The notes under the pieces: generated by a model
What the model was told of the DNA's origin: nothing
Databases searched by the model: none
What the model saw: only the letters and a program-made list of their open reading frames with translations
Part shown: positions 1 through 64,000 of the stretch, piece after piece
Position numbering within the stretch: position 1 is the stretch's first letter
How the letters are laid out: each line of letters begins with the position of its first letter
Made by a program: the position numbers and the translations under genes
NCBI GenBank assembly: GCA_031426015.1
Contig: JANPKK010000055.1
Coordinates: 17,912 to 81,911 of the forward strand
DNA from: Alphaproteobacteria bacterium
GTDB taxonomy: Bacteria; Pseudomonadota; Alphaproteobacteria; Sphingomonadales; Sphingomonadaceae
Reading direction: 5' to 3'
DNA length: 64,000 nt

Positions 1-867
1 CTGACCTATGGCATTCCGGGGTTCAAGCTGGAAAAGCCGGTGGTGATGCGCCGCGTCGACCGGTTGAAGGATGCCGGCATCGTCTTCCATCATGATTTCG
101 AGGTCGGACGCGATGCGTCGCTTGCCGAACTGCGTGACCGCCATGATGCGCTGCTCGTCGCCACCGGTGTCTACACGCCGCGCGCCGTTGCCGTGCCGGG
201 TGCCAATGGCGCCAATGTCCTTGATGCGCTCGATTACCTGACCGCGTCGAACCGTGCCGGCTTTGGCGACACCGTGCCTGATGCGGCGCACTTCGATGCC
301 GCCGGCAAGCATGTCGTCGTCATCGGCGGCGGCGATACCGCGATGGATTGCGTGCGCACGGCGGTGCGGCAGGGTGCGGCGAGCGTCAAATGCCTTTATC
401 GCCGCGATCGCATCAACATGCCGGGATCGGTCCGCGAAGTCGCCCATGCCGAGGAAGAAGGCGTCGAATTCGTCTGGCTCGCCGCGCCCGCCGCGATCAC
501 GCCGGGGGCTGTTACCGCCAGCCGCATGCGCCTCGGCCAGGCCGGGCCCGATGGCCGGCGGTCGCCCGAGGTCGATCCCGGCGGCGATTTCACTGCGTCT
601 GCCGATCTCGTCATCAAGGCGCTGGGCTTCGATGCCGAGGATCTGCCCGGGTTGTTCGGCGCGCCCGACCTGTCGGTGACGCGCTGGGGCACGCTGCGGG
701 TCGATCACAAGACGATGATGACGTCATTGCCGGGCGTGTTCGCCGCCGGCGACATCGTCCGCGGCGCCTCGCTCGTTGTCTGGGCGGTGCGCGATGGCCG
801 TGACGTGTCGGTCCAGATGCACCAGTATTTGCGCGCCCGACTGGGCGCTGCCGCCGTCGCGGCCTGA
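1..867 (+). CDS. gltD: Glutamate synthase (NADPH) small subunit, 3' part (5' end outside window)
   Basis: Frame is open from base 1 (LTYGIPGFKLEK...). Dinucleotide-binding motif VVVIGGGDTAMDC and C-terminal GVFAAGDIVRGASLVVWAVRDGR are typical of GltD. Stop TGA at 865-867; gltB lies downstream. Confidence 0.9.
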   Translation: MTYGIPGFKLEKPVVMRRVDRLKDAGIVFHHDFEVGRDASLAELRDRHDALLVATGVYTPRAVAVPGANGANVLDALDYLTASNRAGFGDTVPDAAHFDAAGKHVVVIGGGDTAMDCVRTAVRQGAASVKCLYRRDRINMPGSVREVAHAEEEGVEFVWLAAPAAITPGAVTASRMRLGQAGPDGRRSPEVDPGGDFTASADLVIKALGFDAEDLPGLFGAPDLSVTRWGTLRVDHKTMMTSLPGVFAAGDIVRGASLVVWAVRDGRDVSVQMHQYLRARLGAAAVAA

Positions 868-879
868 GGAGACGAACCG

Positions 880-1434
880 ATGCTCACCCTGCTCACCGCC
901 GTTGTCATGGCCGCTTCACCCGCCGCGGCGCCGCCGCCCGTCGATCCTGCCACGATGGCGGCCGCCACGGCGCTGGTGCGCCAGCTCGATGTGCGCGGAC
1001 AGCTCAGCAAGGTGATGGCGCAGAATGTCGCCGCGATGCGCAGCGGCTATGCGATGCGCGCGCAGCTGGCGCAGCAGCCGGGGTTCGTCCCGGCCTATCG
1101 GGCCAACAAGGCGAAGTTCGATCCGGTGCTGCAAAAGGCCGGCGCCATCCAGGCCGACATCGCGCAAAAGGTCATCGCCGCCAACATGGATGCCGTCGTC
1201 ACCGAAGCGGCGCGTGCCTATGCCCGCAACTACACGACTGCCGAGTTGAAGGGCCTTGCCGATTTCTATCGCACCCCGCTCGGCAAGGCGCTCTACACCC
1301 GCCAGGGCAAGGTGACGGCCGAAATGGGGCGCGCTTCGGCGCAGATCATCGGTGGCAAGCTCGATGCGGCGATGACGGCCAACGCGCCGCGCCTCAAGGC
1401 GGCGCTGGCGCCGCTCAACAGCCCGCCAAAGTAA
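880..1434 (+). CDS. DUF2059-like exported protein
   Basis: ATG 880 is preceded by GAGGAG. Short hydrophobic N-terminus followed by an Ala/Pro linker. The segment YTTAELKGLADFYRTPLGKAL resembles the DUF2059 family (from memory). Confidence 0.65.
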   Translation: MLTLLTAVVMAASPAAAPPPVDPATMAAATALVRQLDVRGQLSKVMAQNVAAMRSGYAMRAQLAQQPGFVPAYRANKAKFDPVLQKAGAIQADIAQKVIAANMDAVVTEAARAYARNYTTAELKGLADFYRTPLGKALYTRQGKVTAEMGRASAQIIGGKLDAAMTANAPRLKAALAPLNSPPK

Positions 1435-1444
1435 GGACGGCCGC

Positions 1445-4400
1445 ATGACCACCCCCTTCACCGTATCGGCCGCCGAACGCGCCCGCATCGCCGATGTCGG
1501 CATGTATCGCCCCGACATGGAATCGGATGCCTGCGGCGTCGGCCTGATCGCTGCCACCGATGGCAAGCCGTCGCGTCGCGTTGTCATCGCCGGCATCGAG
1601 GCGTTGAAGGCCGTGTGGCATCGCGGCGCCGTCGATGCCGATGGCAAGACCGGCGATGGCGCCGGCATCCATGTCGAGCTGCCGCTGGATTTCTTCCACG
1701 AACATATCGGCCGTGCCGGACATAAGCCCAAACCGAACCTGCTCGCCGTCGGTCAGGTCTTCCTGCCGCGCACCGATCTGGCCGCCCAGGAAACCTGCCG
1801 CACCATCGTCGAATCCGAAATCATCGGTTTTGGTTACAAGGTCTATGGCTGGCGCCAGGTGCCGGTCGATGTCTCGGTGATCGGCGACAAGGCGATGCTG
1901 TCGCGGCCCGAGATCGAACAGATCATGATTGCCGGGCCGCTGCCCGATCCGGCGCTCGGCGCGCAAGGCAAGGCCGCAGCGATCGAGGCGTTCGAAAAGG
2001 ACCTCTATCTTATCCGCCGCCGCATCGAGAAGAAGGTTATCGAAAGTCAGACCCAGGGCTTCTACATCTGCTCGCTGTCGGCGCGCTCGATCATCTACAA
2101 GGGGCTGTTCCTCGCCGAGGAACTGTCGGTTTTCTATCCCGATCTCAACGACGAGCGCTTCGTCTCGCGCTTCGCCATCTATCACCAGCGCTACAGCACC
2201 AACACCTTCCCGCAATGGTGGCTGGCGCAGCCGTTCCGCTGCCTCGCCCATAATGGCGAAATCAACACGGTGCGCGGCAACACCAACTGGATGAAGAGCC
2301 ACGAAATCAAGATGGCCGCGGCCGCCTTTGGCGAACATTCGGAAGACATCAAGCCGCTGATTCCGGCGGGTGCTTCGGATACCGCGGCACTGGATGCGGT
2401 GTTCGAAGCCTTTGTCCGCTCGGGGCGCGATGCGCCGACCGCAAAGCTGATGCTCGTTCCCGAAGCCTGGGCCAAGGATGACAGCCTGCCCGAAACGCAC
2501 CGGGCGATGTATGCGTTCTTTGCCAGCGTCATGGAGGCCTGGGATGGGCCGGCGGCGCTGGCGATGACCGATGGCCGCTGGGTGGTCGCCGGGCTCGACC
2601 GCAACGCGCTGCGGCCGATGCGGTACTGCCTGACCCGCGACGGCCTGCTCGTCACCGGGTCGGAAGCCGGCATGGTCGTCATTCCCGAAGCCGATATGGT
2701 GATGAAGGGCGCGCTCGGCCCCGGCGAAATGATCGCGGTCGATCTCGATGGCGATGGTATTGTCGCCAGAGGCGATGGTATCGGCACCACCGGCGCTGCC
2801 GGCCCGCGCTTTTATTCGGATCGCGAGATCAAGGATCGGATTGCCGCCGCGCATGATTATGCCGCGATGGTGGCGGGCTTCACCACCTTCACCTCGATGA
2901 AGGGCCATGATGGCGCCCAGCCCGGCGCACACTACAGCCGTGATGAACTGCGCCGCCGCCAGGTCGCCGCCGGCCAGACCATGGAAGACATGGAACTGCT
3001 GCTCAGCCCGATGGTCGACGATGCCAAGGAAGCCATCGGCAGCATGGGCGATGACGCCCCGCTGGCGGTGATTTCGGAAAACCCGCGCAACCTGTCGCAT
3101 TTTTTCCGCCAGAATTTTTCGCAGGTGACCAACCCGCCGATCGACAGCTTGCGCGAAACCCGGGTGATGAGCCTGAAGACGCGCTTTTCGAACCTCGGCA
3201 ATATCCTCGATGACGATGCCCGCCAGGAAGGCGTGATGGTCATCGACACCCCGGTGATGACCAACAAGGGCTGGGAAGTTCTCAAGGCGCATTTCGGCAA
3301 GCAGGTCGCCGAGATCGATTGCAGCTTCGACATCCACGGCGGGCCGGAAGCGCTGCGCTCGGCGATCGCGCGGGTACGCGCCGAAGCCGAAACTGCGGTG
3401 CGTTCGGGCAAGAGCCAGCTGTTCCTCACCGATGAACACCAGTCGGCAACGCGGATGGGGATCAGCATGATCCTCGCTACCGCCGGCGTGCACACCCATC
3501 TGGTGCGCAAGGGCCTGCGCACCTTTGCCTCGATCAACGTCCGCGCCGCCGAAGCGCTCGACACGCATTATTTCGCCGTGCTGATCGGGGTCGGCGCCAC
3601 CACGGTCAACGCCTATCTGGCGCAGGAAGCCATTGCCGACCGCCACGCCCGCGGCCTGTTCGGCAGCCGCCCCTATGACGAATGCGTCGCGCGCTACAAG
3701 AAGGCGGTCGAGGACGGCCTGCTCAAGATCATGGCGAAGATGGGCATCGCGGTCATCTCGTCATACCGCGGCGGCTACAACTTCGAAGCTGTCGGGCTCA
3801 GCCGCGCGCTGGTCAATGATTTCTTCCCCGGCATGCCGGCCAAGATCTCGGGCGAGGGTTTCGAATCGCTGTTCATCAATGCCCAGATGCGCCATGAGGC
3901 CGCGTTCGATGAAGACGTCATCGCGCTGCCGATCGGCGGGCTCTACCGCTATCGCGCCGGTTCCGAAGCCCATGCCTATCAGGCGGGGTTGATCCACCTG
4001 CTCCAGCATGCGGTGGGGGCGGACAGCTATTCGGACTATCTCAACTTCAGCCGGGCGGTGCGCGAACAGCCGCCGATCGCGCTGCGCGACCTGCTCGATT
4101 TCGTGCCGACCAAGGCGATCCCGGTCGAGGAAGTCGAATCGATCACCGAAATCCGCAAGCGCTTCGTCACCCCGGGGATGAGCCTTGGCGCGCTGTCGCC
4201 CGAAGCGCATGAGACACTCGCCATCGCGATGAACCGCATTGGCGCCAAGGCGGTGAGCGGCGAGGGCGGCGAGGACCGCAAGCGCTTCACGCCCTATGAA
4301 AACGGCGACAATGCCAATTCGGTGGTCAAGCAGATCGCCAGCGGGCGCTTCGGCGTGACGGCGGAATATCTCAACGCCTGCGAGGAAATCGAGATCAAGG

Positions 4401-6052
4401 TCGCGCAGGGCGCCAAGCCCGGGGAGGGCGGGCAGTTGCCCGGCTTCAAGGTCACCGACCTCATTGCCCGGCTGCGCCATTCGACGCCCGGGGTGACGCT
4501 GATCTCGCCGCCGCCGCACCATGACATCTATTCGATCGAGGATCTGGCGCAGCTCATCTACGACCTCAAGCAGATCAACCCGCGCGCCCGGGTGTGCGTG
4601 AAACTGGTCAGCAGCGCCGGCATCGGCACTGTCGCCGCCGGTGTCGCCAAGGCGCACGCCGACGTCATCCTGATCTCGGGCCATGTCGGCGGCACCGCGG
4701 CAAGCCCGCAGACCAGCATCAAATATGCCGGCACGCCGTGGGAAATGGGGCTGTCCGAAGTCAACCAGGTGCTGACGCTCAACGGCCTGCGCCACCGGGT
4801 CAAATTGCGCACCGATGGTGGGCTGAAGACCGGCCGCGACATTGTCATCGCCGCCATATTGGGCGCCGAGGAATATGGCATCGGCACGCTCAGCCTCGTT
4901 GCCATGGGCTGCATCATGGTGCGGCAGTGCCATTCGAACACCTGCCCGGTCGGCGTCTGCACCCAGGACGATGCGCTGCGCCAGAAGTTCGTCGGCACGC
5001 CGGAAAAGGTCATCAATCTGATGAGCTTCATCGCCGAGGAAGTCCGCGAGATTCTCGCCAAACTGGGGGTCAAGTCGCTCGACGATGTCATCGGCCGCAC
5101 CGAATTGCTGCGCCAGGTCAGCCGCGGCGCCGAACATCTCGACGATCTCGATCTCAACCCGATTCTCGCCAAGGTCGATGCGCCCGATCATATGCGCCGC
5201 TTCGGCATCGAGGGCCATCGCAACCCGGTGCCCGACAGCCTTGATGCCGATATGATCCGCGATGCCGAACAATTGTTCAGCCGCGGTGAAAAGATGCAAT
5301 TGACCTATGCGGTGCGCAACACCCATCGCGCCGTCGGCACCCGCCTGTCGGCCGAGATCACCGCCAAGTTCGGCATGACCGGGCTGGCGCCGGGCCATGT
5401 CCAGATCCGGCTGCGCGGCTCGGCCGGGCAGTCGCTTGGGGCCTTTGCGGTGCAGGGCATCAGGCTGGAAGTCTTCGGCGAGGCCAATGACTATGTCGGC
5501 AAGGGCCTGTCGGGGGCGACGATCGTCGTGCGGCCGATGGTATCGTCGCCGCTCGCCAGCCAGGCCAATGCGATCATCGGCAACACCGTGCTCTATGGTG
5601 CCACGGCGGGCCGGCTGTTCGCTGCCGGGCGTGCGGGCGAACGTTTTGCCGTGCGCAATTCGGGCGCGGTGGTTGTCGTGGAAGGCTGCGGCGCCAATGG
5701 CTGCGAATACATGACCGGCGGTGTCGCCGTCGTGCTGGGCCGCACCGGTGACAATTTCGCGGCGGGCATGAGCGGCGGCATGGCCTTTGTCTATGATGAA
5801 ACCGGTGATTTCCCGCGCCGGGTCAATGGCGAGAGCGTGCTGACGGGTCGGCTGGCCAGCGCGCATTGGGAAGGCGTCGTGCATGACCTGATCAGCGAGC
5901 ACGCCCGCGAAACCGGCTCGAAATGGTCGGCGGGGCTGATCGCCGAATGGGATCGCACCCGCTTGCGGCTCTGGCAGATCTGCCCGCGCGAGATGGTCAG
6001 CCGGCTGGCGCACCCGCTCGACGACAGCGCCGTGCTGGTCGCCGCCGAATAG
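1445..6052 (+). CDS. gltB: Glutamate synthase large subunit (GOGAT alpha chain)
   Basis: 1535 aa. N-terminal Ntn-amidotransferase Cys (MESDACGVGLIA), FMN/synthase region (KVAQGAKPGEGGQLPG), 3Fe-4S Cys cluster (CIMVRQCHSNTCPVGVCTQ) and a C-terminal GXGXG beta-helix domain (NYVGKGLSGATIVV). Confidence 0.97.
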   Translation: MTTPFTVSAAERARIADVGMYRPDMESDACGVGLIAATDGKPSRRVVIAGIEALKAVWHRGAVDADGKTGDGAGIHVELPLDFFHEHIGRAGHKPKPNLLAVGQVFLPRTDLAAQETCRTIVESEIIGFGYKVYGWRQVPVDVSVIGDKAMLSRPEIEQIMIAGPLPDPALGAQGKAAAIEAFEKDLYLIRRRIEKKVIESQTQGFYICSLSARSIIYKGLFLAEELSVFYPDLNDERFVSRFAIYHQRYSTNTFPQWWLAQPFRCLAHNGEINTVRGNTNWMKSHEIKMAAAAFGEHSEDIKPLIPAGASDTAALDAVFEAFVRSGRDAPTAKLMLVPEAWAKDDSLPETHRAMYAFFASVMEAWDGPAALAMTDGRWVVAGLDRNALRPMRYCLTRDGLLVTGSEAGMVVIPEADMVMKGALGPGEMIAVDLDGDGIVARGDGIGTTGAAGPRFYSDREIKDRIAAAHDYAAMVAGFTTFTSMKGHDGAQPGAHYSRDELRRRQVAAGQTMEDMELLLSPMVDDAKEAIGSMGDDAPLAVISENPRNLSHFFRQNFSQVTNPPIDSLRETRVMSLKTRFSNLGNILDDDARQEGVMVIDTPVMTNKGWEVLKAHFGKQVAEIDCSFDIHGGPEALRSAIARVRAEAETAVRSGKSQLFLTDEHQSATRMGISMILATAGVHTHLVRKGLRTFASINVRAAEALDTHYFAVLIGVGATTVNAYLAQEAIADRHARGLFGSRPYDECVARYKKAVEDGLLKIMAKMGIAVISSYRGGYNFEAVGLSRALVNDFFPGMPAKISGEGFESLFINAQMRHEAAFDEDVIALPIGGLYRYRAGSEAHAYQAGLIHLLQHAVGADSYSDYLNFSRAVREQPPIALRDLLDFVPTKAIPVEEVESITEIRKRFVTPGMSLGALSPEAHETLAIAMNRIGAKAVSGEGGEDRKRFTPYENGDNANSVVKQIASGRFGVTAEYLNACEEIEIKVAQGAKPGEGGQLPGFKVTDLIARLRHSTPGVTLISPPPHHDIYSIEDLAQLIYDLKQINPRARVCVKLVSSAGIGTVAAGVAKAHADVILISGHVGGTAASPQTSIKYAGTPWEMGLSEVNQVLTLNGLRHRVKLRTDGGLKTGRDIVIAAILGAEEYGIGTLSLVAMGCIMVRQCHSNTCPVGVCTQDDALRQKFVGTPEKVINLMSFIAEEVREILAKLGVKSLDDVIGRTELLRQVSRGAEHLDDLDLNPILAKVDAPDHMRRFGIEGHRNPVPDSLDADMIRDAEQLFSRGEKMQLTYAVRNTHRAVGTRLSAEITAKFGMTGLAPGHVQIRLRGSAGQSLGAFAVQGIRLEVFGEANDYVGKGLSGATIVVRPMVSSPLASQANAIIGNTVLYGATAGRLFAAGRAGERFAVRNSGAVVVVEGCGANGCEYMTGGVAVVLGRTGDNFAAGMSGGMAFVYDETGDFPRRVNGESVLTGRLASAHWEGVVHDLISEHARETGSKWSAGLIAEWDRTRLRLWQICPREMVSRLAHPLDDSAVLVAAE

Positions 6053-6098
6053 GCTTTCAACAGACTGTATTGTTTTTGTCATACAGTCTGTTGAAAGC
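6053..6098 (+). terminator. Perfect 18-bp-stem hairpin immediately after the gltB stop (putative terminator or protein-binding palindrome)
   Basis: gctttcaacagactgtat (6053-6070), loop tgtttttgtc, then atacagtctgttgaaagc (6081-6098), an exact reverse complement. No U-tract follows the hairpin. Confidence 0.5.
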
Positions 6099-6146
6099 CG
6101 GCGGCGGTCTGCCTATCTTGGGGCTGTTCAACAACAGGATGCCGCC

Positions 6147-6461
6147 ATGGCCGACAACAGGCAGGACCCGCTCATCGAAAGCCTGATGGCACTTGCCGTC
6201 AGCGCTGCCCCGCTGATCAAGCGCGCCCGAGAATCGGGGATGTTCAAGGCCGGCAGCCGCGAGGATGCGGCGTCGGAGACAATCGTCGAAGCGACGGTGG
6301 TAAAGCCCGAGGCGGCAAAGGCCGAGCCCGGCCCGGACGCCGCTGCCGAAAAGGCCGCGCTGCAGGACATCGTCATCAGCCAAGCGATGAAGATTTCGGC
6401 GCTGGAGGCCGAGGTTGCGCGGCTGCAGGCGCAGATCGCCAAGGCCAAGGCCAAGAAATAG
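6147..6461 (+). CDS. Hypothetical small protein with C-terminal coiled-coil-like tail
   Basis: 104-aa ORF. C-terminus ALEAEVARLQAQIAKAKAKK. No recognisable family. Confidence 0.45.
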   Translation: MADNRQDPLIESLMALAVSAAPLIKRARESGMFKAGSREDAASETIVEATVVKPEAAKAEPGPDAAAEKAALQDIVISQAMKISALEAEVARLQAQIAKAKAKK

Positions 6462-6500
6462 CATGGGTCCGGGCCGGCACGCGCCGGCCCGGATGCCCGG

Positions 6501-6794
6501 TCACGGCTTTTTGAACAGCACTTCGCCGCGCCGTTCGACATAGAGTTTTTCAAAGCTGATCGGATCGAAATAGGCTTCGACCCGGTCGCCCTGCGGCGTG
6601 GTGCCATAGACTTCGTAGCAACCGCCATCGAGCTTGGCCTTGCGCACCTGCCAGCCCTGTTTGGTCAGGTCGGCGGTCAGCGCTTCGATGCTCTTGCGCT
6701 GTTCGGGCTTGGCGGTGCAGGTCATCTTGCCGGTGGCAAGCACCGGGGCAGCGATGACGAGCAACAGCGCGGCCAGCGGGTAACGGATATTCAT
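6501..6794 (-). CDS. PepSY-domain exported protein
   Basis: I chose the ATG at 6794 (MNIRYPLAALLLVIAAPVLA signal peptide, AGGAAAGG upstream). Core motif GCYEVYGTTPQGDRVEAYFDP is PepSY-like. The start overlaps the upstream gene's stop (ATGA). Confidence 0.75.
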   Translation of the reverse strand: MNIRYPLAALLLVIAAPVLATGKMTCTAKPEQRKSIEALTADLTKQGWQVRKAKLDGGCYEVYGTTPQGDRVEAYFDPISFEKLYVERRGEVLFKKP

Positions 6795-7357
6795 GCGGGG
6801 ACCTTTCCTGGTCGTGGGAAGAAACGGGCAAGTTCGAGAATCAGCAGGGCGCCGCCGAGCCACAGGGCGTGGCGCAACCCGTCATGGACCAGCGCCCCAT
6901 GGACGAGCGCCAGCAGCGCGGCCGGATAGGCCAGCCGCTGCACGCGTTTCCAGTTGCGGCCGAGCCGGCGCATCGCACCATCATGGCTGGTCAAGGCCAG
7001 CGGCAGCAGCAGCGCCAGCGCCGCCCAGCCGGTCCAGATACCCAGCGCGGTGATTTCGGCGAGGATGACGGCCAGTTCTCCCATCGCGGCGGCATAAAGC
7101 CCGAGATGGACAAGGCTGGTGGCAAAGGCGGCGAGCCCGATCGCCCGGCGCTGGTGGCGCAGCCAGCCGAGTTGCGGGAACCAGCGCAGCAGCGGCGTGA
7201 TCGCCAGTGCGGCGGTGAGCAGGCGGACCGCCCATTCACCGCTTTCCTTGGTAAGGTGATCGAGATCGGCATCGGGGCCGCGCAGCGCCACCAGCTGCAC
7301 CAGCGCCGGTATGGCGAGAAGCAACCAGAACAGCCAGGCAGGGCGACGCAGCGTCAT
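6791..7357 (-). CDS. Ferric-reductase-like transmembrane protein (MsrQ/YedZ-like haem-binding membrane subunit)
   Basis: ATG 7357 has AGGAAG 5 nt upstream. Multi-pass hydrophobic protein with conserved His residues inside TM helices (SLVHLGLY, ALVHGALVH), typical of the YedZ/MsrQ fold. Confidence 0.7.
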   Translation of the reverse strand: MTLRRPAWLFWLLLAIPALVQLVALRGPDADLDHLTKESGEWAVRLLTAALAITPLLRWFPQLGWLRHQRRAIGLAAFATSLVHLGLYAAAMGELAVILAEITALGIWTGWAALALLLPLALTSHDGAMRRLGRNWKRVQRLAYPAALLALVHGALVHDGLRHALWLGGALLILELARFFPRPGKVPA

Positions 7358-7437
7358 TGCCACTTCCTAGCCTTGTTGCGAATGGCTTGCAACAATACTG
7401 GCTCGACTTTGTGCGCCGAAGCCCGGAAACTGCCGGC

Positions 7438-7923
7438 ATGGACGCCCCCGACATCATGACGATCTGCCGCCGCCACATCGGCATCTGGCATGGCCAGTAC
7501 CGGCATTTCGACCCTGCGGGGACCGAGATCGACGCCCATGCCAGCGAAATCGTCAACGCCTTCCCGGCCGATGGCCCGCACGCCTATGTCCAGACCAGCC
7601 GCTTCCTGTGGCCTGATGGCCGGCGTGAGGAACATGTCTTTCCCGGCGAGTTGCGTGACAATCGCCTTCATTGGGAAACACAACGGCTGCGCGGTGTCGC
7701 TTTTACCACCGCCGATGCCCCCGACGCGCTGTTCCTGCGCTTCGAACGTGTCGATCTGCCGGGCATCGCGATCCTCGAAATGATCGAGATTGATGCCGAA
7801 GCCGGCGTGCGGATGCGCAGCTGGCAATGGCTTTCCGATGGCCGGCCGTTCCGGCGCACCCTGGTCGATGAACGGCGCATCACCCGCGACACCGCCGCCG
7901 GGACCGCGCTGCCGCCCTCTTGA
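7438..7923 (+). CDS. Hypothetical protein
   Basis: ORF with ATG at 7438 (MDAPDIMTICRRHIGIWHG...). Codon usage is host-like. No family recognised. Confidence 0.5.
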   Translation: MDAPDIMTICRRHIGIWHGQYRHFDPAGTEIDAHASEIVNAFPADGPHAYVQTSRFLWPDGRREEHVFPGELRDNRLHWETQRLRGVAFTTADAPDALFLRFERVDLPGIAILEMIEIDAEAGVRMRSWQWLSDGRPFRRTLVDERRITRDTAAGTALPPS

Positions 7924-7998
7924 TGCGCCGTTTCGGTGCATTTACACCACAGGGTCACTTCCCCCGCGCGCGCTTTGCGGTAAAGTAAGTTGACCAAA

Positions 7999-8664
7999 AT
8001 GTGGCGCCTTTATCAATATCCCCTCTGCCCGTTCAGCCGGAAGGTGCGCTTTGCCGCTGCGGTAAAGGGGATTCCGGTCGAACTGGTGCGCGAATACCCT
8101 TGGGAACGCCGCGACAGCTTTGCCGCGCTCAACCCCGCGGTGCAGACGCCGGTGATCCAGAATGGCAATCTGATTCTCACCGACAGCGTCGCCATCTGCG
8201 AATATTTCGAAGAAACCGTCGAACGCACGCCGCTGCTCGGCGCCGGGCCGGAGGAGCGTGCCGAAGCGCGGCGGCTGTCGGCATGGTTCGATCAGAAATT
8301 CTACGCCGAAGTCACCGCGCCGCTGCTTGGTGAACGCATGTACAAGCGCGTCTTTGCGCGGCAGGCACCCGATGCCGGGGTGGTACGCAATGCCTCGCGC
8401 AATGCCAAGGCGCACCTTGATTATGTCGATTTCCTGCTCGATCGGCGGCGCTGGCTGGCGGGGCCGGCCTTCGGGCTCGCCGATATTGCCGCGGTGGCGC
8501 AGATTTCGGTGGCCGATTATCTCGGGGGCATCGATTGGGACGGCCATGATGCCGCCAAGACCTGGTATTCGGCGCTGAAATCGCGCCCGACCTTTCGCCC
8601 CATGCTCGGTGACCGCATGGAAGGCCTGCCGCCGCCGGTGCACTACGACAAGCTGGACTTTTAG
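7999..8664 (+). CDS. Glutathione S-transferase family protein
   Basis: MWRLYQYPLCPFSRKVRF thioredoxin-like N-domain with cis-Pro region (VQTPVI) and a C-terminal alpha-helical GST domain. Start is uncertain (TTG 7990 or ATG 7999). Confidence 0.85.
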   Translation: MWRLYQYPLCPFSRKVRFAAAVKGIPVELVREYPWERRDSFAALNPAVQTPVIQNGNLILTDSVAICEYFEETVERTPLLGAGPEERAEARRLSAWFDQKFYAEVTAPLLGERMYKRVFARQAPDAGVVRNASRNAKAHLDYVDFLLDRRRWLAGPAFGLADIAAVAQISVADYLGGIDWDGHDAAKTWYSALKSRPTFRPMLGDRMEGLPPPVHYDKLDF

Positions 8665-8696
8665 GTTTCTACCCCCCCCCCTGTGGGAGGGAGTCG

Positions 8697-11600
8697 CTAG
8701 CCGCCCAGCACCACGCGTGCCTGGCTGGCGAGGTGCGCCAGCATCGCCGTCGTCACCACGCCGCCGGTGCGGGCGCGTGATACCTGGCCGGCGATACGGC
8801 TGACACGGCCGCCATTGCCGGCGATCCACGCCGCCACCGCCGTGCCCGGGTCGCCATCCTTGCCGGCGATGCGGTGCATCATGTCGAGCCGCAGCGCTTC
8901 GAAATCGCGCACCAGCCCGGCCTTGAGCAGCCGCTCCCACGGGTCCGTGGGGTCGAGCCCGGCGGCGGCGCCTTTGGCCCAATCAAGCCCGGTAGCCTCA
9001 CCGAGCGTGGTGTAGGCGGCAGCCGTTGCGGCTTCATCGGCACCGATGTCGCGCGCCAGCAAGCTGACCCCGACCGCGCCGTCGAGCGATTCGATGCGGA
9101 CGAGCGGTTCGATGATGGCGTCAGGGGCACCCAATACCGCCAGCCGGGCGCGGTAGCGATCGATCTGGGCACGCGGTTCGGGACGCAGCACGGTGTCGAG
9201 GCTGGCGGCGAGCCGTTCGATGCCCGGGCGCAGCCGTGCGACAATGGTCGCAGGTGCCTGGCCCGGGGCGCAGCGGATGATGTCGGCCATCTGGGTGCGC
9301 AGCGCAGCGATGGCAGCGACGTGCAGATCGAGTTGCGCCGTCCCGGCAATCGCGGCGCCATCGATGGCGGCCCAGACCCTGCGGAAATCGAACAGGTCGC
9401 GTGCCGCCACGAATGCTGCTGCCACATCGTCGAGCCCGACGCCGAGTTCTTCGGCAAGCTCGAAGGCCAAGCCGAGCCCGCCGCGGTTGACCAGTTCATT
9501 GGTCAGCTTGGTCGCGATCAGTTCACGGCGCAGGCGATGACCATCGATCGCGGCGGCAAAGCGCGCCTGCATGGCGCCCGGAAAGGCGGCGTGGAGATCG
9601 GGCACGAGCAGGGCATCATCGACGAGCGGTGACAGCACCAGTCCGTCATAGATCGCCATTTTTGCATACGCCATGACGACGGCAAGCTCCGGCCGTTCGA
9701 GCGCGCCACCGATGCGCGCTCGCTGTGCCAGCACATCGTCGCCCGGCAGGCCTTCGACCTTGCGATCGAGCCCGGCAGCGCTGGTTTCCAGCGTCTGGAT
9801 CAGCCGGACATGGCCCGACAGGCCGGCGGCACCGCTGCGCTCGGCAATCGACAGCGCCTGGGTTTGCAGGATGTTGTCGTGGAGCACCAATGCCGCGACA
9901 TCGGCGGTCATCGCGACCAGCAGCGCGTCACGATCGGCCTGCGCCAGTCGCCCGGCGAGGACTTCGCCGTTGAGCGCGATCTTGATGTTGACCTCGTTGT
10001 CCGAACAATCGACCCCGGCGCTGTTGTCGATGAAATCGGTGTTGATGCGCCCGCCGACTGCGCCGAATTCGATGCGCCCGGCCTGAGTAACGCCGAGATT
10101 GGCACCTTCGCCGATAACGCGCGCGCCGATTTCGGCGCCGTTGATACGATGCGCGTCATTGGCGCGATCGCCGGCATCGGCGTTGCTTTCGCTGGACGCC
10201 TTCACATAGGTGCCGATGCCGCCGAACCACAGCAGGTCGGTCTTCATCTTGAGGATCGCGGTGATCAGCTCCGACGGCGACAGGCTGTCGGCGGTCACGC
10301 CGATCATCGCCTGCACCTGGCGGCTGAGCGGCACCGATTTCAGGCTGCGCGCAAAGACACCGCCGCCGGCCGAAATGGTGGCGCGGTCATAATCGTCCCA
10401 TGACGACCGCGGCAGGGCGAACATGCGCTGGCGTTCGGCAAAGCTGACGCCCGCATCGGGGTTGGGATCGAAGAAGAAATGCCGGTGGTCGAACGCCGCG
10501 ACCAGCTTGATCGCGCCGCTGAGCAGCATGCCGTTGCCGAAGACATCCCCCGACATGTCGCCGACGCCGGCCACGCGGATACTGTCGGTCTGCACATCGA
10601 TGCCCAGTTCGCGGAAATGCCGCTGCACCGAAATCCAGGCGCCGCGCGCCGTGATCGCCATCGCCTTGTGGTCATAGCCGTTCTTGCCGCCGCTGGCGAA
10701 GGCATCGCCCAGCCAGAAACCATGGGCTTCGGCGATGGCGTTGGCGGTGTCGGAAAAGGTCGCGGTGCCCTTGTCGGCAGCGACGACGAGATACGGATCG
10801 GGCGCGTCGTGGCAGGTGACGCCAGTCGGCGGGATGTTGCTGCCATCAGCCGCCAGATTGTCGGTGACCGATAGCAGCGCGCGGATGAACACCCGGTAGG
10901 ATTCGGTGCCCTCGGCCAACCAGGCATCGCGGTTCGATGCCGGTGGCAGCTGCTTGGGGAAAAACCCGCCCTTGGCGCCGGTCGGCACGATGACGGTGTT
11001 CTTGACCTTCTGCGCCTTGACCAGCCCCAGCACTTCGGTGCGGAAATCATCGCGCCGGTCGGACCAGCGCAGGCCACCGCGGGCGATCGGCCCACCGCGC
11101 AGGTGGATGCCTTCCACCCGTGGTGAATAGACCCAGATTTCGCGATACGGCACCGGCGGCGGCAGGTTCGGCACGGCATGACTGTCCATCTTGAACGCCA
11201 GCGCTTCCGGCCCACCCGGCACAAAGGCGTTGGTGCGCAGGGTCGCCAGCATTACCGAGCGATACAGACGCAGGATGCGATCATCATCGATCGACGTAAC
11301 CGCGGCGAGCGCCGCATCGATCTCGGCGAGCGCGCGATCCTGCGCCGCGGCGCGATCGGCGACATCGGGGGCAAACCGCGTTTCGAACAGGCGCACCAGG
11401 TCGCGCGCGATGGCCGGATAGCGGCGCAGCGCGTCGACAACCGTCATCAGCCCATAGGTAACGCCGGTCTGGCGCATGTAGCGGAAATAGGCACGCAGCC
11501 AGCCGGCGGCTTCGGCGCCCAATTGGCAGGCGATGGTCAGCGCGTTGAAGCCGTCATTTTCCTGCGCGCCCATAAGCACGCAGGTCAGCGCCGGTTCGAC

Positions 11601-13508
11601 CCGGGCGCGCAGCCCTTCCCAATCCGCGAGCACGGCGGGATCGCTGGCTTCGAGCAGGAAATCGTGAATCCAGCCGAGCCGGCCGCCGGCGAGATCGAAA
11701 GGAAACTCCTCGATCACCGCCAGGCCGAAATTTTCAAGCACCGGCACGGCTTCGGACAACGGGATAATCTTGCCGAGGCGGTAGATCTTCAGGCGCAGCT
11801 GTTGCGGCGCATCGCCGGGTTTGCGGATAAGCCGCACGCCGCGGCCGGCTTCATCATGCAGCGCGCTCAACGCCACCAGGTCGGCGGCGGCTTCGGATGC
11901 GCTGTGCTGGGCGCGATAGCTGGCGGACAGCGCCCGGCCATGGCTGAGCACCAGCCGCGCCGCGCGTGCCGGCGTGGTGGTGGCAATCAGCGCTGTTTCC
12001 AGGTCTTCCTCCCAACCGCGCACCAACTGGCGCAGCCGGCGATCGAGCTCGGCTTCGGCCGCTGCATCGAAGTGCAGCGCCGCGCCTTCGGGCATGGCGA
12101 TGACATAATGCACCCGGGCCAGCCCTTCGGAGCGCAGTTCGACCTCGAACCGGCTCAACGTGCCGCCGGTGGCATCGATCAGCATGCGGCGGACATTCTC
12201 GCGCACGCCGCTGGTGTAGCTGTCACGCGGCACATAGACGAGGATCGACAGTGACCGGCCAAAGGCATCGGGCCGCGCGAACAGCTTGGGCCGCGGCCGG
12301 TCGAGCAGCGACAACAGGCCGAGCGCCATCGCCTGCAGCCGTTCGGACGAGGCCTCGAACAATTCCTCGCGCGGGAAGGTTTCAAGGACATGGACCAGCG
12401 CCTTGCCGGTATGCCCCGAAGGCGCAAAGCCCAGTTGATCGATGACTTCGCCGACCTTGCGGCGCAGCAACGGCACCTGACGCGGCGAGGTGCCGAGCGC
12501 CGCCGAGGTGTACAGCCCCAGGAAACGCGTTTCGGAGACGACCCGGCCTTCGCGATCGAAGCCCTTTACCGACACCAGGTCGCCATTGACGCGGCGGTGC
12601 ACCGAAACGATCGCGCCGGCCTTGGTGATCAGTAGCGGTTCGGGGCTGGCGAGCAGCGCTTTCAGCGCGTGCGGGGTATCGTCGGCGCCCAGCATGCCGC
12701 TCCACAGCGGATAAGCGGCATCGCGCAACAGGCCAAGCCCGCCCTCGCTCACCGGCTGCATCGCCGGATCATCGAGATCGCCGGCCAGATCATAGCGGCG
12801 CACCCCAAGCAGGGTAAAATTATCGGCCGCCAACCAATCGAGAAACGCCACCGCCTCGGCTGCGCGATGCGGCGCCACCGGCGGCGGATTGCGTTCGAGA
12901 TCGCGGGTCGCCTGGCGCAGTGCGCTCAGCATCGCCTGCCAATCGGAAACCGCCGCATCGACATCGGCAAGCACCTGCTGCAGCGCGGCGACCAGTTCGC
13001 CCCGTGCCTTCGCGCCGGTGCGCTCAATCTCGACATAGATCATCGATTCGCGGGTGACGCCGGCTGCTACCGGGCCGGTTGCGAGGCCGATCACCTCGAC
13101 CAGCACGCCATCGCTGTCGCGGCGCACATCGATGACGGGGTGGAGCAGCCGATCGATATCGAGCCCGGCAGCGGTAATGGTTGCGGAGGTCGAATCGACG
13201 AGGAACGGCCTGTCCTCGCCGATGATCGCCAGCGCCATGCGGCGACGGCGCGGCGCGGCACCGGCAACGCTGTCATCGACTTCGGCCGTATCGAGATGGA
13301 CGATGGGAATCCCCGGCGAACGCGCGGCCGCCGCAGCGCAGACGAAATGCGCGATTGCGGTGCGGCCGGCGGCATCCAGATTCTCGAGCTCGCCCGGCAG
13401 CGCCGAATCGAACAGCGCGCTGGTCAGTGCCTCTTCGTTGGCGGCGATGACCGCCGGGCTGGCCGACTGGCGACCCGGCGTGGCCGGATCCTTGACTGTG
13501 AATGACAC
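8697..13508 (-). CDS. NAD-specific glutamate dehydrogenase, giant (~180 kDa) class
   Basis: About 1600 aa with the hallmark central GDH catalytic region (LVKAQKVKNTVIVPTGAKGGF, GVGDMSGDVFGNGML). I place the start at GTG 13508, 7 nt downstream of GGAG, rather than the track's GTG at 13580. Confidence 0.95.
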   Translation of the reverse strand: MSFTVKDPATPGRQSASPAVIAANEEALTSALFDSALPGELENLDAAGRTAIAHFVCAAAAARSPGIPIVHLDTAEVDDSVAGAAPRRRRMALAIIGEDRPFLVDSTSATITAAGLDIDRLLHPVIDVRRDSDGVLVEVIGLATGPVAAGVTRESMIYVEIERTGAKARGELVAALQQVLADVDAAVSDWQAMLSALRQATRDLERNPPPVAPHRAAEAVAFLDWLAADNFTLLGVRRYDLAGDLDDPAMQPVSEGGLGLLRDAAYPLWSGMLGADDTPHALKALLASPEPLLITKAGAIVSVHRRVNGDLVSVKGFDREGRVVSETRFLGLYTSAALGTSPRQVPLLRRKVGEVIDQLGFAPSGHTGKALVHVLETFPREELFEASSERLQAMALGLLSLLDRPRPKLFARPDAFGRSLSILVYVPRDSYTSGVRENVRRMLIDATGGTLSRFEVELRSEGLARVHYVIAMPEGAALHFDAAAEAELDRRLRQLVRGWEEDLETALIATTTPARAARLVLSHGRALSASYRAQHSASEAAADLVALSALHDEAGRGVRLIRKPGDAPQQLRLKIYRLGKIIPLSEAVPVLENFGLAVIEEFPFDLAGGRLGWIHDFLLEASDPAVLADWEGLRARVEPALTCVLMGAQENDGFNALTIACQLGAEAAGWLRAYFRYMRQTGVTYGLMTVVDALRRYPAIARDLVRLFETRFAPDVADRAAAQDRALAEIDAALAAVTSIDDDRILRLYRSVMLATLRTNAFVPGGPEALAFKMDSHAVPNLPPPVPYREIWVYSPRVEGIHLRGGPIARGGLRWSDRRDDFRTEVLGLVKAQKVKNTVIVPTGAKGGFFPKQLPPASNRDAWLAEGTESYRVFIRALLSVTDNLAADGSNIPPTGVTCHDAPDPYLVVAADKGTATFSDTANAIAEAHGFWLGDAFASGGKNGYDHKAMAITARGAWISVQRHFRELGIDVQTDSIRVAGVGDMSGDVFGNGMLLSGAIKLVAAFDHRHFFFDPNPDAGVSFAERQRMFALPRSSWDDYDRATISAGGGVFARSLKSVPLSRQVQAMIGVTADSLSPSELITAILKMKTDLLWFGGIGTYVKASSESNADAGDRANDAHRINGAEIGARVIGEGANLGVTQAGRIEFGAVGGRINTDFIDNSAGVDCSDNEVNIKIALNGEVLAGRLAQADRDALLVAMTADVAALVLHDNILQTQALSIAERSGAAGLSGHVRLIQTLETSAAGLDRKVEGLPGDDVLAQRARIGGALERPELAVVMAYAKMAIYDGLVLSPLVDDALLVPDLHAAFPGAMQARFAAAIDGHRLRRELIATKLTNELVNRGGLGLAFELAEELGVGLDDVAAAFVAARDLFDFRRVWAAIDGAAIAGTAQLDLHVAAIAALRTQMADIIRCAPGQAPATIVARLRPGIERLAASLDTVLRPEPRAQIDRYRARLAVLGAPDAIIEPLVRIESLDGAVGVSLLARDIGADEAATAAAYTTLGEATGLDWAKGAAAGLDPTDPWERLLKAGLVRDFEALRLDMMHRIAGKDGDPGTAVAAWIAGNGGRVSRIAGQVSRARTGGVVTTAMLAHLASQARVVLGG

Positions 13509-13581
13509 AAAAACGCTCCGCTGGCGGCTGCCGCCGCGCTTATGCGTGCGCCCGGGCGCAAAGGGCAAGCTGACGTTCACG

Positions 13582-14154
13582 TCAGCCGAGCGATATTCGC
13601 GCAGATTTCGGCAAAAAAGGGTCGGATTTCGTCGAATCAGGCCGCGCCACCCGCAAAGCGGCGCCGATTTCGCGGCGAAGACGCGTCGTTGCGGCTCGAT
13701 CGAGCAATTCGCGCCAGTTTATGACAAACTGCACCTGGTGCGGAATTCCGCTCGCATCGAACCCGTCCGAAAGCGGAAGCGCGACGCCACGCACCAGCAC
13801 GCAGGCGCGTCCCGGCGCCGCCAGGCTGGCCTCGAACGGCACCGGATGCGGATCGAAGACGATGAGGTCGCACGCAGCGCGCACTTCGGCCGCCAGCCCG
13901 TTCAAGCCATCGAGCGGCATCCCCGCCGAAAGCCCGAAGGTCGCCTCGATCGCGGCGCCGGCGCTGATGATCGTGGCGGCACCGGCGGGATCGGCAACGA
14001 CCAGCGCATGATCGGCATAATCCGCCACGCGCAACCCGCCCGAATGCCGCCACAGATCACGTGCCACGCCGGCCATGCGCCGGTCAGCCACAACGAAATG
14101 CGGCGGCAACTCGAAACGCGGATCGACCGGCAGATCGGCGGCATTGGACATCAT
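13582..14154 (-). CDS. Hypothetical protein (possibly a PAS-like fold; not verifiable here)
   Basis: ATG-ATG at 14154/14151 directly after GGGAG. 190-aa ORF with host-like composition. The track's longer version would abut the tRNA. Confidence 0.55.
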   Translation of the reverse strand: MMSNAADLPVDPRFELPPHFVVADRRMAGVARDLWRHSGGLRVADYADHALVVADPAGAATIISAGAAIEATFGLSAGMPLDGLNGLAAEVRAACDLIVFDPHPVPFEASLAAPGRACVLVRGVALPLSDGFDASGIPHQVQFVINWRELLDRAATTRLRREIGAALRVARPDSTKSDPFLPKSARISLG

Positions 14155-14267
14155 GGCTCCCGGGGAACGGTGGCGTGTCCATTCGATAACGGCAACATCG
14201 ACGCGAAGTTGCCGATACGCTTGCAGCGCAGCCCTACCCCTGTTAGAGCCCGCGTCCATACCGATAT

Positions 14268-14343
14268 GCCGCTTTAGCTCAGCCGGTAGAGCACATCATT
14301 CGTAATGATGGGGTCAGGTGTTCGAGTCACCTAAGCGGCACCA
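14268..14343 (+). tRNA. tRNA-Thr (anticodon CGT)
   Basis: Hand-folded 76-nt cloverleaf. Acceptor GCCGCTT/AAGCGGC, D arm GCTC/GAGC, anticodon stem CATCA/TGATG with loop TTCGTAA, T arm AGGTG/CACCT with loop TTCGAGT. CCA is encoded. Confidence 0.95.
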
Positions 14344-14344
14344 T
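14295..14344 (+). repeat. attL: 50-bp direct repeat (3' two-thirds of tRNA-Thr)
   Basis: atcattcgtaatgatggggtcaggtgttcgagtcacctaagcggcaccat is identical base for base to 25326-25375. Confidence 0.9.
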
Positions 14345-14570
14345 TCCTTTTCAATGACTTAGGCGACTTTTCAATGAGGTCGCAAGTCTACACCCCACCA
14401 TAATCCCACCAAATTGGGCTGGAAATGCCCTTTCTTGCCGCCGTGTCGGGCTTGATCGGCAATCGGCCTGCGCCTGTTTGCTCCACGGATTTTGAACAAA
14501 GAAACGGGGCGCCCCCGGGGGGGGGGGTAAAATCGCTGATCCTGTTGCGGCCTCAAAAAGCCGCCTCTTG

Positions 14571-14605
14571 CGCAACTAAAAAATTTTGAAAAATTCTGAG
14601 TTGCG
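14571..14605 (-). terminator. Possible terminator hairpin downstream of res
   Basis: cgcaact (14571-14577) pairs with agttgcg (14599-14605) around an A/T-rich loop, just past the res stop. The call is weak. Confidence 0.25.
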
Positions 14606-14613
14606 ATTGCCCA

Positions 14614-17271
14614 TTAAGCCGGCTTCGGCTTGACTATCGTTCGATTCATTAATGCAAAGTCCCGTTCGGTCGGCATACAGAACAGGCATTCGCCCCCGCT
14701 CGCTTCAGCCCAAACGGCCCCGATAGTCCGCTTAGGAGCCTCGGCTTCGTAGAGATGGCCGCCCTTGTATTCGACAACGAGAATGCGTCCATCGTCGAGC
14801 ATGGCGACGAAATCCGGGTAAAATTTCTGGTGGGGCAGTTGGAGCCAAAACGATCCCCGCTTGCCTTCTACATTCCTTATCCAATACCGAACCGCGTCCA
14901 TACGGTCGAGATGAACGGCGCAGTCAAATTCCTCCCCGCTCGGCTTCAAATCTCCCACTAGCGACGTGTAGTGTTTGTTGAACTTGGTTGCGCCCGCATA
15001 GGGCTGATTGAACGCATAGGTCGCTTCATCAAAGATCATCGACAAGTCGGCGTTGATGGCAAAATCCTGGGCGTTGGCAGCGAAGAGTGCATCGTAGTTG
15101 TGCGTTTCCCGTTCGTCCCGCAAATCCTTGATAAGGGCAATGATCGCCCGTCGTAGGTCGTGTTTGTTGCGGGCCAGATAGTCCAAATTATGACCGTCCG
15201 TCTCCAAAGCGGCCAAGGCACTTGAGATGAACAGGACGGCGCTGGGCTTAGTTACGTCTGGATGGCTTATCCCCGAGTCGATCCAGTTGACGAGGCGGGG
15301 AACGGTCCACGATGGTTCCTGTACAACTTCAGCGAGGTCGCCCTGCAACCGCTTGACGAAATTAATCTGAACCCTGCCCTGTTCTGAAACGTCAATTTGC
15401 CCGTGCTGGCTTTCATCCACAACCCTGAAGCGATCAACGATGGCGCTGGCATCGCATTCGTCCAGTCGCCACGGCAGGTCTAGAAAGTGCTCCTTGGAGA
15501 ACAGTTCCAATTCGCCCTGTTTTCGGAAACCGAGCAACGGGACAATAAACGGCGGCTTATCTTCCTCCGTCGCGGCGGAGGTCTGGAATTGGTTGGATTT
15601 GGCATAAAGCCGGTCAATGACCTTTTCGGCTTGCGGCACCTTGGCCATAGCCAGTTGCAGGATGTTTCGGCTTTCCCGCGACATAGGACCACGGAACGAT
15701 AGCGAACGGGTTACAGGGTCCAGCTTGACTCGCGACTTAACCGACGGGGGCAGTTTGTCAAAGATGGCAGCAACGTCCTCCATCGTGACCGCTTCATCGC
15801 TGATCGTGTCGGACTGGTAGTGGTAGTCAGCCTGATCCTCGGCAAAGCCAATGTCGCTTTGCGGGGCAATGATCTGATCAGCTTCCAGCTTGTTGAAGCC
15901 AGCGCCTTCCACCAGCCCGTCTTTCAGCCGTTGTGCGGTTTCATCGAAACTCTTTGCCGCCACATAGGCATAGGCGCGATTGAGGGCGTCGCGCTGCTTA
16001 CGCTTGGCCTTGGGCATCCGGAGCACCCGGCCCAAAATCTGTTCAATCGCCGTTTGTGATACCTGTTCGGCCACGGAGCACAGCACATATGCAAAGGGGC
16101 AATCCCAGCCCTCTTTTAGTTTCTGAACAGTGATGATGTAGCGGACGGGGCAAGCCGGATCGGTAATGTCGGCAATATCGTCCAGATCTTTGCGCGGGCC
16201 AGTGTGAACGGCAATCTGTGCCTTGGGAATGGACTTGTCCTCAAGCAAGTGCTGCTCGATCACCTCCCATGTCAGACGGGTTTTGTCGGTGGCGAGGGCG
16301 CTCTGTGCCTGAAACAGGATTAGGGGTCGGATATATTCCCCGGTCTCTGCCTGCTCCGCCTTTGCCGCTTCCTCCAGGGCCACTTGGCAATCCAGCGCCC
16401 CACCAATCGTCTTTCGCCAGTCGCTATCGGTCGTAAGGCGGATCGGCAGCTTGATCATCTGTTCCGCCTTCAACTCGGCAGCGGAGACGGAGTAGAGGAT
16501 ATTGGAAGCGTATTCGTCCTTTGCTGGATTGTGCACCGTCTGGGGCGTAGCAGTCAGTTCAAGGATCAATGACGGATCGAACCGGGCCAGCGTATCGAAT
16601 GACAAGGCGGTTCGGGCGTTGTGGGCTTCGTCAACGATCACCATCGGATGATGCAGCCGCAACAGATTGGCAAGGGAAGCAATAGGCCTGTCCGTGCCTT
16701 CCACCTTTTCCAGTCGGGCCATCTGGGCATCGGTCAAGCCGGAAAAATGGTCCATCAATTGCCCGGAGTCCTCATAGACCTTGCGGCCATCGGTTTCCTC
16801 GATGCGGAATGACTGAATGGTGGAAACAATGATGCAAGCTCCGCCCTCGGCATCGGCGCGGGACATGGCCAATGCTTCGGCCTTGGTCAGGACGGTGATG
16901 TTGCGGCCAAAGTCCTTGGCGAGCGCAGCACGATAGGGATGGTCCAAATTTTTGAGAGCATTCACTGTCTGATCAAGGATTGGTGTTGAAGGCACCAGCC
17001 ACAGCACAAGGGGGTTAGGCGCTTCGAGATAGTTCTTTGCCGCGATGCCTACCGCATGAGCACCCATGATTGTCTTGCCCCCGCCAGTCGGCACCCGAAG
17101 GCATACGTAGGGCGTCCCCTCAGCAATAAATGGAGCCTGCCGATAGGGCATTTTGGTTTCGAGGACGAAGGCGCTTTCCGCGTCAAATTGGACCGTTTTT
17201 CCGAGAAAGGATTTGAGCCGGCCAAGCGCAGCTTGCTGATATTCCTTCAGTTCAAGATTGATCGCAGCCAT
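14614..17271 (-). CDS. res: Type III restriction endonuclease subunit (SF2 helicase plus C-terminal PD-(D/E)xK nuclease)
   Basis: Helicase motifs VPTGGGKT (I), IVDEAHN (II) and LTATP (III). C-terminal nuclease-like YPDF...VVEYKG. The start is 1 nt after the mod stop. Confidence 0.85.
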   Translation of the reverse strand: MAAINLELKEYQQAALGRLKSFLGKTVQFDAESAFVLETKMPYRQAPFIAEGTPYVCLRVPTGGGKTIMGAHAVGIAAKNYLEAPNPLVLWLVPSTPILDQTVNALKNLDHPYRAALAKDFGRNITVLTKAEALAMSRADAEGGACIIVSTIQSFRIEETDGRKVYEDSGQLMDHFSGLTDAQMARLEKVEGTDRPIASLANLLRLHHPMVIVDEAHNARTALSFDTLARFDPSLILELTATPQTVHNPAKDEYASNILYSVSAAELKAEQMIKLPIRLTTDSDWRKTIGGALDCQVALEEAAKAEQAETGEYIRPLILFQAQSALATDKTRLTWEVIEQHLLEDKSIPKAQIAVHTGPRKDLDDIADITDPACPVRYIITVQKLKEGWDCPFAYVLCSVAEQVSQTAIEQILGRVLRMPKAKRKQRDALNRAYAYVAAKSFDETAQRLKDGLVEGAGFNKLEADQIIAPQSDIGFAEDQADYHYQSDTISDEAVTMEDVAAIFDKLPPSVKSRVKLDPVTRSLSFRGPMSRESRNILQLAMAKVPQAEKVIDRLYAKSNQFQTSAATEEDKPPFIVPLLGFRKQGELELFSKEHFLDLPWRLDECDASAIVDRFRVVDESQHGQIDVSEQGRVQINFVKRLQGDLAEVVQEPSWTVPRLVNWIDSGISHPDVTKPSAVLFISSALAALETDGHNLDYLARNKHDLRRAIIALIKDLRDERETHNYDALFAANAQDFAINADLSMIFDEATYAFNQPYAGATKFNKHYTSLVGDLKPSGEEFDCAVHLDRMDAVRYWIRNVEGKRGSFWLQLPHQKFYPDFVAMLDDGRILVVEYKGGHLYEAEAPKRTIGAVWAEASGGECLFCMPTERDFALMNRTIVKPKPA

Positions 17272-17272
17272 A

Positions 17273-18979
17273 TCAGTTTGCTTCGATCTGGTAGGGGATT
17301 TGTTTGAATGTCACGCCTTCCGTTCTCAGTCGGTCAGGCGATACTGTGCAACCCTCGCCATAGACAACACGCTGCCCGGAGAAGTCATCGGGGGGCGTGG
17401 GGATGTGCGCCAGTACGTCAGGCGTCAGCACGTTGCCAGCCGCTTCCCGCGCGATGCCCTGTTCAGCAGCGGAGAATAAGAGGTAAACTGCCTTTTCCTT
17501 GTACGTGCCAATGAACGAGGAATCGCCCTTCGCCTTGTGCGGAATGGGAGCGCCAGTTTCGGAAAAAAAGATATGCGCCGCAAGGTCTGGGAAGGTTACA
17601 CCCGGATCAATGTCGCCAAACTCGTTGAATAACGGGGTGCCTAGCCGACAATAGCGGAAACCGCTTCCTAAGCCTTCCACTGGCTTGGTTGGGTCGCCAC
17701 CTTTAGCATAGCCCGAAATGACGCGACGGAGGCGTTCTGCCGTAATATCTACAGATGTCGGTTTATCCATTTCGATCAAAATAAACCGCCGGTTTCTACC
17801 GTCCTGCTTATTCATTTCGAGAATGGCATGGCCACTCGTCCCTGATCCTGCAAACGAGTCCATGATAATATCATCAGCCTTGCTTACAAATGAGAGCAAA
17901 TAACTGATAAATTCAACAGATTTTGGATTTTTGAATATATCGCGTCTTCCAAAAATTGCTTCGATATCATTTGATCCTTTTCGAGAGTCAATGTTTACCA
18001 CACTACGAAATGGAAATCCAACATCGCACAAATATGCCTTCAATTCCGGAATTTTCTTTTCGTCCTTTCCAAAAATTATTCGACCCTCATCAATCAATTC
18101 GTCCATTCTATCCTTAGGAAAGCGCCATCCCCAAAGCGGCTTTTCGCAATTTTTCTTCGCTACTGGGTGTTCTATATCGTATTGATAGCCGTTTTTGCCG
18201 GGGTTTTCTAGGTTCCTACGAGCGACATAGACACCTCTTTCGTCTACTCGCTTGTAGCGCGCCAAATCTCCTAGAGATTTTGCGTTCTTTTTTATGAATG
18301 CCGCAAATACTCTTTGCCGATCTTTAATTGACTGGTGCTCTTTTTCAATCTGCGAAAAAACTTCAAGCATGAGGTCTTTTGTGTCATTTTCTGGGCCGCT
18401 CCATTGTCGTGCAAGCAAGTCTTTGTCTTTAGCGTAAACGACTACATATTCGTGTTCCACAGCAATCTGCGTAGGGTTATTGTCGGTCGCATTCTTCCAG
18501 ATGGCCGTGCCGATATGGTTCTTCCGACCGAAAATCTCGGCAAGCAGAAGATGCAAGGCTGCCTGCTCGTTGTCATCGCAGCTTACAAACAGGAGACCAT
18601 CCTTCTTTAGAAAGTCCTTCAAAAGATGAATGCGAGGATACATCATGCAGAGCCACTTGTCGTGGCGGCACAAGTCCTCAGCCTCCTTACCGACCGCTCG
18701 CCCAAGCCATGCGGCTATCTCAGGCGAACTTACCTTGTCGTTATATGTCCAATCTGCCTTTCCGGTGTTATAAGGCGGGTCGATATAGATGCACTTCACC
18801 TTGCCGGCGTAATAAGGAAGGAGCGCTTTAAGGGCTTCGAGGTTATCGCCCTGCACCAACAGATTTCCCGCGTCAGGGTCGCCCTCAGACAGTTCCCCAT
18901 CGCAGTGGATCAGGCGATAGGGCACCTCACGGTGATGATTGACGACGGCTTTTTTACCGATCCAGTCAAGCGTCGGCAT
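17273..18979 (-). CDS. mod: Site-specific DNA methyltransferase (Type III Mod-like, beta-class amino-MTase)
   Basis: Catalytic IDPPYNT lies upstream of the AdoMet motif DSFAGSGTSGHA (IV-before-I order). Its ATG shares one base with the stop of the upstream DUF262 gene. Confidence 0.9.
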   Translation of the reverse strand: MPTLDWIGKKAVVNHHREVPYRLIHCDGELSEGDPDAGNLLVQGDNLEALKALLPYYAGKVKCIYIDPPYNTGKADWTYNDKVSSPEIAAWLGRAVGKEAEDLCRHDKWLCMMYPRIHLLKDFLKKDGLLFVSCDDNEQAALHLLLAEIFGRKNHIGTAIWKNATDNNPTQIAVEHEYVVVYAKDKDLLARQWSGPENDTKDLMLEVFSQIEKEHQSIKDRQRVFAAFIKKNAKSLGDLARYKRVDERGVYVARRNLENPGKNGYQYDIEHPVAKKNCEKPLWGWRFPKDRMDELIDEGRIIFGKDEKKIPELKAYLCDVGFPFRSVVNIDSRKGSNDIEAIFGRRDIFKNPKSVEFISYLLSFVSKADDIIMDSFAGSGTSGHAILEMNKQDGRNRRFILIEMDKPTSVDITAERLRRVISGYAKGGDPTKPVEGLGSGFRYCRLGTPLFNEFGDIDPGVTFPDLAAHIFFSETGAPIPHKAKGDSSFIGTYKEKAVYLLFSAAEQGIAREAAGNVLTPDVLAHIPTPPDDFSGQRVVYGEGCTVSPDRLRTEGVTFKQIPYQIEAN

Positions 18980-20220
18980 CAGGAAGTGGCACCCTTCGAT
19001 AAATTGCAGTCCGCACAGGCCAGTTGGCCGTTGGCAACCGTTGTCTTACCGCCTTTGACGTGCGGTACGATATGGTCGGCATGCCAGTTATCCCAACCGA
19101 CTTTCACTCCATCGCACTTTATGGCGAGACGGCATTGCCCGCCATCCCGGCGATAGATCGCCAGCCGCTGTTCGTGGGAAAAGGTCCGGTTTGGGTCTGT
19201 CTGTTCAATGTTGGGGTAGGCTTCAAAAAAGCGCTTTTCGAGCAACTCCACCCGGCCCCGAATGCTTTCCTCGGTATCGGTGGATTGGCTTGTCAGGCGT
19301 TTGTATTCGACCAGCGAAACGTCTGCCAGGCCTTCGAAGTTGGTCAACGCGTCATTCCCGGCACGTTCGCCCTCAAACGCGATGAACCATGTAGCCAGGG
19401 GTGCTTGTAGCCCTTGCCAGACATAATTTTCGACTAGCTGCGAGGCTATCGCGTAAAGGCTTATCACGTTGTAGCGCGCTAGCTCTGGCGTTTTGTCAGG
19501 GAAGGCAGTTTTCAGAAATTCGAACACCCGGCGGACCTTTTTGGCCACCTTTCCGGCTGGATCGAAATCCGCATGATCTTGATACATTCGATTTAAATCG
19601 GCATCGCGGACGTTGGTAGGGCCGCCATTGATCTCGGTCAGGATCGTTTGGGCGGCAACATGATCGAACGCATAACGGGAATTGGCGAAGTTGCAGCTAT
19701 CAAAGAACGGGTGTCCCGCAGTCTGCCGGACAAAATCACGCATCTTGCCAGTCATGGCATTGCGCTTTTCCTGAGCCTTTAGCGTGGTGCCGTTCTGGAG
19801 CCGAAGGAACATGTCCCGTACTTCATCGTCAATTGCATCCATGATGATGACAACATCGAGTTGATATTCGTCAAATTTTTGCAAAATCTCGATAGGCAGT
19901 TGGGAATGCTTCAAGCCTGCGACCGTGAGACCGTCTATCGGGTCGGTATCCTTGGGCAGCGGAAACTCGTCTGCCTCAAATTCCCATATGGCGCGAAGCC
20001 GCTGCTGGCCATCGACCACCTCATACTGAATACCATCCGGCCTTGCGACCTTCCGCCAGTAGAATTTGGGAATGTCGTAATTTCGTAGGATGGTATCCAT
20101 CAACAATTGTTTTTGCTTGCGGGTCCATGCCGGGGGCCGCTGATAATCAGGCGTTGGATCAATACGGTTCTGCATCTTGCAAACTGTGGGGATTGCAAAC
20201 GGCTGCTTCTTCATTTCCAT
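18979..20220 (-). CDS. DUF262 (ParB-like NTPase) plus C-terminal HNH nuclease protein, GmrSD-like
   Basis: N-terminal DYQRPPAW ... VVDGQQRL motifs of DUF262. C-terminal His-Me finger HADHIVPHVKGGKTTVANGQLACADCNLSKG. GGGGG lies upstream of ATG 20220. Confidence 0.85.
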   Translation of the reverse strand: MEMKKQPFAIPTVCKMQNRIDPTPDYQRPPAWTRKQKQLLMDTILRNYDIPKFYWRKVARPDGIQYEVVDGQQRLRAIWEFEADEFPLPKDTDPIDGLTVAGLKHSQLPIEILQKFDEYQLDVVIIMDAIDDEVRDMFLRLQNGTTLKAQEKRNAMTGKMRDFVRQTAGHPFFDSCNFANSRYAFDHVAAQTILTEINGGPTNVRDADLNRMYQDHADFDPAGKVAKKVRRVFEFLKTAFPDKTPELARYNVISLYAIASQLVENYVWQGLQAPLATWFIAFEGERAGNDALTNFEGLADVSLVEYKRLTSQSTDTEESIRGRVELLEKRFFEAYPNIEQTDPNRTFSHEQRLAIYRRDGGQCRLAIKCDGVKVGWDNWHADHIVPHVKGGKTTVANGQLACADCNLSKGATS

Positions 20221-20333
20221 GTTCGATCGCCCCCGTCGAAGTTTCTCAAGCGGTTATTGCCTTTCGTCCGTCCGGGCGCAAACTCAAAGCTGCATCGGTC
20301 ACATGGGAACGGCAGTTGATGACCGAATGCCTA

Positions 20334-20564
20334 TCAGGCTTGCAAAGGCAGGGAGTCGGTTAAAGCGGCAACGTCGCATCTGAGGGCGATGCAGAGGCGG
20401 CATAGGACCGTAAACGTGACGTTGCGCTCCCCGCGCTCGACAGCGCCATAGTAGGATCGATCAACGTCCGCGACCAAGGCAAGCGCCTCCTGCGTCAGGC
20501 CGATGCTTTTTCGCTGCGCCCTGATTCTCTTGCCTAATTCGTGAAGGATTGCACCCTCGTCCAT
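20334..20564 (-). CDS. XRE-family HTH protein, RM controller (C-protein)-like
   Basis: 76 aa. IGLTQEALALVADVDRSYYGAVERGERNVTFTVLCRLCIAL matches the C-protein/XRE HTH pattern. It sits at the head of the restriction operon. Confidence 0.8.
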   Translation of the reverse strand: MDEGAILHELGKRIRAQRKSIGLTQEALALVADVDRSYYGAVERGERNVTFTVLCRLCIALRCDVAALTDSLPLQA

Positions 20565-20808
20565 CGGGCAGGATAGACAAGAAAAGATGACTTTCGGTCC
20601 ACGGGCTATTATGCCTCATTTGCTTCAACAGCGGTCGGAGAGGGGGTAGGGCATTGCATCGGTCAAAACAGTCCGATTCCCCAGAGCCGACGCTCAGCGG
20701 GCCTCTAAGTGGGCGCTGTGGGGCATTCGTCGGCATCGCATTGCTCGCGGCTGTTTCAAGTTGCACTGAAAACCCGCCTGCGGCCGACAGCAACGGGGAA
20801 CGCGGCGC

Positions 20809-21408
20809 ATGATTGGTAAGAGCGATTTTTACGCTATCGGCGGCCTGATTGTCGCAACGTTCCTGTTTTTGGCGGTCGGCAATTGGCCGTATGGCTATTA
20901 TCAATTCGTGAGAATTGCGACCTGTGGCTTTTCGATTGCGATAGTGCTTCGATCTGACCGACCTAGCGCAGGTGGTTGGCTTCTGTTTTCGGTGGCTGGG
21001 GCCATTTTGTTCAACCCAATTTTTCCGATCAGGATGGAGAAAGGCGATTGGGGTCTTGCCGATTTGGTGTTTGGAATCGGTTACGGCGCATACGGAATGC
21101 AATCGATGAGCCGGAGCATCGCTAAAGCAAGTTCGTTCCTAATCTGGATCGTGCTCGCAATCGTGATGAGCCTGACATTTTACGTCAATCACTACATGCC
21201 GCATGGTCCCTCTTACCCGACCGGCGACATTGTGTGCCAGAATGATGACCGGGGGCCATGCGGCGAGGAATACCGGGAAGATATGACCGGGTTAGACATT
21301 CCAGACTGGGCAAAAACTTTGCGGGAAAACTTTGCGGGCTTGGTCATGCTGCTGATTGTTGCCGGTATATGTGGGACCGCGATAGCAAAGGGCGATGACG
21401 CGGAGTGA
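20809..21408 (+). CDS. Hypothetical multi-pass membrane protein (island cargo)
   Basis: 199 aa with about 5-6 hydrophobic segments. Only one of two plus-strand genes in the island. No family recognised with confidence. Confidence 0.6.
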   Translation: MIGKSDFYAIGGLIVATFLFLAVGNWPYGYYQFVRIATCGFSIAIVLRSDRPSAGGWLLFSVAGAILFNPIFPIRMEKGDWGLADLVFGIGYGAYGMQSMSRSIAKASSFLIWIVLAIVMSLTFYVNHYMPHGPSYPTGDIVCQNDDRGPCGEEYREDMTGLDIPDWAKTLRENFAGLVMLLIVAGICGTAIAKGDDAE

Positions 21409-21509
21409 GTGCTGGCGAGCATCATGTGAACGCTTATGAGTTCCTATAAATGGTATCAGCACCCGTCCTACGGCAATTGCTGTATGTTCCTTCCTCTAAT
21501 CATATTGAT

Positions 21510-22994
21510 TCAATTGGCCTTCTTTAAGGAAGGCGTTCTTGCCAATCGTTGATAGTAAGCGTCAGTCATCAGCGCTTCCAATCTATCCTGTCGATCGATC
21601 GTGGTGATAAATGAGTCGTGCACTGACAGGACCGTCCAGCCTTCGGCCATCGCCGTTGACACGATTTCCAAGGCTATGTCGGACTCGATCCGCATCAGGT
21701 CCAACCCGGCCCCTGTCCGAAACGCCCCGGCTATTGGCTGGTGTAAGGCCTCGATGAAACCGACCATCTGCTTTACCGTGAGGTCTGGGGGCTTGATGAT
21801 TTTTTCCGGCAATTGCACGGCTTGGGGTCGCCCGCGGCCATTTATCAGAACCTGCATCAGCCATTTGACATAGGGGCGATAGGTCCGAGGCGCTTTGCCG
21901 GTTGCCGCCTCGTAGTCCGCAATCTCAGGCACGGTGTAGAGTTCGCCGTCGCCGTCCACGCCCGCCCGATGGTAAAGCATCCGGGGATGGCATTCTGCAT
22001 AGTCGATTTCCAACGTTGGTTGCCCATTGATCGTGATCGCCTTTCGTAGGCCTTCTTTCACCGACATCCACCAGCCGCCGAACAATCGCCCGCCTTTGTC
22101 AAACTTCGGATCGGCAGCGTCCCCGTCGTTGAAAACCCGATAAAGGTCCTTCTTGAACAATTCGGGCATTCGGTAGGGTGCCCCGGTTCGGTCGGGATTG
22201 TCGTTTTCAGCGGCTAACCAGAGGGCCAGGTCGTCGGGTGTCAGGCCAAATCCGATATTCTGTTGGCGGTAAAAGGCGTTGATCGCCGCTAGAGTCGCGA
22301 CCCATTCCAGTGTTTGCGCCGTTGGCTCGAACTTGATCGGCTTGCCCTTGTTGGGTTGAAATAATCCCCCCTTGTTCCAGTCATAGATGGGCGCCGGCTT
22401 CGGTGAAAAGAGCTGAACCAGTTCCGTTGGCTCATATCGATGATCGATGGATTTTGCCGAAAAACCGTATTCCGCCGCAATGCCTAACAGTTCGTCCGTA
22501 AGGCTGTAGGACGATGCCCAGGACGTCATCTCAGGCCCGTCATGCACCAATCCGCCGTTGATGGCCGTTACCAGCCCCGAACACGCCAAGCCATCCACAG
22601 CCCCGCCAAGAGCCCCGTGTCGCATCCATCCGGGCTTGTCCCTGTAGTGTTTCGAGTCCGCCCCTCGAAAATACAGGATCGATGGCAGTTTTCGATGCAA
22701 ATGCGCTCGCATCCCGTTGGCCAGCAACTTGCGTATTCGGGTTGTGTGGCTGGTTAGGTCTTTTGCCTTCCAAGCCCGGACCCGTGGATTGGCCTCATCG
22801 TAACGGATCAGAATGCGGGCCATGAAAGCCGCGCCAGCGGGATCGTGCAAATCAATATGTTCATCGAAGAAAGTGCCTTTGCCGGGAAGGATCGGCACCC
22901 GCGTCTTTTCGTCAGCTGCGACGGGTTCGACCTCCCCCGCGCCAATGGCAAAGTCGGCCAGAGGCCAAAGCCCCGGATCGCTGTCTAGGTCCAT
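21510..22994 (-). CDS. Hypothetical protein with family-A (Pol I / T7-like) polymerase palm-fingers motifs; putative island replicase
   Basis: Ordered motifs: DKGGRLF (res. 299-305), LEIDYAECHPRMLYH (D331), RPYVKWLMQVLINGRG (R373/K377) and LSVHDSF (H459/D460). The start lies 5 nt after the alpA-like stop. Confidence 0.55.
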   Translation of the reverse strand: MDLDSDPGLWPLADFAIGAGEVEPVAADEKTRVPILPGKGTFFDEHIDLHDPAGAAFMARILIRYDEANPRVRAWKAKDLTSHTTRIRKLLANGMRAHLHRKLPSILYFRGADSKHYRDKPGWMRHGALGGAVDGLACSGLVTAINGGLVHDGPEMTSWASSYSLTDELLGIAAEYGFSAKSIDHRYEPTELVQLFSPKPAPIYDWNKGGLFQPNKGKPIKFEPTAQTLEWVATLAAINAFYRQQNIGFGLTPDDLALWLAAENDNPDRTGAPYRMPELFKKDLYRVFNDGDAADPKFDKGGRLFGGWWMSVKEGLRKAITINGQPTLEIDYAECHPRMLYHRAGVDGDGELYTVPEIADYEAATGKAPRTYRPYVKWLMQVLINGRGRPQAVQLPEKIIKPPDLTVKQMVGFIEALHQPIAGAFRTGAGLDLMRIESDIALEIVSTAMAEGWTVLSVHDSFITTIDRQDRLEALMTDAYYQRLARTPSLKKAN

Positions 22995-22999
22995 CGCCG

Positions 23000-23200
23000 T
23001 TAGCCTTTGATCGCGGCGATGAAGGCTTCAACTTCATCCCGGACATATCGGGCGCAAGACCCGATGTAGCGGGGTTCAAGATCAAGGATGCAGGGTTGCC
23101 CGTGTCGGCGTCGATAGCGCTGGCCTCGAACCCAAGCCGGGGACATGTTCAGTATGCGGGCAATGTCTTTGTCTGAATAAAATTCAGCTATCGCGTTCAT
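23000..23200 (-). CDS. AlpA/excisionase-family HTH DNA-binding protein
   Basis: 66 aa. DIARILNMSPAWVRGQRYRRRHG is a typical AlpA/Xis-type HTH. It is positioned between the integrase and the replication-like gene, as in P4-type islands. Confidence 0.65.
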   Translation of the reverse strand: MNAIAEFYSDKDIARILNMSPAWVRGQRYRRRHGQPCILDLEPRYIGSCARYVRDEVEAFIAAIKG

Positions 23201-23464
23201 GGCAACCTCGCTTAACCGTCGATGGGATGGACGGTAAACGTTGGCCGCAACACTTCAGGGTCGCCGCCTTATCGGACCCCTTGACCTCCGAAGAGGCGGT
23301 TACGGTAGTCGCCTACGCATGAGACGTGCGAATGCCTCTGGTGACAGATAAGCCCGCTCGCTTCGTATTGCAAGCGCAAATCGTTAGATTCTTAGTTTGA
23401 AATCACACCCCGGGCGCGCAGCCCTCGCCAGCAACCGCCCTGCGATGTATGGATAGCGCACGGT

Positions 23465-23704
23465 ATGGAGACCACAATGCGTAAAAAGGAGCGGGAGACC
23501 CTCATTCGGGAGAAAGCAAGGGCGCTTGCGGCAACAGGTGATTTTAGCAGCTGGCTGATCATTGAGCAGCATTTGAGATTTAATCTTGGCTATCCCGAAG
23601 CCCGCCAAGTCTTAGAAGGCTACATCCGTGACGAGCTGCAAGAGACATGTGACCGGGCGCAGGCGCGAAAGAAAGCGCCGTCAGATGACTCGAATTTCGA
23701 TTGA
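23465..23704 (+). CDS. Hypothetical small protein (island)
   Basis: 79-aa ORF, charged and helical-looking. No family recognised. Confidence 0.35.
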   Translation: METTMRKKERETLIREKARALAATGDFSSWLIIEQHLRFNLGYPEARQVLEGYIRDELQETCDRAQARKKAPSDDSNFD

Positions 23705-23869
23705 AAAATCGCAATTGATCGAATTCTGGTGTTCGCAAGCTAAGCCGCGTTCACGGTGAATATCCCCTAGACTTTGCTAGACTGTCGTTCTGCCGATAGC
23801 CGAAGCGCGATTGGCCATTCCTTCATCGCTATCCTTCGGTTCCGGGCGCGGACAAAGGGACTCGTCCGC

Positions 23870-25111
23870 CTATGGCCTAGCTGCCGATGCCGGCGTTCCC
23901 GATGCACCGCGTTGTCCAAAACGCTCCGCCGCTTCTGCATCGCCCCGGTCAACCGCGTAGTGCCTGCCCAGCATGCTAAGGCCAGAGTGGCCCAGCCTGC
24001 CGGCAATCGCCTTTGGATCGATGCCTTCTTGCATAAGAATGGTGGCATGGGTTCGGCGAAGGTCGTGCAATTGCACATCTGGCAGGCCAGTTTCAGCCCA
24101 GAGGCGGGACAAGGACCGCTTTAGCGTCATCATCGAAACCGGAAACAATCGATCATCGTCCGGCGCCCGTTCCAGCTTGGACAATGCCTCTAGGATGGCC
24201 TCCATTTCGGGCGTGCAGCTGATGTGACGCGGCTTCGCTGTCTTTGTATGGATTACCTCAATCTGCGTTGCCCTGCCTTCCAGCGGCCTCACATTGCGCC
24301 ACGTCAGGGCGAGAATTTCCGCCCGCCGCATTCCCGAATTGTAAGCCCAGACGACGAAATGACGGAGCCAGCCACGGATTTGCTGCGGGACTTGTTCCTT
24401 CTTGGCGTCTTGCTTGGCTTCGATCCGCTCGGCGGTTTCTATGATCTTTTGCCACTCCGCCTCCGTGACGAACCTCTGTCGGGGCTCAATGCCCCTAACC
24501 TTGTCGGCATTCTGAACCGGGTTTCGTTCGATGACCCCATTCCGAACCGCATCATTCATGATCGCCTTGAATACCGCCAGATGGCGCATCACCGAAGATG
24601 GTTTCAGGTTGGCGCTTTGCTTGCCGATCCATCGATTCACATCACCCGGCGTGATTGCATCGAGCGGGAGTTTGCCAAATGTCGGGTTTAGAGCCGAACG
24701 GACGTTGCCCTGGGTGACGGCAAAGCCGCGATGTACAGCCTCCTTCTGTTCAAGCCATCCTTCCGCGTATTTTGCAAACGTCGGGACTTCGACCTCTTCC
24801 AGCGGGAGGCCTTTGTCTGCCAGCCCTTGCAACCTGTCACGCTCGGCAATCATTTCTGCCCAATCGAAGGAAGTTCGCCTTCCCAGCTTGATCTCCGTCG
24901 CTTTTCCCGGGGCAATGTGTTTGCCGCCGGATACCGCGCCGTGGGGACAGCGGATTTTGACCCAGACAGTGTAGTCTCGCGCGCCGCGAAACAGGCCGAT
25001 GCCGTGGAGGTATTCAGGCCGCTTGGCCATCACATCGGGAAGGCGAGCTTCGAAGGCTTCATATTCAGCATAGCGGCCTGGACGGCCAATCGGACGGCGT
25101 GGGGCTGGCAT
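23870..25111 (-). CDS. int: Tyrosine-type site-specific integrase
   Basis: C-terminal catalytic region HDLRRTHATILMQEGIDPKAIAGRLGHSGLSMLGRHYA (R...HxxR...Y). Its 5' end is 215 bp from attR. Confidence 0.95.
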   Translation of the reverse strand: MPAPRRPIGRPGRYAEYEAFEARLPDVMAKRPEYLHGIGLFRGARDYTVWVKIRCPHGAVSGGKHIAPGKATEIKLGRRTSFDWAEMIAERDRLQGLADKGLPLEEVEVPTFAKYAEGWLEQKEAVHRGFAVTQGNVRSALNPTFGKLPLDAITPGDVNRWIGKQSANLKPSSVMRHLAVFKAIMNDAVRNGVIERNPVQNADKVRGIEPRQRFVTEAEWQKIIETAERIEAKQDAKKEQVPQQIRGWLRHFVVWAYNSGMRRAEILALTWRNVRPLEGRATQIEVIHTKTAKPRHISCTPEMEAILEALSKLERAPDDDRLFPVSMMTLKRSLSRLWAETGLPDVQLHDLRRTHATILMQEGIDPKAIAGRLGHSGLSMLGRHYAVDRGDAEAAERFGQRGASGTPASAARP

Positions 25112-25325
25112 AAGGGCACCTTGACGATTGCTGTTGGTGGGGTGTTAGTGGGGAATAGCGCAAACGGTCGCTAAAATCACCTTAAATTTTACCCCACCAA
25201 ATCCCCACAGGAAACGTCAGTAAACCCTTGTAACGCTCAAAAACGATGAAAACTCATAGTTTTGTCAAACCTAAGAATTCCCGGAACTTAGGTAACGCCC
25301 ATAGCGTCAGAAAACATGTGAACAT

Positions 25326-25375
25326 ATCATTCGTAATGATGGGGTCAGGTGTTCGAGTCACCTAAGCGGCACCAT
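25326..25375 (+). repeat. attR: 50-bp direct repeat (partial tRNA-Thr copy)
   Basis: Identical to 14295-14344. It lacks the 5' third of the tRNA, so it is not a functional tRNA gene. Confidence 0.9.
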
Positions 25376-25441
25376 CCCTTTCACAAGGCAAATCCAAGCG
25401 TGGGACGGAAAAAGTTCCCGTCGGGTCGCGGCTGGGACGCC

Positions 25442-25653
25442 ATGCGGGTGCTTTGTGCGCTGAACGCGAGCGAACCGTCGCTAGTCCTTCTTATCGTCTC
25501 GCAATTGCACGGTCATCGGACGTAGGCGCGTTCCGGCCGGAGGACCTCGGGTGGCAGGTTCCAACGATGGTTATGCTGCTGTCGCTGCCGATGATCGGCC
25601 AGGCGCTCGCCGGTTTCGTTGCCGAAACCAGCGCGTTGATCGTCCGCGGCTGA
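25442..25653 (+). pseudogene. fliQ: Degraded fliQ remnant
   Basis: The 3' end encodes LPMIGQALAGFVAETSALIVRG, FliQ C-terminus-like, and stops 1 nt before the fliR ATG. An upstream FliQ-like TM piece (SLVLLIVSQ) is in another frame and stops early. Total length is too short for an intact ~88-aa FliQ. Confidence 0.45.
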
Positions 25654-25654
25654 C

Positions 25655-26407
25655 ATGGATGCCTTTCCCGCGCAGGCCAGCGCCTTCCTGCTGCTCTACG
25701 CGCGGCTTGGCGCCGTGGCGATGCTGCTGCCGCTGTTCGGCGAAGACGCCGTGCCGACGCGGATCCGGCTGCTGCTTGGATTGGGGCTGACCGCCGGGCT
25801 ATGGGGGCTGTTGTCGGCGCGGGTGCTGCCGGTTGCCGCCAATCCGGCGGCGCTGCCCGGGGCGTTGATCGCCGAGCTGCTTGTCGGGCTGGGGCTGGGC
25901 ATGGTCGTCAAGATCATGTTCCAGGCCGCCGCCATGGCAGGCTCGATCATCAGCCTGCAGATCGGGCTGAGTTCGGCCCTGATCAACGATCCCGCCCAGG
26001 GTGGCCAGGCGCCGCTGCTGTCGAAATTCGTCAGCATGGCGGCAACGCTCGTCTGCCTTGCCGCCGGCGTCCATCACCTGCGGATCGCTGCCATGGTCCA
26101 GTCCTATGCGCTGTTTCCGGTCGGCGCCTTGCCGCCGGCGGGCGATTTCGCGCAGCTGGCGATCGCCGTCACCGGCAAGGCGATGGCGCTGGCGGTGGCG
26201 CTGGCAGCGCCGATGCTGGTCTATGGCATCGTGCTCAACATCGCGCTCGGCATGGCGGTACGGCTGGCGCCGGCGATCCAGGTCTTTTTCATTGCCCAGC
26301 CGCTGACGATCATGCTCGGGCTGACGGTGGCCGCGATCACGCTGGGGCCGTTGCTGCTGGCGTTTTCCGCCGCGATGACGACCTGGCTGCAGACGACCCT
26401 GGCCTGA
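25655..26407 (+). CDS. fliR: Flagellar biosynthetic protein FliR
   Basis: 250-aa polytopic protein. N-terminus FLLLYARLGAVAMLLPLFGE is typical of FliR. It sits immediately upstream of flhB. Confidence 0.9.
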   Translation: MDAFPAQASAFLLLYARLGAVAMLLPLFGEDAVPTRIRLLLGLGLTAGLWGLLSARVLPVAANPAALPGALIAELLVGLGLGMVVKIMFQAAAMAGSIISLQIGLSSALINDPAQGGQAPLLSKFVSMAATLVCLAAGVHHLRIAAMVQSYALFPVGALPPAGDFAQLAIAVTGKAMALAVALAAPMLVYGIVLNIALGMAVRLAPAIQVFFIAQPLTIMLGLTVAAITLGPLLLAFSAAMTTWLQTTLA

Positions 26408-26410
26408 CCG

Positions 26411-27466
26411 GTGTCCGACGACAGCAAGACCGAAGAACCGACCGCCAAGAAGCTGTCCGACGCGCGCGAGAAGGGCGACGTGCCGATGGCGCCCGAAATG
26501 CGCCACGCCATCATGTTCGCCGCCGCGATCATCGTCGCCAGCGGGCTGGGTGCCATGACCCTGGCGCGCGCGACGCCGCTGCTGCTGCGTTTCTGGGGCC
26601 GTGCCGACGATGTCCGGCTCGATGCCAGCAGCGCCCAGGGCTTTTTCACCGGCGTGCTGCAGGCGGCGGCACTGGCGCTGGCGCCGTTGCTGGCCCTGCT
26701 GTTCGGCTTTGCCCTGCTGACGATGTTTTCGCAGGGGCTGCCGACGCTGTCGTGGAGCCGGGTCGGGGTCAAATGGTCGAAAGTCTCACCGGTGGCAGGC
26801 TTCGGCCGGCTGTTCAGCGTGCAGGCGGTTGTCGAGCTTGCCAAGACGGTGCTCAAGCTGATGGCGGTCATCACCATCGCCGCCATCGTCGTCATCCCTC
26901 AGGCGGTGGGCCTCGTCCAGATGATGAGCAGCGATCCCGGCAGCATCGGCAAGACGGCAACCACCATCGTCGCGATGATGGTCAAGGCGGTGCTCATTCT
27001 GGTTTTCGCCATTGCCGCCTTCGATTTCGTCTATCAGCGCTTCAGCTATTTCAAGCGCAAGCGCATGTCGAAACAGGAGATCAAGGACGAATACCGCCAG
27101 AGCGAAGGCGATCCGGCGATCAAGGCGCGGATCCGGTCGATCGGCATCCAGCGCGCGCGTCGCCGGATGATGGCCGCGGTACCGACCGCCAGCGTCGTCA
27201 TCACCAATCCCACCCATTTTGCCATTGCGCTGAAATACGATCACGGCGGCATGGCGGCGCCAGTCATCGTGGCCAAGGGCGCCGACGCGATCGCCCTGAA
27301 GATTCGCGAGGTCGCGCGCGCGGCCAATGTGCCGATCGTCGAAAGCCCGGCACTGGCGCGGGCGCTGTTCGCCAGCGTCGAGATCGGCCATCCCATATCG
27401 ACCGAGCATTACGCCGCGGTGGCCGAAATTATCGGCTATATCCTGCGCCTGGCCCGCCAGCGGTAA
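26411..27466 (+). CDS. flhB: Flagellar biosynthetic protein FlhB
   Basis: N-terminus SDDSKTEEPTAKKLSDAREKGDV, four TM segments, the autocleavage site NPTHFAIALKY and a C-terminal cytoplasmic domain. GTG start. Confidence 0.92.
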   Translation: MSDDSKTEEPTAKKLSDAREKGDVPMAPEMRHAIMFAAAIIVASGLGAMTLARATPLLLRFWGRADDVRLDASSAQGFFTGVLQAAALALAPLLALLFGFALLTMFSQGLPTLSWSRVGVKWSKVSPVAGFGRLFSVQAVVELAKTVLKLMAVITIAAIVVIPQAVGLVQMMSSDPGSIGKTATTIVAMMVKAVLILVFAIAAFDFVYQRFSYFKRKRMSKQEIKDEYRQSEGDPAIKARIRSIGIQRARRRMMAAVPTASVVITNPTHFAIALKYDHGGMAAPVIVAKGADAIALKIREVARAANVPIVESPALARALFASVEIGHPISTEHYAAVAEIIGYILRLARQR

Positions 27467-27526
27467 AGCGGACTGTCGCGGCAGCGTTGCCGCGGCCATG
27501 CCCGGCCGTGCCCGGCAAGGACAGGT

Positions 27527-28003
27527 TCAGGCCTCCGGTTCCGCCGGTTCAACGTCCCAAGGTGGCGCCATCGCGGTGAGGAGGTCGACCAGCGCCGTGG
27601 TGCGTTGGGCGACCAGATCGGCGAGGGTGTAGCGTTCCAGTACCGCGAAAAACGCCGCCAGTGCTTCGTCGACAACGCCGGTCAGTCCGCATGCCGGCGC
27701 AATCGGACACGCCGGGCAATCGAGCATCGCCAGTCCCTCGGCGCCGGGCTGCGTCTCGCTGCCACGGATCACCACGCCGACATTGATCGTATCTGCCGGT
27801 CGCGCCAGCTTGACGCCGCCGTAGCGACCGCGAACCCCGGTGACATGGCCGGCCTTTCCCAGCTGATGGACGACCTTCATCAGGTGGTTTTGCGAGATGC
27901 CATAGGCCTGCGCCATTTCGGGAATGGTCGATATCCGATCGGGACGCGCCGCGAGGTACATCAGCACGCGCATCGAATAATCGGTGTAGCGAGTCAGGCG
28001 CAT
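27527..28003 (-). CDS. Rrf2-family transcriptional regulator, NsrR-like
   Basis: MRLTRYTDYSMRVLMYLA winged-helix N-terminus and a three-Cys cluster (DCPACPIAPAC). Divergent from a haemoglobin gene. Confidence 0.85.
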   Translation of the reverse strand: MRLTRYTDYSMRVLMYLAARPDRISTIPEMAQAYGISQNHLMKVVHQLGKAGHVTGVRGRYGGVKLARPADTINVGVVIRGSETQPGAEGLAMLDCPACPIAPACGLTGVVDEALAAFFAVLERYTLADLVAQRTTALVDLLTAMAPPWDVEPAEPEA

Positions 28004-28038
28004 CGAACCCTGTCGAAATCAATCATCAATACATGCCT

Positions 28039-28075
28039 AAAGATTGCATCTTTGATTGGCAAGGTATACATGTAT
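28039..28075. promoter_or_regulatory. Candidate operator palindromes in the divergent NsrR-like / haemoglobin promoter region
   Basis: aaagat-tgc-atcttt (28039-28053) and the perfect 10-bp palindrome atacatgtat (28066-28075), in an A/T-rich 85-bp intergenic region. ATTGCAT-type half-sites resemble NsrR boxes (from memory). Confidence 0.35.
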
Positions 28076-28100
28076 CGAAATTGCATGAATGGAGCGGGCG

Positions 28101-28541
28101 ATGGACGCCGATGCCATGATTACCGAGGCACAGATCGCGACGCTGATCCCGCGTTTTTACGACCGTGTCAGGGCCGATGCGCTGATTGGGCCGGTGTTCG
28201 CCGGCGCCATCGGCAACTGGCCGCCGCATCTTGAAAAGCTGATGGCTTTCTGGTCGTCGGTGATGCTGACCAGCGGTCGCTACAAGGGCAACCCGATGGC
28301 GGCGCACCTGCGGCATCTGGCGACGATCACCCCGCCGATGTTCGATCGCTGGCTGGCGCTGTGGCGGCAGGCGACCGAAGAAATGCTGCCCGGCGAGATC
28401 GCGGCCGAGCTGCAGGCCAAGGCCGAACGCATCGCGCAAAGCCTCAAGCTGGCGTTGTATTTTCGCCTGCCGCCGCGTGGCGCGCCCAGGCCGCGCGACG
28501 CGACCACGCCGCGCGACGCGACCACGCCGGCGGGCGCCTGA
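28101..28541 (+). CDS. Group III truncated haemoglobin
   Basis: IPRFYDRVRADALIGPVF ... WPPHLEKLMAFWSSVMLTSGRYKGNPMAAH ... FDRWLALW is the typical trHb III signature. ATG 28101 lies 6 nt after GGAG. The 3' end carries an 18-bp tandem duplication. Confidence 0.85.
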   Translation: MDADAMITEAQIATLIPRFYDRVRADALIGPVFAGAIGNWPPHLEKLMAFWSSVMLTSGRYKGNPMAAHLRHLATITPPMFDRWLALWRQATEEMLPGEIAAELQAKAERIAQSLKLALYFRLPPRGAPRPRDATTPRDATTPAGA

Positions 28542-28542
28542 G

Positions 28543-28842
28543 ATGGCAGCCTATCGATCGACGCCGATTTTCGACGAGACCAGCCTGCCGGCCGCGCTGC
28601 GTGCCGATCATCGTACCAAGGCCGGCGCCTGGGGGGTCATCAACGTGCTTGCCGGCACATTGCGGCTGACCATCGCCGACCCCTCCGAAGAACACCTGCT
28701 GTCACCCGGTCGGCCAGGGCTGGTGCTGCCGCTGCAGACACATTTCGTCACCCCGGTCGGTGCCATGCGGATGCGGGTCGATTTTCACGATGCCGCACCC
28801 GACATGGCACTTCTGACGGCAATCGAAGGCGAGGACGCATGA
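28543..28842 (+). CDS. DUF1971-domain protein (TehB C-terminal-like)
   Basis: ATG 28543 is 1 nt after the globin stop. YRSTPIFDETSLPAALRADHRTKAGAWGVINVLAGTLRL is a DUF1971-type motif. Confidence 0.75.
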   Translation: MAAYRSTPIFDETSLPAALRADHRTKAGAWGVINVLAGTLRLTIADPSEEHLLSPGRPGLVLPLQTHFVTPVGAMRMRVDFHDAAPDMALLTAIEGEDA

Positions 28843-29126
28843 CGATTTCAAACGATGATGCCCGCACGCGCAAGGCTCGCACCAGCTTCTGGCGATTGAT
28901 CGTTTATCTGGGCATTGCCGGGGTCGCGATGGTGGTGGCGGCGCTCTATTATCTGTCGTTGTACGGCCCGCTCACACCGACGCTTGTGCTGACCACCGGC
29001 GTCGGGGTGTTCGTTTCGATCCTGCTCGGCGGTGGCCTGATGGCAGCGGGTTTCCTGAGTTCGAACAGCGGCCATGACGAGCGCGCCGCGGCCGCCACCG
29101 CGGCAGTGCCCCCCGTCGTCGAATAG
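28839..29126 (+). CDS. Small membrane protein
   Basis: ATGA overlap with the preceding gene. Two hydrophobic helices. 95 aa. Confidence 0.55.
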   Translation: MTISNDDARTRKARTSFWRLIVYLGIAGVAMVVAALYYLSLYGPLTPTLVLTTGVGVFVSILLGGGLMAAGFLSSNSGHDERAAAATAAVPPVVE

Positions 29127-29138
29127 CCGCACCGGGTG

Positions 29139-29603
29139 ATGGATGACTTCATCCTGGCGCGCGCTGTCCATGTCATTGCGGTGCTGTTGTGGATGGGCGG
29201 CGTTGCCTTTGTCACGCTGGCCCTGATGCCGGTGATCGGCGCCGACCAGCCACCCGCGGCCCGGATCGCGGCCTTCCATGCGATCGAGCGGCGGTTTTCG
29301 GCGCAGGCAAAGCTGTGGGTGCTGATCGCCGGGGCCAGCGGTTTCTGGATGGTCTGGCGCACCGACATGTGGAGCCGCTTTGCCGAGCCGCGTCTGTGGT
29401 GGATGCACGCGATGGTCGGGCTGTGGCTGGTGTTCATGCTGATGCTGTTCGTGCTGGAACCGCTGGTCCTGCACCGTGCCATGGCGGCACCGGATCCGCA
29501 GGGGCGCTCGTTCGCCCGGATGGAGCGCGTGCATCGCCTGCTGCTCCTGCTCGGTCTGATCACGCTGTTCGGCGCTGTCGCCGGTAGCCATGGCATGGCC
29601 TGA
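29139..29603 (+). CDS. Four-TM membrane protein of unknown function
   Basis: MDDFILARAVHVIAVLLWMGGVAFV... with four hydrophobic helices. Same strand and operon-like spacing with the globin cluster. Confidence 0.6.
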   Translation: MDDFILARAVHVIAVLLWMGGVAFVTLALMPVIGADQPPAARIAAFHAIERRFSAQAKLWVLIAGASGFWMVWRTDMWSRFAEPRLWWMHAMVGLWLVFMLMLFVLEPLVLHRAMAAPDPQGRSFARMERVHRLLLLLGLITLFGAVAGSHGMA

Positions 29604-29624
29604 ACAGCCTTTGCGCGGCGGGGC

Positions 29625-30290
29625 TTATCCGGCGTTGCGCCGCCTTGCCGAATGACGCCGCACACTTTCGAACAGGCGGTCGAGATCGTCGCGGCCGATG
29701 TCGAACGTCTCGCCCAGCTCGGCGAGCGCGGCGTCGAGGTCCTCCGGATGCGGCTCCGCTGCAATCGGTGGCGCCACCGGCCGATGCGGGTAGGAATGGC
29801 GCGTCAGCCGGTGAAACAGGATGCCCGTGACGGCAAGGAGCACCGCGTTGATGCCGACGGGCACGATCGGGAACAGCCAGCCGGCCGACGCTACCGCCGG
29901 GCCGCCGATGACCGCGGTGAGGGCCGCTGCGCCGCCGGGCGGATGCAGGCAGCGCAGCAGCGACATCACCAGGATGGCGCCGCCCACGGCCACGCCCGCG
30001 GCGAGTGCCGGTGATGACACCAGGCTGGCCGCCAGCACGCCGACGAAGGCCGAGATGACATTGCCGCCGACCACCGGCCATGGTTGCGCGAGGGGACTGG
30101 CGGGCACGGCGAAGACGAGGACGGCGCTCGCGCCCATCGGCGCCACCAGCAGCAAGGCGAGCGGCCCGCTGCCGAGCACGCAGGTCGTTATCAGGGTGGT
30201 CGCGATGATCCCGATAACCGCGCCTGCCGATGCAACGACCCGATCGCCCAGGGTGGCACCGGCAAGCAGGGGGACAAAAAAGGTGCGCAT
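29625..30290 (-). CDS. HPP-family membrane protein
   Basis: Signature CLHPPGGAAALTAV within a polytopic N-terminal domain. 221 aa. Confidence 0.8.
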   Translation of the reverse strand: MRTFFVPLLAGATLGDRVVASAGAVIGIIATTLITTCVLGSGPLALLLVAPMGASAVLVFAVPASPLAQPWPVVGGNVISAFVGVLAASLVSSPALAAGVAVGGAILVMSLLRCLHPPGGAAALTAVIGGPAVASAGWLFPIVPVGINAVLLAVTGILFHRLTRHSYPHRPVAPPIAAEPHPEDLDAALAELGETFDIGRDDLDRLFESVRRHSARRRNAG

Positions 30291-30404
30291 CTGGAGATCC
30301 GGATTTTCAGACCCCGAGCTTTACCGGTGTTCGGCGCGCACGCGAGACAGAAAATCGATGCACCACGACAGTTCGGCATTGGCGATGGGATGGCTGGGGC
30401 TGCG

Positions 30405-33400
30405 CTAGAACTCGATCGCCTCGGCAAAGACGATGCGATCGATGGTCGGCCCCGGCAGGCGTGGTTCGGGGCTGGTGTCATAGGTTTCATATTCGGTGAT
30501 CAACAGCCGCAACCGTTCGCCTTCGGCGCGCAATGGCAGGAAGATGCTGGTTTCGAACAGCAGCGGCGGCCGGACCAGTTCGAGCAACCCCGGATCGGCG
30601 AACAGCTCGCCGAAGCGGCCGCTGGCCACCAGGCCTTCCGCTTCGACGAAGCGCGCCCGGCCGATGGCATCGAGGCTGCGCAAGCGTTGCAAGCGCTGGA
30701 TCGGCGCCACCCGGCGCGACCGGATGCCATTGCCGATCCCGCCCAGCGGCGGCAGTGGCGGCACGCCTTCGTCGGTCTTGATCCAGCCGAGATCGGGGTC
30801 GGCACCCACGGGCAGGCGCTGCAGTTCGACGCGAAAATTGGTGGCATCGGGCAGCCCTTGCGATTCCGTCGGGCCGACGCCGTGGACGGCGATGATACGC
30901 TGGCCGGCGTTCGCCCCCGGCGTGGTGACCACCAGCCGGTCATTGGTCAGCTGCGCGAAATCCGCCAGCACGGCGGCCGACAGGTGCAGCCCCGAAACCG
31001 ATGCCGGCTGGAACCGCGCCAGCGCCAGGCGAATGAAGGGCATGTAGCTGTCGTGCGGATTGACGACGATATCGGCGTACCAGAGCTTGCGGCTCGCATC
31101 ATAGCCGACCGCGTGCGGCACGATATCGAGCTCGGTCGTGGCGGGCGCGCCGCGCGGCCGGTACGGGCCTGTGGCAAACCCGGGCAGCGCCACGCCATCG
31201 GGAGACGGATCGACCGGTCCAAAAGCCTCGCCCTCGGGTGCGATGGCGTATTTCAACGTCTGGCCGGCGCGTACCCGCAGCGGGAAATCGCTCGCCTTGG
31301 GTGCCACCGTGTCGATGTTGCCGTTCAGCCAGATCGGATCGGCGCCCCACATCGTCACATAGTTCTTGTCGGCGTTTTCCTGCGGGTCGGCCGGGCCGCG
31401 CGGCAGGCAGACCGCCAGCATCTCGTTGCTGCCGGTGGCGAACCACGGCCGATCGAGATAGACGCGCAAGCCGCCGCCGCGGCGCCAGCTTTGCTGTTTG
31501 GCGCTGCCCTGGCCGCTGCGGTTCCAGCCGAAGGTCGGGATGATGTAGCGGATCGATGGCGCCGGCGGGGCGGTCGCGCTGGGCACCCAGATCGCCTGGC
31601 GGTCGGACTGTACGGTGATCTGCGGCGGATCGATGCGCACGGCTTCGGGCAGATACTCGCGAAAACGCGTCGTCGCGGTGGCGACATAGCCGACGCGGCG
31701 GGCGCGGGTATCGGCAAACACATGATCGCCGCCCAATGAGGCAAGGCTTGGATCGAGCCGGAACGGCTTGTGGTCGAAGGCATGGCCGCTGACCTGGCGC
31801 ACCACCGGGCCCGAAGGCGCGCTGTCGTCGATCTCGATCCAGTCACCATCGATATCGATGCGCGCCGTCGATTTGGGGTGGAGGGGGGTGCGAAAGCCTA
31901 GTTGCGCCGCCACCGCCCCGGATGCCCGCTGCGCGAAGATCGTCGCGACCTGTGGCGTCACCAGCGGCTTTTGCACCGCATGGACAAGCTCGACCATGCG
32001 GTTCGGCGTGAACATCCAGTGCTGCCCGGCCATGACCCGGCGCTCGATCTTCTTCCAGCCCTCGAGGCCGTGCTCGCGGATGACGAGCTCCTTCATCTTC
32101 ATCAGCTCGATGGCCGCATCGGGCATCACCGCGCTGATGAACAGCCGGGCGCGTTCGGCCTTGGCGAGCGGCACCACGAAGCGCCGGCGATCGGGGTCCC
32201 AGCCGGGGTCGCCGGTTTCGCGCGCGGCGATGGCGAAACTGTCGTCCTTCAGCCAGTCGAGCGGCGCCTGCGGGTCCCACTTGTCACCATAGAAGGGCAC
32301 GAAATGCAGGTCGTTCCACACCGGATCGGACAGGCCGGTAACGCGAATGGCGGCGCCGCCGGCAATCGGATCGGGCGGATAGGGCGTGGCGCCATGTTCG
32401 GGGGACCGGGTGAAGGCAGTTTCGACATCGGGCAGCGACATGGGCTCCGGATCGCCGGGCTCGGGCGGTGGCTGCCATGGCCGCGTCAGCGCGATATCCT
32501 CCTTGAACGCCGCGTCGCGCTCGACGAGCGTGTCGTACAGGTCGGCGCGCGGCGTGCCTTGCGGCGAGTCGATGACGCCATGCAATTCGGCGAAGCGATG
32601 CCCGACCCGCGCCGGATGGACGTTGCGGCGGACGATCGTGGTCGATTCATGGGGCGCCAGCATCGATCGCAGCGCGGCGCGCGGCATCGATTCGCCCTCC
32701 GCCGGTGCCGGGTCGCCATCGATCACGGTCAGCACCGGGGTTTCCAGCGGTTCATAGCGGCCGAACTGCACGCCGGCGGACGCGACGCCCGGCAAATCGA
32801 TATCGCGGCGGGTGAAGCGCGGGCCGCCGCCGGCCAGATCGACACTGCGCAGCCGCACCTGATAGACATGGCCGAAGCGCAGCACCGGCAACGATTTCGG
32901 CTGGGCGCGGAATTCGGTGGCGAGCGGCAGGCCGGGCGGCACGGTATTGGGCGCGTCGCCGGGTTCCTCCTTCATCGGCACATCGTCGGTTTCGGCATAG
33001 TCGGGCAGCATCGTGCGCCCCGGTGGCGGCGCGGCAAGGCTCCAGCCGGTCCAGCCGAACAGCGCCTCGCTGGCCTTGAGGATGTTCTTCGTCGCCGCAC
33101 TGGCATTGTCGTCGGCGGTCTCGGCCGCCGCGAGGCGGGCAATCGCTTCCTCGTCGCTGGTCCGCACCTCGCGGCCATCGGCGACGAAGCCGTAACGGCC
33201 TTCGAAACGCATCAGCGATTGCCAGCCATTGCCGGTGCCATTGCCGTCGCGGGTGCGGTCGAGCACGTCGATGCGCCAGCCCTTGACCAGATCTTCGGCC
33301 GACAACACCACCGTCTGGCCGTTGTTCATCCGGTCGTCATGGTTGCCGGCCTTGTCGAACAGGCCGCGGATGGCGATGTCGCGCCGCGTCTGCGCGAACT

Positions 33401-34571
33401 GGATGCCGGCGGTGCGCAGCCGCGGCGCGCCGGTGCGGGCGACGGGATCCCGCGGGATCTCGTCATCGAAGCGTTCCTCGATCATGCGCGGCAATTGCGT
33501 CGCCATGTTCTTGACCGTCAGCCCGGCGCCATCGACATCGAGCTGGACCAGCGCAAAATCCTTGTCGCTGCGCAGCCAGCCTTCGACGAGCTGCTGGCCG
33601 GTGGCGCGTGACCTGAAGCCGCGATCGGAGACCCGCGCCAGGGTCTCGCAGAATGTGTCGCCGGGCGCTTCGGTGCCCTGCGGGTCCCAACGCACTTCGA
33701 CGCCGATCTGCCAGTTGCCGGGTGGCACGCGTTCGGCCGGCACCAGCAGCGGCACCACCAGCCCGGTCAGCCGTTGCAGGACCGGATGCTGGCCGACGGC
33801 GGCGGCGACGCGGTGGAAATCGAGATTCTTGCGAAATTCATCGGCCTCGGGCATCGGCACCCGCTCGACGGTCTGCCATTCGACATCCTCATTGGGGTCC
33901 AGCGGATCGGGCGCGCCGCCGACCATGCGCTTTTTCAAGTTGCCCGGCACGACCTTGGCGAGCGGCTTGTGATAGGCGGCGAGCAGCGCCAGCATCAGTG
34001 CCGGATTGTCCGCCAGCACCTTGTCGTTGTCGGTCTGGCGCAACAGGTCGAGCAGCGCGCCCAGGTTTGGCGTTTCGCGCTTGGTGCCGAACAGCGGCAA
34101 CCGCTTGAAATCCTGCACCGTCGGCAGGGCGTCGCCCGCCACCAGTGCCAGCCCGGCATAGGTGGTTTCAATCGCATCGGCGAGCGCTGCCATCGGATAG
34201 GTCAGCACGTCGCGACCGCGAAAATCGTCGAAGACGTGCGAAATGACCGGTGTGTTCTTGGGGAACAACAACTGCCACACATCGGAATCGGGGACGAAAC
34301 TGTCGTCGCTGTCGAGCGCCGGCCACGGACCAGCGCCGTCGGCAATGCGCGCCTCGATCGGGTCCGGCCCCGCGCCGAACAGCCGGAATTTGGCCGTCGC
34401 CAGCGTCGCCGGCCAGTCACGCCAGGCACCGAAATCGCCGAGCTCGCCATCGCCCGGTGACCCCATGACGAGCCGCGGCGACACGTGCAGGTCGATGCGA
34501 TAGAATTTTCGATCGCCAGTCAATCCGGCGGGGCAGGCGGTCCAGACGACCTGTTGGGTGTTGTCGGCCAT
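30405..34571 (-). CDS. Giant hypothetical protein (1388 aa), second gene of a two-gene operon
   Basis: Uninterrupted 4.2 kb ORF with host-like codon usage. ATG 34571 lies 9 nt after GGGGG and 15 nt after the upstream gene's stop. No signal peptide, TM helix, P-loop or metal-binding motif seen by eye. Confidence 0.8.
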   Translation of the reverse strand: MADNTQQVVWTACPAGLTGDRKFYRIDLHVSPRLVMGSPGDGELGDFGAWRDWPATLATAKFRLFGAGPDPIEARIADGAGPWPALDSDDSFVPDSDVWQLLFPKNTPVISHVFDDFRGRDVLTYPMAALADAIETTYAGLALVAGDALPTVQDFKRLPLFGTKRETPNLGALLDLLRQTDNDKVLADNPALMLALLAAYHKPLAKVVPGNLKKRMVGGAPDPLDPNEDVEWQTVERVPMPEADEFRKNLDFHRVAAAVGQHPVLQRLTGLVVPLLVPAERVPPGNWQIGVEVRWDPQGTEAPGDTFCETLARVSDRGFRSRATGQQLVEGWLRSDKDFALVQLDVDGAGLTVKNMATQLPRMIEERFDDEIPRDPVARTGAPRLRTAGIQFAQTRRDIAIRGLFDKAGNHDDRMNNGQTVVLSAEDLVKGWRIDVLDRTRDGNGTGNGWQSLMRFEGRYGFVADGREVRTSDEEAIARLAAAETADDNASAATKNILKASEALFGWTGWSLAAPPPGRTMLPDYAETDDVPMKEEPGDAPNTVPPGLPLATEFRAQPKSLPVLRFGHVYQVRLRSVDLAGGGPRFTRRDIDLPGVASAGVQFGRYEPLETPVLTVIDGDPAPAEGESMPRAALRSMLAPHESTTIVRRNVHPARVGHRFAELHGVIDSPQGTPRADLYDTLVERDAAFKEDIALTRPWQPPPEPGDPEPMSLPDVETAFTRSPEHGATPYPPDPIAGGAAIRVTGLSDPVWNDLHFVPFYGDKWDPQAPLDWLKDDSFAIAARETGDPGWDPDRRRFVVPLAKAERARLFISAVMPDAAIELMKMKELVIREHGLEGWKKIERRVMAGQHWMFTPNRMVELVHAVQKPLVTPQVATIFAQRASGAVAAQLGFRTPLHPKSTARIDIDGDWIEIDDSAPSGPVVRQVSGHAFDHKPFRLDPSLASLGGDHVFADTRARRVGYVATATTRFREYLPEAVRIDPPQITVQSDRQAIWVPSATAPPAPSIRYIIPTFGWNRSGQGSAKQQSWRRGGGLRVYLDRPWFATGSNEMLAVCLPRGPADPQENADKNYVTMWGADPIWLNGNIDTVAPKASDFPLRVRAGQTLKYAIAPEGEAFGPVDPSPDGVALPGFATGPYRPRGAPATTELDIVPHAVGYDASRKLWYADIVVNPHDSYMPFIRLALARFQPASVSGLHLSAAVLADFAQLTNDRLVVTTPGANAGQRIIAVHGVGPTESQGLPDATNFRVELQRLPVGADPDLGWIKTDEGVPPLPPLGGIGNGIRSRRVAPIQRLQRLRSLDAIGRARFVEAEGLVASGRFGELFADPGLLELVRPPLLFETSIFLPLRAEGERLRLLITEYETYDTSPEPRLPGPTIDRIVFAEAIEF

Positions 34572-34586
34572 GGCGTCAGACCCCCG

Positions 34587-37500
34587 TCACGCGAACGCGT
34601 CGCAATATTCGTTCCACACCGACTGGTCGGTGATGAAATCACGGAACAATGGATCGGATTCGGACCCGGCAAAGGTCTTTTCGACCTTGACCGAAACCGA
34701 CGCCGAAAAGAAAAGTATCTCGATTTCGACCGTCAGTTTCGCCTGTCCGAACAGCCGGTTCTGGCGGTGCGGGCGGCCATCGGCCTTGTCGGGCAGCGCC
34801 TTGGATTCATAGGTCAGCGACAGGTGGAAGGTCAGGCTGACGGTAATCAGGCCGAGCACCGACAGCCGGCCGCCAAGCTCGATATAGCCTTCGAATTCGA
34901 CGCCTTCGGGGCTGACCGAATAATGGAAGTAGAAGCCGCCCTTGATATAGACCGAGCCCGAGGCAACCCCGAGGTTGATGGCGATCTGCGCGCCGAATTC
35001 CAGCGCCGCCTCGATCTCGCGGACCCCGTCGGTACCGACGACGACAGCCAGAAAGCCGCCGCCACCGATCAACGAAACGGTCAGGTTGAAGGTGTTGTGA
35101 CGTTCGGCAAAGTTGAAGCGCGCGCTGGGGGCATCGCCGTTGAAGGGCAGGGTGAAGGCAGCGCCCAGCGTGATGTTCGACAGGCTGAGGATGCCGCATT
35201 GGATGGCCGGCAGCCCGAGCGAATAGCCGGCGGTGATGCCCGCCGGAGTGACCTGCAGATCGGGCGGATCGGAAAAGGCATTGGACGGGATATAGTCCTT
35301 CAGCGTGTTGATGAACTCCAGCGGCCCGCCGAACGTGACACCGGTCTGCGGGTTGAGATCGACATCGACATCGGGCTTGCGGCCACTGGTTTTGAGGAAG
35401 CGCAGGCGGTCGAAATGGATGATGATGACGCCGACGAGGTTGAGCTTGAAGTGCACCATCGTGCCTTCGATCCGGGTCAACGCCGGCTCGCCGCTACGGA
35501 ACAGCGTCGTCGTTGCGGTCAGGTCGAGGCTGCTCTGGCCGCCCTGGTTGAGCTTGAGGGCATCGACCGGGCTGTCATCGAGATTCTGGAACAGCCGGAA
35601 CGTGGTTTCGATCCGTTCCCCCAGGCCGCCGCCGGCGGGCAGTTCGACCGAGGTGAACTTGGGTGATTCAGTGCCGAGGTCGACCTCGCGCAGGATCGCG
35701 CCAAGTTCGAAGAAGCCGAGCAGCTTGGCGCCGGCAAAAAAGTCCTGGGGTCGAAACTTGCCATCGGTGACATTGCCGGTGCCCGACATGACGCCGTGGC
35801 GGCGGGACAGGGCCGATGGCACCATGCTGGGGGTCGCGACGCCGCCGACGGTGTCGCTGCCGGCGCCGCTGCTGCCGAAATCCAGTGCCGGCGGGGTGGG
35901 CAGCTTGAGGAAAAGTTCGGACTTGTTGGCGCCGCCGAAGCCATCGAGGACATAGGCCGGGTCGAAGACGACTTCGGGGGTCAGCGCCTGGCCGGTCAGG
36001 CGTTCGACGCTGGCCAGCCTGACGCGAGCCGATTCGATGACCGGCTGCTGCTGCAGCGTCGTTGCCTGGATGGTCGAAATGGCACCGGCCGGATCATGGC
36101 TGCGAAAAAACAGCGATTGCGTCGGCAAGTCGACATCCGCCGCTTCGGTGCCCTGTGCATCGGCAAAGCGCATCGTCGCGCCGTGGGTGTTGGCGGTGCG
36201 GCGCGCCACCAGGCTGTTGTAATGGTCGCGGATGGCCGGGATATACGCGCTCTGGTTGAGCACTTCGGACACGAACATCGCCGGCATCTGGAACGGCACC
36301 CGCCGGCCGGCCGCATCGGTGCCGACCAACGGGAAATTGAACAGCGCCAGGGGATTATTGTCGCGCGCCGGCCAGAATGCCATGCGCGGCGGGCGATCGA
36401 CGGTGTAGAAATCCGGCGGCAGGCTCGTCGACAGCGTGCCGCCCGGCTCGTCGAGATTGGGCGTGGTATCGAGCATCACCTCGATGGTGTCGAACGGCAT
36501 GGTGCGGCCGAGGTCGGGTTGCGGCGCGGCGTTGGGATAGGCGCGGATTTTTTCGCGCACGACGATGAAGAAGCGTTGGCGCAGAATGGCGACCCGGTCG
36601 CGCCCGGCACCGCGCCACTGGAACTTGCGTTCCGACAGCTTCACCAGCGTCGCGGCATGGCCGAACGGAAACAGGAACCCGGCATATTCGACGCGGACAT
36701 AGGAATCGCGGCCCTGCGACAGGCGATGCGTCCAGGCCAGCAGGTCGACCCCGTCGGGGCGGGTTTTCCAGCGCCGGTCGGCATCGAGCGTACCGCCGAG
36801 CGCGGTCATGATCAGCCGCTTCGAATCGACCGGGCGCGGCGTGAAGCGGCCGCCACCCGGCAGCTTTTCGTCATAGCCGGCGGTCAGCTTGACGATCATC
36901 TTGCGATCGAGGCCCGTCAGGCTGAAATTCACCGGGTCGTTGCTGGTTACGGCATAATCGGGTGACCAGAGGTAGCGCAATTGCCGCCCGGCACGCGGAT
37001 CGGCAACGGGTCCGACGGGGCCGATTTCGCCGATTTCGGCGAATTCCGGGCGTTCGAAATGCGGCCCCAGCCGCGTGTGCCACAATTCGGTGCGGCCACC
37101 GCGGACCACGGGGGCCGTCGCATGGTCGAAGCCGGCACCGGGCAGCGGCGAGGCGATCAGCCGCCACGGCATTTCGATGGCGGTGCGGTCCTTGCCCGGT
37201 GGCCGCGGCTTGAGGACGACGCCGAAAAAGCCTTCGGACAGATCGAGCATCGAGCCGATTTCAAGGCCCTCGCGCTGCAGGCCCGAGACGGCGGCGAAGG
37301 TGCTGGCGGTGCGCAAGTAAAGCTCCGCCGCACTGCGCACATCGGTCGGGTTGCCGCCCGGCGCCGAGTTGGCGAGCAACGCTTCGAGCTCGCGCTGCGC
37401 CAGCATTTCGGTGCTGCGCGGCGCCAGTTCGCGCCCGGCGGCAATGGCAGCGACCGATTGTTCGGCAATGCGTTCCGCCGCCATGTCGAGCCCGGCGAAC

Positions 37501-38168
37501 TGATCATCGTCGAGCGTGCCGGCCAGCAGGTTGCGTGCCGTCGCGGTGACCGCCCCGAACTCGCTGGCGACCGTTTCGAACAGGCTGCGGCGGCCGCCCC
37601 CCAGGTTGAAGACGGGGTCGGCGACCGCGGCGGCATCGAGCGCCAGTTCCCAGGTGCGGCAGGCGGTAAGCAGTGCCTCCAGCGTCAGATCGATCCGGTC
37701 GATGCCATCGGGCATCCTGAACGCGAGCCGCGAACGCCCGGACGCCCGGATCTTCATGGGAACCGAGGGAATATTGGCAGTGCCGACAGGCGGCGGCCCG
37801 TCATTTTCATGACCGCGCAGTTCCTTGGCATTGGCTTCGTCGGTCTGCCCGGCAGTTTCGAGAAGCGCCTCGTCGGCAAGCGATTGCGGCTGGTGTTCGG
37901 CGATCAGCCAGGCGGGCGCGCCCGGTTCGGCGCGTTCGAGCCGGTTGGCGCGGCGGACAAGGCCGGGGCCGCGAAAATCCAGCACCAGCATGTCGTCCGG
38001 CCGGATGACGCGGATTTTCCAGGCAATCGCTTCGGGCCGCGGCCGTACATCGGCAATTTCGGCATCGCTGATCGCTTCGATGAGGCTGGCGATGCTGGCG
38101 GTTTCGGCGAGCGTGCCCGACCCGAGCCGCCTGATGGCGTCGCCAATCGTGCGGAAACGATCAGGCAT
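34587..38168 (-). CDS. Giant hypothetical protein (1193 aa), first gene of a two-gene operon
   Basis: Uninterrupted 3.6 kb ORF. I prefer ATG 38168 (GGGGGG 6 nt upstream) over the track's GTG 38198. The C-terminal ~230 aa is Gly-rich with an alternating hydrophobic beta-strand pattern. No recognisable domain. Confidence 0.8.
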   Translation of the reverse strand: MPDRFRTIGDAIRRLGSGTLAETASIASLIEAISDAEIADVRPRPEAIAWKIRVIRPDDMLVLDFRGPGLVRRANRLERAEPGAPAWLIAEHQPQSLADEALLETAGQTDEANAKELRGHENDGPPPVGTANIPSVPMKIRASGRSRLAFRMPDGIDRIDLTLEALLTACRTWELALDAAAVADPVFNLGGGRRSLFETVASEFGAVTATARNLLAGTLDDDQFAGLDMAAERIAEQSVAAIAAGRELAPRSTEMLAQRELEALLANSAPGGNPTDVRSAAELYLRTASTFAAVSGLQREGLEIGSMLDLSEGFFGVVLKPRPPGKDRTAIEMPWRLIASPLPGAGFDHATAPVVRGGRTELWHTRLGPHFERPEFAEIGEIGPVGPVADPRAGRQLRYLWSPDYAVTSNDPVNFSLTGLDRKMIVKLTAGYDEKLPGGGRFTPRPVDSKRLIMTALGGTLDADRRWKTRPDGVDLLAWTHRLSQGRDSYVRVEYAGFLFPFGHAATLVKLSERKFQWRGAGRDRVAILRQRFFIVVREKIRAYPNAAPQPDLGRTMPFDTIEVMLDTTPNLDEPGGTLSTSLPPDFYTVDRPPRMAFWPARDNNPLALFNFPLVGTDAAGRRVPFQMPAMFVSEVLNQSAYIPAIRDHYNSLVARRTANTHGATMRFADAQGTEAADVDLPTQSLFFRSHDPAGAISTIQATTLQQQPVIESARVRLASVERLTGQALTPEVVFDPAYVLDGFGGANKSELFLKLPTPPALDFGSSGAGSDTVGGVATPSMVPSALSRRHGVMSGTGNVTDGKFRPQDFFAGAKLLGFFELGAILREVDLGTESPKFTSVELPAGGGLGERIETTFRLFQNLDDSPVDALKLNQGGQSSLDLTATTTLFRSGEPALTRIEGTMVHFKLNLVGVIIIHFDRLRFLKTSGRKPDVDVDLNPQTGVTFGGPLEFINTLKDYIPSNAFSDPPDLQVTPAGITAGYSLGLPAIQCGILSLSNITLGAAFTLPFNGDAPSARFNFAERHNTFNLTVSLIGGGGFLAVVVGTDGVREIEAALEFGAQIAINLGVASGSVYIKGGFYFHYSVSPEGVEFEGYIELGGRLSVLGLITVSLTFHLSLTYESKALPDKADGRPHRQNRLFGQAKLTVEIEILFFSASVSVKVEKTFAGSESDPLFRDFITDQSVWNEYCDAFA

Positions 38169-38705
38169 CGCGGTCCCCCCGTCGTTGCAAGCCGGCACGT
38201 ACCAGCAGCGCCTAGGTCAACAAATTCCGATGTTCTACTTGCGAGTCGTGAGCAGTATCCCGCGAACAGTCGGGCAAGACAAGCATGAATCGAACACCCG
38301 GCGTCAACATCGAGGCACCACGGCTTTTGGCTCTCGCGGCGCCGATTCCCGGGATTTATCCTTTGGTGTATTTCATGAACAATATATTCACGAAATTTTA
38401 TTTAAAGAAATTGGGCTTATGCGGCGGATCAAATCTTGTTTAACGCGATGTTATGGCGTTCATCAATCAAGAATAATTGTCTATCTACCACCGATCAACT
38501 GAATGAACTCAATCGAATTGCGGCAGGAATCATCGTCACATCTTGGCGCGTAGTACGTCCGGAGCGACGCACAGCAGCGCGATTTCGGACCGACCGCCGC
38601 GGCATCAGCCGCCGGCTCACTGCCGGTTATGAGCGTCGACCAGCCGCTTCCCGGCTCGCGAGGCGACCGGCGGTGCCGACGGCCGCCCGGCGTGTCCCGG
38701 CGGTG

Positions 38706-39725
38706 TCAGGCCGCGCTTGCTTCGGCGAACGACACCAGGCGCCGCTTGTTCTCGTCCCAAAGCGTGAGGCGGACAGCGGCGAAACTCTGCATGATCGTGA
38801 CCCGGCTTATCATGTCGAGGCCCTGCACCGCCCGCATGACTTCCGGCAGCCGGTAGAATGGCACGCGGCTGGCGAGATGATGCACGTGGTGGGCGCCGAT
38901 ATTCGCGGTGAACCAGCGCAGGACCGGTGGCAGGTCATAATGCGAACTGCCTCGCAGCGCCGCTTCGTGAAACGACCATTCCGAACCGCCCGACCATTGC
39001 GTGCCTTCGAACTGGTGCTGGACATAGAACAGCCAGACACCGATCGACGCGGCGACAAGGGTGATCGGAAGATGGACCATCAGGAAAAGCTTGATGCCCA
39101 TCATCCAGGTCAGCGCGGCCACGAAAACCGCAATGCTGGCATTGGTTCCCAGGGTGCTGAACCAGGGTCGCCAGCCCTTTTTCATCATGCCGAAGGGGAG
39201 ACGGTGTTTCAGCAGGAACTGATAGGCCGGGCCGACGCCGAAAAGGACGACCGGGTTCCGGTACAACCGATACATCAGGCGGCGGCGACGGTTCAGCGCG
39301 AGAAATTCCGCCACGGTCAACGTATCGACGTCGCCGACGCCGCGCGCATCGAGATTGCCGGTGCTGGCATGGTGGATGGCGTGGGTACGCCGCCAGTAAT
39401 CATAGGGGGTGAGCGTCACGACCCCGAGAATCCGGCCGACCCGATCATTGCTTTTCTTGTCACGAAAGAAAGCGCCGTGGCCGCAATCATGCTGGATGAG
39501 GAAGAGCCGGAGCAGGAAGGCCCCCGCCGGGACCGTCAGCAGGAAGCCCAGCATATGGCCATTGGCGAGCGCCAGCCAGATGAGCAGCCACAGGGCGATG
39601 AACGGCACGGCGGTGAAGCCAAGCTCGAACAGGCTCTGTTTGCGCAGCGGCTCCCGGAACGGAAGGATCGCTTTCAGCAGGACATGCGGATCGGCGGCGC
39701 TGGCGGGGGAAGGGGGGGCGACCAA
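38706..39725 (-). CDS. Membrane fatty-acid desaturase
   Basis: Three His boxes (HDCGHG, HAIHH, HHVHH) plus N-terminal TM helices. The TTG start at 39725 is uncertain. Confidence 0.85.
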   Translation of the reverse strand: MVAPPSPASAADPHVLLKAILPFREPLRKQSLFELGFTAVPFIALWLLIWLALANGHMLGFLLTVPAGAFLLRLFLIQHDCGHGAFFRDKKSNDRVGRILGVVTLTPYDYWRRTHAIHHASTGNLDARGVGDVDTLTVAEFLALNRRRRLMYRLYRNPVVLFGVGPAYQFLLKHRLPFGMMKKGWRPWFSTLGTNASIAVFVAALTWMMGIKLFLMVHLPITLVAASIGVWLFYVQHQFEGTQWSGGSEWSFHEAALRGSSHYDLPPVLRWFTANIGAHHVHHLASRVPFYRLPEVMRAVQGLDMISRVTIMQSFAAVRLTLWDENKRRLVSFAEASAA

Positions 39726-39891
39726 GGAATGCTTTCTGGCGTGGCAGTGATTGAATAACGTTCTTTCAGAACGCAGGCTGCGTCTAGCCCCTTGTGTAAT
39801 AGCCGAGATCGAGACGCTGCCAAGCAGCGTGGGCGTGCATGCGGCGTTGTGGCGTGCCCTGGTTCGAGAACGGAACTGGCGAAATCACCGA

Positions 39892-41118
39892 TCAGGCCAT
39901 GCTGGCGACATGATGGACCAGGGCAATCTGGCGGGCGAGGCATTTGGGCAGGGCATAGCGATCGAGCACCAGGTCGCGTGCGGCCTTTCGCAGCGGCAGG
40001 TTCGCGTCGCCCGCCGCCAGCGCCGCACTGGTTTGCCGGCTGATCGCGGCGATATCGTACATATCGACCAGATAGCCGGTCTCGCCATGGCGGATGACTT
40101 CGCGCACCGGTGCCGTGTCCGACGCAACGATCACGCAGCCCGCCGCCATCGCTTCGACGCATGACCATGACAGGACGAACGGGATGGTCAAATAGATGTG
40201 CACTGACGACACCTGCAGCAGCGCCAGATAGCGCTGGTACGCAAGCTTGCCGGTGAAATGCACCCGCCCGGCGAATTCGGGGCGATCGAGCGGCACTTCG
40301 GCGAGCATCACTTCGCGCCAGGTCTTGCCGTCCGGCGGTGCCTGGCCATAGCTGACCTCGTCACCGCCGGTAATGACGACATGGGCGTTCGGGCGCGCCG
40401 CCAGGATCGCCGGCAGGCTGCGGATGAACGAGGGGAAACCGCGATAGGGTTCGAAATTGCGCGCCACATAGGTCAGCACCTCGTCATCACGGGTCAGCAC
40501 CCGGCCATCGTCGAGCCGGAAGCACGCGGTGGGATCGGGCGCGACGACATCGGTATCGATCCCGTCGAAGATCGTCCTGATTTTCGGTTGCAGCACCGCG
40601 GGGTGGCGGCTGCGCTGCCATTCGGTAGGTGACAGGCCGACATCGGCCATTTCGAGGCTAAGCAGGAGATGCGCGTTGCGCGCCCGCGTGCGGCACATCG
40701 TATCGAGCGTGACGACACTGCCGGGTTCGAAGCCGACATCGCCGCCCTGCGCTGTGTAATAATATTCGGCGTAACTGACCACCCGGGCACGCGGGAAGAC
40801 ATCCTTGACGAACAGCATTTCGCCCCAGCCGGGATGGCCGATGACGACCGCCGGATCGAAGCCTTCGCGTTTGAGCTCGACCATCGCCCGCGCCGCCTGC
40901 TGGCCATAGCGGACGCTGGCTTCGAACAGCCGGACATAATGATGCGTATCGGGCCCCGCCGGGCGCGGGCCATCATAGCTGACGCGGCGCACGCCGGGCA
41001 GATCGGCACCCTTGCGCCGGGTGATGAACACGACGCGGTGGCGCCCGTCGGCCGCCAGCGCCGGCGCGAGATGCTTGAACTGCGCCGGCATGTTCTGGTG
41101 GATGAACAAGATGTCCAC
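39892..41118 (-). CDS. Glycosyltransferase (GT-B fold, GT4-like)
   Basis: N-terminal MDILFIHQNMPAQFKHL Rossmann start and C-terminal VIVASDTAPVREVIRHGETGYLVD (E-x7-E-like region). GTG start. Confidence 0.8.
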   Translation of the reverse strand: MDILFIHQNMPAQFKHLAPALAADGRHRVVFITRRKGADLPGVRRVSYDGPRPAGPDTHHYVRLFEASVRYGQQAARAMVELKREGFDPAVVIGHPGWGEMLFVKDVFPRARVVSYAEYYYTAQGGDVGFEPGSVVTLDTMCRTRARNAHLLLSLEMADVGLSPTEWQRSRHPAVLQPKIRTIFDGIDTDVVAPDPTACFRLDDGRVLTRDDEVLTYVARNFEPYRGFPSFIRSLPAILAARPNAHVVITGGDEVSYGQAPPDGKTWREVMLAEVPLDRPEFAGRVHFTGKLAYQRYLALLQVSSVHIYLTIPFVLSWSCVEAMAAGCVIVASDTAPVREVIRHGETGYLVDMYDIAAISRQTSAALAAGDANLPLRKAARDLVLDRYALPKCLARQIALVHHVASMA

Positions 41119-41200
41119 GGCGATTGCCCCCGGCGTGCCGGGCCGGGGCCCGATGATGGTATCCGCAATTGATGCGCCGCCAGCCGCTGCTGTGCAACTG

Positions 41201-41232
41201 CCCGGCGCGCGCCAAGGGGAGCGCGCGCCGGG
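41201..41232 (-). terminator. GC-rich hairpin downstream of the RTX gene
   Basis: cccggcgcgcgc (41201-41212) / loop caagggga / gcgcgcgccggg (41221-41232), 10 nt past the RTX stop codon. No clear U-tract. Confidence 0.45.
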
Positions 41233-41241
41233 CCCCGCCCG

Positions 41242-44200
41242 TCAGAGGAGAATGTCTGCGGGCAGGATCGGTGTGATGGTGTCGAACGACACCTGGAAAT
41301 CGGGCGACAGCGATCCGGTCGTGTTTCCGAACAGCGCGACATTGCCCTCGGCATCCACCCCGATCCGCAACTGGCCCAGCCCGGTGAAGGCGGCGCTGCC
41401 GATGAAGGTGAAGGCCTGGTCCCCGGCCAGCGTCGCATCGGCATCGATGCCGGCAAGATCGATGATATCGCTGCCCGAGGTGAAATCGAGAATGCGATCG
41501 GCCTTGCTGGTGCCGACACCGCTGTCGGTGACCAGGGTGTAGACAAAGCTGTCCGACCCGGCGGCGCCCGCCAGCACATCGGCCCCGGCACCGCCGATGA
41601 TCCGATCGGCGCCCGCGGATCCGGTGATGCTGTCATTGCCGCCGGCGCCGTCGATCGATGCGATGCCCGACACGGCAACCGCGGCGAGATCGATCGTGTC
41701 GGCCGCCGTCGTGCCCAGCAGTCGCACCCCGGCAAAGCCGGCGCCTTCGATGGCCTCGACATTCGACAAGCTTGTCAGCCCGATCACGGCATTGTCGGCC
41801 GTTGCCCGGATGACATCATGGCCGGTGCCGCCGTCGATCCGGTCGCTGCCGTTGCTGGCCCCGGCGAGGAAGACATCATCGCCGTCGCCGCCGCCCAGCA
41901 GATCATTGCCCGCGCTGAGCAGGATGGTATCGGCGCCGGCCGAGCCGATTAGGGTGTCATTGCCGAAGCCCGCGTCGATGCTCGCGACGCCGGTGAGGGC
42001 GATCCCCGAGAAATCGAGCGTTTCGGCGCTGCTGCTGCCGATCAGCGCCAGCCCGGCATGGCCATCGGCATCGATCGCTTCGATCGAGGTCAGCGCCGTT
42101 ACCGTCAGCGTGACATTGTCGGCATCGGCGATGATGCGATCGAACCCGGCGCCGCCATCGATGCCGTCGACACCCGCGCCGCTGCGCGCGATGAAGCGAT
42201 CATCGCCATCGCCGCCGAACAGCAGATCATTGCCGCCGCCCAGAATAATGCTGTCGGCACCGGCTGAACCGGTGACGGTATCGTTGCCGAAGCCCGCGTC
42301 GATGCTGGCCACGCCGGTAAGCATGATGCCCGAGAAATCGAGCATGTCGGCCCCGCTGCCGCCGATCAGTGCCAGACCGGCCCGGCCATCGGCGTCGATG
42401 GCCTCGATCGAGGTCAGTGCCGTTACCGAAACAACCGCATTGTCGGCCGTCGCAATGATGCGATCGAAGCCGGCGCCGCCATCGAAACGGTCGGTTCCGG
42501 CTGCGGCCCCGATCTCGAAAACGTCGTTGCCATCGCCGCCCGACAAGGTGTCGCTGCCGCCGGCACCGACCAGCGTGTCATCGCCGCCATTGCCGCTGAG
42601 CTGGTTGCTGCCGCTGCCCCCGATGATCCGGTTGGCCAGGCCATTGCCGGTGCCGTTGACCGCCGCGCTGGTAACGAGTTCGAGATTTTCGACCCCGCTG
42701 GCCAGCACATGCGAGACCTTGGCGCGAACGCTGTCGATCCCGGCATCGGCGTCCTCGACGATCATGTCGCCCACGGCATCGACGAGATAGAGATCGTCGC
42801 CGCCGCCGCCCGCCATCGTGTCATTGCCGGTAAAGCCATCGATGATGTCGTTGCCTGCCCCGCCGCTGATCGCATTGGCCAGCGTGTTGCCGGTCAGCGT
42901 TGCCGCCGCCACGCCGGTAAACACAAGGTTTTCCACCTGGGTGAGGCTGCTGGTGCGCAAGCTGGTCACCGCCAGCGTGGTGATGACGGTATCGGTGCCG
43001 CCACCGGCTGCTTCGGTGATGCGGTCGCCGGTTTCGGTGACGTAATAGACGTCATTGCCGAGGCCGCCGGTCATCGCGTCAATGCCTTCACCGCCGCGCA
43101 GCGTGTCATTGCCGTCGCTGCCGGTCAGCACGTCGTTGCCGCTGCCGCCATCAAGGCTGTCGTTGCCGCCCAGCCCGGCCAGCGTGTCGTTGCCCGCCAG
43201 CCCGATGATGACATCGTCGCCGGCGCTGCCGCTGCGGTTATCGGCCAGCGTCGTGCCGGTGATGACCAGCCCGGTATTGGCATCGCTCGGCACGAAATCC
43301 TGGTCGGCAAAGCGCAGCAGCTCGATGCCGGACACGGTATCGTCGCCATCGGGGCCAAGCCCGCCGCGATTGTCGACGACGCGGAAGACGCCGGCCGAGA
43401 CCCGCGCGATGGTGTATTGATCGCGATTGCCCGAATAGACCGCGATATCGGCGCCATCGCCGCCATCGATGCTGTCATTGCCGTTGCCGCCGGTGATGCG
43501 GTCATCACCAGCCCCGGCGAGCAGGACGTCATTGCCGCCGCTGCCGTCGATGCTGTCGTTGCCGGCATCGTCGCCGCCGCGGATCGTATCGCCGGATTGC
43601 GAGCCGGTGATGACATCATGGCCGTCGCCGCCCGTGACATTTGCCCCGCCGCCGCTGACGGTGTCGTCACCGCTGCCGCCGTCGACACTGCTGCCAAAGC
43701 TGCCCGCCACCCGGTCGTTCCCGGCGCCACCGAGCAAAATGCCCTGGCCGGACAGATCGTCATTGCCGTCACCGCCATCGAGCAGATTGCTGCCGTCATT
43801 GTCGACCAGCACATCGGCATCGGCGCCGCCGTAAAGGCTGTCATCGCCGAGATTGCCGGCGAGCGTGTCGTTGCCTTCTTCGCCATACAGCGCGTCCTGG
43901 TTGTTGCCGCCGGCGATCACATCATCGCCGTTGCCACCTTCGGCTCGGTCATCGCCGAAACCGCCGTCGATGGCATCATTGCCGCTGCCGCCGAGCAACG
44001 TGTCGGCGCCATCGAAGCCGTCGAGCAGATCGTCGTCGGCACCGCCATCGAGGCTGTCGGCCCCGGCGCCGCCGAGCAACGCGTCGAAGCCGTCGCCGCC
44101 GGCCAGGGTGTCATTGTCGTTGCCGCCGTCGAGCCGGTCATTGCCGGCACCGCCCGCCAGATTATCGCCGCCGGCATTGCCGATGAGATAATCGTCGAGC

Positions 44201-47200
44201 GCCGTGCCCGCGATGACGTTGGCCGCCGCATCGCCCGTGCTGACGATCCCGGCGCTGACCGCTTCGGCCGCCCCGGCAAAGACCAGGGTTTCGATGCCGC
44301 TGGCCGTCTTGCTGCCGCTGCTGCCGCGATTGTCGATGATCACCAGACCGGCGGCATCGGCCGCGACGGTGAAGTGACGCCGTGGCCCGGCGAACAGCGC
44401 GCTGTCGGTGCCGTTGCCGCCAGCGAGGCTGTCATCGCCGCTGCCGGCCGCGAGCACATCGTCGCCATCGCCGCCATCGAGGCTGTCGCTGGCATTGCCC
44501 GCCGTCAACCGGTCATCGCCGCTGCCGCCGAGCAGCGTGCCGTCACCGGTGATGCTGTCGTTGCCGCCGCCGCCCGCGAGGCTGTTGCGCCCCAGGCTGT
44601 CGCTGATGACATCGGCATCGTCGCCGCCATCGAGGCTGTCGTCGCCGACGCCGCCATCGAGCGTGTCAGCGCCGCTGCCGCCGTCGATCCGGTCATCGCC
44701 GGTATCGCCGAACAGCGCATCATTGCCGCCGCCGCCGAGCAGTATGTCATTGTCCTCGCCGCCGCGCAGCGTGTCGGCGCCGCCGATGCCGGCCGCGGCC
44801 GTGACATTGCCGTCCGCGTCGATGCTGACATCGTCGCCGGCGAGCACATCCTCGCCATTGCTGCCGAGCAGCGAATCGTCGCCGGCACCGCCGACGAGCA
44901 GATCGTCGCCATCGCCGCCGTCGATCACGTCATTGCCGGCATCACCGCGCACTTCGTCGGCTTCGGTGCCGCCCTCGATGCTGTCGTTGCCGTCGCCGCC
45001 GCTGATATCGTCTTCACCGGCAAGGCCTTCGAGCGTGTCGTCGCCGCCGAGGCCCGAGATGATGTCATCACCCGAACCCGCGAAGGTCACCCCCGCCGGG
45101 TTGCCGACATTGGTGACACCAGGCGACGAGCCGTTGCTGATGTCCGACACGCTGTCGGCGGCTTCGGTGCCGAGCAGGGTGACGCCGGGGTTGGCCGCCG
45201 CCAGATAATCGGCATCGTCGAAGCGCAGCACGCGGACCCGCACCAGCGTATCGGTGCCGAGCGGTGAGCCCGGGCGATTGTCGATGACGGTAACGACGCC
45301 ATCGACTTCGATGACGGTGAAATCGTTGCGCAGGCCCTGGTAGCGCACGATATCGCCGCGCACCGCGCCGCTGCCGCCGCCGTCGATCGTGTCGTTGCCG
45401 CCGCCGCCCGAAATCTCGTCGGCGCCGCTGCCGCCGGTGATGACGTCATTGCCCTCGCCGCCCGAGATCGTGTCGGACCCGGTGCCGCCATCGAGGCTGT
45501 CATCGCCCCAATTGCCGTTGATGACATCGTCGCCATCGCCGCCGCCGAGCGTCTGGGCGCCATCGATGCCACCGGGGTCGGTGCCAAACAGCACATCGTC
45601 GCCGCTGCCGCCGAAGCCGATGCTGCCGCCGAAGACGCCGATGCTGTCATTGCCGTCATCGCCCGACAGGGTGCCTGCGCCGACAAGATTGTCGTTGCCG
45701 TCACCACCCGACGCGGTGCCGCCCGCAATCGTCAGCACGTCATTGCCATCATCGCCGAACAACAGCCCGTTGCCCGACAGCTCGTCGTTGCCACTGCCGC
45801 CCGACAGCGTGCCATTGCCCGCCACGACATCGTCGCCGCTGCCGCCGGCGAGGCTGTCGCTGCCCGCGCCGCCGTCGATGCTGTCGTTGCCGTCGCCGCC
45901 ATCGGCGCTGTCGTTGCCGTCACCGCCGAAGATCTGGTCCTCGCCGGCGCCGCCGGCCAGCGCGTCGTCGCCGTTGCCACCGAACAGCACGTCATTGCCA
46001 TCGCCGGCGTCGATCGTGTCGGCGCCATCCTGCCCGAGCACGCGATCATTGCCCTCGAGCCCGGTGAGCACATCGCCGCCCAGACCGCCGCTGATCGAAT
46101 CGTCGAGTGCCGTGCCGGTCACGCTGCCGTCACCCGTGATGATCAGGCCCGCCGTCGCTGCCGAAAGCGCCAGCAACTGGTCGTTGAACCCCGCCGTCTC
46201 GATATTGACCAGCGCATCGCTGCCCAGCCCGCCGATGCCATCGGCCGGGCGGTTGGCGACGACGATATAGCCGCCGGCACCATCCTGGACGATCGTGGCA
46301 TGGGCGCGCAGCATTTCGAACTGCGCGCGGTCATCGCCGCTGCCGCCGTCGATCGTGTCGCTGCCATTGCCGCCCGAGACGACATCGTCATCGCCACCGG
46401 CGTCGATCAGGTCGTTGCCGTTGTTGCCGGCAATGCTGTCATCGCCCGCCCCGCCGATCAGCGTCTGGGCGCCGTCGCTACCGCCCGGGTGCCAGCCCGA
46501 CAAGGTGTCGGCGCCATCGCCGCCGTCGCCGGTGCCGTCGGTGCCGACGAGCAGCACGTCATTGCCGGCATCGCCCGAAAGGCGGCCGAAGCCGGTCAGC
46601 TGGTCGTTGCCGGCGCCGCCTGCCAGGGTGCCATTGCCGCTGATCGCATCATCGCCGTCATCGCCCGACAGCGCGCCGCTGCCGCTGATCACGTCATTGC
46701 CGGCCTCGCCCGCGACGCTGCCGCTGGCATCGATCCGGTCGTCGCCGTCGCCGCCGCTGACCAGGTTGGTGCCGCTGGTATCGCCGATGATGTCGTTGCC
46801 AAGGCCGCCGGAGACGATGTCATCACCGATGCCGCCGACCAGCGTGTCATCGCCATCGCCGCCATCGATATTGTCGGCACCGCCGCCGGCATCGAGATAA
46901 TCATTGCCGGTGCCGCCGGTGATCGTGTCGGCGCCGCCTTCGCCATAGGCGACGTCATTGCCGCTGCCGCCATCGAGCAGATCGGCGCCATCGTCGCCCG
47001 ACAGGCGATCGTTGCCGCCGAAGCCGCTGAGCGTGTCGTTGCCGCCATCGCCGACCAGGATATCGTCGAAATCGCCGCCATCGGCGCCGTAGCCGATGGT
47101 ATTGCCGGGCAGCGTCGCGTCCTCGCCATTGTCGAAACGCAGCAATTCGATGCTGGTCAACCGGTCGACACCCGACGGGCTGCCGACGCGCAGGTCGGTC

Positions 47201-50200
47201 ACCGTCACGCTGCCATCGGCGTTGATCGTCACGTCATAATCGGCGAGCCCGCCGCTGTAGAAAGCCCGGTCGAAACCCGAACCGCCGACGATCGCATCAT
47301 TACCGCCGCCACCGCGCAGGCTATCGTTCTCCGACCCGCCGAGCAACGTGTCATCGCCGCTGCCACCCGTGATCACATCTGCCCCGGCGCCGCCATCGAG
47401 CACCACCGCCGCGAGTGTTCCCGACAAGCTGTCGTTGCCGTCGTCACCCTGCGCAATACCACCCGCCAGCGTCACCACATCATTGCCCGCGCCGCCGCGC
47501 AGCAAGCCGCTGCCGCCGATGACATCGTCGCCGGCATCGCCATCGAGGGTGCCGTTGCCGCCGAGTGTGTCATTGCCGTCACCGCCGCCGAGCCGGCCAT
47601 TGCCTTGCAGCACATCGTTGCCGCTGCCGCCGAGGATGAGATTGTTGCCGCTGTCATCGGTCAACCGGTCATCGCCGGCGCCGCCATCAAGGCTGTCATC
47701 GCCCGCGGCATCGCTGCCCGCGTCGCCGATGCTGTCGTTGCCGGCGCCGCCGGCCAGGCTGTCATCGCCGCTGCCGCCGTCGATCCAGTCGGCGCCATCG
47801 CCGCCCGCAACCATGTCGGTATCGCTGCCGGCGCGGATCACGTCATTGCCGCTGCCGGCGTCGATGCTGTCGCTGCCGGCATCGCCGTTGATGCGATCAT
47901 TGCCGCCGCCGCCGATGATGCTGTCGGCGCCGCTGCCGCCACCGATGCTGTCGTCGAAGCCCGTGCCGGCAATGGCATCGGCACCGGCGCTGCCGGTGAA
48001 GATCTGGCCGCTGTTGGCAAGCGTGACGTCGAGATCGACATCGGTGAAGCGCAGCGTCTCGATACCCGTGACGCTGTCGACGCCGTCCGGGCCCTGGCCG
48101 CCGCGATTGTCGGCAACCCGATAACCGCCGAGGCCATCGGCGACCACCGAGGCGAAGCCGCGGCTGCCGCTGTGGAGCGCCACGTCATCATCGGCACCGC
48201 CGATGATCGTGTCATCGCCATCGCCGCCGTCGATCGTGTCATTGCCGCTGCCGCCATCGAGGCGATCGCCGTCACCTGCCGCGCCGCGCCCGCCCGACAG
48301 CGTGTCCGACCCGGCGCCGCCTTCGAGCGTTTCGGCGATGCCCGCCGCGCCGCTGGCGACATCATTGCCATCGCCGCCGCTGAAGTGCCGCGGACCCGCG
48401 CCCGCCGCGCCGGTGGCGTAGCTGTCATTGCCCGCGCCGCCGTCGGCTGTGCCCGGGCCATCGAGCACCAGCACGTCATTGCCGATGCCGCCGATAAGCG
48501 TGCCCGAACCCGTCAGCGTGTCGTTGCCGCTACCGCCGTCAAGGCTGCCGCTGCCGCTCAGCCGGTCGTTGTCATCCCCGCCCGCCATCGCGCCGGCGCC
48601 CGACAGCGTGTCATTGCCGTCACCGCCGAGCAGGATGCCCGTGCCGGTCAGCGCGTCCTGGCCAGCGCCGCCGTCAAGGCTGTTGATGCCGTCACTGTCG
48701 GTCAGCACGTCATTGCCGGTGCCGCCGAGCAGCGTATCGTCGCCGAGCCCGCCTGCCAGCGTGTCGGCATCGTCGCCGCCGGAAAGGCTGTCATCGCCGC
48801 TGCCGCCGGTCAGCGAATCATCGCCTTCGTCGCCGGTCAGCGTGTCAGCATCGGCCTCACCCGACAGCCGGTCGTTGCCGCTGCCGCCGCCGATGCTGTC
48901 ATCACCCGCGCCGCCGGCGATGATGTCGAAGCCGGCATTGCCGAGCAGTGTGTCATCCCCGCCGAGCGCCCCGGCGCCGACCAGCGGCCCGGGGATGAGA
49001 TCGTCGATCCCGACGAGATCGCTGTAGAAAATCCCGCCCTCCGGCGGCGGTGGCACCGCGACATCGCCATCGGCAAAGCGCAGGATCTCGACGCCGACAA
49101 GACGATCAATGCCATCGACAAAGCCGAACTCGATGCTTTCGGTGCGCAGATCGGTGACGATCGTGGCGCCATTGGTGCCGGCGGTGACGACATAATCCGC
49201 AGCGACCCCGTAAAAGATAGCGACATCGACCCCGTCGCCGCCATCGAGCGTGTCGTTGCCATCTGCACCCGTCAACTCGTCGTTACCGCCGCGGCCGATC
49301 AGCACATCGTTGCCGGCATCGCCCAACAATCTGTCGGCCTGCTCACCGCCACCAAGCATGTCGTTACCGTCGAACCCGCTGAGGACGTTGGCGAATTCAA
49401 GGCTGCCAGCGCCAAACGTGTAGAGCGAACCCTGGAGATTGTCGTTGCCAGACGTCCCGCTGATGCCGAGGAACTCGACATTGGTCAAATTGTCGGTGCC
49501 GCCGCGACCGTCGCTGAGGGTGAAACTGGCGGTGATGCCGAAGTTGCTGGCATCGAACACGATCCCGGTGGTGAGATCGATGAAAAGATAACTGACGAAA
49601 TCGCGGCCAGCGCCGCCGTCGAAATGGTCATCGCCGAGGTCGCCGCGCAGATTGTCGTTGCCGTCGCCGCCATCGAGGGTGTCGTTGCCGTCGCCGCCGC
49701 GGAGCGTGTCGTTGCCGCCGTCGCCGAAGATCAGGTCGCCGGCATCGCCGGGGTGGTTGGTCGACGCGGTCGAACGGCCGCCGGTCAGCTGGTCATTGCC
49801 GTCGCCGCCATAGATGGTGTCGGCGCCGCCATTGCCGGTGACGCTGTCGTTGCCGCCTTCGGCCAGCACCAGGTCTGCGCCCGCCGTGCCGATGATGGTG
49901 TCGGCCGCTGCCGTGCCGATGATCGCCCCGGCGACGGGCAGCATCGTGGCGCCGCCGTTGAAAGCGAGGAATTCGATGCCATCGAGTGTGTCGACGCCAT
50001 CGGGCGAGCCGGCGCGCAGATCGGTGACCCGCAGGCTGCCATCGGGGTTGCGCGTCAGTTCGTAATCGCCGCGGGCGCCACTGAACACCGCCGTATCGCT
50101 GCCGAGATCGCCGTAAAGCACATCATCGCCGCCGCCGCCGACCAACGTATCGTCGCCGATGAGGACGAGATCGCCGAAATCGCCGTACAAAGTGTCGTTG

Positions 50201-53200
50201 CCGCCAAGGCCCGAGACACTGTCGTTACCGCCGTCGCCGCTGATCAGATCGGCATTGTCGCCGCCGACGATCGTATCGTCGCCGCCTTCGCCGCCGATGA
50301 GATTGGCCGGATCGCCGGCAGCATCGGTGGTGAAACGCGACCCGAGCAGCAGGTCGTTGCCCTGCGAACCGAAGATGCCCAGGCTTTCGACATTGGCATA
50401 GCTGTCGGTGCCGCCGCGGCCATCGGTGTGGCTGAACGCGGCGGCATTGCCGAACTGGGTCGCATCGAAACTGACTCCGGTGGCCAGATCATCGAAGCGC
50501 AGGCTGACGAAATCGCGGCCGGCGCCGCCGTCGATCGAATCGTCGCCATCGTCGCCGCGCAGATTGTCATCACCGTCGCCACCGTTGAGCGTGTCATTGC
50601 CATCGCCGCCGCGCAGCACGTCGTTGCCGGCGTTGCCCGAGACCAGGTCGGCCGCATCGCCGGCATGGCCGCCGGGCTCGCTGCTGGTGCCGCCGAGCAG
50701 CGTGTCATCATTGTCGCCACCCTGGATCGTATCGGCCCCGGCGCCGCCGATGATCACGTCATTGCCGGCGTCGCCGTTCAGGATGTCATCGCCGGCTTCG
50801 CCGAAGATTTCGTCATTGCCGTCCTGGCCGAGCAGAATATCGAAACTGCCGCCGCCGATGATCGTGTCGTTGCCCACCGCCGCCGAGACCTGGTTGGCAG
50901 GACCGATGACAAGATTGCCGCTATTGTGGAGCGAAACCCGGATGACATCATTGCCCTGCGAGCCGACGATGTTGAGGTTTTCGACAGCGACGAAACTGTC
51001 GGTGCCGCCGCGGCCGTCGCTCATCGAGAAGCTGGCGGCGCTGTTGAAGCCACTGGCATCGAAATCGACCCCGGTGGCGAGATCGTCGAAGCGCATGGTG
51101 ACAAGGTCGCGCCCGTCGCCGCCATCGAAATGGTCGTCGCCCTGGTCGCCGCGCATATTGTCGTCGCCGTCGCCGCCGTAGAGCGAATCGTTGCCATCAC
51201 CGCCGCGCAGGATATCGCCGCCGCCTTCGCCGTAGATGACATCGGCGCCGTCGCCGGGGTGGCCGGTCGGCTGGCTCGAGCTGCCGCCGAAGAGCTGGTC
51301 GTTGCCCTCGCCGCCGTAGATGATGTCCGCGCCGCCACTGCCGGTAACGGTGTCGTTGCCCGCATCGGCGAAGACCAGATCGTCGCCCGTCGTGGCGAGG
51401 ATCCCGTCGTTGCCCGGCGTGCCGAGGATCGGCGCGGCAACAGACAGAGTCGTGGCGTCGCCGGCAAAGGCGAGGAATTCGCTGCCGGTGATCGTGTCGG
51501 TGCCGTCGGGCGTGCCGCCCCGGCGATCGCTGACGATCAGCTGGGTACCGTTCAACCCAAAGCTGTAATCGGCGCGCCTGCCGCTCAGCACCACCGTATC
51601 GCTGCCGGAGCCACCATCGATGAAATCATTGCCACGGCCGCCGGCGATGCTGTCGTCGCCGGCATTGCCGAACAGCTGGTCATTGCCGCCCCGGCCTTCC
51701 AGGCTGTCATTGCCGTCATCGCCGGCGACAAAATCGACACTGTCGCCGCCGATGACTATATCATTGCCACCGCGCCCGAACAGATTGTTGGCAAACAGCC
51801 CGAGGCCGGCCACCGCGTGGATCGAGCCGAGCAGCAGGTCGTTGCCCTGCGACCCCAGCACGCGCAGCTGTTCGGCCTCGCTGATCGTGTCGATACCGCC
51901 GCGCCCGTCGCTGATCGTGAAGGTCGCCGTCGCGCCAAAGCCCGAAGCATCGAAGGTCACACCGCTGGCGAGGTCGTCAAAGGTAAAGACGATGATATCG
52001 CTGCCGGCGCCGCCCTGAATCGTGTCACTGCCGCCACGGCCGACCAGAATGTCATCGAACGCCGAGCCGATAAGGCTGTCATTGCCTTGCGAGCCATTGA
52101 CCGACAGCAGTTCGACGTCGATCAACGTATCGATGCCGCCGCGGCCGTCGTTCAGCGTGAAAGTGGAGGTCAGCCCGAAATTGCTGGCATCGAACGTAAC
52201 GCCGCCGGGCACATTTTCGATGACATAGCTGACAGAATCGATCCCGGCGCCGCCGTCGATGACGTCATCGCCATCGTCGGCCCGCAGATTGTCATTGCCG
52301 TCGCCGCCGCGCAGCGTGTCATTGCCATCGCCGCCGCGCAAAATGTCGTTGCCGCCTTCACCAAGGATCAGGTCGCCGCCATCGCCGGGATGACCCAGCG
52401 GATCCTGCGAACTACCGCCGTAAAGCGTGTCATTGCCCTCGCCGCCCTGCAGCGTGTCGGCGCCGCCGTTGCCGGTAACGAGGTCATTGCCAGCATCGGC
52501 CAGCAGCAGTTCACCCGCTGCCGTGCCGACCAGCGTGTCATTGCCCGTCGTCCCGATGATCGCGCCGGCGATGGTCACGATCGTCCCGTCGCCATCGAAG
52601 ACAAGGCGTTCGGCGTTGCTGATCGTGTCGGCACCATCGGGCGTGCCCGATCGCAGGTCGGTTACCGTTGCGGACGCTCCGTTAAAGGCGATCGTATAGT
52701 CGGCGCGCGAGCCGCTGAACCGCACGGTGTCATTGCCGGTGCCGCCGTCGATCGAATCATTGCCGCTGCCGCCGATGATGACGTCGTCGCCGGCATCGCC
52801 GGTCAGCACATCATCGCCACCGCGGCCGTCGACCAGATCATTGTCGTTCTCGCCGTTCAGCCGGTCGCTGCTGCCGCCGCCGACCAGCGTGTCGTTGCCC
52901 GCGCCGCCCGAAAGCAGGTTGGCGAAGATGCCCGGCGTATTGCTCGTCGTGTGCAGCGATCCCTGGAAGGAATCATGGCCCTGCGAGCCGATTACCCCGA
53001 CATATTCGACATCAGTTAGGCTGTCGGTGCCGCCGCGACCGTCGTTCAGGGTGAAGCTGGCGGCGCTGCCGAAGCTGCTGGCGTCGAAGCTGACGCCGGT
53101 GGTGAGATCGTCGAACCGGTAGTTGACGAGATCCTTGCCGGCGCCGCCATCGATCGAATCGTCACCAAGGTCAGCGCGCAGATTGTCGTCGCCATCGCCG

Positions 53201-56200
53201 CCCAGCAACGTGTCATTGCCGTCGCCACCGCGCAGGACGTCGTTGCCGCCCTGGCCGGAAATGTGATCGGCCTTGTCGCCCAGATGGCCGGTCGAATTGC
53301 CGTTGTTGCCGCCCATCAGATTGTCGTTGCCGTCGCCACCCGTCAGCACATCGGCCCCGGCCGCACCGGTCAAATTGTTCGTCCCGGCATGGCCGATCAT
53401 CGTGTCATCGCCGGCGCCACCGTTGCCGTTGAGCGCGGTGGCCGCGGTCGCGGTCGGGTAGAGTGCCTGGAGATCGATCAGATCATGCGTTGCCGATCCG
53501 TTGACGAAGGCGGCGTTGTTGGCGATCGCGCCGGCAATGACCGCGGCGCGGACTTCAAGGAAGCGCGCGGCATTGAATGGCCCTTCGGGCAGGAAATGCA
53601 GGCGTTCGGCGTTGGTCACTACATCGGTGCCCAGAAACGCCGCGGTGCCGAGCCCGGTGACGGTGGCGGTCTTGTCGGCGGCAAAGCTGATCTGGAACAC
53701 GCGCTCCACCACCGCGCCATCGACGCGTTCGACGAACAACAGCCCGTCTTCGGCGCCGATTCCGACGACCAGGCGATAGCTGCCCAGCGTATCGGCTGGC
53801 AGGTTGAAGGCGACGGTGTCATTGCCGCCGACGCCGGCATCGATGCTGTCGTTGCCGGCTTCGCCGCGGATATAGTCATCGCCGCTGCCGCCGCTGATGC
53901 TGTCATTGCCGGCATTGCCGTTGAGATCGTCGTTGCCGTCGCGGCCGTCGAGGCTGTCGTTGCCCGCGCCGCCCTTCATGAAGCCGTTGCCGCCGCCGCC
54001 GATCAGCGTGTCGTTGCCATCGTTGCCGTTGAGATCGTCATTGCCGCCGCGGCCATCGATGCTGTCGTTGCCGCTGCCGCCTTCGACATAGTTGCGGCCG
54101 TCATGGCCGATGATCGTGTCATCGCCCTGTTCGCCGGTGCTGTTGATCTCCGCGCTGCCGGCGGCCGGATAAAGCGCCCCGATATCAATGAAATCGCCGC
54201 CGATCGACCCCGCCACATGGGCGAAGTTATTGACGATCGCCGGCGCGAACGGCGCCAGCCGCACCCCGACGCTGTGACCGGCATAGCCGGGATCGGGGAA
54301 TGTCTCGATGAAGATATCGAGCTGCTCGATGCCGGTCAGTGTATCCGTGCCGATCGCGGCGGCGCTGTTCACACCTTCCACGATGCCTTGCCCGATACCG
54401 GTGCGGGTGATGCGGAACACCTGTTCCACCGTGGCACCGTCAACGCGCTCGACAATCACAACGCCCGGCGCAGTGTCGACCAGGCGCAACGTGCCCGGCG
54501 TGCCCTTGGGCAATGTGTAGTTCGACCGGTCATGCCCGGCGCCGCCGTCGATCACGTCATTGCCGGCTTCGCCATAGATCGTGTCGTCGCCGGCCATGCC
54601 GGAGATGCTGTCATCGCCGCCATCTCCCTCGATATGCTCGCCGTTGTTGCTGCCCAGAATCGTGTCGTTGCCGCCACCGCCGAAGACGAACAGGTTCACG
54701 CCCGGGAACGGCGCCGGATACAGCGCGGCTACATTGATCACGTCGGCAAAATTGGTGCCGTCGATTCCCAGCGCATTATTGGACACATCATTGACCCGGA
54801 CGCCGGTGCGCACCGATACAAAGCGCGCCGCGTCGAAATTGCCGTCGGGCAGGAAATGCAGGTCATCGATGTTGCTGAGCGTATCGGTGCCGAGGAACGC
54901 CGCCGAGCCCAGGCCTTCGACCGTGAAGCGGCCATCGACCAGCCGGGTGATGCGAAACACCTGTTCGACCGTCGCGCCATCGACGCGCTCGATGATCAGG
55001 GTTTCGGCATTGCCGCCGGTAACGACACGATAGCTGCCCGGCGTGCCGGCAACGAGGTTGAAGGCGGCGATATCGTCGCGGCCGGTGCCGCCGTTGATGA
55101 CATCGTCGCCGGCGCCGCCGCGCAGATAATCGTCACCCCCGCGGCCTTCGATGCTGTCGTTGCCGTCACCGGCGTCGATGAAGTTGCGGCCGTCATGACC
55201 GCGGATCGTGTCGTTTCCGGTATAGCCATAGACATCGATGGTGTCGGCGCCGGTGGCCGCTGGGTACGACGTCAGCAGATCGATATTGTCGTCGCCGGCC
55301 GCACCCTGGACATTGGCATAGCCGTTGACGATCTCGGGAACGAACGAGGCGATCCGGGTAGTGATATAGGTGCCCGGCGGGTTCGCAGCCGGAAAATAGT
55401 TGATGAAGAAATCAAGCTGTTCGATGCCGACGACGGTATCGGTGCCGTTGAAGGCGCCGGTGCCGAAGCCCTGTACCGTCGCGGTGCCGGTACCGGTGAT
55501 GACATAGCGGAACACCGTTTCGACCGTTGCGCCATCGACGCGTTCGACCAGCCAGGCCCCGGCATCGGCACCGCTGCCGGCCACGATGCGCAGCGTGCCC
55601 GGCGTGCCGGTCGGCAAGCCGAAGCTGGCGGCATCATAACCCAGACCGCCATCGACGGCATCGTCGCCGCCCTGGCCCTGGAGATAGTCATCGCCGCGGT
55701 CGCCGCGCAGCACGTCGTTGCCGTCGCCGGCAAAGATCGAATCATTGCCGAAATTGATATCGAGGCCCGATTCGCCGATCAGCGTGTCGTTGCCATTCCC
55801 GCCATTGATGAAATCGGCCCCGGCATTGCCTTCGATATTGTCGTTGCCGTCATTGCCCGACAGATTGTCGTTGCCGCCGAAGCCGCGGATGAAATCATTG
55901 CCGGCGCCGCCGCCCAGCGTATCGGCGCCGACCGCGCCCGAATGGCTGGCGAGCAGGGTCACGAAGGGCTGAACGCTGGCGACGGTGCGGTTGGCGACAT
56001 GGACGAGATCGCGGAAGTCGCCGGCGATGCCGGTCGCGGCGACATTGATCTGCAACGTCGCATCCGCACCGTTCTGGACAAGGCGGAGAAAGCCCGACGT
56101 GAACAGGTTGCTGCCGGCGACATAGCCCTGCAGACTGTCGATGATCCCCGACATCCACAGGAAATCGGTTTCGGCCGGGTTGAAATCGAGGATGCGGTCG

Positions 56201-58149
56201 GCGAGCAAAGTGCCGCTCGAGGGCAGCGTGACGTGGAAAATATCGTTGCCGGTGCCGCCAGAAATCGAGTCGACGGATGCGGTGCCACCCGAGATGAAGG
56301 CGATAAGGTCGGCGCCGGCGCCGGCGTTGATGGTGCCGCTGCCGCCGATGGTGTCGTTGCCGTCGCCGCCGAGCACCAGGTTGGACCCTTGCGAATCGAA
56401 AACGAGGTCGTTGCCGGCGCCGCCGTCGAGCGTATCGTCGCCCGCCTCGCCGGTGCTGCCGCCACCCGGACCGGTGACGTTCAGGAAGTCGTTGCCGGCG
56501 CCGCCGGCCAGGCTGTCGTTGCCGTCGCCGCCGATCAGCGTGTCGCTGCCGTCGCCGCCCGCCAACGTGTCGTAGCCGCCAAAGCCGCTGACGTTGTCGT
56601 TGCCGCTGCCGCCATCGAGGTTGTTGGCGCCATCATGGCCGCGCAGCGTGTCGTTGCCGATTTCCGCGCTGATGTTGATCACATCGAGCGCCGTCGCCGC
56701 GGGATAGAGCGCCGCCGCATCGAGGTTATCGGCACCGATGCTGCCGAGCACCTGCGCCGCATTCCCGGTGATCGGCGGCACCAGCGTCGTCAGCCGGGTG
56801 TAGATCGCCGTGCCGGGCGGGTTCGCCGCGGCGCCATAATCGATATAGAATTCGAGCTGGTCGATCGAAACCAGCGTGTCGAAGCCATTGAAGGCGCCAC
56901 TGCCCAGCCCCTGCACCGTCGCCGAATCGGGCCCGGTGATGACGAAGCGGAAGACGCTTTCCACCAGCGCGCCATCGACGCGCTCGACCAGCCAGGCACC
57001 GGCATCGGCGCCGCTGCCGGCGACGATGCGCAGCGTGCCGGCGGTGCCGACGGGCAGGCCGAAGCGCACCACGTCATTGCCCTCCAGGCCTTCGACGAAA
57101 TCGTCACCGGCCTGGCCTTCGAGGCGGTCGTTGCCGGCGCTGGCAAAAATCAGGTCATTGCCGGCCCCGCCGAAGATCGTGTCGTCACCGCCCGTGAGAT
57201 CGATCAGCGTTTCACCGGTCAGCACGTCGTTGCCATCGCCGCCGTCGATCCAGTCGGCACCGGCGTTGCCTTCGATGCGATCATCGCCGCTGCCGCCCGA
57301 CAGGCTGTCGTTACCGCTGAAACCATAGATGAAATCATTGCCGGCCGACCCGGTCAGCGTGTCGGCATTGACCGTGCCGGTGTGCGAGCCGAACAGGCCG
57401 ATCGATGCGGCAATGCTGGCAGTATTTTGGTTCTCGATAACGACATAGTCGCGGAAATCGCCGGCGATACCCGAGGCGCTGCGGTTGAGTTGCAGGACCG
57501 CGTCAGCGCCGACCTGCACCAGCCGCAGATAGCCGGCGGTGAACAGATTTGTGCCCGCACTGTAATTCTGCAAACCGTCGACCAGCGATGTCGTCCAGAT
57601 GATGTCGCTCTCGCCGGGGTTGAAATCGGTGATGCGGTCGGCAGCCCACTGGCCATCGATGATCGGCGCGAGGTGAAAGACATCCCGGCCGCTGCCGCCG
57701 GCGATCGTGTCGACCGACGCCGACAGCGCCGAGATGAAGGCGATGAAATCGCTGCCGGCCCCGGCATCGATCGTGCCGACCCCGGCGATCGTGTCGTTGC
57801 CGTCGCCGCCCATCAGGACGTTGACGCCGCGGAAATCATAGATGAAATCGTTGCCCGCCCCGCCATCGATCGTGTCGTCGCCATAAGCACCATCGCCAAG
57901 GGTGTTCGGGATGGTTTCATCCATGACGTCATTGCCGTTGCCGCCGGAAATGCTGTCATTGCCGTTGCCGCCGATCAGCGTGTCATTGTCGTCGCCTCCG
58001 CTGATGCTGTCGTCGCCCTCGCCGCCGTCGATCCGGTCATTGCCCTGCACGCCCGACAGGGTGTCGTTGCCGCCGGCGCCGTTGATCGTGTCGCCGAAGA
58101 TGCTGCCTTCAATGAGATCATTGCTGTTGGTGCCGTTATAGGTAGCCAT
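41242..58149 (-). CDS. Giant RTX-repeat (haemolysin-type Ca-binding) protein, 5635 aa, probable type I secretion substrate/adhesin
   Basis: Hundreds of GGxGxDxux nonapeptides (GGAGNDTLxG). C-terminus ADRILDFTSGSDIIDLAGIDADATLAGDQAFTFIGSAAF...GQLRI is serralysin/RTX C-terminal-like. ATG 58149 lies 6 nt after GGGGGAAG. Confidence 0.92.
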   Translation of the reverse strand: MATYNGTNSNDLIEGSIFGDTINGAGGNDTLSGVQGNDRIDGGEGDDSISGGDDNDTLIGGNGNDSISGGNGNDVMDETIPNTLGDGAYGDDTIDGGAGNDFIYDFRGVNVLMGGDGNDTIAGVGTIDAGAGSDFIAFISALSASVDTIAGGSGRDVFHLAPIIDGQWAADRITDFNPGESDIIWTTSLVDGLQNYSAGTNLFTAGYLRLVQVGADAVLQLNRSASGIAGDFRDYVVIENQNTASIAASIGLFGSHTGTVNADTLTGSAGNDFIYGFSGNDSLSGGSGDDRIEGNAGADWIDGGDGNDVLTGETLIDLTGGDDTIFGGAGNDLIFASAGNDRLEGQAGDDFVEGLEGNDVVRFGLPVGTAGTLRIVAGSGADAGAWLVERVDGALVESVFRFVITGPDSATVQGLGSGAFNGFDTLVSIDQLEFYIDYGAAANPPGTAIYTRLTTLVPPITGNAAQVLGSIGADNLDAAALYPAATALDVINISAEIGNDTLRGHDGANNLDGGSGNDNVSGFGGYDTLAGGDGSDTLIGGDGNDSLAGGAGNDFLNVTGPGGGSTGEAGDDTLDGGAGNDLVFDSQGSNLVLGGDGNDTIGGSGTINAGAGADLIAFISGGTASVDSISGGTGNDIFHVTLPSSGTLLADRILDFNPAETDFLWMSGIIDSLQGYVAGSNLFTSGFLRLVQNGADATLQINVAATGIAGDFRDLVHVANRTVASVQPFVTLLASHSGAVGADTLGGGAGNDFIRGFGGNDNLSGNDGNDNIEGNAGADFINGGNGNDTLIGESGLDINFGNDSIFAGDGNDVLRGDRGDDYLQGQGGDDAVDGGLGYDAASFGLPTGTPGTLRIVAGSGADAGAWLVERVDGATVETVFRYVITGTGTATVQGFGTGAFNGTDTVVGIEQLDFFINYFPAANPPGTYITTRIASFVPEIVNGYANVQGAAGDDNIDLLTSYPAATGADTIDVYGYTGNDTIRGHDGRNFIDAGDGNDSIEGRGGDDYLRGGAGDDVINGGTGRDDIAAFNLVAGTPGSYRVVTGGNAETLIIERVDGATVEQVFRITRLVDGRFTVEGLGSAAFLGTDTLSNIDDLHFLPDGNFDAARFVSVRTGVRVNDVSNNALGIDGTNFADVINVAALYPAPFPGVNLFVFGGGGNDTILGSNNGEHIEGDGGDDSISGMAGDDTIYGEAGNDVIDGGAGHDRSNYTLPKGTPGTLRLVDTAPGVVIVERVDGATVEQVFRITRTGIGQGIVEGVNSAAAIGTDTLTGIEQLDIFIETFPDPGYAGHSVGVRLAPFAPAIVNNFAHVAGSIGGDFIDIGALYPAAGSAEINSTGEQGDDTIIGHDGRNYVEGGSGNDSIDGRGGNDDLNGNDGNDTLIGGGGNGFMKGGAGNDSLDGRDGNDDLNGNAGNDSISGGSGDDYIRGEAGNDSIDAGVGGNDTVAFNLPADTLGSYRLVVGIGAEDGLLFVERVDGAVVERVFQISFAADKTATVTGLGTAAFLGTDVVTNAERLHFLPEGPFNAARFLEVRAAVIAGAIANNAAFVNGSATHDLIDLQALYPTATAATALNGNGGAGDDTMIGHAGTNNLTGAAGADVLTGGDGNDNLMGGNNGNSTGHLGDKADHISGQGGNDVLRGGDGNDTLLGGDGDDNLRADLGDDSIDGGAGKDLVNYRFDDLTTGVSFDASSFGSAASFTLNDGRGGTDSLTDVEYVGVIGSQGHDSFQGSLHTTSNTPGIFANLLSGGAGNDTLVGGGSSDRLNGENDNDLVDGRGGDDVLTGDAGDDVIIGGSGNDSIDGGTGNDTVRFSGSRADYTIAFNGASATVTDLRSGTPDGADTISNAERLVFDGDGTIVTIAGAIIGTTGNDTLVGTAAGELLLADAGNDLVTGNGGADTLQGGEGNDTLYGGSSQDPLGHPGDGGDLILGEGGNDILRGGDGNDTLRGGDGNDNLRADDGDDVIDGGAGIDSVSYVIENVPGGVTFDASNFGLTSTFTLNDGRGGIDTLIDVELLSVNGSQGNDSLIGSAFDDILVGRGGSDTIQGGAGSDIIVFTFDDLASGVTFDASGFGATATFTISDGRGGIDTISEAEQLRVLGSQGNDLLLGSIHAVAGLGLFANNLFGRGGNDIVIGGDSVDFVAGDDGNDSLEGRGGNDQLFGNAGDDSIAGGRGNDFIDGGSGSDTVVLSGRRADYSFGLNGTQLIVSDRRGGTPDGTDTITGSEFLAFAGDATTLSVAAPILGTPGNDGILATTGDDLVFADAGNDTVTGSGGADIIYGGEGNDQLFGGSSSQPTGHPGDGADVIYGEGGGDILRGGDGNDSLYGGDGDDNMRGDQGDDHFDGGDGRDLVTMRFDDLATGVDFDASGFNSAASFSMSDGRGGTDSFVAVENLNIVGSQGNDVIRVSLHNSGNLVIGPANQVSAAVGNDTIIGGGSFDILLGQDGNDEIFGEAGDDILNGDAGNDVIIGGAGADTIQGGDNDDTLLGGTSSEPGGHAGDAADLVSGNAGNDVLRGGDGNDTLNGGDGDDNLRGDDGDDSIDGGAGRDFVSLRFDDLATGVSFDATQFGNAAAFSHTDGRGGTDSYANVESLGIFGSQGNDLLLGSRFTTDAAGDPANLIGGEGGDDTIVGGDNADLISGDGGNDSVSGLGGNDTLYGDFGDLVLIGDDTLVGGGGDDVLYGDLGSDTAVFSGARGDYELTRNPDGSLRVTDLRAGSPDGVDTLDGIEFLAFNGGATMLPVAGAIIGTAAADTIIGTAGADLVLAEGGNDSVTGNGGADTIYGGDGNDQLTGGRSTASTNHPGDAGDLIFGDGGNDTLRGGDGNDTLDGGDGNDNLRGDLGDDHFDGGAGRDFVSYLFIDLTTGIVFDASNFGITASFTLSDGRGGTDNLTNVEFLGISGTSGNDNLQGSLYTFGAGSLEFANVLSGFDGNDMLGGGEQADRLLGDAGNDVLIGRGGNDELTGADGNDTLDGGDGVDVAIFYGVAADYVVTAGTNGATIVTDLRTESIEFGFVDGIDRLVGVEILRFADGDVAVPPPPEGGIFYSDLVGIDDLIPGPLVGAGALGGDDTLLGNAGFDIIAGGAGDDSIGGGSGNDRLSGEADADTLTGDEGDDSLTGGSGDDSLSGGDDADTLAGGLGDDTLLGGTGNDVLTDSDGINSLDGGAGQDALTGTGILLGGDGNDTLSGAGAMAGGDDNDRLSGSGSLDGGSGNDTLTGSGTLIGGIGNDVLVLDGPGTADGGAGNDSYATGAAGAGPRHFSGGDGNDVASGAAGIAETLEGGAGSDTLSGGRGAAGDGDRLDGGSGNDTIDGGDGDDTIIGGADDDVALHSGSRGFASVVADGLGGYRVADNRGGQGPDGVDSVTGIETLRFTDVDLDVTLANSGQIFTGSAGADAIAGTGFDDSIGGGSGADSIIGGGGNDRINGDAGSDSIDAGSGNDVIRAGSDTDMVAGGDGADWIDGGSGDDSLAGGAGNDSIGDAGSDAAGDDSLDGGAGDDRLTDDSGNNLILGGSGNDVLQGNGRLGGGDGNDTLGGNGTLDGDAGDDVIGGSGLLRGGAGNDVVTLAGGIAQGDDGNDSLSGTLAAVVLDGGAGADVITGGSGDDTLLGGSENDSLRGGGGNDAIVGGSGFDRAFYSGGLADYDVTINADGSVTVTDLRVGSPSGVDRLTSIELLRFDNGEDATLPGNTIGYGADGGDFDDILVGDGGNDTLSGFGGNDRLSGDDGADLLDGGSGNDVAYGEGGADTITGGTGNDYLDAGGGADNIDGGDGDDTLVGGIGDDIVSGGLGNDIIGDTSGTNLVSGGDGDDRIDASGSVAGEAGNDVISGSGALSGDDGDDAISGNGTLAGGAGNDQLTGFGRLSGDAGNDVLLVGTDGTGDGGDGADTLSGWHPGGSDGAQTLIGGAGDDSIAGNNGNDLIDAGGDDDVVSGGNGSDTIDGGSGDDRAQFEMLRAHATIVQDGAGGYIVVANRPADGIGGLGSDALVNIETAGFNDQLLALSAATAGLIITGDGSVTGTALDDSISGGLGGDVLTGLEGNDRVLGQDGADTIDAGDGNDVLFGGNGDDALAGGAGEDQIFGGDGNDSADGGDGNDSIDGGAGSDSLAGGSGDDVVAGNGTLSGGSGNDELSGNGLLFGDDGNDVLTIAGGTASGGDGNDNLVGAGTLSGDDGNDSIGVFGGSIGFGGSGDDVLFGTDPGGIDGAQTLGGGDGDDVINGNWGDDSLDGGTGSDTISGGEGNDVITGGSGADEISGGGGNDTIDGGGSGAVRGDIVRYQGLRNDFTVIEVDGVVTVIDNRPGSPLGTDTLVRVRVLRFDDADYLAAANPGVTLLGTEAADSVSDISNGSSPGVTNVGNPAGVTFAGSGDDIISGLGGDDTLEGLAGEDDISGGDGNDSIEGGTEADEVRGDAGNDVIDGGDGDDLLVGGAGDDSLLGSNGEDVLAGDDVSIDADGNVTAAAGIGGADTLRGGEDNDILLGGGGNDALFGDTGDDRIDGGSGADTLDGGVGDDSLDGGDDADVISDSLGRNSLAGGGGNDSITGDGTLLGGSGDDRLTAGNASDSLDGGDGDDVLAAGSGDDSLAGGNGTDSALFAGPRRHFTVAADAAGLVIIDNRGSSGSKTASGIETLVFAGAAEAVSAGIVSTGDAAANVIAGTALDDYLIGNAGGDNLAGGAGNDRLDGGNDNDTLAGGDGFDALLGGAGADSLDGGADDDLLDGFDGADTLLGGSGNDAIDGGFGDDRAEGGNGDDVIAGGNNQDALYGEEGNDTLAGNLGDDSLYGGADADVLVDNDGSNLLDGGDGNDDLSGQGILLGGAGNDRVAGSFGSSVDGGSGDDTVSGGGANVTGGDGHDVITGSQSGDTIRGGDDAGNDSIDGSGGNDVLLAGAGDDRITGGNGNDSIDGGDGADIAVYSGNRDQYTIARVSAGVFRVVDNRGGLGPDGDDTVSGIELLRFADQDFVPSDANTGLVITGTTLADNRSGSAGDDVIIGLAGNDTLAGLGGNDSLDGGSGNDVLTGSDGNDTLRGGEGIDAMTGGLGNDVYYVTETGDRITEAAGGGTDTVITTLAVTSLRTSSLTQVENLVFTGVAAATLTGNTLANAISGGAGNDIIDGFTGNDTMAGGGGDDLYLVDAVGDMIVEDADAGIDSVRAKVSHVLASGVENLELVTSAAVNGTGNGLANRIIGGSGSNQLSGNGGDDTLVGAGGSDTLSGGDGNDVFEIGAAAGTDRFDGGAGFDRIIATADNAVVSVTALTSIEAIDADGRAGLALIGGSGADMLDFSGIMLTGVASIDAGFGNDTVTGSAGADSIILGGGNDLLFGGDGDDRFIARSGAGVDGIDGGAGFDRIIADADNVTLTVTALTSIEAIDADGHAGLALIGSSSAETLDFSGIALTGVASIDAGFGNDTLIGSAGADTILLSAGNDLLGGGDGDDVFLAGASNGSDRIDGGTGHDVIRATADNAVIGLTSLSNVEAIEGAGFAGVRLLGTTAADTIDLAAVAVSGIASIDGAGGNDSITGSAGADRIIGGAGADVLAGAAGSDSFVYTLVTDSGVGTSKADRILDFTSGSDIIDLAGIDADATLAGDQAFTFIGSAAFTGLGQLRIGVDAEGNVALFGNTTGSLSPDFQVSFDTITPILPADILL

Positions 58150-58388
58150 GATCGTCTTCCCCCTCACCGACGACGCGTGCGTCGAAGGCGCAAACCAGAT
58201 GCGGTAATCGTTCCCCGGCCGTGTCGCCGCGCCACGCGCTGGCGCGATCGGTCCCGGGCACAGACCAAAAACCTTACGAGATTTTAATCATTTGACCGGC
58301 GCATCCAATCCGCCAGATGGGGGAGCCAGTTGGGGAGGCGCGTCAGTCGCGCGGCCGGTCCGGGTCGGTCATCGCGGCCGCGTCGCCG

Positions 58389-59279
58389 TCAGCGGTCGAT
58401 AGCGGCGCCTGAAACATCGTAGCGAACAGCGCCGTCCAGCGCTTCGTCCCGGTCCAGCCAGCGCAGGCCGGTGAACGCCGCGGGCTCGCGGCGATTGACG
58501 GCATCGGTCATGTGGCTGACCGGTTCGACGCAAAAATGATCGGCGCGGTCAGGCACATAGACCACGGTGAACATCAGCGTGCCGGACGGCGTCATCACCA
58601 GTGTCAGGTCCCTGTCGGGCCAGTCGATCGTCATGCTGCCGCTGCGCCCGGTGTAGACGGTATCGACCGGTCGTGTCGCAATGGGCTTGCCATGCCACCA
58701 GTCGAGCGGCTGCGGACAGGTCGTGAGGCTGATGGGCAACCCGTCCTCGCCGGTCAGCCATTCGCCGCTGTGCAATGACCGGAACATCGTGCGGGCATTG
58801 CGCGGCAACCACGGGTGTAGCCCGATGCCTGCCGGCATGCGGCGTTGATCGCGGTTGGTGAGCCTGATCCTGTGGGTCAGGCCGTGCGGATCGAGCCTTA
58901 GCCATTGTTCGCCGCGCCAGGCCCAGGGCCAGTCACCCGCGGCGACGTCGATCCGCAGGTGGCAGGATGTCGGCGTTGCAGCGACGACCGTCCAGGGCAA
59001 TTGCCAGGCCAGCCCGTGCAGGGCGTGCGGGTGATCGCTGTCGCCGGGGTGGTTGCGGGGCAGCCTGACGGTGCGACCATCAGCGTGAAAGCGCCCGTTG
59101 GCAATGCGATTCGAGAAGGGCAGCAACGGAAAGCACGCCAGACCGAGCGGCGAAGCGTCTTCCAGGCGGGCCGCGAACAGCGGCTCGGACCCGGCGGTGA
59201 AGCCGGTGATACCGCCGCCACGCGCTGGCGCGACGGTTGCCGCCAGCCGACCGCTGCGCAAGACGATGGTTTCAACCAT
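58389..59279 (-). CDS. Aldose 1-epimerase family protein
   Basis: 296 aa. The pattern LLPFSNRI...GR, HG..W and GIGLHPW is typical of the mutarotase-like superfamily. Confidence 0.75.
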   Translation of the reverse strand: MVETIVLRSGRLAATVAPARGGGITGFTAGSEPLFAARLEDASPLGLACFPLLPFSNRIANGRFHADGRTVRLPRNHPGDSDHPHALHGLAWQLPWTVVAATPTSCHLRIDVAAGDWPWAWRGEQWLRLDPHGLTHRIRLTNRDQRRMPAGIGLHPWLPRNARTMFRSLHSGEWLTGEDGLPISLTTCPQPLDWWHGKPIATRPVDTVYTGRSGSMTIDWPDRDLTLVMTPSGTLMFTVVYVPDRADHFCVEPVSHMTDAVNRREPAAFTGLRWLDRDEALDGAVRYDVSGAAIDR

Positions 59280-59546
59280 GCGCTGCCGGCGCCTTCAGCC
59301 TGACATCAGGATGTTGTTCCATATTGGTCACGTTACACCGTTTTGCCTGGTGAAGGTTCGATCGATGCCGAACCCGATCAGGGCAAAGCTGCTGGTGCCC
59401 TGCGCTGCCCGTTCGCTCGGGGCAAGGACGCATGGTACCGTGTTGCCGAAACTGTGCCGGCGCAACAGTCCCGGTGTGTTCGTACAGGGTGCCGATTGTC
59501 CAAACCCCCGGGCAATCGGCACCGACTATTGAAAGGCACTGCCCCG

Positions 59547-60242
59547 ATGAGCCGCCGCCATGGCGAAAGCCACCTTGTTTCGCGCATCGGCTGGCTGCGT
59601 GCCGCCGTTCTTGGCGCCAATGACGGCATTGTGTCGACCGCCAGCCTCATCATCGGCGTCGCCGCTGCGGCAGCGAAGCCCGGTGATATCATGCTGACCG
59701 GGGTCGCGGGGCTGGTCGCCGGGGCAATGTCGATGGCCGCCGGCGAATATGTCTCGGTCAGTTCGCAAGCCGATACCGAAGCGGCCGATCTGGCACGCGA
59801 AACCGGCGAACTTGCGGCGGACCCCGACGCGGAGCGCGCCGAACTTGCCGCCATCTACGTTGGCCGCGGGCTCGATGCAGCGCTGGCCGACACGGTCGCC
59901 GGGCAATTGATGGCGAGCAATGCCCTTGGCGCCCATGCCCGTGACGAACTGGGGCTGGTGCCGGGTGGCCATGCCCGGCCGATCCAGGCGGCGTTGACCT
60001 CCGCTGCAACCTTCACGGTGGGCGCGGCGCTGCCGCTGCTGATGGTGCTGGTTGCACCGCGCGGTCTGCTTGTCCCCATCGTCGCTGCCGCGTCGCTGCT
60101 GTTCCTGGCGTTGCTGGGTGCCGTCGGGGCGCAGGCGGGTGGCGCCGGCCTTGCCAAGGCAACGCTGCGCGTCACTTTCTGGGGGGCTTTCGCGATGGCG
60201 GCGACCGCGGGCGTCGGGGCGTTGTTCGGGGCGAGAGTCTGA
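59547..60242 (+). CDS. VIT1/CCC1-family iron/manganese transporter
   Basis: ATG 59547 (MSRRHGESHLVSRIGWLRAAVLGANDGIVSTASL), then AGEYVSVSSQ and C-terminal TM helices. The track's N-terminal extension looks non-coding. Confidence 0.85.
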   Translation: MSRRHGESHLVSRIGWLRAAVLGANDGIVSTASLIIGVAAAAAKPGDIMLTGVAGLVAGAMSMAAGEYVSVSSQADTEAADLARETGELAADPDAERAELAAIYVGRGLDAALADTVAGQLMASNALGAHARDELGLVPGGHARPIQAALTSAATFTVGAALPLLMVLVAPRGLLVPIVAAASLLFLALLGAVGAQAGGAGLAKATLRVTFWGAFAMAATAGVGALFGARV

Positions 60243-60291
60243 TCAGGCCGCCTTCGAGTCAGCAACCTTGCAAGGCGCTGAATCGCTGTTT

Positions 60292-62097
60292 TCAGATCAG
60301 GTCGTGATTGGCAATCGGGGTATCACGCGGCACGGCGGCAAGTGCCGTCGGCGCACCGGTCGGCACCGCGATGCCAGCCGCTGCCTGCAGGACGCCTTCG
60401 AGAAGCTTGCGGTCCTCGGGCTTGCGCATCAACCGTGCCAGCGCCAAACCGCCGCCCGCCAGCAACGCCCGCGCCCGGGCCTGGACTTCCTGTTGCTTGC
60501 CCAGGAGTTGCGCCGCGACACAGATGCCCAGCGCCGTGGGGGGGAAACTCGGCGCCGCATGCGCCGCTTCGCTGAAGAATTCATAGGCATCGCCGATGTC
60601 GCCGCGCTGCAAGGCGGCAAATCCGATACCCGCCAGCGTTTCGCCGCGCGCGCCGGTCGCGGGGTTGACGCGCAGCGCCAGTTCGAACCGTTCGACGGCG
60701 CGGCCATGGTCACCGCGCACAACATCGACCCAGCCCCCCCAGAACAACGTCGGCTGATGCGCCGGCAACAGCCGCAAAGCGCTGGTGACGATCCGGTCGG
60801 CGGTTTCCATGTCGCCATCGATGTTCATCAGCGTGCCGACGCAATAACCCAGCGCTTCGACATTGTCGGCGCCGTAGCGCATCGCGGCCTGGTAATAGGT
60901 AATGGCGCGCCGCAACATCGCGGTGCGATCGGGGGTGTACTGCATCAGGTACGAAATGCTGCTGCAATAGGCGGCGAGCGAGGTCGCCCAGGGGCAGGTC
61001 GGATCGTCATCGACAAGCTGCATCGTCAGCGTCAGCGCTTCGGCGATCGCATCGCGTTCCCAGCTGCGGAACAGGGCACTGGCGCGCCAGAAGCGTTCGT
61101 AATCGCCCGATACCGGCCCGATCAACCGCAGGCTGCGCTTGCGTTCGGCGGTATCGACCTTGGTCCAGATCTGCGGCGCGATCCGCGCGGCGATATCCTG
61201 CTGGAAGCTGAAGCTGCCATCGGTTTCGCCGACGAAGGATTCCGACCAGAATTGTTCGCCGCTTTCACCATCGACCAGCGCCGCCAGCACGCGCAGCCGG
61301 CCCTGCTCGCTGATGATACTGCCATCGACGAGATAGCGGACACCCAGCCGCGCCGCGACTTCGGTGCGCGGCAATTGCTGTTCGACGAGCAGCCGGGCGG
61401 CACCGCTGGCGACGATGAACAATTGCGGATAGGCGCTCAGGCACACGCTGAGTTCATCAGCGAGCCCCGTGCCCAGCCAGGGCTGCGGCGTCGATCCGAG
61501 CACGGTGAGCGGCAGCACTGCCAGCGATGGCTTGGGCGGCAGCACCGGCCGATTGCCCGAGGCCAGGCTGGCGCGTGCCGTCGGCGGGCTGCCACCGAAC
61601 ACTTGGGCCGGCGTGGGGGCGGCGATGCCGCCCGGCGCCGGCACCATGTCGATCATCGCGCCGATGCGTTCGCGTTCCTCGCGCAGCCAGTCTTCGAATT
61701 CCTCGCTGTCGGACAGGTCGATGCCTTCGAGGAAATCGCCGGTAAACCGGGATCGCGCATCGGGATTGCCGACCGCGATCGTGAAGATGTCGACATCGAT
61801 TCGATCGATGGCAAAGGCCACGCGCTTGGTTTCGCAGACCAGCAGGTCACTGGCGCCATGGTCGGCGAGCACCTTGCGCAGGTTCGACAGCTCACGGCGC
61901 AGGCTGTCCTGTGCCTGTTTGGGCGGCCGCGATCCCCACAACATGCTTTCCAGCTTGCGCCGCGCGCGGACACCGCCCGCCGAGACGACGGTCATCGCAA
62001 TCAACGCCATGGCTTTCTGGCTGGTGATGGGAATACGCTGTCCATCCGGCGCGAACAGCCCGAAAGGTCCAATCAGATCGAGCCGATATCTGTCCAT
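60292..62097 (-). CDS. Winged-helix (OmpR/CadC-type) DNA-binding protein with TolB-N-like and TPR regions
   Basis: N-terminus MDRYRLDLIGPFGLFAPDGQRIPITSQKAMALIA...RRELSNLRKVL is a trans_reg_C-like domain. The central LAVLPL...LGVRYLVDGSI segment and C-terminal TPR-like helices follow. Confidence 0.8.
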   Translation of the reverse strand: MDRYRLDLIGPFGLFAPDGQRIPITSQKAMALIAMTVVSAGGVRARRKLESMLWGSRPPKQAQDSLRRELSNLRKVLADHGASDLLVCETKRVAFAIDRIDVDIFTIAVGNPDARSRFTGDFLEGIDLSDSEEFEDWLREERERIGAMIDMVPAPGGIAAPTPAQVFGGSPPTARASLASGNRPVLPPKPSLAVLPLTVLGSTPQPWLGTGLADELSVCLSAYPQLFIVASGAARLLVEQQLPRTEVAARLGVRYLVDGSIISEQGRLRVLAALVDGESGEQFWSESFVGETDGSFSFQQDIAARIAPQIWTKVDTAERKRSLRLIGPVSGDYERFWRASALFRSWERDAIAEALTLTMQLVDDDPTCPWATSLAAYCSSISYLMQYTPDRTAMLRRAITYYQAAMRYGADNVEALGYCVGTLMNIDGDMETADRIVTSALRLLPAHQPTLFWGGWVDVVRGDHGRAVERFELALRVNPATGARGETLAGIGFAALQRGDIGDAYEFFSEAAHAAPSFPPTALGICVAAQLLGKQQEVQARARALLAGGGLALARLMRKPEDRKLLEGVLQAAAGIAVPTGAPTALAAVPRDTPIANHDLI

Positions 62098-62216
62098 CAG
62101 TGCCCCCGGAATGGTTTTTAAACAACAAATCGTGAAATGCGACACATTTTTTTCACGGCTTTAGGACGCAGTTTCAGCATAACGGGACATCGTTACTGTG
62201 ACCCGGGAGGGCGATA

Positions 62217-63623
62217 GTGAAGCGCCGCATTGCGATCCTGTTTGCACCGCTCCTGCTCGGCGGGTGCTTGCACCTTGGCGCCAGGCCGCTCGAATTCACC
62301 TGTGGCAGCATGCTGGCAAAGCATAGCGTGACCTACACATCGACGCCGCTGTTTGCCGAATTGCAACGCGATGCCGGTGACGATGAATGCCTGACGGGGC
62401 CCAGCAACCAGATCGGTTGCCGGGTGACGCCCGACAAATCATTCGACACCGAAGCCCTCACGCGGATCGATCCGTTGATTGCCGCGTTCGAAAAGCGGCG
62501 ACCGAGCGGACCGGCGTTTGCCGGGCAACCGGCACAGCCGGAATTTTCGGTCCTGATGCTGTCGGGTGGCGGCAGCTGGGGGGCGTTCGGTGCCGGCTAT
62601 CTGCAGGCGCTCGGCCGCACCGATTGGTCGGCGGTCACCGGAATCAGCACAGGCGCCCTGCAGGGCCTGTACGTGGCGGCAGGCGATTATGACGCGCTGG
62701 CGATAGCCTATGACATCAAGGATGCGCAGCGGCTGGCCAGGGAGGATGGGTACTTCGGTGTCGTTCGCAAGGGCGCGGAGAATGATATTTCGCCGCTGCG
62801 CGACATGGTCATGGCCTATCTGGTGCCGGCCAATGGTGCTGAATCGCCGCTGGTCCGCATGTTGCAGCCCGGCCACCCCAATCTGTCGATCGGGATGGTC
62901 GAAGCCCGCTCGGGCGATCTGAAAGCCGTCGATGTCACGAAATTGGTGCGCGACGAATTCGGCACCGATCAAAGGCCCGATCCGGCGACGCTGCAGCGGG
63001 TGGCGCACTGTGTTGCCGGCATCGCGCTGGCATCGAGCTCGATCCCGGTGCGGCTGACCCCGGTGCGGATCGATGGCACGACCTATGTCGATGGCGGGGT
63101 GCGCAGTTCGGTCTTCGAAGCCGGCGTCGCCCGGCGCGCGGCAAGCTATGCCAGCAAATTCGCCCTGCGGGATGCACCGCACATACATGTCATGCGCAAT
63201 GGCCCGACCGTGGTGTTCCGCGATATCGAGGACAAGGATCGGCGCGGTGTCGCCGAAGTCGATGCGCGGCCGGATGCCCGGCGGGTGGGGATGCGGGGCT
63301 ATTCGACCCTCGTCAACCAGAACGAATTGATGTCGATCGCGTCGCTGCGACTGAATTATCCCATGGGGCGGATCAGCGTGATTTCGGCCGATGGTTTCAA
63401 TGCGCCCGATGCGGCCCCCGCGAGCCAGCCGCGCCGCCCCGGTGGTGAAAAGCGGCCGCTCCAGTGCGGGACCCGGCCCGCCGAATTGTTCAATGCCAAG
63501 TTCATGCATTGCCTGATCGATTGGGGCAGATGGAAAGCCCGCCATGGTCCCGACTGGATCGAACTCGATACGCTCGCCGCGCGCGCTGCTGCGGTGGAAA
63601 AGGCGAACGCCGCGCCCTACTGA
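62217..63623 (+). CDS. Patatin-like phospholipase, lipoprotein
   Basis: GTG start after GGGAGGG. Lipobox LLLGGC, oxyanion motif SGGGSWGAFGAG, nucleophile elbow GISTGA and catalytic Asp in YVDGGV. Confidence 0.85.
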   Translation: MKRRIAILFAPLLLGGCLHLGARPLEFTCGSMLAKHSVTYTSTPLFAELQRDAGDDECLTGPSNQIGCRVTPDKSFDTEALTRIDPLIAAFEKRRPSGPAFAGQPAQPEFSVLMLSGGGSWGAFGAGYLQALGRTDWSAVTGISTGALQGLYVAAGDYDALAIAYDIKDAQRLAREDGYFGVVRKGAENDISPLRDMVMAYLVPANGAESPLVRMLQPGHPNLSIGMVEARSGDLKAVDVTKLVRDEFGTDQRPDPATLQRVAHCVAGIALASSSIPVRLTPVRIDGTTYVDGGVRSSVFEAGVARRAASYASKFALRDAPHIHVMRNGPTVVFRDIEDKDRRGVAEVDARPDARRVGMRGYSTLVNQNELMSIASLRLNYPMGRISVISADGFNAPDAAPASQPRRPGGEKRPLQCGTRPAELFNAKFMHCLIDWGRWKARHGPDWIELDTLAARAAAVEKANAAPY

Positions 63624-63652
63624 GGCCCCGGCCCCTGGCCAAGGAGACTGCG

Positions 63653-64000
63653 ATGCCGTCGCTCGATTTTCGAACCGATGTGCCCTGGACGAATTTTCAT
63701 TTGACGCGCGGTACGCTGTCTCCCGGCGCCGATCGGCCGCAGATGATCGTCAAGCAAGTGGCGACGCTGGTGACGCATGATCTCGATGCCGTGTCCGGAC
63801 TTGATCGCTTTGCCGCCAGCGGGGCGTTGCTGTTCGCCTATCTACGCCGCATCGAAGCCGCGGGCGGGCGCGACGCTGCCGGGATGGTCGGCACCGGCTG
63901 GAGTTTTTCGGCGCTGGTCGGCACGCCCGAATGGCAGCTCGATACCGCCGGGCACAGCGGCATCACCGGCATCGCGCCCGATGAACGGCATGATGCGGCA
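63653..64000 (+). CDS. Hypothetical protein, 5' part (runs off the window)
   Basis: ATG 63653 lies 5 nt after AAGGAGA. The frame stays open to base 64000 (MPSLDFRTDVPWTNFHLTRG...). It is absent from the ORF track because no stop is reached. Confidence 0.6.
   Translation, partial: MPSLDFRTDVPWTNFHLTRGTLSPGADRPQMIVKQVATLVTHDLDAVSGLDRFAASGALLFAYLRRIEAAGGRDAAGMVGTGWSFSALVGTPEWQLDTAGHSGITGIAPDERHDAA

Follow-up and report, generated by a model that had tools for sequence, protein, structure and literature searches.

The window analysed here is a 64,000-nucleotide stretch of a Sphingomonadaceae contig (JANPKK010000055.1), and it contains an island of ~11 kb that lies between two copies of a 62-nt repeat at a tRNA-Thr site. 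The G+C content is 0.48-0.57 within the island, against ~0.65-0.69 in most of the flanking sequence, and this difference, together with the repeat pair, shows that the island setting assumed in a preliminary description of this DNA is real. Inside the island lies an open reading frame of 494 codons, in which that description had read by eye the four core motifs of a family-A polymerase. It begins 5 nt (22995-22999) past the stop codon of a small AlpA-like gene, as originally described, the interval 21510-23200 spanning both genes. The features of the locus are as follows.

14289-14350, plus strand: attL, the 3' part of the tRNA-Thr(cgt) gene (14268-14343), first copy of the 62-nt direct repeat
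20334-20564, minus strand: XRE-family HTH gene, 76 aa, part of the conserved backbone of this island family (HTH_3, E=6e-13)
21433-21453, minus strand: conserved non-coding motif CCATTTATAGGAACTCATAAG, 57-77 nt past the polymerase stop codon on the gene strand
21510-21512, minus strand: stop codon of the polymerase gene
21510-22994, minus strand: miniature family-A-type polymerase gene (divPolA2/TV-Pol-like), 494 aa, assigned from the ORF, an AF2 model, Foldseek and hhalign
23000-23200, minus strand: AlpA-like small HTH gene, 66 aa (HTH_17, E=2e-4)
23870-25111, minus strand: tyrosine integrase gene (Phage_integrase, E=2.9e-19)
25320-25381, plus strand: attR, second copy of the 62-nt repeat, 95% identical

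The polymerase gene closes an int–alpA–pol module, and the alpA-like and polymerase genes probably form one operon. Seven close islands were searched by tblastn, and every one has an AlpA-like gene immediately before the polymerase gene (53-78% identity). Gene calling put a gene at this place in islands L006, L112, L113 and L114 too, and the 5-nt gap seen in the window island recurs in L112 and L113. A promoter and terminator scan of positions 21300-23950 gave nothing above shuffled expectation, and a search around the polymerase gene for iterons or AT-rich origin-like repeats turned up nothing convincing. Related islands carry integrases 57-64% identical to that of the window island, and four related islands whose cargo differs share the XRE-family HTH gene at 78-90% identity. 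In all the close islands int–alpA–pol is constant while the cargo changes from one to another: the window island has a type III restriction-modification system together with an NsnA-like nuclease, and the cargo of the close islands comprises type I restriction-modification with Abi_C, PIN-TPR-GreABC, Type ISP restriction-modification, RVT_1 and methylases. Of 78 diverse loci, 46 have a tyrosine integrase no more than 4 kb from the polymerase gene, upstream and in the same orientation in 30 cases, and 15 have a serine recombinase at such a distance. A conserved helicase, primase or SSB neighbour was not found at any of the 78; in the window island there is no SSB or helicase neighbour, and there are no phage structural genes. 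In bacteria the polymerase gene belongs to the backbone of small integrative elements.

All four motifs proposed for the 494-aa protein are present in the translation at the residues first assigned to them. They and the two domains of the protein map as follows.

22329-22901, minus strand: N-terminal domain specific to the family (residues 32-222), made up of a helical hairpin and an alpha/beta unit (pLDDT 91.8 in a separate AF2 model)
21513-22319, minus strand: Pol-A-like catalytic region, residues ~226-494, delimited by DSSP of the model and aligned over ~340 columns to Pol I structures
22080-22100, minus strand: TxxGR beta-hairpin motif DKGGRLF, residues 299-305
21969-22013, minus strand: motif A, LEIDYAECHPRMLYH, residues 328-342
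21831-21878, minus strand: motif B (O-helix), RPYVKWLMQVLINGRG, residues 373-388
21609-21629, minus strand: motif C, LSVHDSF, residues 456-462

The reference motifs with which these had been compared were correct, both for E. coli Pol I (TATGRLSS at 664, DYSQIELR at 705, RRSAKAINFGLIYG at 754 and VHDE at 880) and for T7 RNA polymerase (DWRGRVY at 421, RSVTKRSVMTLAYG at 627 and HDSF at 811). An alignment of a family profile to a profile of the Pol I polymerase domain with hhalign (E=1.2e-5, probability 81%) reproduced the residue equivalences made by eye, pairing R303, D331, R373, K377, H459 and D460 with R668, D705, R754, K758, H881 and D882 of Klenow, and in greedy mode it aligned residues 128-492 to the Klenow polymerase domain. 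The same alignment places H336 of motif A at the position of the steric-gate residue E710 and R338 opposite R712. In motif B, N385 stands in place of the tyrosine that is Y766 in Klenow and Y639 in T7 RNA polymerase, and in motif C, S461 occupies the position of E883 of the DNA polymerases, like the HDSF of T7 RNA polymerase. The resemblance of motif C to the T7 enzyme, also remarked on at the outset, is backed by a separate local match of the motif-C region to a profile of T7-like RNA polymerases (E=1.7e-3), the Pol I profile scoring 0.033 against the same RNA polymerase profile.

The motif residues turned out to be the most conserved positions of the family. In an alignment of 102 sequences from many phyla and from phages, reaching down to ~17% identity, only D331, K377 and D460 never vary. 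The beta-hairpin residues G302 and R303 are present in 101 and 100 of the 102 sequences, respectively; elsewhere the counts are 100 for E329 and 74 for H336 in motif A, 92 for R373 and 87 for N385 in motif B, and 90 for H459 and 95 for S461 in motif C. A narrower alignment of 31 sequences has 14 invariant columns, among them G302, R303, D331, K377, H459 and D460. The invariance or near-invariance of the motif residues in these alignments means that the agreement of the motifs is far beyond chance.

The relation to Pol I needed profiles on both sides, and nothing but profile-profile alignment and structural matching revealed it. No Pfam or NCBIfam model matched at E≤1, the DNA_pol_A and RNA_pol models included; the family HMMs found no chain among the PDB sequences at E≤10; PADLOC yielded no defence family at E≤1e-3; and the family profile gave no significant hhalign match to the single sequences of E. 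coli Pol I or T7 RNA polymerase. The only match in the HMM searches was PHROG family phrog_4756, a family of unknown function. None of the Pfam, NCBIfam, PADLOC and PDB sequence searches thus gave a confident match to an unrelated characterised family. The AF2 model of the whole protein (pLDDT 88.5, pTM 0.86) was compared with the PDB by Foldseek, and the best 50 matches were all family-A DNA polymerases, among them Bst, Taq, Klenow, the apicoplast polymerase and Pol theta (E 2.5e-5 to 1e-3, probability 0.97-1.0), in keeping with the fold initially proposed. The TM-scores of these matches are only 0.2-0.3 because the ~340 aligned columns come from proteins that differ in size and conformation. 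In BFVD, Foldseek matched phage proteins of 400-450 aa over the full length (E 2e-24 to 5e-17, TM up to 0.72), including a "DNA polymerase" of Rheinheimera phage Barba31A; the alignments to the Barba31A and Aeromonas phage proteins cover 412-518 columns. T7-like RNA polymerases were also among the BFVD matches (E ~2.5e-3), and the Zamilon virophage replication protein was a structural match (E=2.4e-5), not better than Pol I.

The model divides the protein into a predicted disordered stretch (residues 1-31), the N-terminal domain and the catalytic region, in which DSSP identifies helices 226-243 and 253-265, the R303 beta-hairpin, palm and fingers; the two helices may constitute a minimal thumb. 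Neither Pfam nor the model places an exonuclease domain anywhere in the 494 residues. For the N-terminal domain Foldseek found no significant PDB structure (best E=0.28); the weak matches were mostly winged-helix DNA binders (MarR, GntR, PadR and RTP), and T7 RNA polymerase elongation complexes appeared only at E>2. This domain of ~190 aa, fused to the core, is exclusive to the polymerase family.

Taken together, sequence and model identify the 494-aa protein as a minimal relative of the family-A polymerases, Pol I and T7 RNA polymerase, with an apparently intact active site, and very probably as an active polymerase of the Pol-A fold. It has in common with Pol I and the T7-like RNA polymerases the right-hand palm and fingers and the order TxxGR, A, B, C, but its catalytic region is ~270 aa long as against 409 aa in the Klenow polymerase domain (residues 520-928). 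Unlike Pol I, it has His for the steric-gate Glu, Asn for the O-helix Tyr, HDS in motif C and no exonuclease domains, and unlike T7 RNA polymerase it has no T7-type promoter-binding domain.

The family to which it belongs comprises at least 11,740 clusters at 50% identity (E≤1e-3) and has no Pfam model; the 10 longest of its top members contain no fused Pfam domain. By tblastn, the 494-aa protein leads to gp029 of Aeromonas phage 2L372X (3e-8), and gp029 leads in turn to 115 Barba phage records (~3e-21) and to AUR84708 in MG592441.1 (6e-15). According to a published account (Virol J 2024;21:200, PMC11348598), AUR84708, from Vibrio phage 1.063.O, is a divPolA2 representative, and the Rheinheimera barbaviruses also encode divPolA2. 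The 494-aa protein is the bacterial counterpart and homologue of this phage enzyme, for which that account describes a globular N-terminal domain of a new type joined to an active palm and fingers, with neither an exonuclease nor a classical thumb, the same architecture as here. D, K and D are invariant in a joint alignment, although identity to phage divPolA2 members is only 16-22% and the bacterial protein is ~50-60 aa longer. The settings differ as well, divPolA2 having been described only from lytic Caudoviricetes genomes with a regular DNA polymerase, and the 494-aa protein coming from a chromosomal integrase/alpA island. The bacterial branch, its size and its linkage to recombinases do not appear in the portions of PMC11348598 consulted. 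The phage members lie in variable, early-like regions, sometimes as two or three paralogues, in lytic phages that have their own replicative polymerase, a distribution that fits poorly with an essential replicase.

A further resemblance of the protein is to the TV-Pol polymerases, which occur in transposons and viruses; those adjoining integrases or resolvases have been predicted to be prim-pols (Iyer, Abhiman & Aravind 2008, Biol Direct 3:39; PMC2579912). Both have a minimal Pol-A core with the beta-hairpin Arg, an RRM palm bearing two Asp residues, HTH fingers bearing RxxxK and, tentatively in the present protein, the thumb helices; TV-Pols are likewise 400-600 aa long, lack nuclease domains and have an extra N-terminal domain in one subset, and their neighbourhoods likewise contain a lambda-type integrase, a resolvase or a transposase near restriction-modification operons. 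A resolvase-adjacent member of the present family is P0113 (205 aa – resolvase – pol); a link between P0113 and the Brucella TV-Pol element was considered and dropped, as the Bro-N/KilA-C domain sought there was absent. Comparison of the family profile with the family of Ma-LMM01 gp030, probably the published TV-Pol of that virus to judge from its position beside IS605-type transposases, gave E=3.8e-5 (probability 71%) in hhalign. The alignment takes in every motif, namely GR, D..CH of motif A, K-x7-NG of motif B, Q and HD, and the distance is not smaller than that to Pol I. Another Ma-LMM01 protein, gp134, annotated as a "putative DNA primase" beside transposases, was rejected as a TV-Pol: it matched neither profile significantly, and by eye its CxxC Zn-finger-like and Toprim-like EGxxD motifs suggest a DnaG-type primase. 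TV-Pols differ from the present family in their fusion or linkage to a D5-like helicase, none being seen at the 78 loci, and in an all-helical TV-PolN where our model predicts an alpha/beta N-terminal domain.

The third relative of interest is CcPol-MP of SCCmec, in which an A-family polymerase primes de novo with a preferred start beside its operon (Bebel et al. 2020 eLife, PMC7581432; Rice 2023, PMC10061031). As in the window island, an A-family domain is encoded beside the recombinases of a small integrative element. CcPol, which comes from Bacillota, is nevertheless recognisably Pol I-like and annotated as A-family, whereas the 494-aa protein has no Pfam match and a different N-terminus, and CcPol depends on MP, an OB-fold partner, and acts together with the helicase Cch2, whereas the 494-aa protein has no SSB or helicase neighbour. 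Enzymes of this kind are already known, as TV-Pol from 2008, CcPol-MP from 2020 and phage divPolA2 from 2024, and the expectation that a miniature Pol A-like enzyme on a mobile element would be unusual does not hold. In the literature on islands, satellites or AlpA we found no relevant mention of such a polymerase.

Downstream of the polymerase gene, the 21-nt motif listed above, with the core CCATTTATAGGAAC, is present past the polymerase stop codon in 12 of 12 related islands. Nine of these were the islands examined first, and the other three, all of which have it, were fetched blind to the motif as a prospective test. In 88 loci of the broad family, a loose version of the pattern matched 20 times in forward and 9 times in reverse orientation, against a shuffle maximum of 19, with about half of the 20 forward matches being islands used to derive the pattern. 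The motif is accordingly established in the Sphingomonad group only, and the signal in the broad family is suggestive only. An inverted copy inside the gene, at 21838-21851, encodes VLING and was taken as chance. We regard the 21-nt motif as a candidate cis site for the polymerase, whether a priming start, an origin or a promoter.

On this evidence we infer that the 494-aa protein is most likely an element-encoded, site-specific primase-polymerase, a reading to which we would give a probability of about 0.5; that its role is to prime or replicate the element seems to us to fall slightly short of an even chance. The element would first be induced and excised under AlpA control, whereupon the enzyme would act as the element's own primase-polymerase. 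Its N-terminal domain would place it at a specific site, for which the 21-nt motif is the candidate, and the Pol-A active site would make a primer de novo, D331 and D460 acting with two metals and R373 and K377 holding the incoming nucleotide. The host helicase and Pol III or Pol I would then take over, as the element has no helicase, SSB or clamp genes. The de novo priming of CcPol-MP provides a functional precedent for such a mechanism. Against it speak the lack of a conserved helicase or SSB partner of the sort that CcPol relies on, the failure to find iterons or AT-rich origin-like repeats, the phage copies in genomes with a replicative polymerase of their own, the N-terminal domain with no significant match to a DNA-binding fold, and the restriction of the established 21-nt motif to the Sphingomonad group. 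Bearing on whether the product would be RNA or DNA are the absence of the steric-gate Glu, usually replaced by His, and the HDS rather than HDE of motif C.

These same features underlie the main rival, in which the protein is a single-subunit DNA-dependent RNA polymerase with a T7/SP6-like promoter (...TATAGGAAC...) whose transcript serves element expression or regulation, or as an RNA primer; in the last version it merges with the primase-polymerase reading. The serine of motif C in 95 of the 102 sequences, as in the HDSF of T7 RNA polymerase and against the HDE of DNA polymerases, the His in 74 of 102 at the missing steric-gate Glu, the better score of the motif-C region than of Pol I against the T7-like profile and the T7-like enzymes among the BFVD matches all speak for an RNA polymerase, as does the 21-nt motif, which we take to share an ATAGG/TATAG core with the T7 and SP6 promoters. 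That promoter resemblance, however, extends over only ~5-7 nt, and both profile and structure match DNA polymerases more strongly. The Tyr common to T7 RNA polymerase and Pol I is Asn here, the N-terminal domain has no significant solved-structure match, T7 RNA polymerase included, and in the close islands with called downstream genes, L114 excepted, synthesis from the motif in the direction of the gene would run antisense into convergent cargo. We consider such an RNA polymerase unlikely.

An accessory DNA polymerase with no part in element replication also seems improbable, whether it would fill gaps or repair DNA as the element integrates, excises or transposes, or would make a nucleic-acid product for defence or anti-defence. 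The tight linkage of the gene to site-specific recombinases and the defence cargo of the islands would suit such a function, but tyrosine and serine recombinase chemistry requires no polymerase, and no conserved partner gene of the defence-operon type was found. The defence-associated synthase suggested in the preliminary description is unsupported, since the gene tracks the integrase/alpA backbone as the variable defence cargo changes and no PADLOC defence model matched. Also in favour of an accessory role are the phage copies, which lie in genomes with their own replicase, in variable neighbourhoods and as paralogues (PMC11348598). We regard as very improbable a polymerase fold that has lost catalysis and serves instead as a DNA-binding initiator or regulator: the strong divergence from Pol I, the lack of a proper thumb and the Asn for the O-helix Tyr would be compatible with it, but none of the 102 sequences lacks either metal-binding Asp or the O-helix Lys, and the hairpin and O-helix Arg residues are retained in 100 and 92 of them, a pattern expected only if catalysis is under selection.

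To our knowledge, almost every known primase is of the DnaG or the AEP family, and Pol-A-based priming has been demonstrated only for CcPol-MP. It is conceivable, though we think it rather doubtful, that the family represents a third, Pol-A-based class of sequence-specific replication initiators, in which a lone protein starts synthesis de novo at a promoter-like CCAT..TATAGGAAC beside its own gene. If that were true, thousands of small integrase/resolvase islands, many with defence cargo, would replicate autonomously once excised, and the phage copies, such as ORF100 of ICP1, would be the same device in lytic phages. The 21-nt motif offers a concrete substrate for experiment, and a compact polymerase with a defined start site is a possible yield; knowing the enzyme's product would also help to delimit the minimal functional Pol-A core. 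A large polymerase family without a Pfam model is central to many small integrative islands by which restriction and other defence genes pass among bacteria, and knowing the product of this enzyme would explain how such minimal islands persist or amplify once they are excised.

A 62-nt direct repeat of the 3′ part of the only tRNA gene in the window, present in two copies that are 95% identical, coincides with a drop in G+C content to 0.48-0.57 between the copies, against ~0.65-0.69 in most flanking sequence, and we therefore recognize an 11-kb island. From attR, its minus-strand gene order is integrase, AlpA-like gene, polymerase-like gene, DUF6804 gene (convergent), XRE gene, NsnA-like gene and type III mod/res, as follows (the AlpA-like and polymerase-like genes are taken from the ORF listing):

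14268-14343, tRNA-Thr(cgt) gene
14289-14350 and 25320-25381, copies of the tRNA-Thr repeat
14614-17271, minus strand, type III RM res
17273-18979, minus strand, type III RM mod
18979-20220, minus strand, NsnA-like GmrSD_N+HNH protein
20334-20564, minus strand, XRE gene, 76 aa, scored by PADLOC as an RM "control protein"
20809-21408, plus strand, DUF6804 membrane protein, convergent with the polymerase-like gene
21510-22994, minus strand, polymerase-like gene, 494 aa
23000-23200, minus strand, AlpA-like gene (alpA), 66 aa, with a weak match to HTH_17 (AlpA type; E=2e-4)
23870-25111, minus strand, tyrosine integrase, the first island gene from attR

The polymerase ATG lies 5 nt beyond the alpA stop codon. 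Neighboring cargo genes (res, mod and the NsnA-like gene; 14614-20220, minus strand) abut or overlap, and a noncoding C5G11 homopolymer run, gcgcccccggggggggggg, is found between attL and the 3′ end of res (~14510-14530). Between the integrase gene and alpA, the other strand carries a 79-aa ORF (23465-23704, plus strand) that has no Pfam match and no conserved counterpart in related islands, some of which carry a 211-aa protein in its place.

The preliminary description had read four family A polymerase motifs, in order, in the 494-aa protein. All four were borne out on the translated ORF at the residues assigned to them, and the reference motifs it quoted were confirmed on the actual E. coli Pol I and T7 RNA polymerase (RNAP) sequences. 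Because the window protein had no Pfam or NCBIfam match, and neither phmmer with this protein nor family hidden Markov models found any PDB chain, these sequence methods are blind to the family A relationship; the only match was to phrog_4756 of PHROG, function unassigned (E=7.5e-26, residues 297-481). Family A membership is instead backed by three independent lines that agree: conservation, fold and profile-profile alignment. On this basis, the motif assignments are right, including the RNAP-like HDS of motif C; the finding is real and its interpretation supported.

We found 125 homologues, none with a Pfam domain. A 31-sequence alignment reaching down to 23% identity had 14 invariant columns, among them G302, R303, D331, K377, H459 and D460. 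In a wider alignment of 102 sequences, made up of the Sphingomonad group, five phage proteins and 68 from a broad range of other bacteria, only D331, K377 and D460 were invariant, with R303 kept in 100, R373 in 92, H459 in 90 and S461 in 95, showing that the active site is under strong purifying selection. The AF2 model of the window protein (pLDDT 88.5, pTM 0.86) shows a Pol-A fold: its best 50 PDB matches were without exception family A polymerases, including Bst LF, KlenTaq, Klenow, apicoplast Pol, Pol theta and M. smegmatis Pol1 (E=2.5e-5 to 1e-3, ~340 aligned columns). Finally, aligning the family with hhalign to a profile of the Pol I polymerase domain, for which we combined E. coli Pol I, T7 gp5 and PolAs of seven diverse phages, gave E=1.2-1.6e-5 (probability 79-81%) and the following correspondences:

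R303, Klenow R668, beta-hairpin Arg
D331, Klenow D705, motif A Asp
H336, Klenow E710, steric-gate position
R338, Klenow R712, motif A
R373, Klenow R754, O-helix Arg
K377, Klenow K758, O-helix Lys
N385, Klenow Y766, O-helix Tyr position
M434, Klenow Q849, palm Gln (Q in 57 of the 102 homologues)
H459, Klenow H881, motif C
D460, Klenow D882, motif C Asp
S461, Klenow E883, motif C

The motif C region (residues 435-483) also matched a T7-like RNAP C-terminal profile (T7 785-839) at E=1.7e-3, a closer match than that of the Pol I profile to the same RNAP profile (0.033). The N-terminal domain (residues 32-222), modeled separately with a pLDDT of 91.8, had no significant match in a PDB structure search (best E=0.28); the weak matches were mostly winged-helix DNA-binding proteins (MarR, GntR, PadR, RTP), and our guess is that it might bind DNA.

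A protein of this kind is already described in the literature. Foldseek against viral models returned 400- to 450-aa phage proteins that matched over the full length (E=2e-24 to 5e-17, TM as high as 0.72). The phages infect Aeromonas, Rheinheimera and other hosts, and one of the proteins carries the annotation "DNA polymerase." One paper (Virol J 2024;21:200, PMC11348598) describes as divPolA2 a protein of barbaviruses and other phages that has a novel N-terminal globular domain and an active palm but neither an exonuclease nor a homologous thumb, and suggests that it is a "repair DNAP or RNA polymerase." Similarity searches place the window protein in this family: tblastn linked it to Aeromonas phage 2L372X gp029 (3e-8), and gp029 in turn to 115 Rheinheimera barba phages (~3e-21), to AUR84708 in MG592441.1, the representative used in that paper (6e-15), and to ICP1 ORF100 (4e-10). 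The name divPolA2 was absent from the other papers in the literature searched. ORF100 (Vibrio phage ICP1_2011_A, MH310933.1 59633-60937), annotated as hypothetical, is a full-length member with a HigA-like HTH gene directly upstream, and an XRE gene lies just upstream of the copy in Vibrio phage VPMCC14. At a cutoff of E<=1e-3, an exhaustive profile search found 11,740 clusters (50% identity), of which 5,174 remained at E<=1e-30; none of the members examined for Pfam domains carries one.

The TV-Pols are minimal Pol-A polymerases of 400-600 aa that adjoin resolvases, lambda integrases or transposases near RM operons, with a predicted function as primase-polymerases (PMC2579912). As a stand-in, chosen by its fit to that description, we used Ma-LMM01 gp030, which is 506 aa long, is annotated as hypothetical and has IS605-type transposases as neighbors. 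Its small family aligned with that of the window protein through all motifs (E=3.8e-5), the two having D..CH and K-x7-NG signatures in common, and gave no significant alignment with Pol I. Judged by these alignments, the window-protein family is plausibly a TV-Pol in the broad sense. The gp030 protein (Microcystis phage Ma-LMM01, NC_008562.1 22746-24266) has complete Pol-A-like motifs (GLR, NxD..KCH, K-x7-NG, QHDG) and, among 5.8 billion proteins, only six detectable relatives; the TV-Pol that was described from this phage in 2008 is probably this protein.

We fetched 80 loci from species-representative genomes, spanning Alpha- and Gammaproteobacteria, Desulfobacterota, Bdellovibrionota, Myxococcota, Ignavibacteria, Victivallales, Planctomycetes, Spirochaetes and Parcubacteria, and, in 78 of them, clustered all against all the ORFs lying up to 4 kb from the gene. 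Tyrosine integrases formed a neighbor cluster at 46 of the 78 loci (30 upstream on the same strand), serine recombinases at 15, XRE HTH proteins at 7 and AlpA-like HTH proteins at 6; none of the clusters within this distance was a helicase, primase or SSB, and Pfam counts on upstream ORFs were consistent with the clustering. Because the close Sphingomonad islands share a constant int-(±211-aa protein)-alpA-pol backbone while their cargo varies (type I RM + Abi_C, PIN-TPR-GreABC, Type ISP RM, RVT_1, methylases, IS elements), and because the polymerase gene has no PADLOC match, it belongs to the mobility/maintenance core of the element and not to its defense cargo. Four related islands (L017, L101, L034 and L102) encode the 76-aa XRE protein at 78-90% identity, even though their polymerases reach only 37-59% identity and they carry different cargo; it therefore looks more like a regulator from the backbone of this island family than a member of the RM cargo. 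On Thioclava electrotropha plasmid pTElox9 (NZ_CP053563.1 34925-35860), a polymerase copy that has lost its 5′ end to an IS21 insertion adjoins a DNA methyltransferase 29% identical to the type III mod protein of the window and a DEAD/DEAH-box helicase-family gene, with an AbiE toxin-antitoxin pair nearby.

Comparison of the DNA after the polymerase stop codon in nine related islands, with polymerases only 31-59% identical, revealed a conserved noncoding block on the polymerase strand, CCATTTATAGGAACTCATAAG in the window (21433-21453). Three further islands, fetched irrespective of the motif, all carry it, 15-85 nt past the stop. Its core, ATAGG/TATAG, resembles the T7 and SP6 promoters, but over a short stretch. 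Wherever genes downstream of the polymerase gene were called in the close islands, they point toward it, except in one island (L114), where the direction is the same; the convergent genes are nonhomologous to one another. No iterons were found around the polymerase gene, and the cis pattern is not established beyond the Sphingomonad group.

In elements that carry recombinases, the polymerase gene belongs to the backbone and follows alpA, next to a conserved noncoding motif. By analogy with CcPol-MP, the SCCmec enzyme whose primase-polymerase activity was shown experimentally (PMC7581432), and with the TV-Pol prediction, we propose that after excision it would act as the element's own primase-polymerase at the downstream motif, with host factors completing replication. 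The enzyme may instead have a role in RNA synthesis, repair or conflict, the main argument being that phage copies coexist with full replication modules. The product of the proposed primase-polymerase could be either RNA or DNA, because of the His at the steric gate, the HDS of motif C and the Asn in place of the O-helix Tyr. This analysis adds a bacterial branch of the family on integrative islands, together with its size, a link to recombinases that involves no helicase, and the conserved cis motif. A widespread, unannotated enzyme family now has a concrete candidate substrate for assay.

Follow-up and report, generated by a model that had tools for sequence, protein, structure and literature searches.

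A widespread orphan cassette of two giant proteins that may form an undescribed exported complex

The 64,000-nucleotide stretch of alphaproteobacterial DNA analysed here (the window) carries two very large adjacent genes, A and B, and raises the question of what a pair of giant proteins without recognisable domains might do. We approached this through the gene unit itself, its relatives in other genomes, and the predicted structures of its two products.

Gene pair, distribution and genomic context

Gene A: 34587..38168, minus strand; ATG at 38168, stop TGA at 34587-34589, 1193 aa (ORF list, translation)
A-B junction: 34572..34586, minus strand; 15 nt, cgggggtctgacgcc, with a G-rich Shine-Dalgarno-like run
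Gene B: 30405..34571, minus strand; ATG at 34571, stop codon at 30405-30407, 1388 aa
Upstream intergenic region: 38169..38705, minus strand; 537 nt, with a GC trough of 34-43% at about 38350-38550

Both the ORFs and the junction sequence agree with the original prediction of two back-to-back minus-strand genes, 1193 and 1388 codons long and 15 nt apart. An in-frame GTG at 38198 offers gene A an alternative start that adds 10 residues (34587-38198, 1203 aa); the ATG has GGGGGG in front of it, and the ATG form is identical to a database protein (P0033), as is the product of gene B (P0001). The subunits are on the scale of 131 and 152 kDa and contain three Cys each. A and B are genuine genes and not chance high-GC ORFs, because their GC3 (0.82 and 0.84) equals that of confirmed neighbour genes and hundreds of homologues exist.

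In all 85 informative loci, that is, those with enough DNA around A, the gene immediately downstream of A on its strand is B. These loci span proteobacteria, Acidobacteriota, cyanobacteria, Verrucomicrobiota, Planctomycetota, Actinomycetota, Bacillota, Myxococcota, Ignavibacteriota and archaeal MAGs, and the A family alone comprises 6,340 clusters at 50% identity (E<=1e-3). The gap between the A stop and the B start has a median of 10 nt and is at most 20 nt in 73/85 loci, with an overlap of 1-4 nt in 21. Pairwise distances of A and B are correlated at r = 0.97, a value reached by none of 999 Mantel permutations. The A-B pair is a real, obligate two-gene unit: the co-occurrence on which the original prediction was to be judged was found wherever it was examined, and the co-expression it proposed from a single junction is borne out by a tight spacing kept in most of the loci. 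Translational coupling across the junction is predicted. An orphan cassette of two giant proteins is widespread, occurring in hundreds of distantly related bacteria.

The distribution of the cassette is sporadic across phyla, its nearest neighbours in sequence cross phylum boundaries, its context shifts between close relatives, and it is found on plasmids and chromids, including plasmids of Bacillus and Streptomyces. Sequence comparison therefore suggests an autonomous, horizontally mobile cassette. The pair had been described as host-like in composition and for that reason probably not recently imported; the first part stands (GC content of 0.64-0.685 against ~0.66 in the flanks), but the second is made doubtful by the sporadic, plasmid-borne occurrence and the shifting context.

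Around the cassette no conserved third gene was found. When the first gene on each side of A-B was scanned, the 121 nearest neighbours matched 111 different Pfam families, mostly metabolic or regulatory, the commonest being photolyase with 5-6 members, mainly from related Aminicenantes/Saccharicenans-type loci. This bears on a proposal that the pair belongs to a larger surface-assembly operon, together with a giant RTX protein (5641 aa, 84 GGxGxD stretches), a GT4 glycosyltransferase and a fatty-acid desaturase, all of which lie with A and B in a minus-strand run from 30405 to 58167. The association is local. Between A and the desaturase lie 537 nt of AT-rich intergenic DNA; in a relative that is 86-88% identical (L009) the cassette and the desaturase are both present and the RTX and GT4 genes are missing; with another close relative (L008) the similarity is confined to the cassette (window 30406-38196), the flanks being different; and the Glacieibacterium cassette has TonB-receptor and porin neighbours. 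Nor are the RTX, GT4 and desaturase families enriched among the 121 neighbours elsewhere. Synteny largely refutes the larger operon, which we regard as highly improbable. The 537-nt region marks the upstream limit of the A-B unit by sequence and composition, and L008 homology ends at 38196; it is the probable site of the cassette's own promoter or regulatory region, and scanning it with promoter consensus motifs gave no strong sigma-70 match.

Domain searches and predicted architecture of A and B

Neither protein was matched in Pfam, NCBIfam, PADLOC-DB v2.0.0 or PHROGs, counted at E<=1, or in searches of PDB sequences and profiles, in line with the original reading that neither has a recognisable domain; judged by these searches, A and B match no described protein family. 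Regular expressions for Walker A, HExxH, RTX GGxGxD, YD, thioester (C[GL]EQ) and lipobox motifs all came back empty. The motif absences listed in the original prediction stand for Walker A, HExxH, RTX, YD and lipobox and fail for GxSxG, as A contains one such string, GYSLG at 981. RTX nonapeptides were also absent by Pfam (HemolysinCabind). Neither protein showed an NTPase, nuclease or protease motif or a recognised TIR, SIR2 or similar domain, and no 19-residue window was hydrophobic enough for a TM helix (peak KD 1.74, within a predicted beta-strand). An NTP-driven enzyme machine is likely not what the pair represents. We rejected a phage tail-like or contractile injection component, as no PHROG matched either protein and tblastn of A against 50,697 phage genomes gave no match; the A-family profile found one locus in 2.9 million viral contigs, and the best BFVD Foldseek match of A had E 1e-3 and TM 0.07 (A as query).

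The AlphaFold model of A (pLDDT 82.7, pTM 0.73) and the family alignment divide the protein as follows.

A 1-50: 38019..38168, minus strand; lineage-specific N-terminal leader, predicted helical at low confidence
A 51-160: 37689..38018, minus strand; N-terminal beta domain (AlphaFold secondary structure, pLDDT about 87-93)
A 194-318: 37215..37589, minus strand; helical-hairpin region (AlphaFold helices)
A 330-760: 35889..37181, minus strand; central beta-rich region, pLDDT mostly >90
A 837-1169: 34662..35660, minus strand; C-terminal meander of antiparallel strands up to 18 residues long with tight turns
A 1182-1193: 34590..34625, minus strand; conserved C-terminal helix ending ...W..YC.AFA-COOH

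In the alignment the conserved family core begins at 'VIRPDDMLVLDF' in the 51-160 region. The helical hairpins vary most, both in sequence (identity 0.16-0.17) and in indels (gaps about 0.2). Identity reaches 0.66 in the central region, with blocks TELWHTRLG (360-368), WSPDY (401-405) and VRVEYAGFLFPFGHAATLVKLSERKF (491-516), and the meander is the best-conserved part of all (0.56-0.67), with an invariant GGG inside the GGGGF motif at 1035-1039. At the C-terminus W1185 and Y1188 are invariant, and C1189, A1191, F1192 and A1193 are kept in at least 90% of sequences. One face of the meander is hydrophobic (KD about +2, at most 8% charged residues) and the other polar or charged (KD about -1 to -1.9, 16-45% charged), an amphipathy that is strict throughout the family, and in the model the turns are tight at both sides of the sheet. 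Foldseek neighbours of A in the PDB are only transmembrane barrels (SlpA, LptD, MtrB, ushers, BcsC, porins) and lipid-binding sheets (MTP, OrfX/P47, LBP), all of them weak. Judging from the model, this domain probably engages membrane or lipid.

Protein B was modelled with a pLDDT of 74.6, and its model looks like a chain of beta-sandwich domains.

B 1-35: 34467..34571, minus strand; conserved from the first Met, M..Q.V.WTA.P.G...LR...HVSPRL
B 501-518: 33018..33071, minus strand; SEALFGWTGWSLAAPPPG, a Trp/Gly-rich block with invariant W507, G509 and W510
B 1075-1191: 30999..31349, minus strand; C-terminal beta-sandwich region, the most conserved part of B

In practically every locus the match to the B profile begins at position 1-7. 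The Trp/Gly-rich block falls inside a segment with pLDDT <50 (model 293-357, equivalent to B 481-545) and is a candidate interaction or membrane-contact loop. Two blocks of B, WGADPIW (1075-1081) and YMPFIRLALARFQPAS (1176-1191), had been singled out as conserved-looking, and both do lie on invariant columns (W1075, G1076, D1078, P1079, F1179, R1181, R1186, P1189). Foldseek relatives of B are alpha-2-macroglobulins, cytokine-receptor FN3 arrays and T5 pb4, weak and generic in each case. With TM at most 0.3 and best E values of 8e-5 (A) and 3e-7 (B), the structural matches of both proteins may reflect only generic antiparallel beta architecture; the Foldseek check that the original prediction proposed yielded no confident Tc toxin, CIS component or adhesin match.

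Twin-arginine-like leaders and the proposed exported complex

The main family-level clue, and a new one, is a Tat-like leader on many A homologues. Using a home-made pattern ([ST]RRxx[LF] and then a hydrophobic stretch free of charged residues), we found such a leader in 79/253 A-family proteins (31%), in none of 32 B proteins and in 22 of 2,024 internal control windows; by genome locus, it is present on A in 35/80. Leader-bearing A proteins occur in Caulobacter, Asticcacaulis, Aminicenantes, Streptomyces ('VSRRLFLRYSGAAGIAAAAAV') and one Nitrososphaerales MAG, and the leader occupies the position of residues 1-50 of the window's protein. The Pfam TAT_signal model matched one A-family member, and an NCBIfam scan of eight leader-bearing A homologues gave no match of any kind. 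No signal peptide was found on B in any homologue examined. The absence of a Tat signal asserted in the original prediction therefore holds at this locus but not for the family. Here A has neither a Tat nor a Sec signal: its leader holds only 'IRRLGSGTLAETASIASLIEAIS', with RR at residues 13-14 followed by two Glu within 22 residues, and this RR motif is not conserved in its own clade. Since the two Glu fall in the would-be h-region, this is not a Tat signal. By the same criterion over half of the A family lacks a leader, and some homologues have basic N-termini rich in Lys, Ala and Pro; with the window's A among the leaderless proteins, export is not universal unless another route exists.

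We propose, tentatively and with a probability of roughly 0.4, that A and B form a stoichiometric complex that comes together in the cytoplasm and, wherever A has a leader, leaves it by Tat "hitchhiking"; the pair may accordingly be an undescribed exported two-protein complex. As the conserved tight junction shows, both proteins are translated together from one mRNA, and their obligate adjacency, co-divergence and conserved ends (the C-terminus of A and the N-terminus of B) suggest that they associate in the cytoplasm. In lineages with a twin-arginine leader on A, the folded complex would then pass through Tat with B as the hitchhiker, because B carries no signal anywhere. Outside the cytoplasm, the amphipathic C-terminal beta-sheet or barrel-like domain of A would contact membrane or lipid, and B, with its many Ig/FN3/macroglobulin-like beta-sandwiches in a row and its conserved Trp-rich loop, would supply binding or reach. 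In the Sphingomonadales lineage of the window, where A is leaderless, the complex would be cytoplasmic or leave by another route. The role is likely one in the cell envelope or in cell contact, as a binary pore, a lipid-binding complex or a surface structure. A complex of about 280 kDa would be unusually large for Tat, which counts against export.

The leaderless A of the window could also fit a cytoplasmic anti-phage or abortive-infection module, in which A-B senses infection and the amphipathic beta domain of A damages the membrane. Sporadic distribution, horizontal transfer and plasmid or chromid locations count in favour of such a module, as do some contexts: the pair on plasmid p1 of Bacillus sp. 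PGP15 lies amid an ABC-three-component system, a restriction endonuclease, a helicase-domain protein, a GTP pyrophosphokinase and a HEPN protein; a metagenomic pair (L006) adjoins an EcoRII-C nuclease and a methylase; and about 5 kb from the pair the window carries an integrase island that includes type III R-M and GmrSD. The PGP15 island is, however, the only clear one among nine annotated plasmid contexts, the others being metabolic or unannotated. PADLOC models matched neither A nor B (0 families) and very few of the 121 nearest neighbours, with no family recurring more than twice, and the neighbour Pfams are mostly metabolic or regulatory, so that the defence idea raised in the original prediction gains little from the neighbourhood. 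Tat-like leaders on 31-44% of A would be needless for a cytoplasmic sensor, neither protein has a nuclease, NTPase, TIR, SIR2 or similar domain, and the near absence of the A family from phage genomes and viral contigs also speaks against this reading, which we consider unlikely.

We judge it similarly improbable that the pair is a two-subunit enzyme or binding machine acting on a polymer such as a cell-wall or other glycan, its compartment varying with the leader of A. Mixed presence and absence of Tat leaders is typical of enzyme families with variable topology, and B is rich in invariant Asp, Glu, His, Arg and Trp, with blocks GES, ExHGxxD, WGADPxW and TTRFREY. One A homologue (P0253) is fused to an Rv2525c-like glycoside-hydrolase-like domain, and in B. 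bombysepticus a gene of the Rv2525c-like DUF1906 family and a papain-like protease lie just upstream of the pair. Yet this glycoside-hydrolase-like association amounts to two cases, none of Pfam, NCBIfam, PDB profiles and Foldseek revealed a catalytic domain, and both proteins are nearly all beta-sandwich or meander, lacking a TIM-barrel, (alpha/alpha)6 or Rossmann-type module.

Comparison with known systems

Tc (ABC) toxins are likewise encoded by several genes for giant proteins with large beta-sheet shells, and are often plasmid-borne in the Bacillus cereus group and other soil bacteria, as some A-B pairs were observed to be. We rejected this identity: A and B lack VRP1, SpvB, TcdB and RHS domains and YD repeats, no Tc structure is among the top 50 Foldseek matches of either protein, and the variable C-terminal toxin domain is missing, both C-termini being conserved.

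For B, the best Foldseek matches are bacterial alpha-2-macroglobulins (ECAM/YfhM, Salmonella A2M; 5a42, E 2.9e-7; 4u4j, 7.9e-6), which are similar in size and also consist of long MG-like beta-sandwich arrays. The TM scores are only 0.06-0.11, however, and FN3 receptor arrays score equally, which makes the similarity generic. B was not assigned to the alpha-2-macroglobulin/TEP proteins, as it has no Pfam MG/A2M match, CxEQ thioester, lipobox or signal peptide, and the helical thioester domain of ~300 residues is missing from the model.

For A, large transmembrane beta-barrels rank highest (E 8e-5 to 1e-2, probabilities up to 0.97). Deinococcus SlpA, LptD, MtrB, the PapC/FimD ushers, BcsC and porins share its long amphipathic antiparallel strands, and SlpA, like A, also places a helical region before a large beta domain, whereas TM is at most 0.26. 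An outer-membrane barrel of the Omp85/LptD/usher/porin type was rejected: A lacks both a Sec signal and the C-terminal aromatic beta-signal, it ends in the conserved helix terminating in AFA, and its family extends to monoderm Bacillus and Streptomyces and to archaeal MAGs. Tat export is not the route of outer-membrane barrels. The large lipid transfer protein MTP (6i7s) takes 4th and 7th place among the matches of A (E 2.4e-4, probability about 0.9), and the architecture of these proteins, an N-terminal beta domain, a helical region and amphipathic beta sheets, resembles that of A in order. As TM is 0.06-0.08 over about 380 columns, Pfam Vitellogenin_N gives no match and the MTP/vitellogenin family is otherwise eukaryotic, this model-based resemblance can serve as a lead only.

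The proposed export of A-B finds its parallel in the hetero-oligomers that use Tat with one subunit as a hitchhiker, such as the small and large subunits of hydrogenases, DmsA-DmsB and PlcH-PlcR. A and B differ from these in sequence and fold, lack cofactor-binding Cys/His motifs and are far larger, and many A proteins, including that of the window, are leaderless. What the two arrangements share is a leader on one subunit only, a signal-less partner encoded next to it, and an assembly that would have to come before export.

Gene pair and its setting in the window

The cassette consists of two adjoining genes on the minus strand, A and B, which are listed below with the other features of the window discussed here.

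Features of the window
14268–14343: tRNA-Thr(CGT), start of the low-GC island
14614–17271: type III restriction-modification res, in the island
17273–18979: type III restriction-modification mod, in the island
18979–20220: GmrSD_N+HNH nuclease, in the island
21510–22994: 494-aa ORF with phrog_4756 as its sole match, in the island
23870–25111, minus strand: tyrosine integrase, end of the island
25655–27466, plus strand: fliR and flhB (flagellar export)
27527–28003, minus strand: Rrf2 regulator
28089–28541, plus strand: truncated-globin-like gene
28949–29764, minus strand: 271-aa ORF, gene-like (GC3 0.83)
29625–30290: HPP-family gene
30405–34571, minus strand: gene B, ATG start, 1388 aa
34587–38168, minus strand: gene A from its ATG, 1193 aa (34587–38198 from the first GTG)
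39892–41118: glycosyltransferase gene (GT4)
41242–58167, minus strand: 5641-aa RTX protein, 84 HemolysinCabind stretches, almost wholly RTX

Chance ORFs are common in DNA of 66% GC. The GC3 of A and B (0.82–0.84), which resembles that of Pfam-confirmed neighbouring genes, and the many homologues of both show that they are true genes. A GGGGGG run precedes the ATG of gene A, the ATG form of protein A is identical to the database protein P0033, and 15 nt (cgggggtctgacgcc) separate the A stop from the B start. Upstream of A lies a 537-nt intergenic region with a GC trough of 34–43%. Rfam returned no riboswitch or leader RNA upstream of the cassette, a scan for consensus promoters and terminators gave nothing convincing at its ends, and neither terminal repeats (direct or inverted) nor a transposase or integrase lie at its boundaries.

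The original prediction placed the pair in a long run of genes on one strand that includes those for the RTX protein, the glycosyltransferase and the desaturase. Comparison with relatives speaks against this grouping: locus L008 (a Polymorphobacter MAG, 86% DNA identity) aligns with the window over 30406–38196 only, which is the cassette alone; L009, the other close relative, keeps the desaturase and the region 58374–61932 and has neither the GT4 gene nor that for the 5641-aa RTX protein; and in Glacieibacterium the cassette neighbours are TonB-receptor and porin genes instead. With differing flanks in all three and the 537-nt gap before A, the shared strand is incidental, and a single operon of the pair with the RTX, GT4 and desaturase genes, being contradicted by synteny, was rejected as exceedingly improbable. 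The AT-rich gap and the relatives' differing flanks together indicate that A and B form their own transcription unit. The RTX and GT4 genes, missing from the otherwise syntenic L009, are a variable insertion; HemolysinCabind is the only Pfam domain found in the RTX protein.

Elsewhere in the window, 14268–25500 is a low-GC stretch (51–59% vs ~66%) that has the look of a classic defence island integrated at a tRNA gene, and the genes between it and the cassette (25655–28541) are ordinary chromosomal context. The 271-aa ORF, which has no Pfam or PHROG match, overlaps the HPP-family gene by ~140 nt as listed, which makes a start site further downstream probable.

An autonomous, co-inherited and horizontally mobile gene pair

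Profile searching of 185,579 species, each represented by a single genome, confirmed 368 loci that encode A, the best 80 of which were studied together with seven fetched through protein look-ups. Whether the two genes stay together outside this genome had been raised as a check on the original prediction, and they do: a B homologue directly follows A on the same strand in 85/85 loci with DNA downstream of A, the remaining 2/87 being cut by contig ends. The gap from A stop to B start has a median of 10 nt, is at most 20 nt in 73/85 loci and becomes an overlap of 1–4 nt in 21/85. Pairwise distances of A and B correlate at r = 0.97 across 58 complete loci, a value reached by 0/999 Mantel permutations. 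There is no third conserved gene, as the 121 nearest neighbours match 111 different Pfam families; the commonest, photolyase, occurs five to six times, mainly in related Aminicenantes/Saccharicenans-type loci. At three loci (L044, L054 and L059) A and B are both broken into several frame-shifted pieces, either through pseudogenization or through indel errors of long-read assemblies.

Among 1.84 billion cluster representatives searched with HMMER, the A family comprises 6,340 clusters (50% identity) at E ≤ 1e-3 and 3,496 at E ≤ 1e-30. A word-indexed search found 32 B proteins, to which a second one started from the B alignment added none; this count marks a sensitivity limit and undercounts B, because B adjoins every A checked.

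Hosts include Alpha-, Beta- and Gammaproteobacteria, Acidobacteriota, Cyanobacteria, Verrucomicrobiota, Planctomycetota, Gemmatimonadota, Actinomycetota, Chloroflexota, Bacillota, Myxococcota, Ignavibacteriota and two archaeal MAGs. Closest relatives cross phyla, as with Synechococcus/Cyanobium and Cellvibrio (~60% identity). On the “Eubacteriales” contig L083, A is ~90% identical to that of Aminicenantes/Saccharicenans loci, and the nearest A relative of the “Bifidobacterium” MAG locus L060 is from Caballeronia (69% identity). These two contigs, which the mis-binning comparison covered, and L085 from a second “Eubacteriales” MAG may be mis-binned, and breadth based on MAGs, the two archaeal ones included, needs caution. 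Plasmid or chromid records number 22 with A and 18 with B, and all 15 A records of this kind among the matches listed also carry B; the replicons include Bacillus cereus-group megaplasmids, Streptomyces plasmids, Rhizobium replicons and the Cupriavidus metallidurans CH34 chromid. The A family is found in none of the phage genomes searched and once in 2.9 million viral contigs. Among the carriers in culture are strains of Caulobacter and Asticcacaulis, C. metallidurans CH34 and Pseudomonas japonica, as well as plasmids of the B. cereus group and Streptomyces.

The cassette stands on its own: its two genes are coupled in translation, inherited together and mobile by horizontal transfer, and they encode two giant all-beta proteins without detectable described relatives. 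The pair in the window is no lineage oddity; it represents a large pan-bacterial family of such pairs that has no annotation.

Protein families, leaders and predicted folds

The reported absence of any recognizable domain held: Pfam, NCBIfam, PADLOC and PHROGs at E ≤ 1 gave zero families for A or B, and sequence and profile searches of the PDB returned noise (E 1.5 for ATP synthase b, over the helical region; E 0.44 for PhzD). Pfam found nothing useful in six more divergent A and B homologues, the named deposited homologues examined are all “hypothetical protein”, and the literature, searched by concept and by six RefSeq accessions, offered no description of either family. The motif absences were also borne out (Walker A, HExxH, RTX, YD, thioester and lipobox), with one GxSxG-like string in A as the exception; no window in A or B is hydrophobic enough for a TM helix, and the two blocks of B that had looked conserved sit on invariant alignment columns. 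A duplicated origin of A and B was ruled out, since hhalign finds them unrelated.

Long-form A homologues (1,450–1,790 aa) carry an additional N-terminal domain of ~400 residues, with a consensus start of ‘RLNLxxLR’ followed by ‘SRRxxLGLAGxAA’, and many short-form proteins also bear canonical-looking twin-arginine (Tat export pathway) leaders, for example in Streptomyces (VSRRLFLRYSGAAGIAAAAAV), Saccharicenans (ISRRKFLSYAGILGATPVMGQ), Caulobacter (LNRRRVLTILAAGAATSAAAQ) and a Nitrososphaerales MAG (ASRRQFLKIVGGAAIVAGGSY). Leaders were counted with a home-made rule: RR, then within a few residues 13 uncharged residues of mean hydropathy (KD) ≥ 0.9.

Tat-like leaders by the home-made rule
A-family proteins: 79/253 (long form 42/73, short form 37/180)
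B proteins: 0/32
Internal control windows: 22/2,024
Genome loci: 35/80

Judged by this pattern, between a third and nearly half of lineages have a predicted Tat-like leader on A; B never has one. Pfam TAT_signal matches one A-family member; an NCBIfam scan of eight leader-bearing homologues had no match and gave no support to the leader call, so that the call rests on our pattern. The A protein of the window and its Sphingomonadales clade are leaderless, the RR at 13–14 preceding a segment with two Glu. The ‘RLNLxxLR’ motif sits 25–35 residues before the twin arginines (for example in L002:4461–9830, L068:6657–11345 and L090:10327–14442), a related motif is kept in a Bacillus long form without RR, and the leaderless Sphingomonadales proteins show a comparable hydrophobic-xx-LR helix. 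The motif might serve chaperone binding or targeting, apart from the Tat signal. Five A proteins (P0089, P0090, P0107, P0109 and P0119) have Lys/Ala/Pro-rich, histone-H1-like basic tails in place of the leader, which gives the family a third kind of N-terminus.

That the cassette is a defence or abortive-infection module is unlikely: its sporadic distribution and one clear defence-island context would fit, but A and B are PADLOC-negative, as are all but a handful of their 121 nearest neighbours, and Tat-like leaders occur on A in many lineages.

Protein A was modelled with AlphaFold2 from an 82-sequence alignment (pLDDT 82.7, pTM 0.73).

Regions of the protein A model
1–50: helical leader, low confidence
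51–160: beta domain
194–318: helical-hairpin region, poorly conserved
330–760: central beta-rich region, confident
837–1169: C-terminal meander of long antiparallel strands with tight turns
C-terminal end: conserved terminal helix

Throughout the family, the long strands keep a strict alternation between a hydrophobic face (KD ~+2, at most 8% charged) and a polar one (KD −1 to −1.9, 16–45% charged). Foldseek matches of A in the PDB are weak (best E 8e-5, TM ≤ 0.26) and of two classes, transmembrane beta-barrels (SlpA, LptD, MtrB, ushers, BcsC, porins) and lipid-binding beta sheets (MTP, OrfX/P47, LBP); in BFVD they are weak and generic. The model of B covers residues 189–1388 (pLDDT 74.6, pTM 0.53) and consists mostly of strings of beta-sandwich domains, with a conserved Trp/Gly-rich block at 501–518 (SEALFGWTGWSLAAPPPG) within a low-confidence loop. 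Its best PDB matches are alpha-2-macroglobulins (E 3e-7), cytokine-receptor FN3 arrays and phage T5 pb4, all at TM ≤ 0.31.

One A homologue is fused to an Rv2525c-like glycoside-hydrolase-like domain, and a gene of the same family adjoins the cassette in B. bombysepticus. These associations, like the invariant acidic, His and Trp blocks, would suit a two-subunit, polymer-active enzyme of variable topology; yet no catalytic fold is recognizable, and we regard this explanation, too, as improbable.

Proposed role and comparison with known systems

Our preferred reading, to which we give a probability of roughly 0.4, is that A and B would associate in the cytoplasm and that, where A bears a leader, the folded complex would leave via Tat with B as a hitchhiker, that is, a leaderless partner exported together with the leader-bearing subunit. 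The amphipathic C-terminal sheet of A would then contact membrane or lipid, and B would contribute an extended binding array. Its main weak points are the leaderless majority, this locus included, and the weakness of the structural matches behind it. More doubtful is the broader proposal of an unrecognized class of prokaryotic two-protein machine: a novel-fold complex of ~280 kDa, put together in the cytoplasm and exported via Tat in folded form with B as hitchhiker, spread horizontally over more than 12 phyla, whose amphipathic beta domain would serve as membrane pore or lipid carrier, making it a bacterial counterpart of binary pore-formers or large lipid-transfer proteins.

A family of thousands of clusters, present in 368/185,579 species genomes with the same partner in all checked, is without a Pfam, NCBIfam, PADLOC or PHROG model or a solved structural relative. 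Should Tat hitchhiking and activity on a membrane or lipid prove true, the pair would be a new kind of exported binary complex and among the largest Tat cargoes known; under the defence or enzyme explanation, folds and mechanism would still be new.

The pair lacks the defining features of Tc toxins, RTX adhesins, CIS or phage-tail-like particles, outer-membrane beta-barrels and any PADLOC defence system, and B is not an alpha-2-macroglobulin because it has neither the thioester motif nor the helical thioester domain. We rate the pair as new because nothing ties it to an existing kind, “new” meaning unassignable with the tools used; domain-wise AFDB or multimer work could link it to a known one. 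The resemblance to large lipid transfer proteins is a lead only, and the closest functional analogy is to Tat hitchhiker complexes, a likeness of logic and not of sequence.
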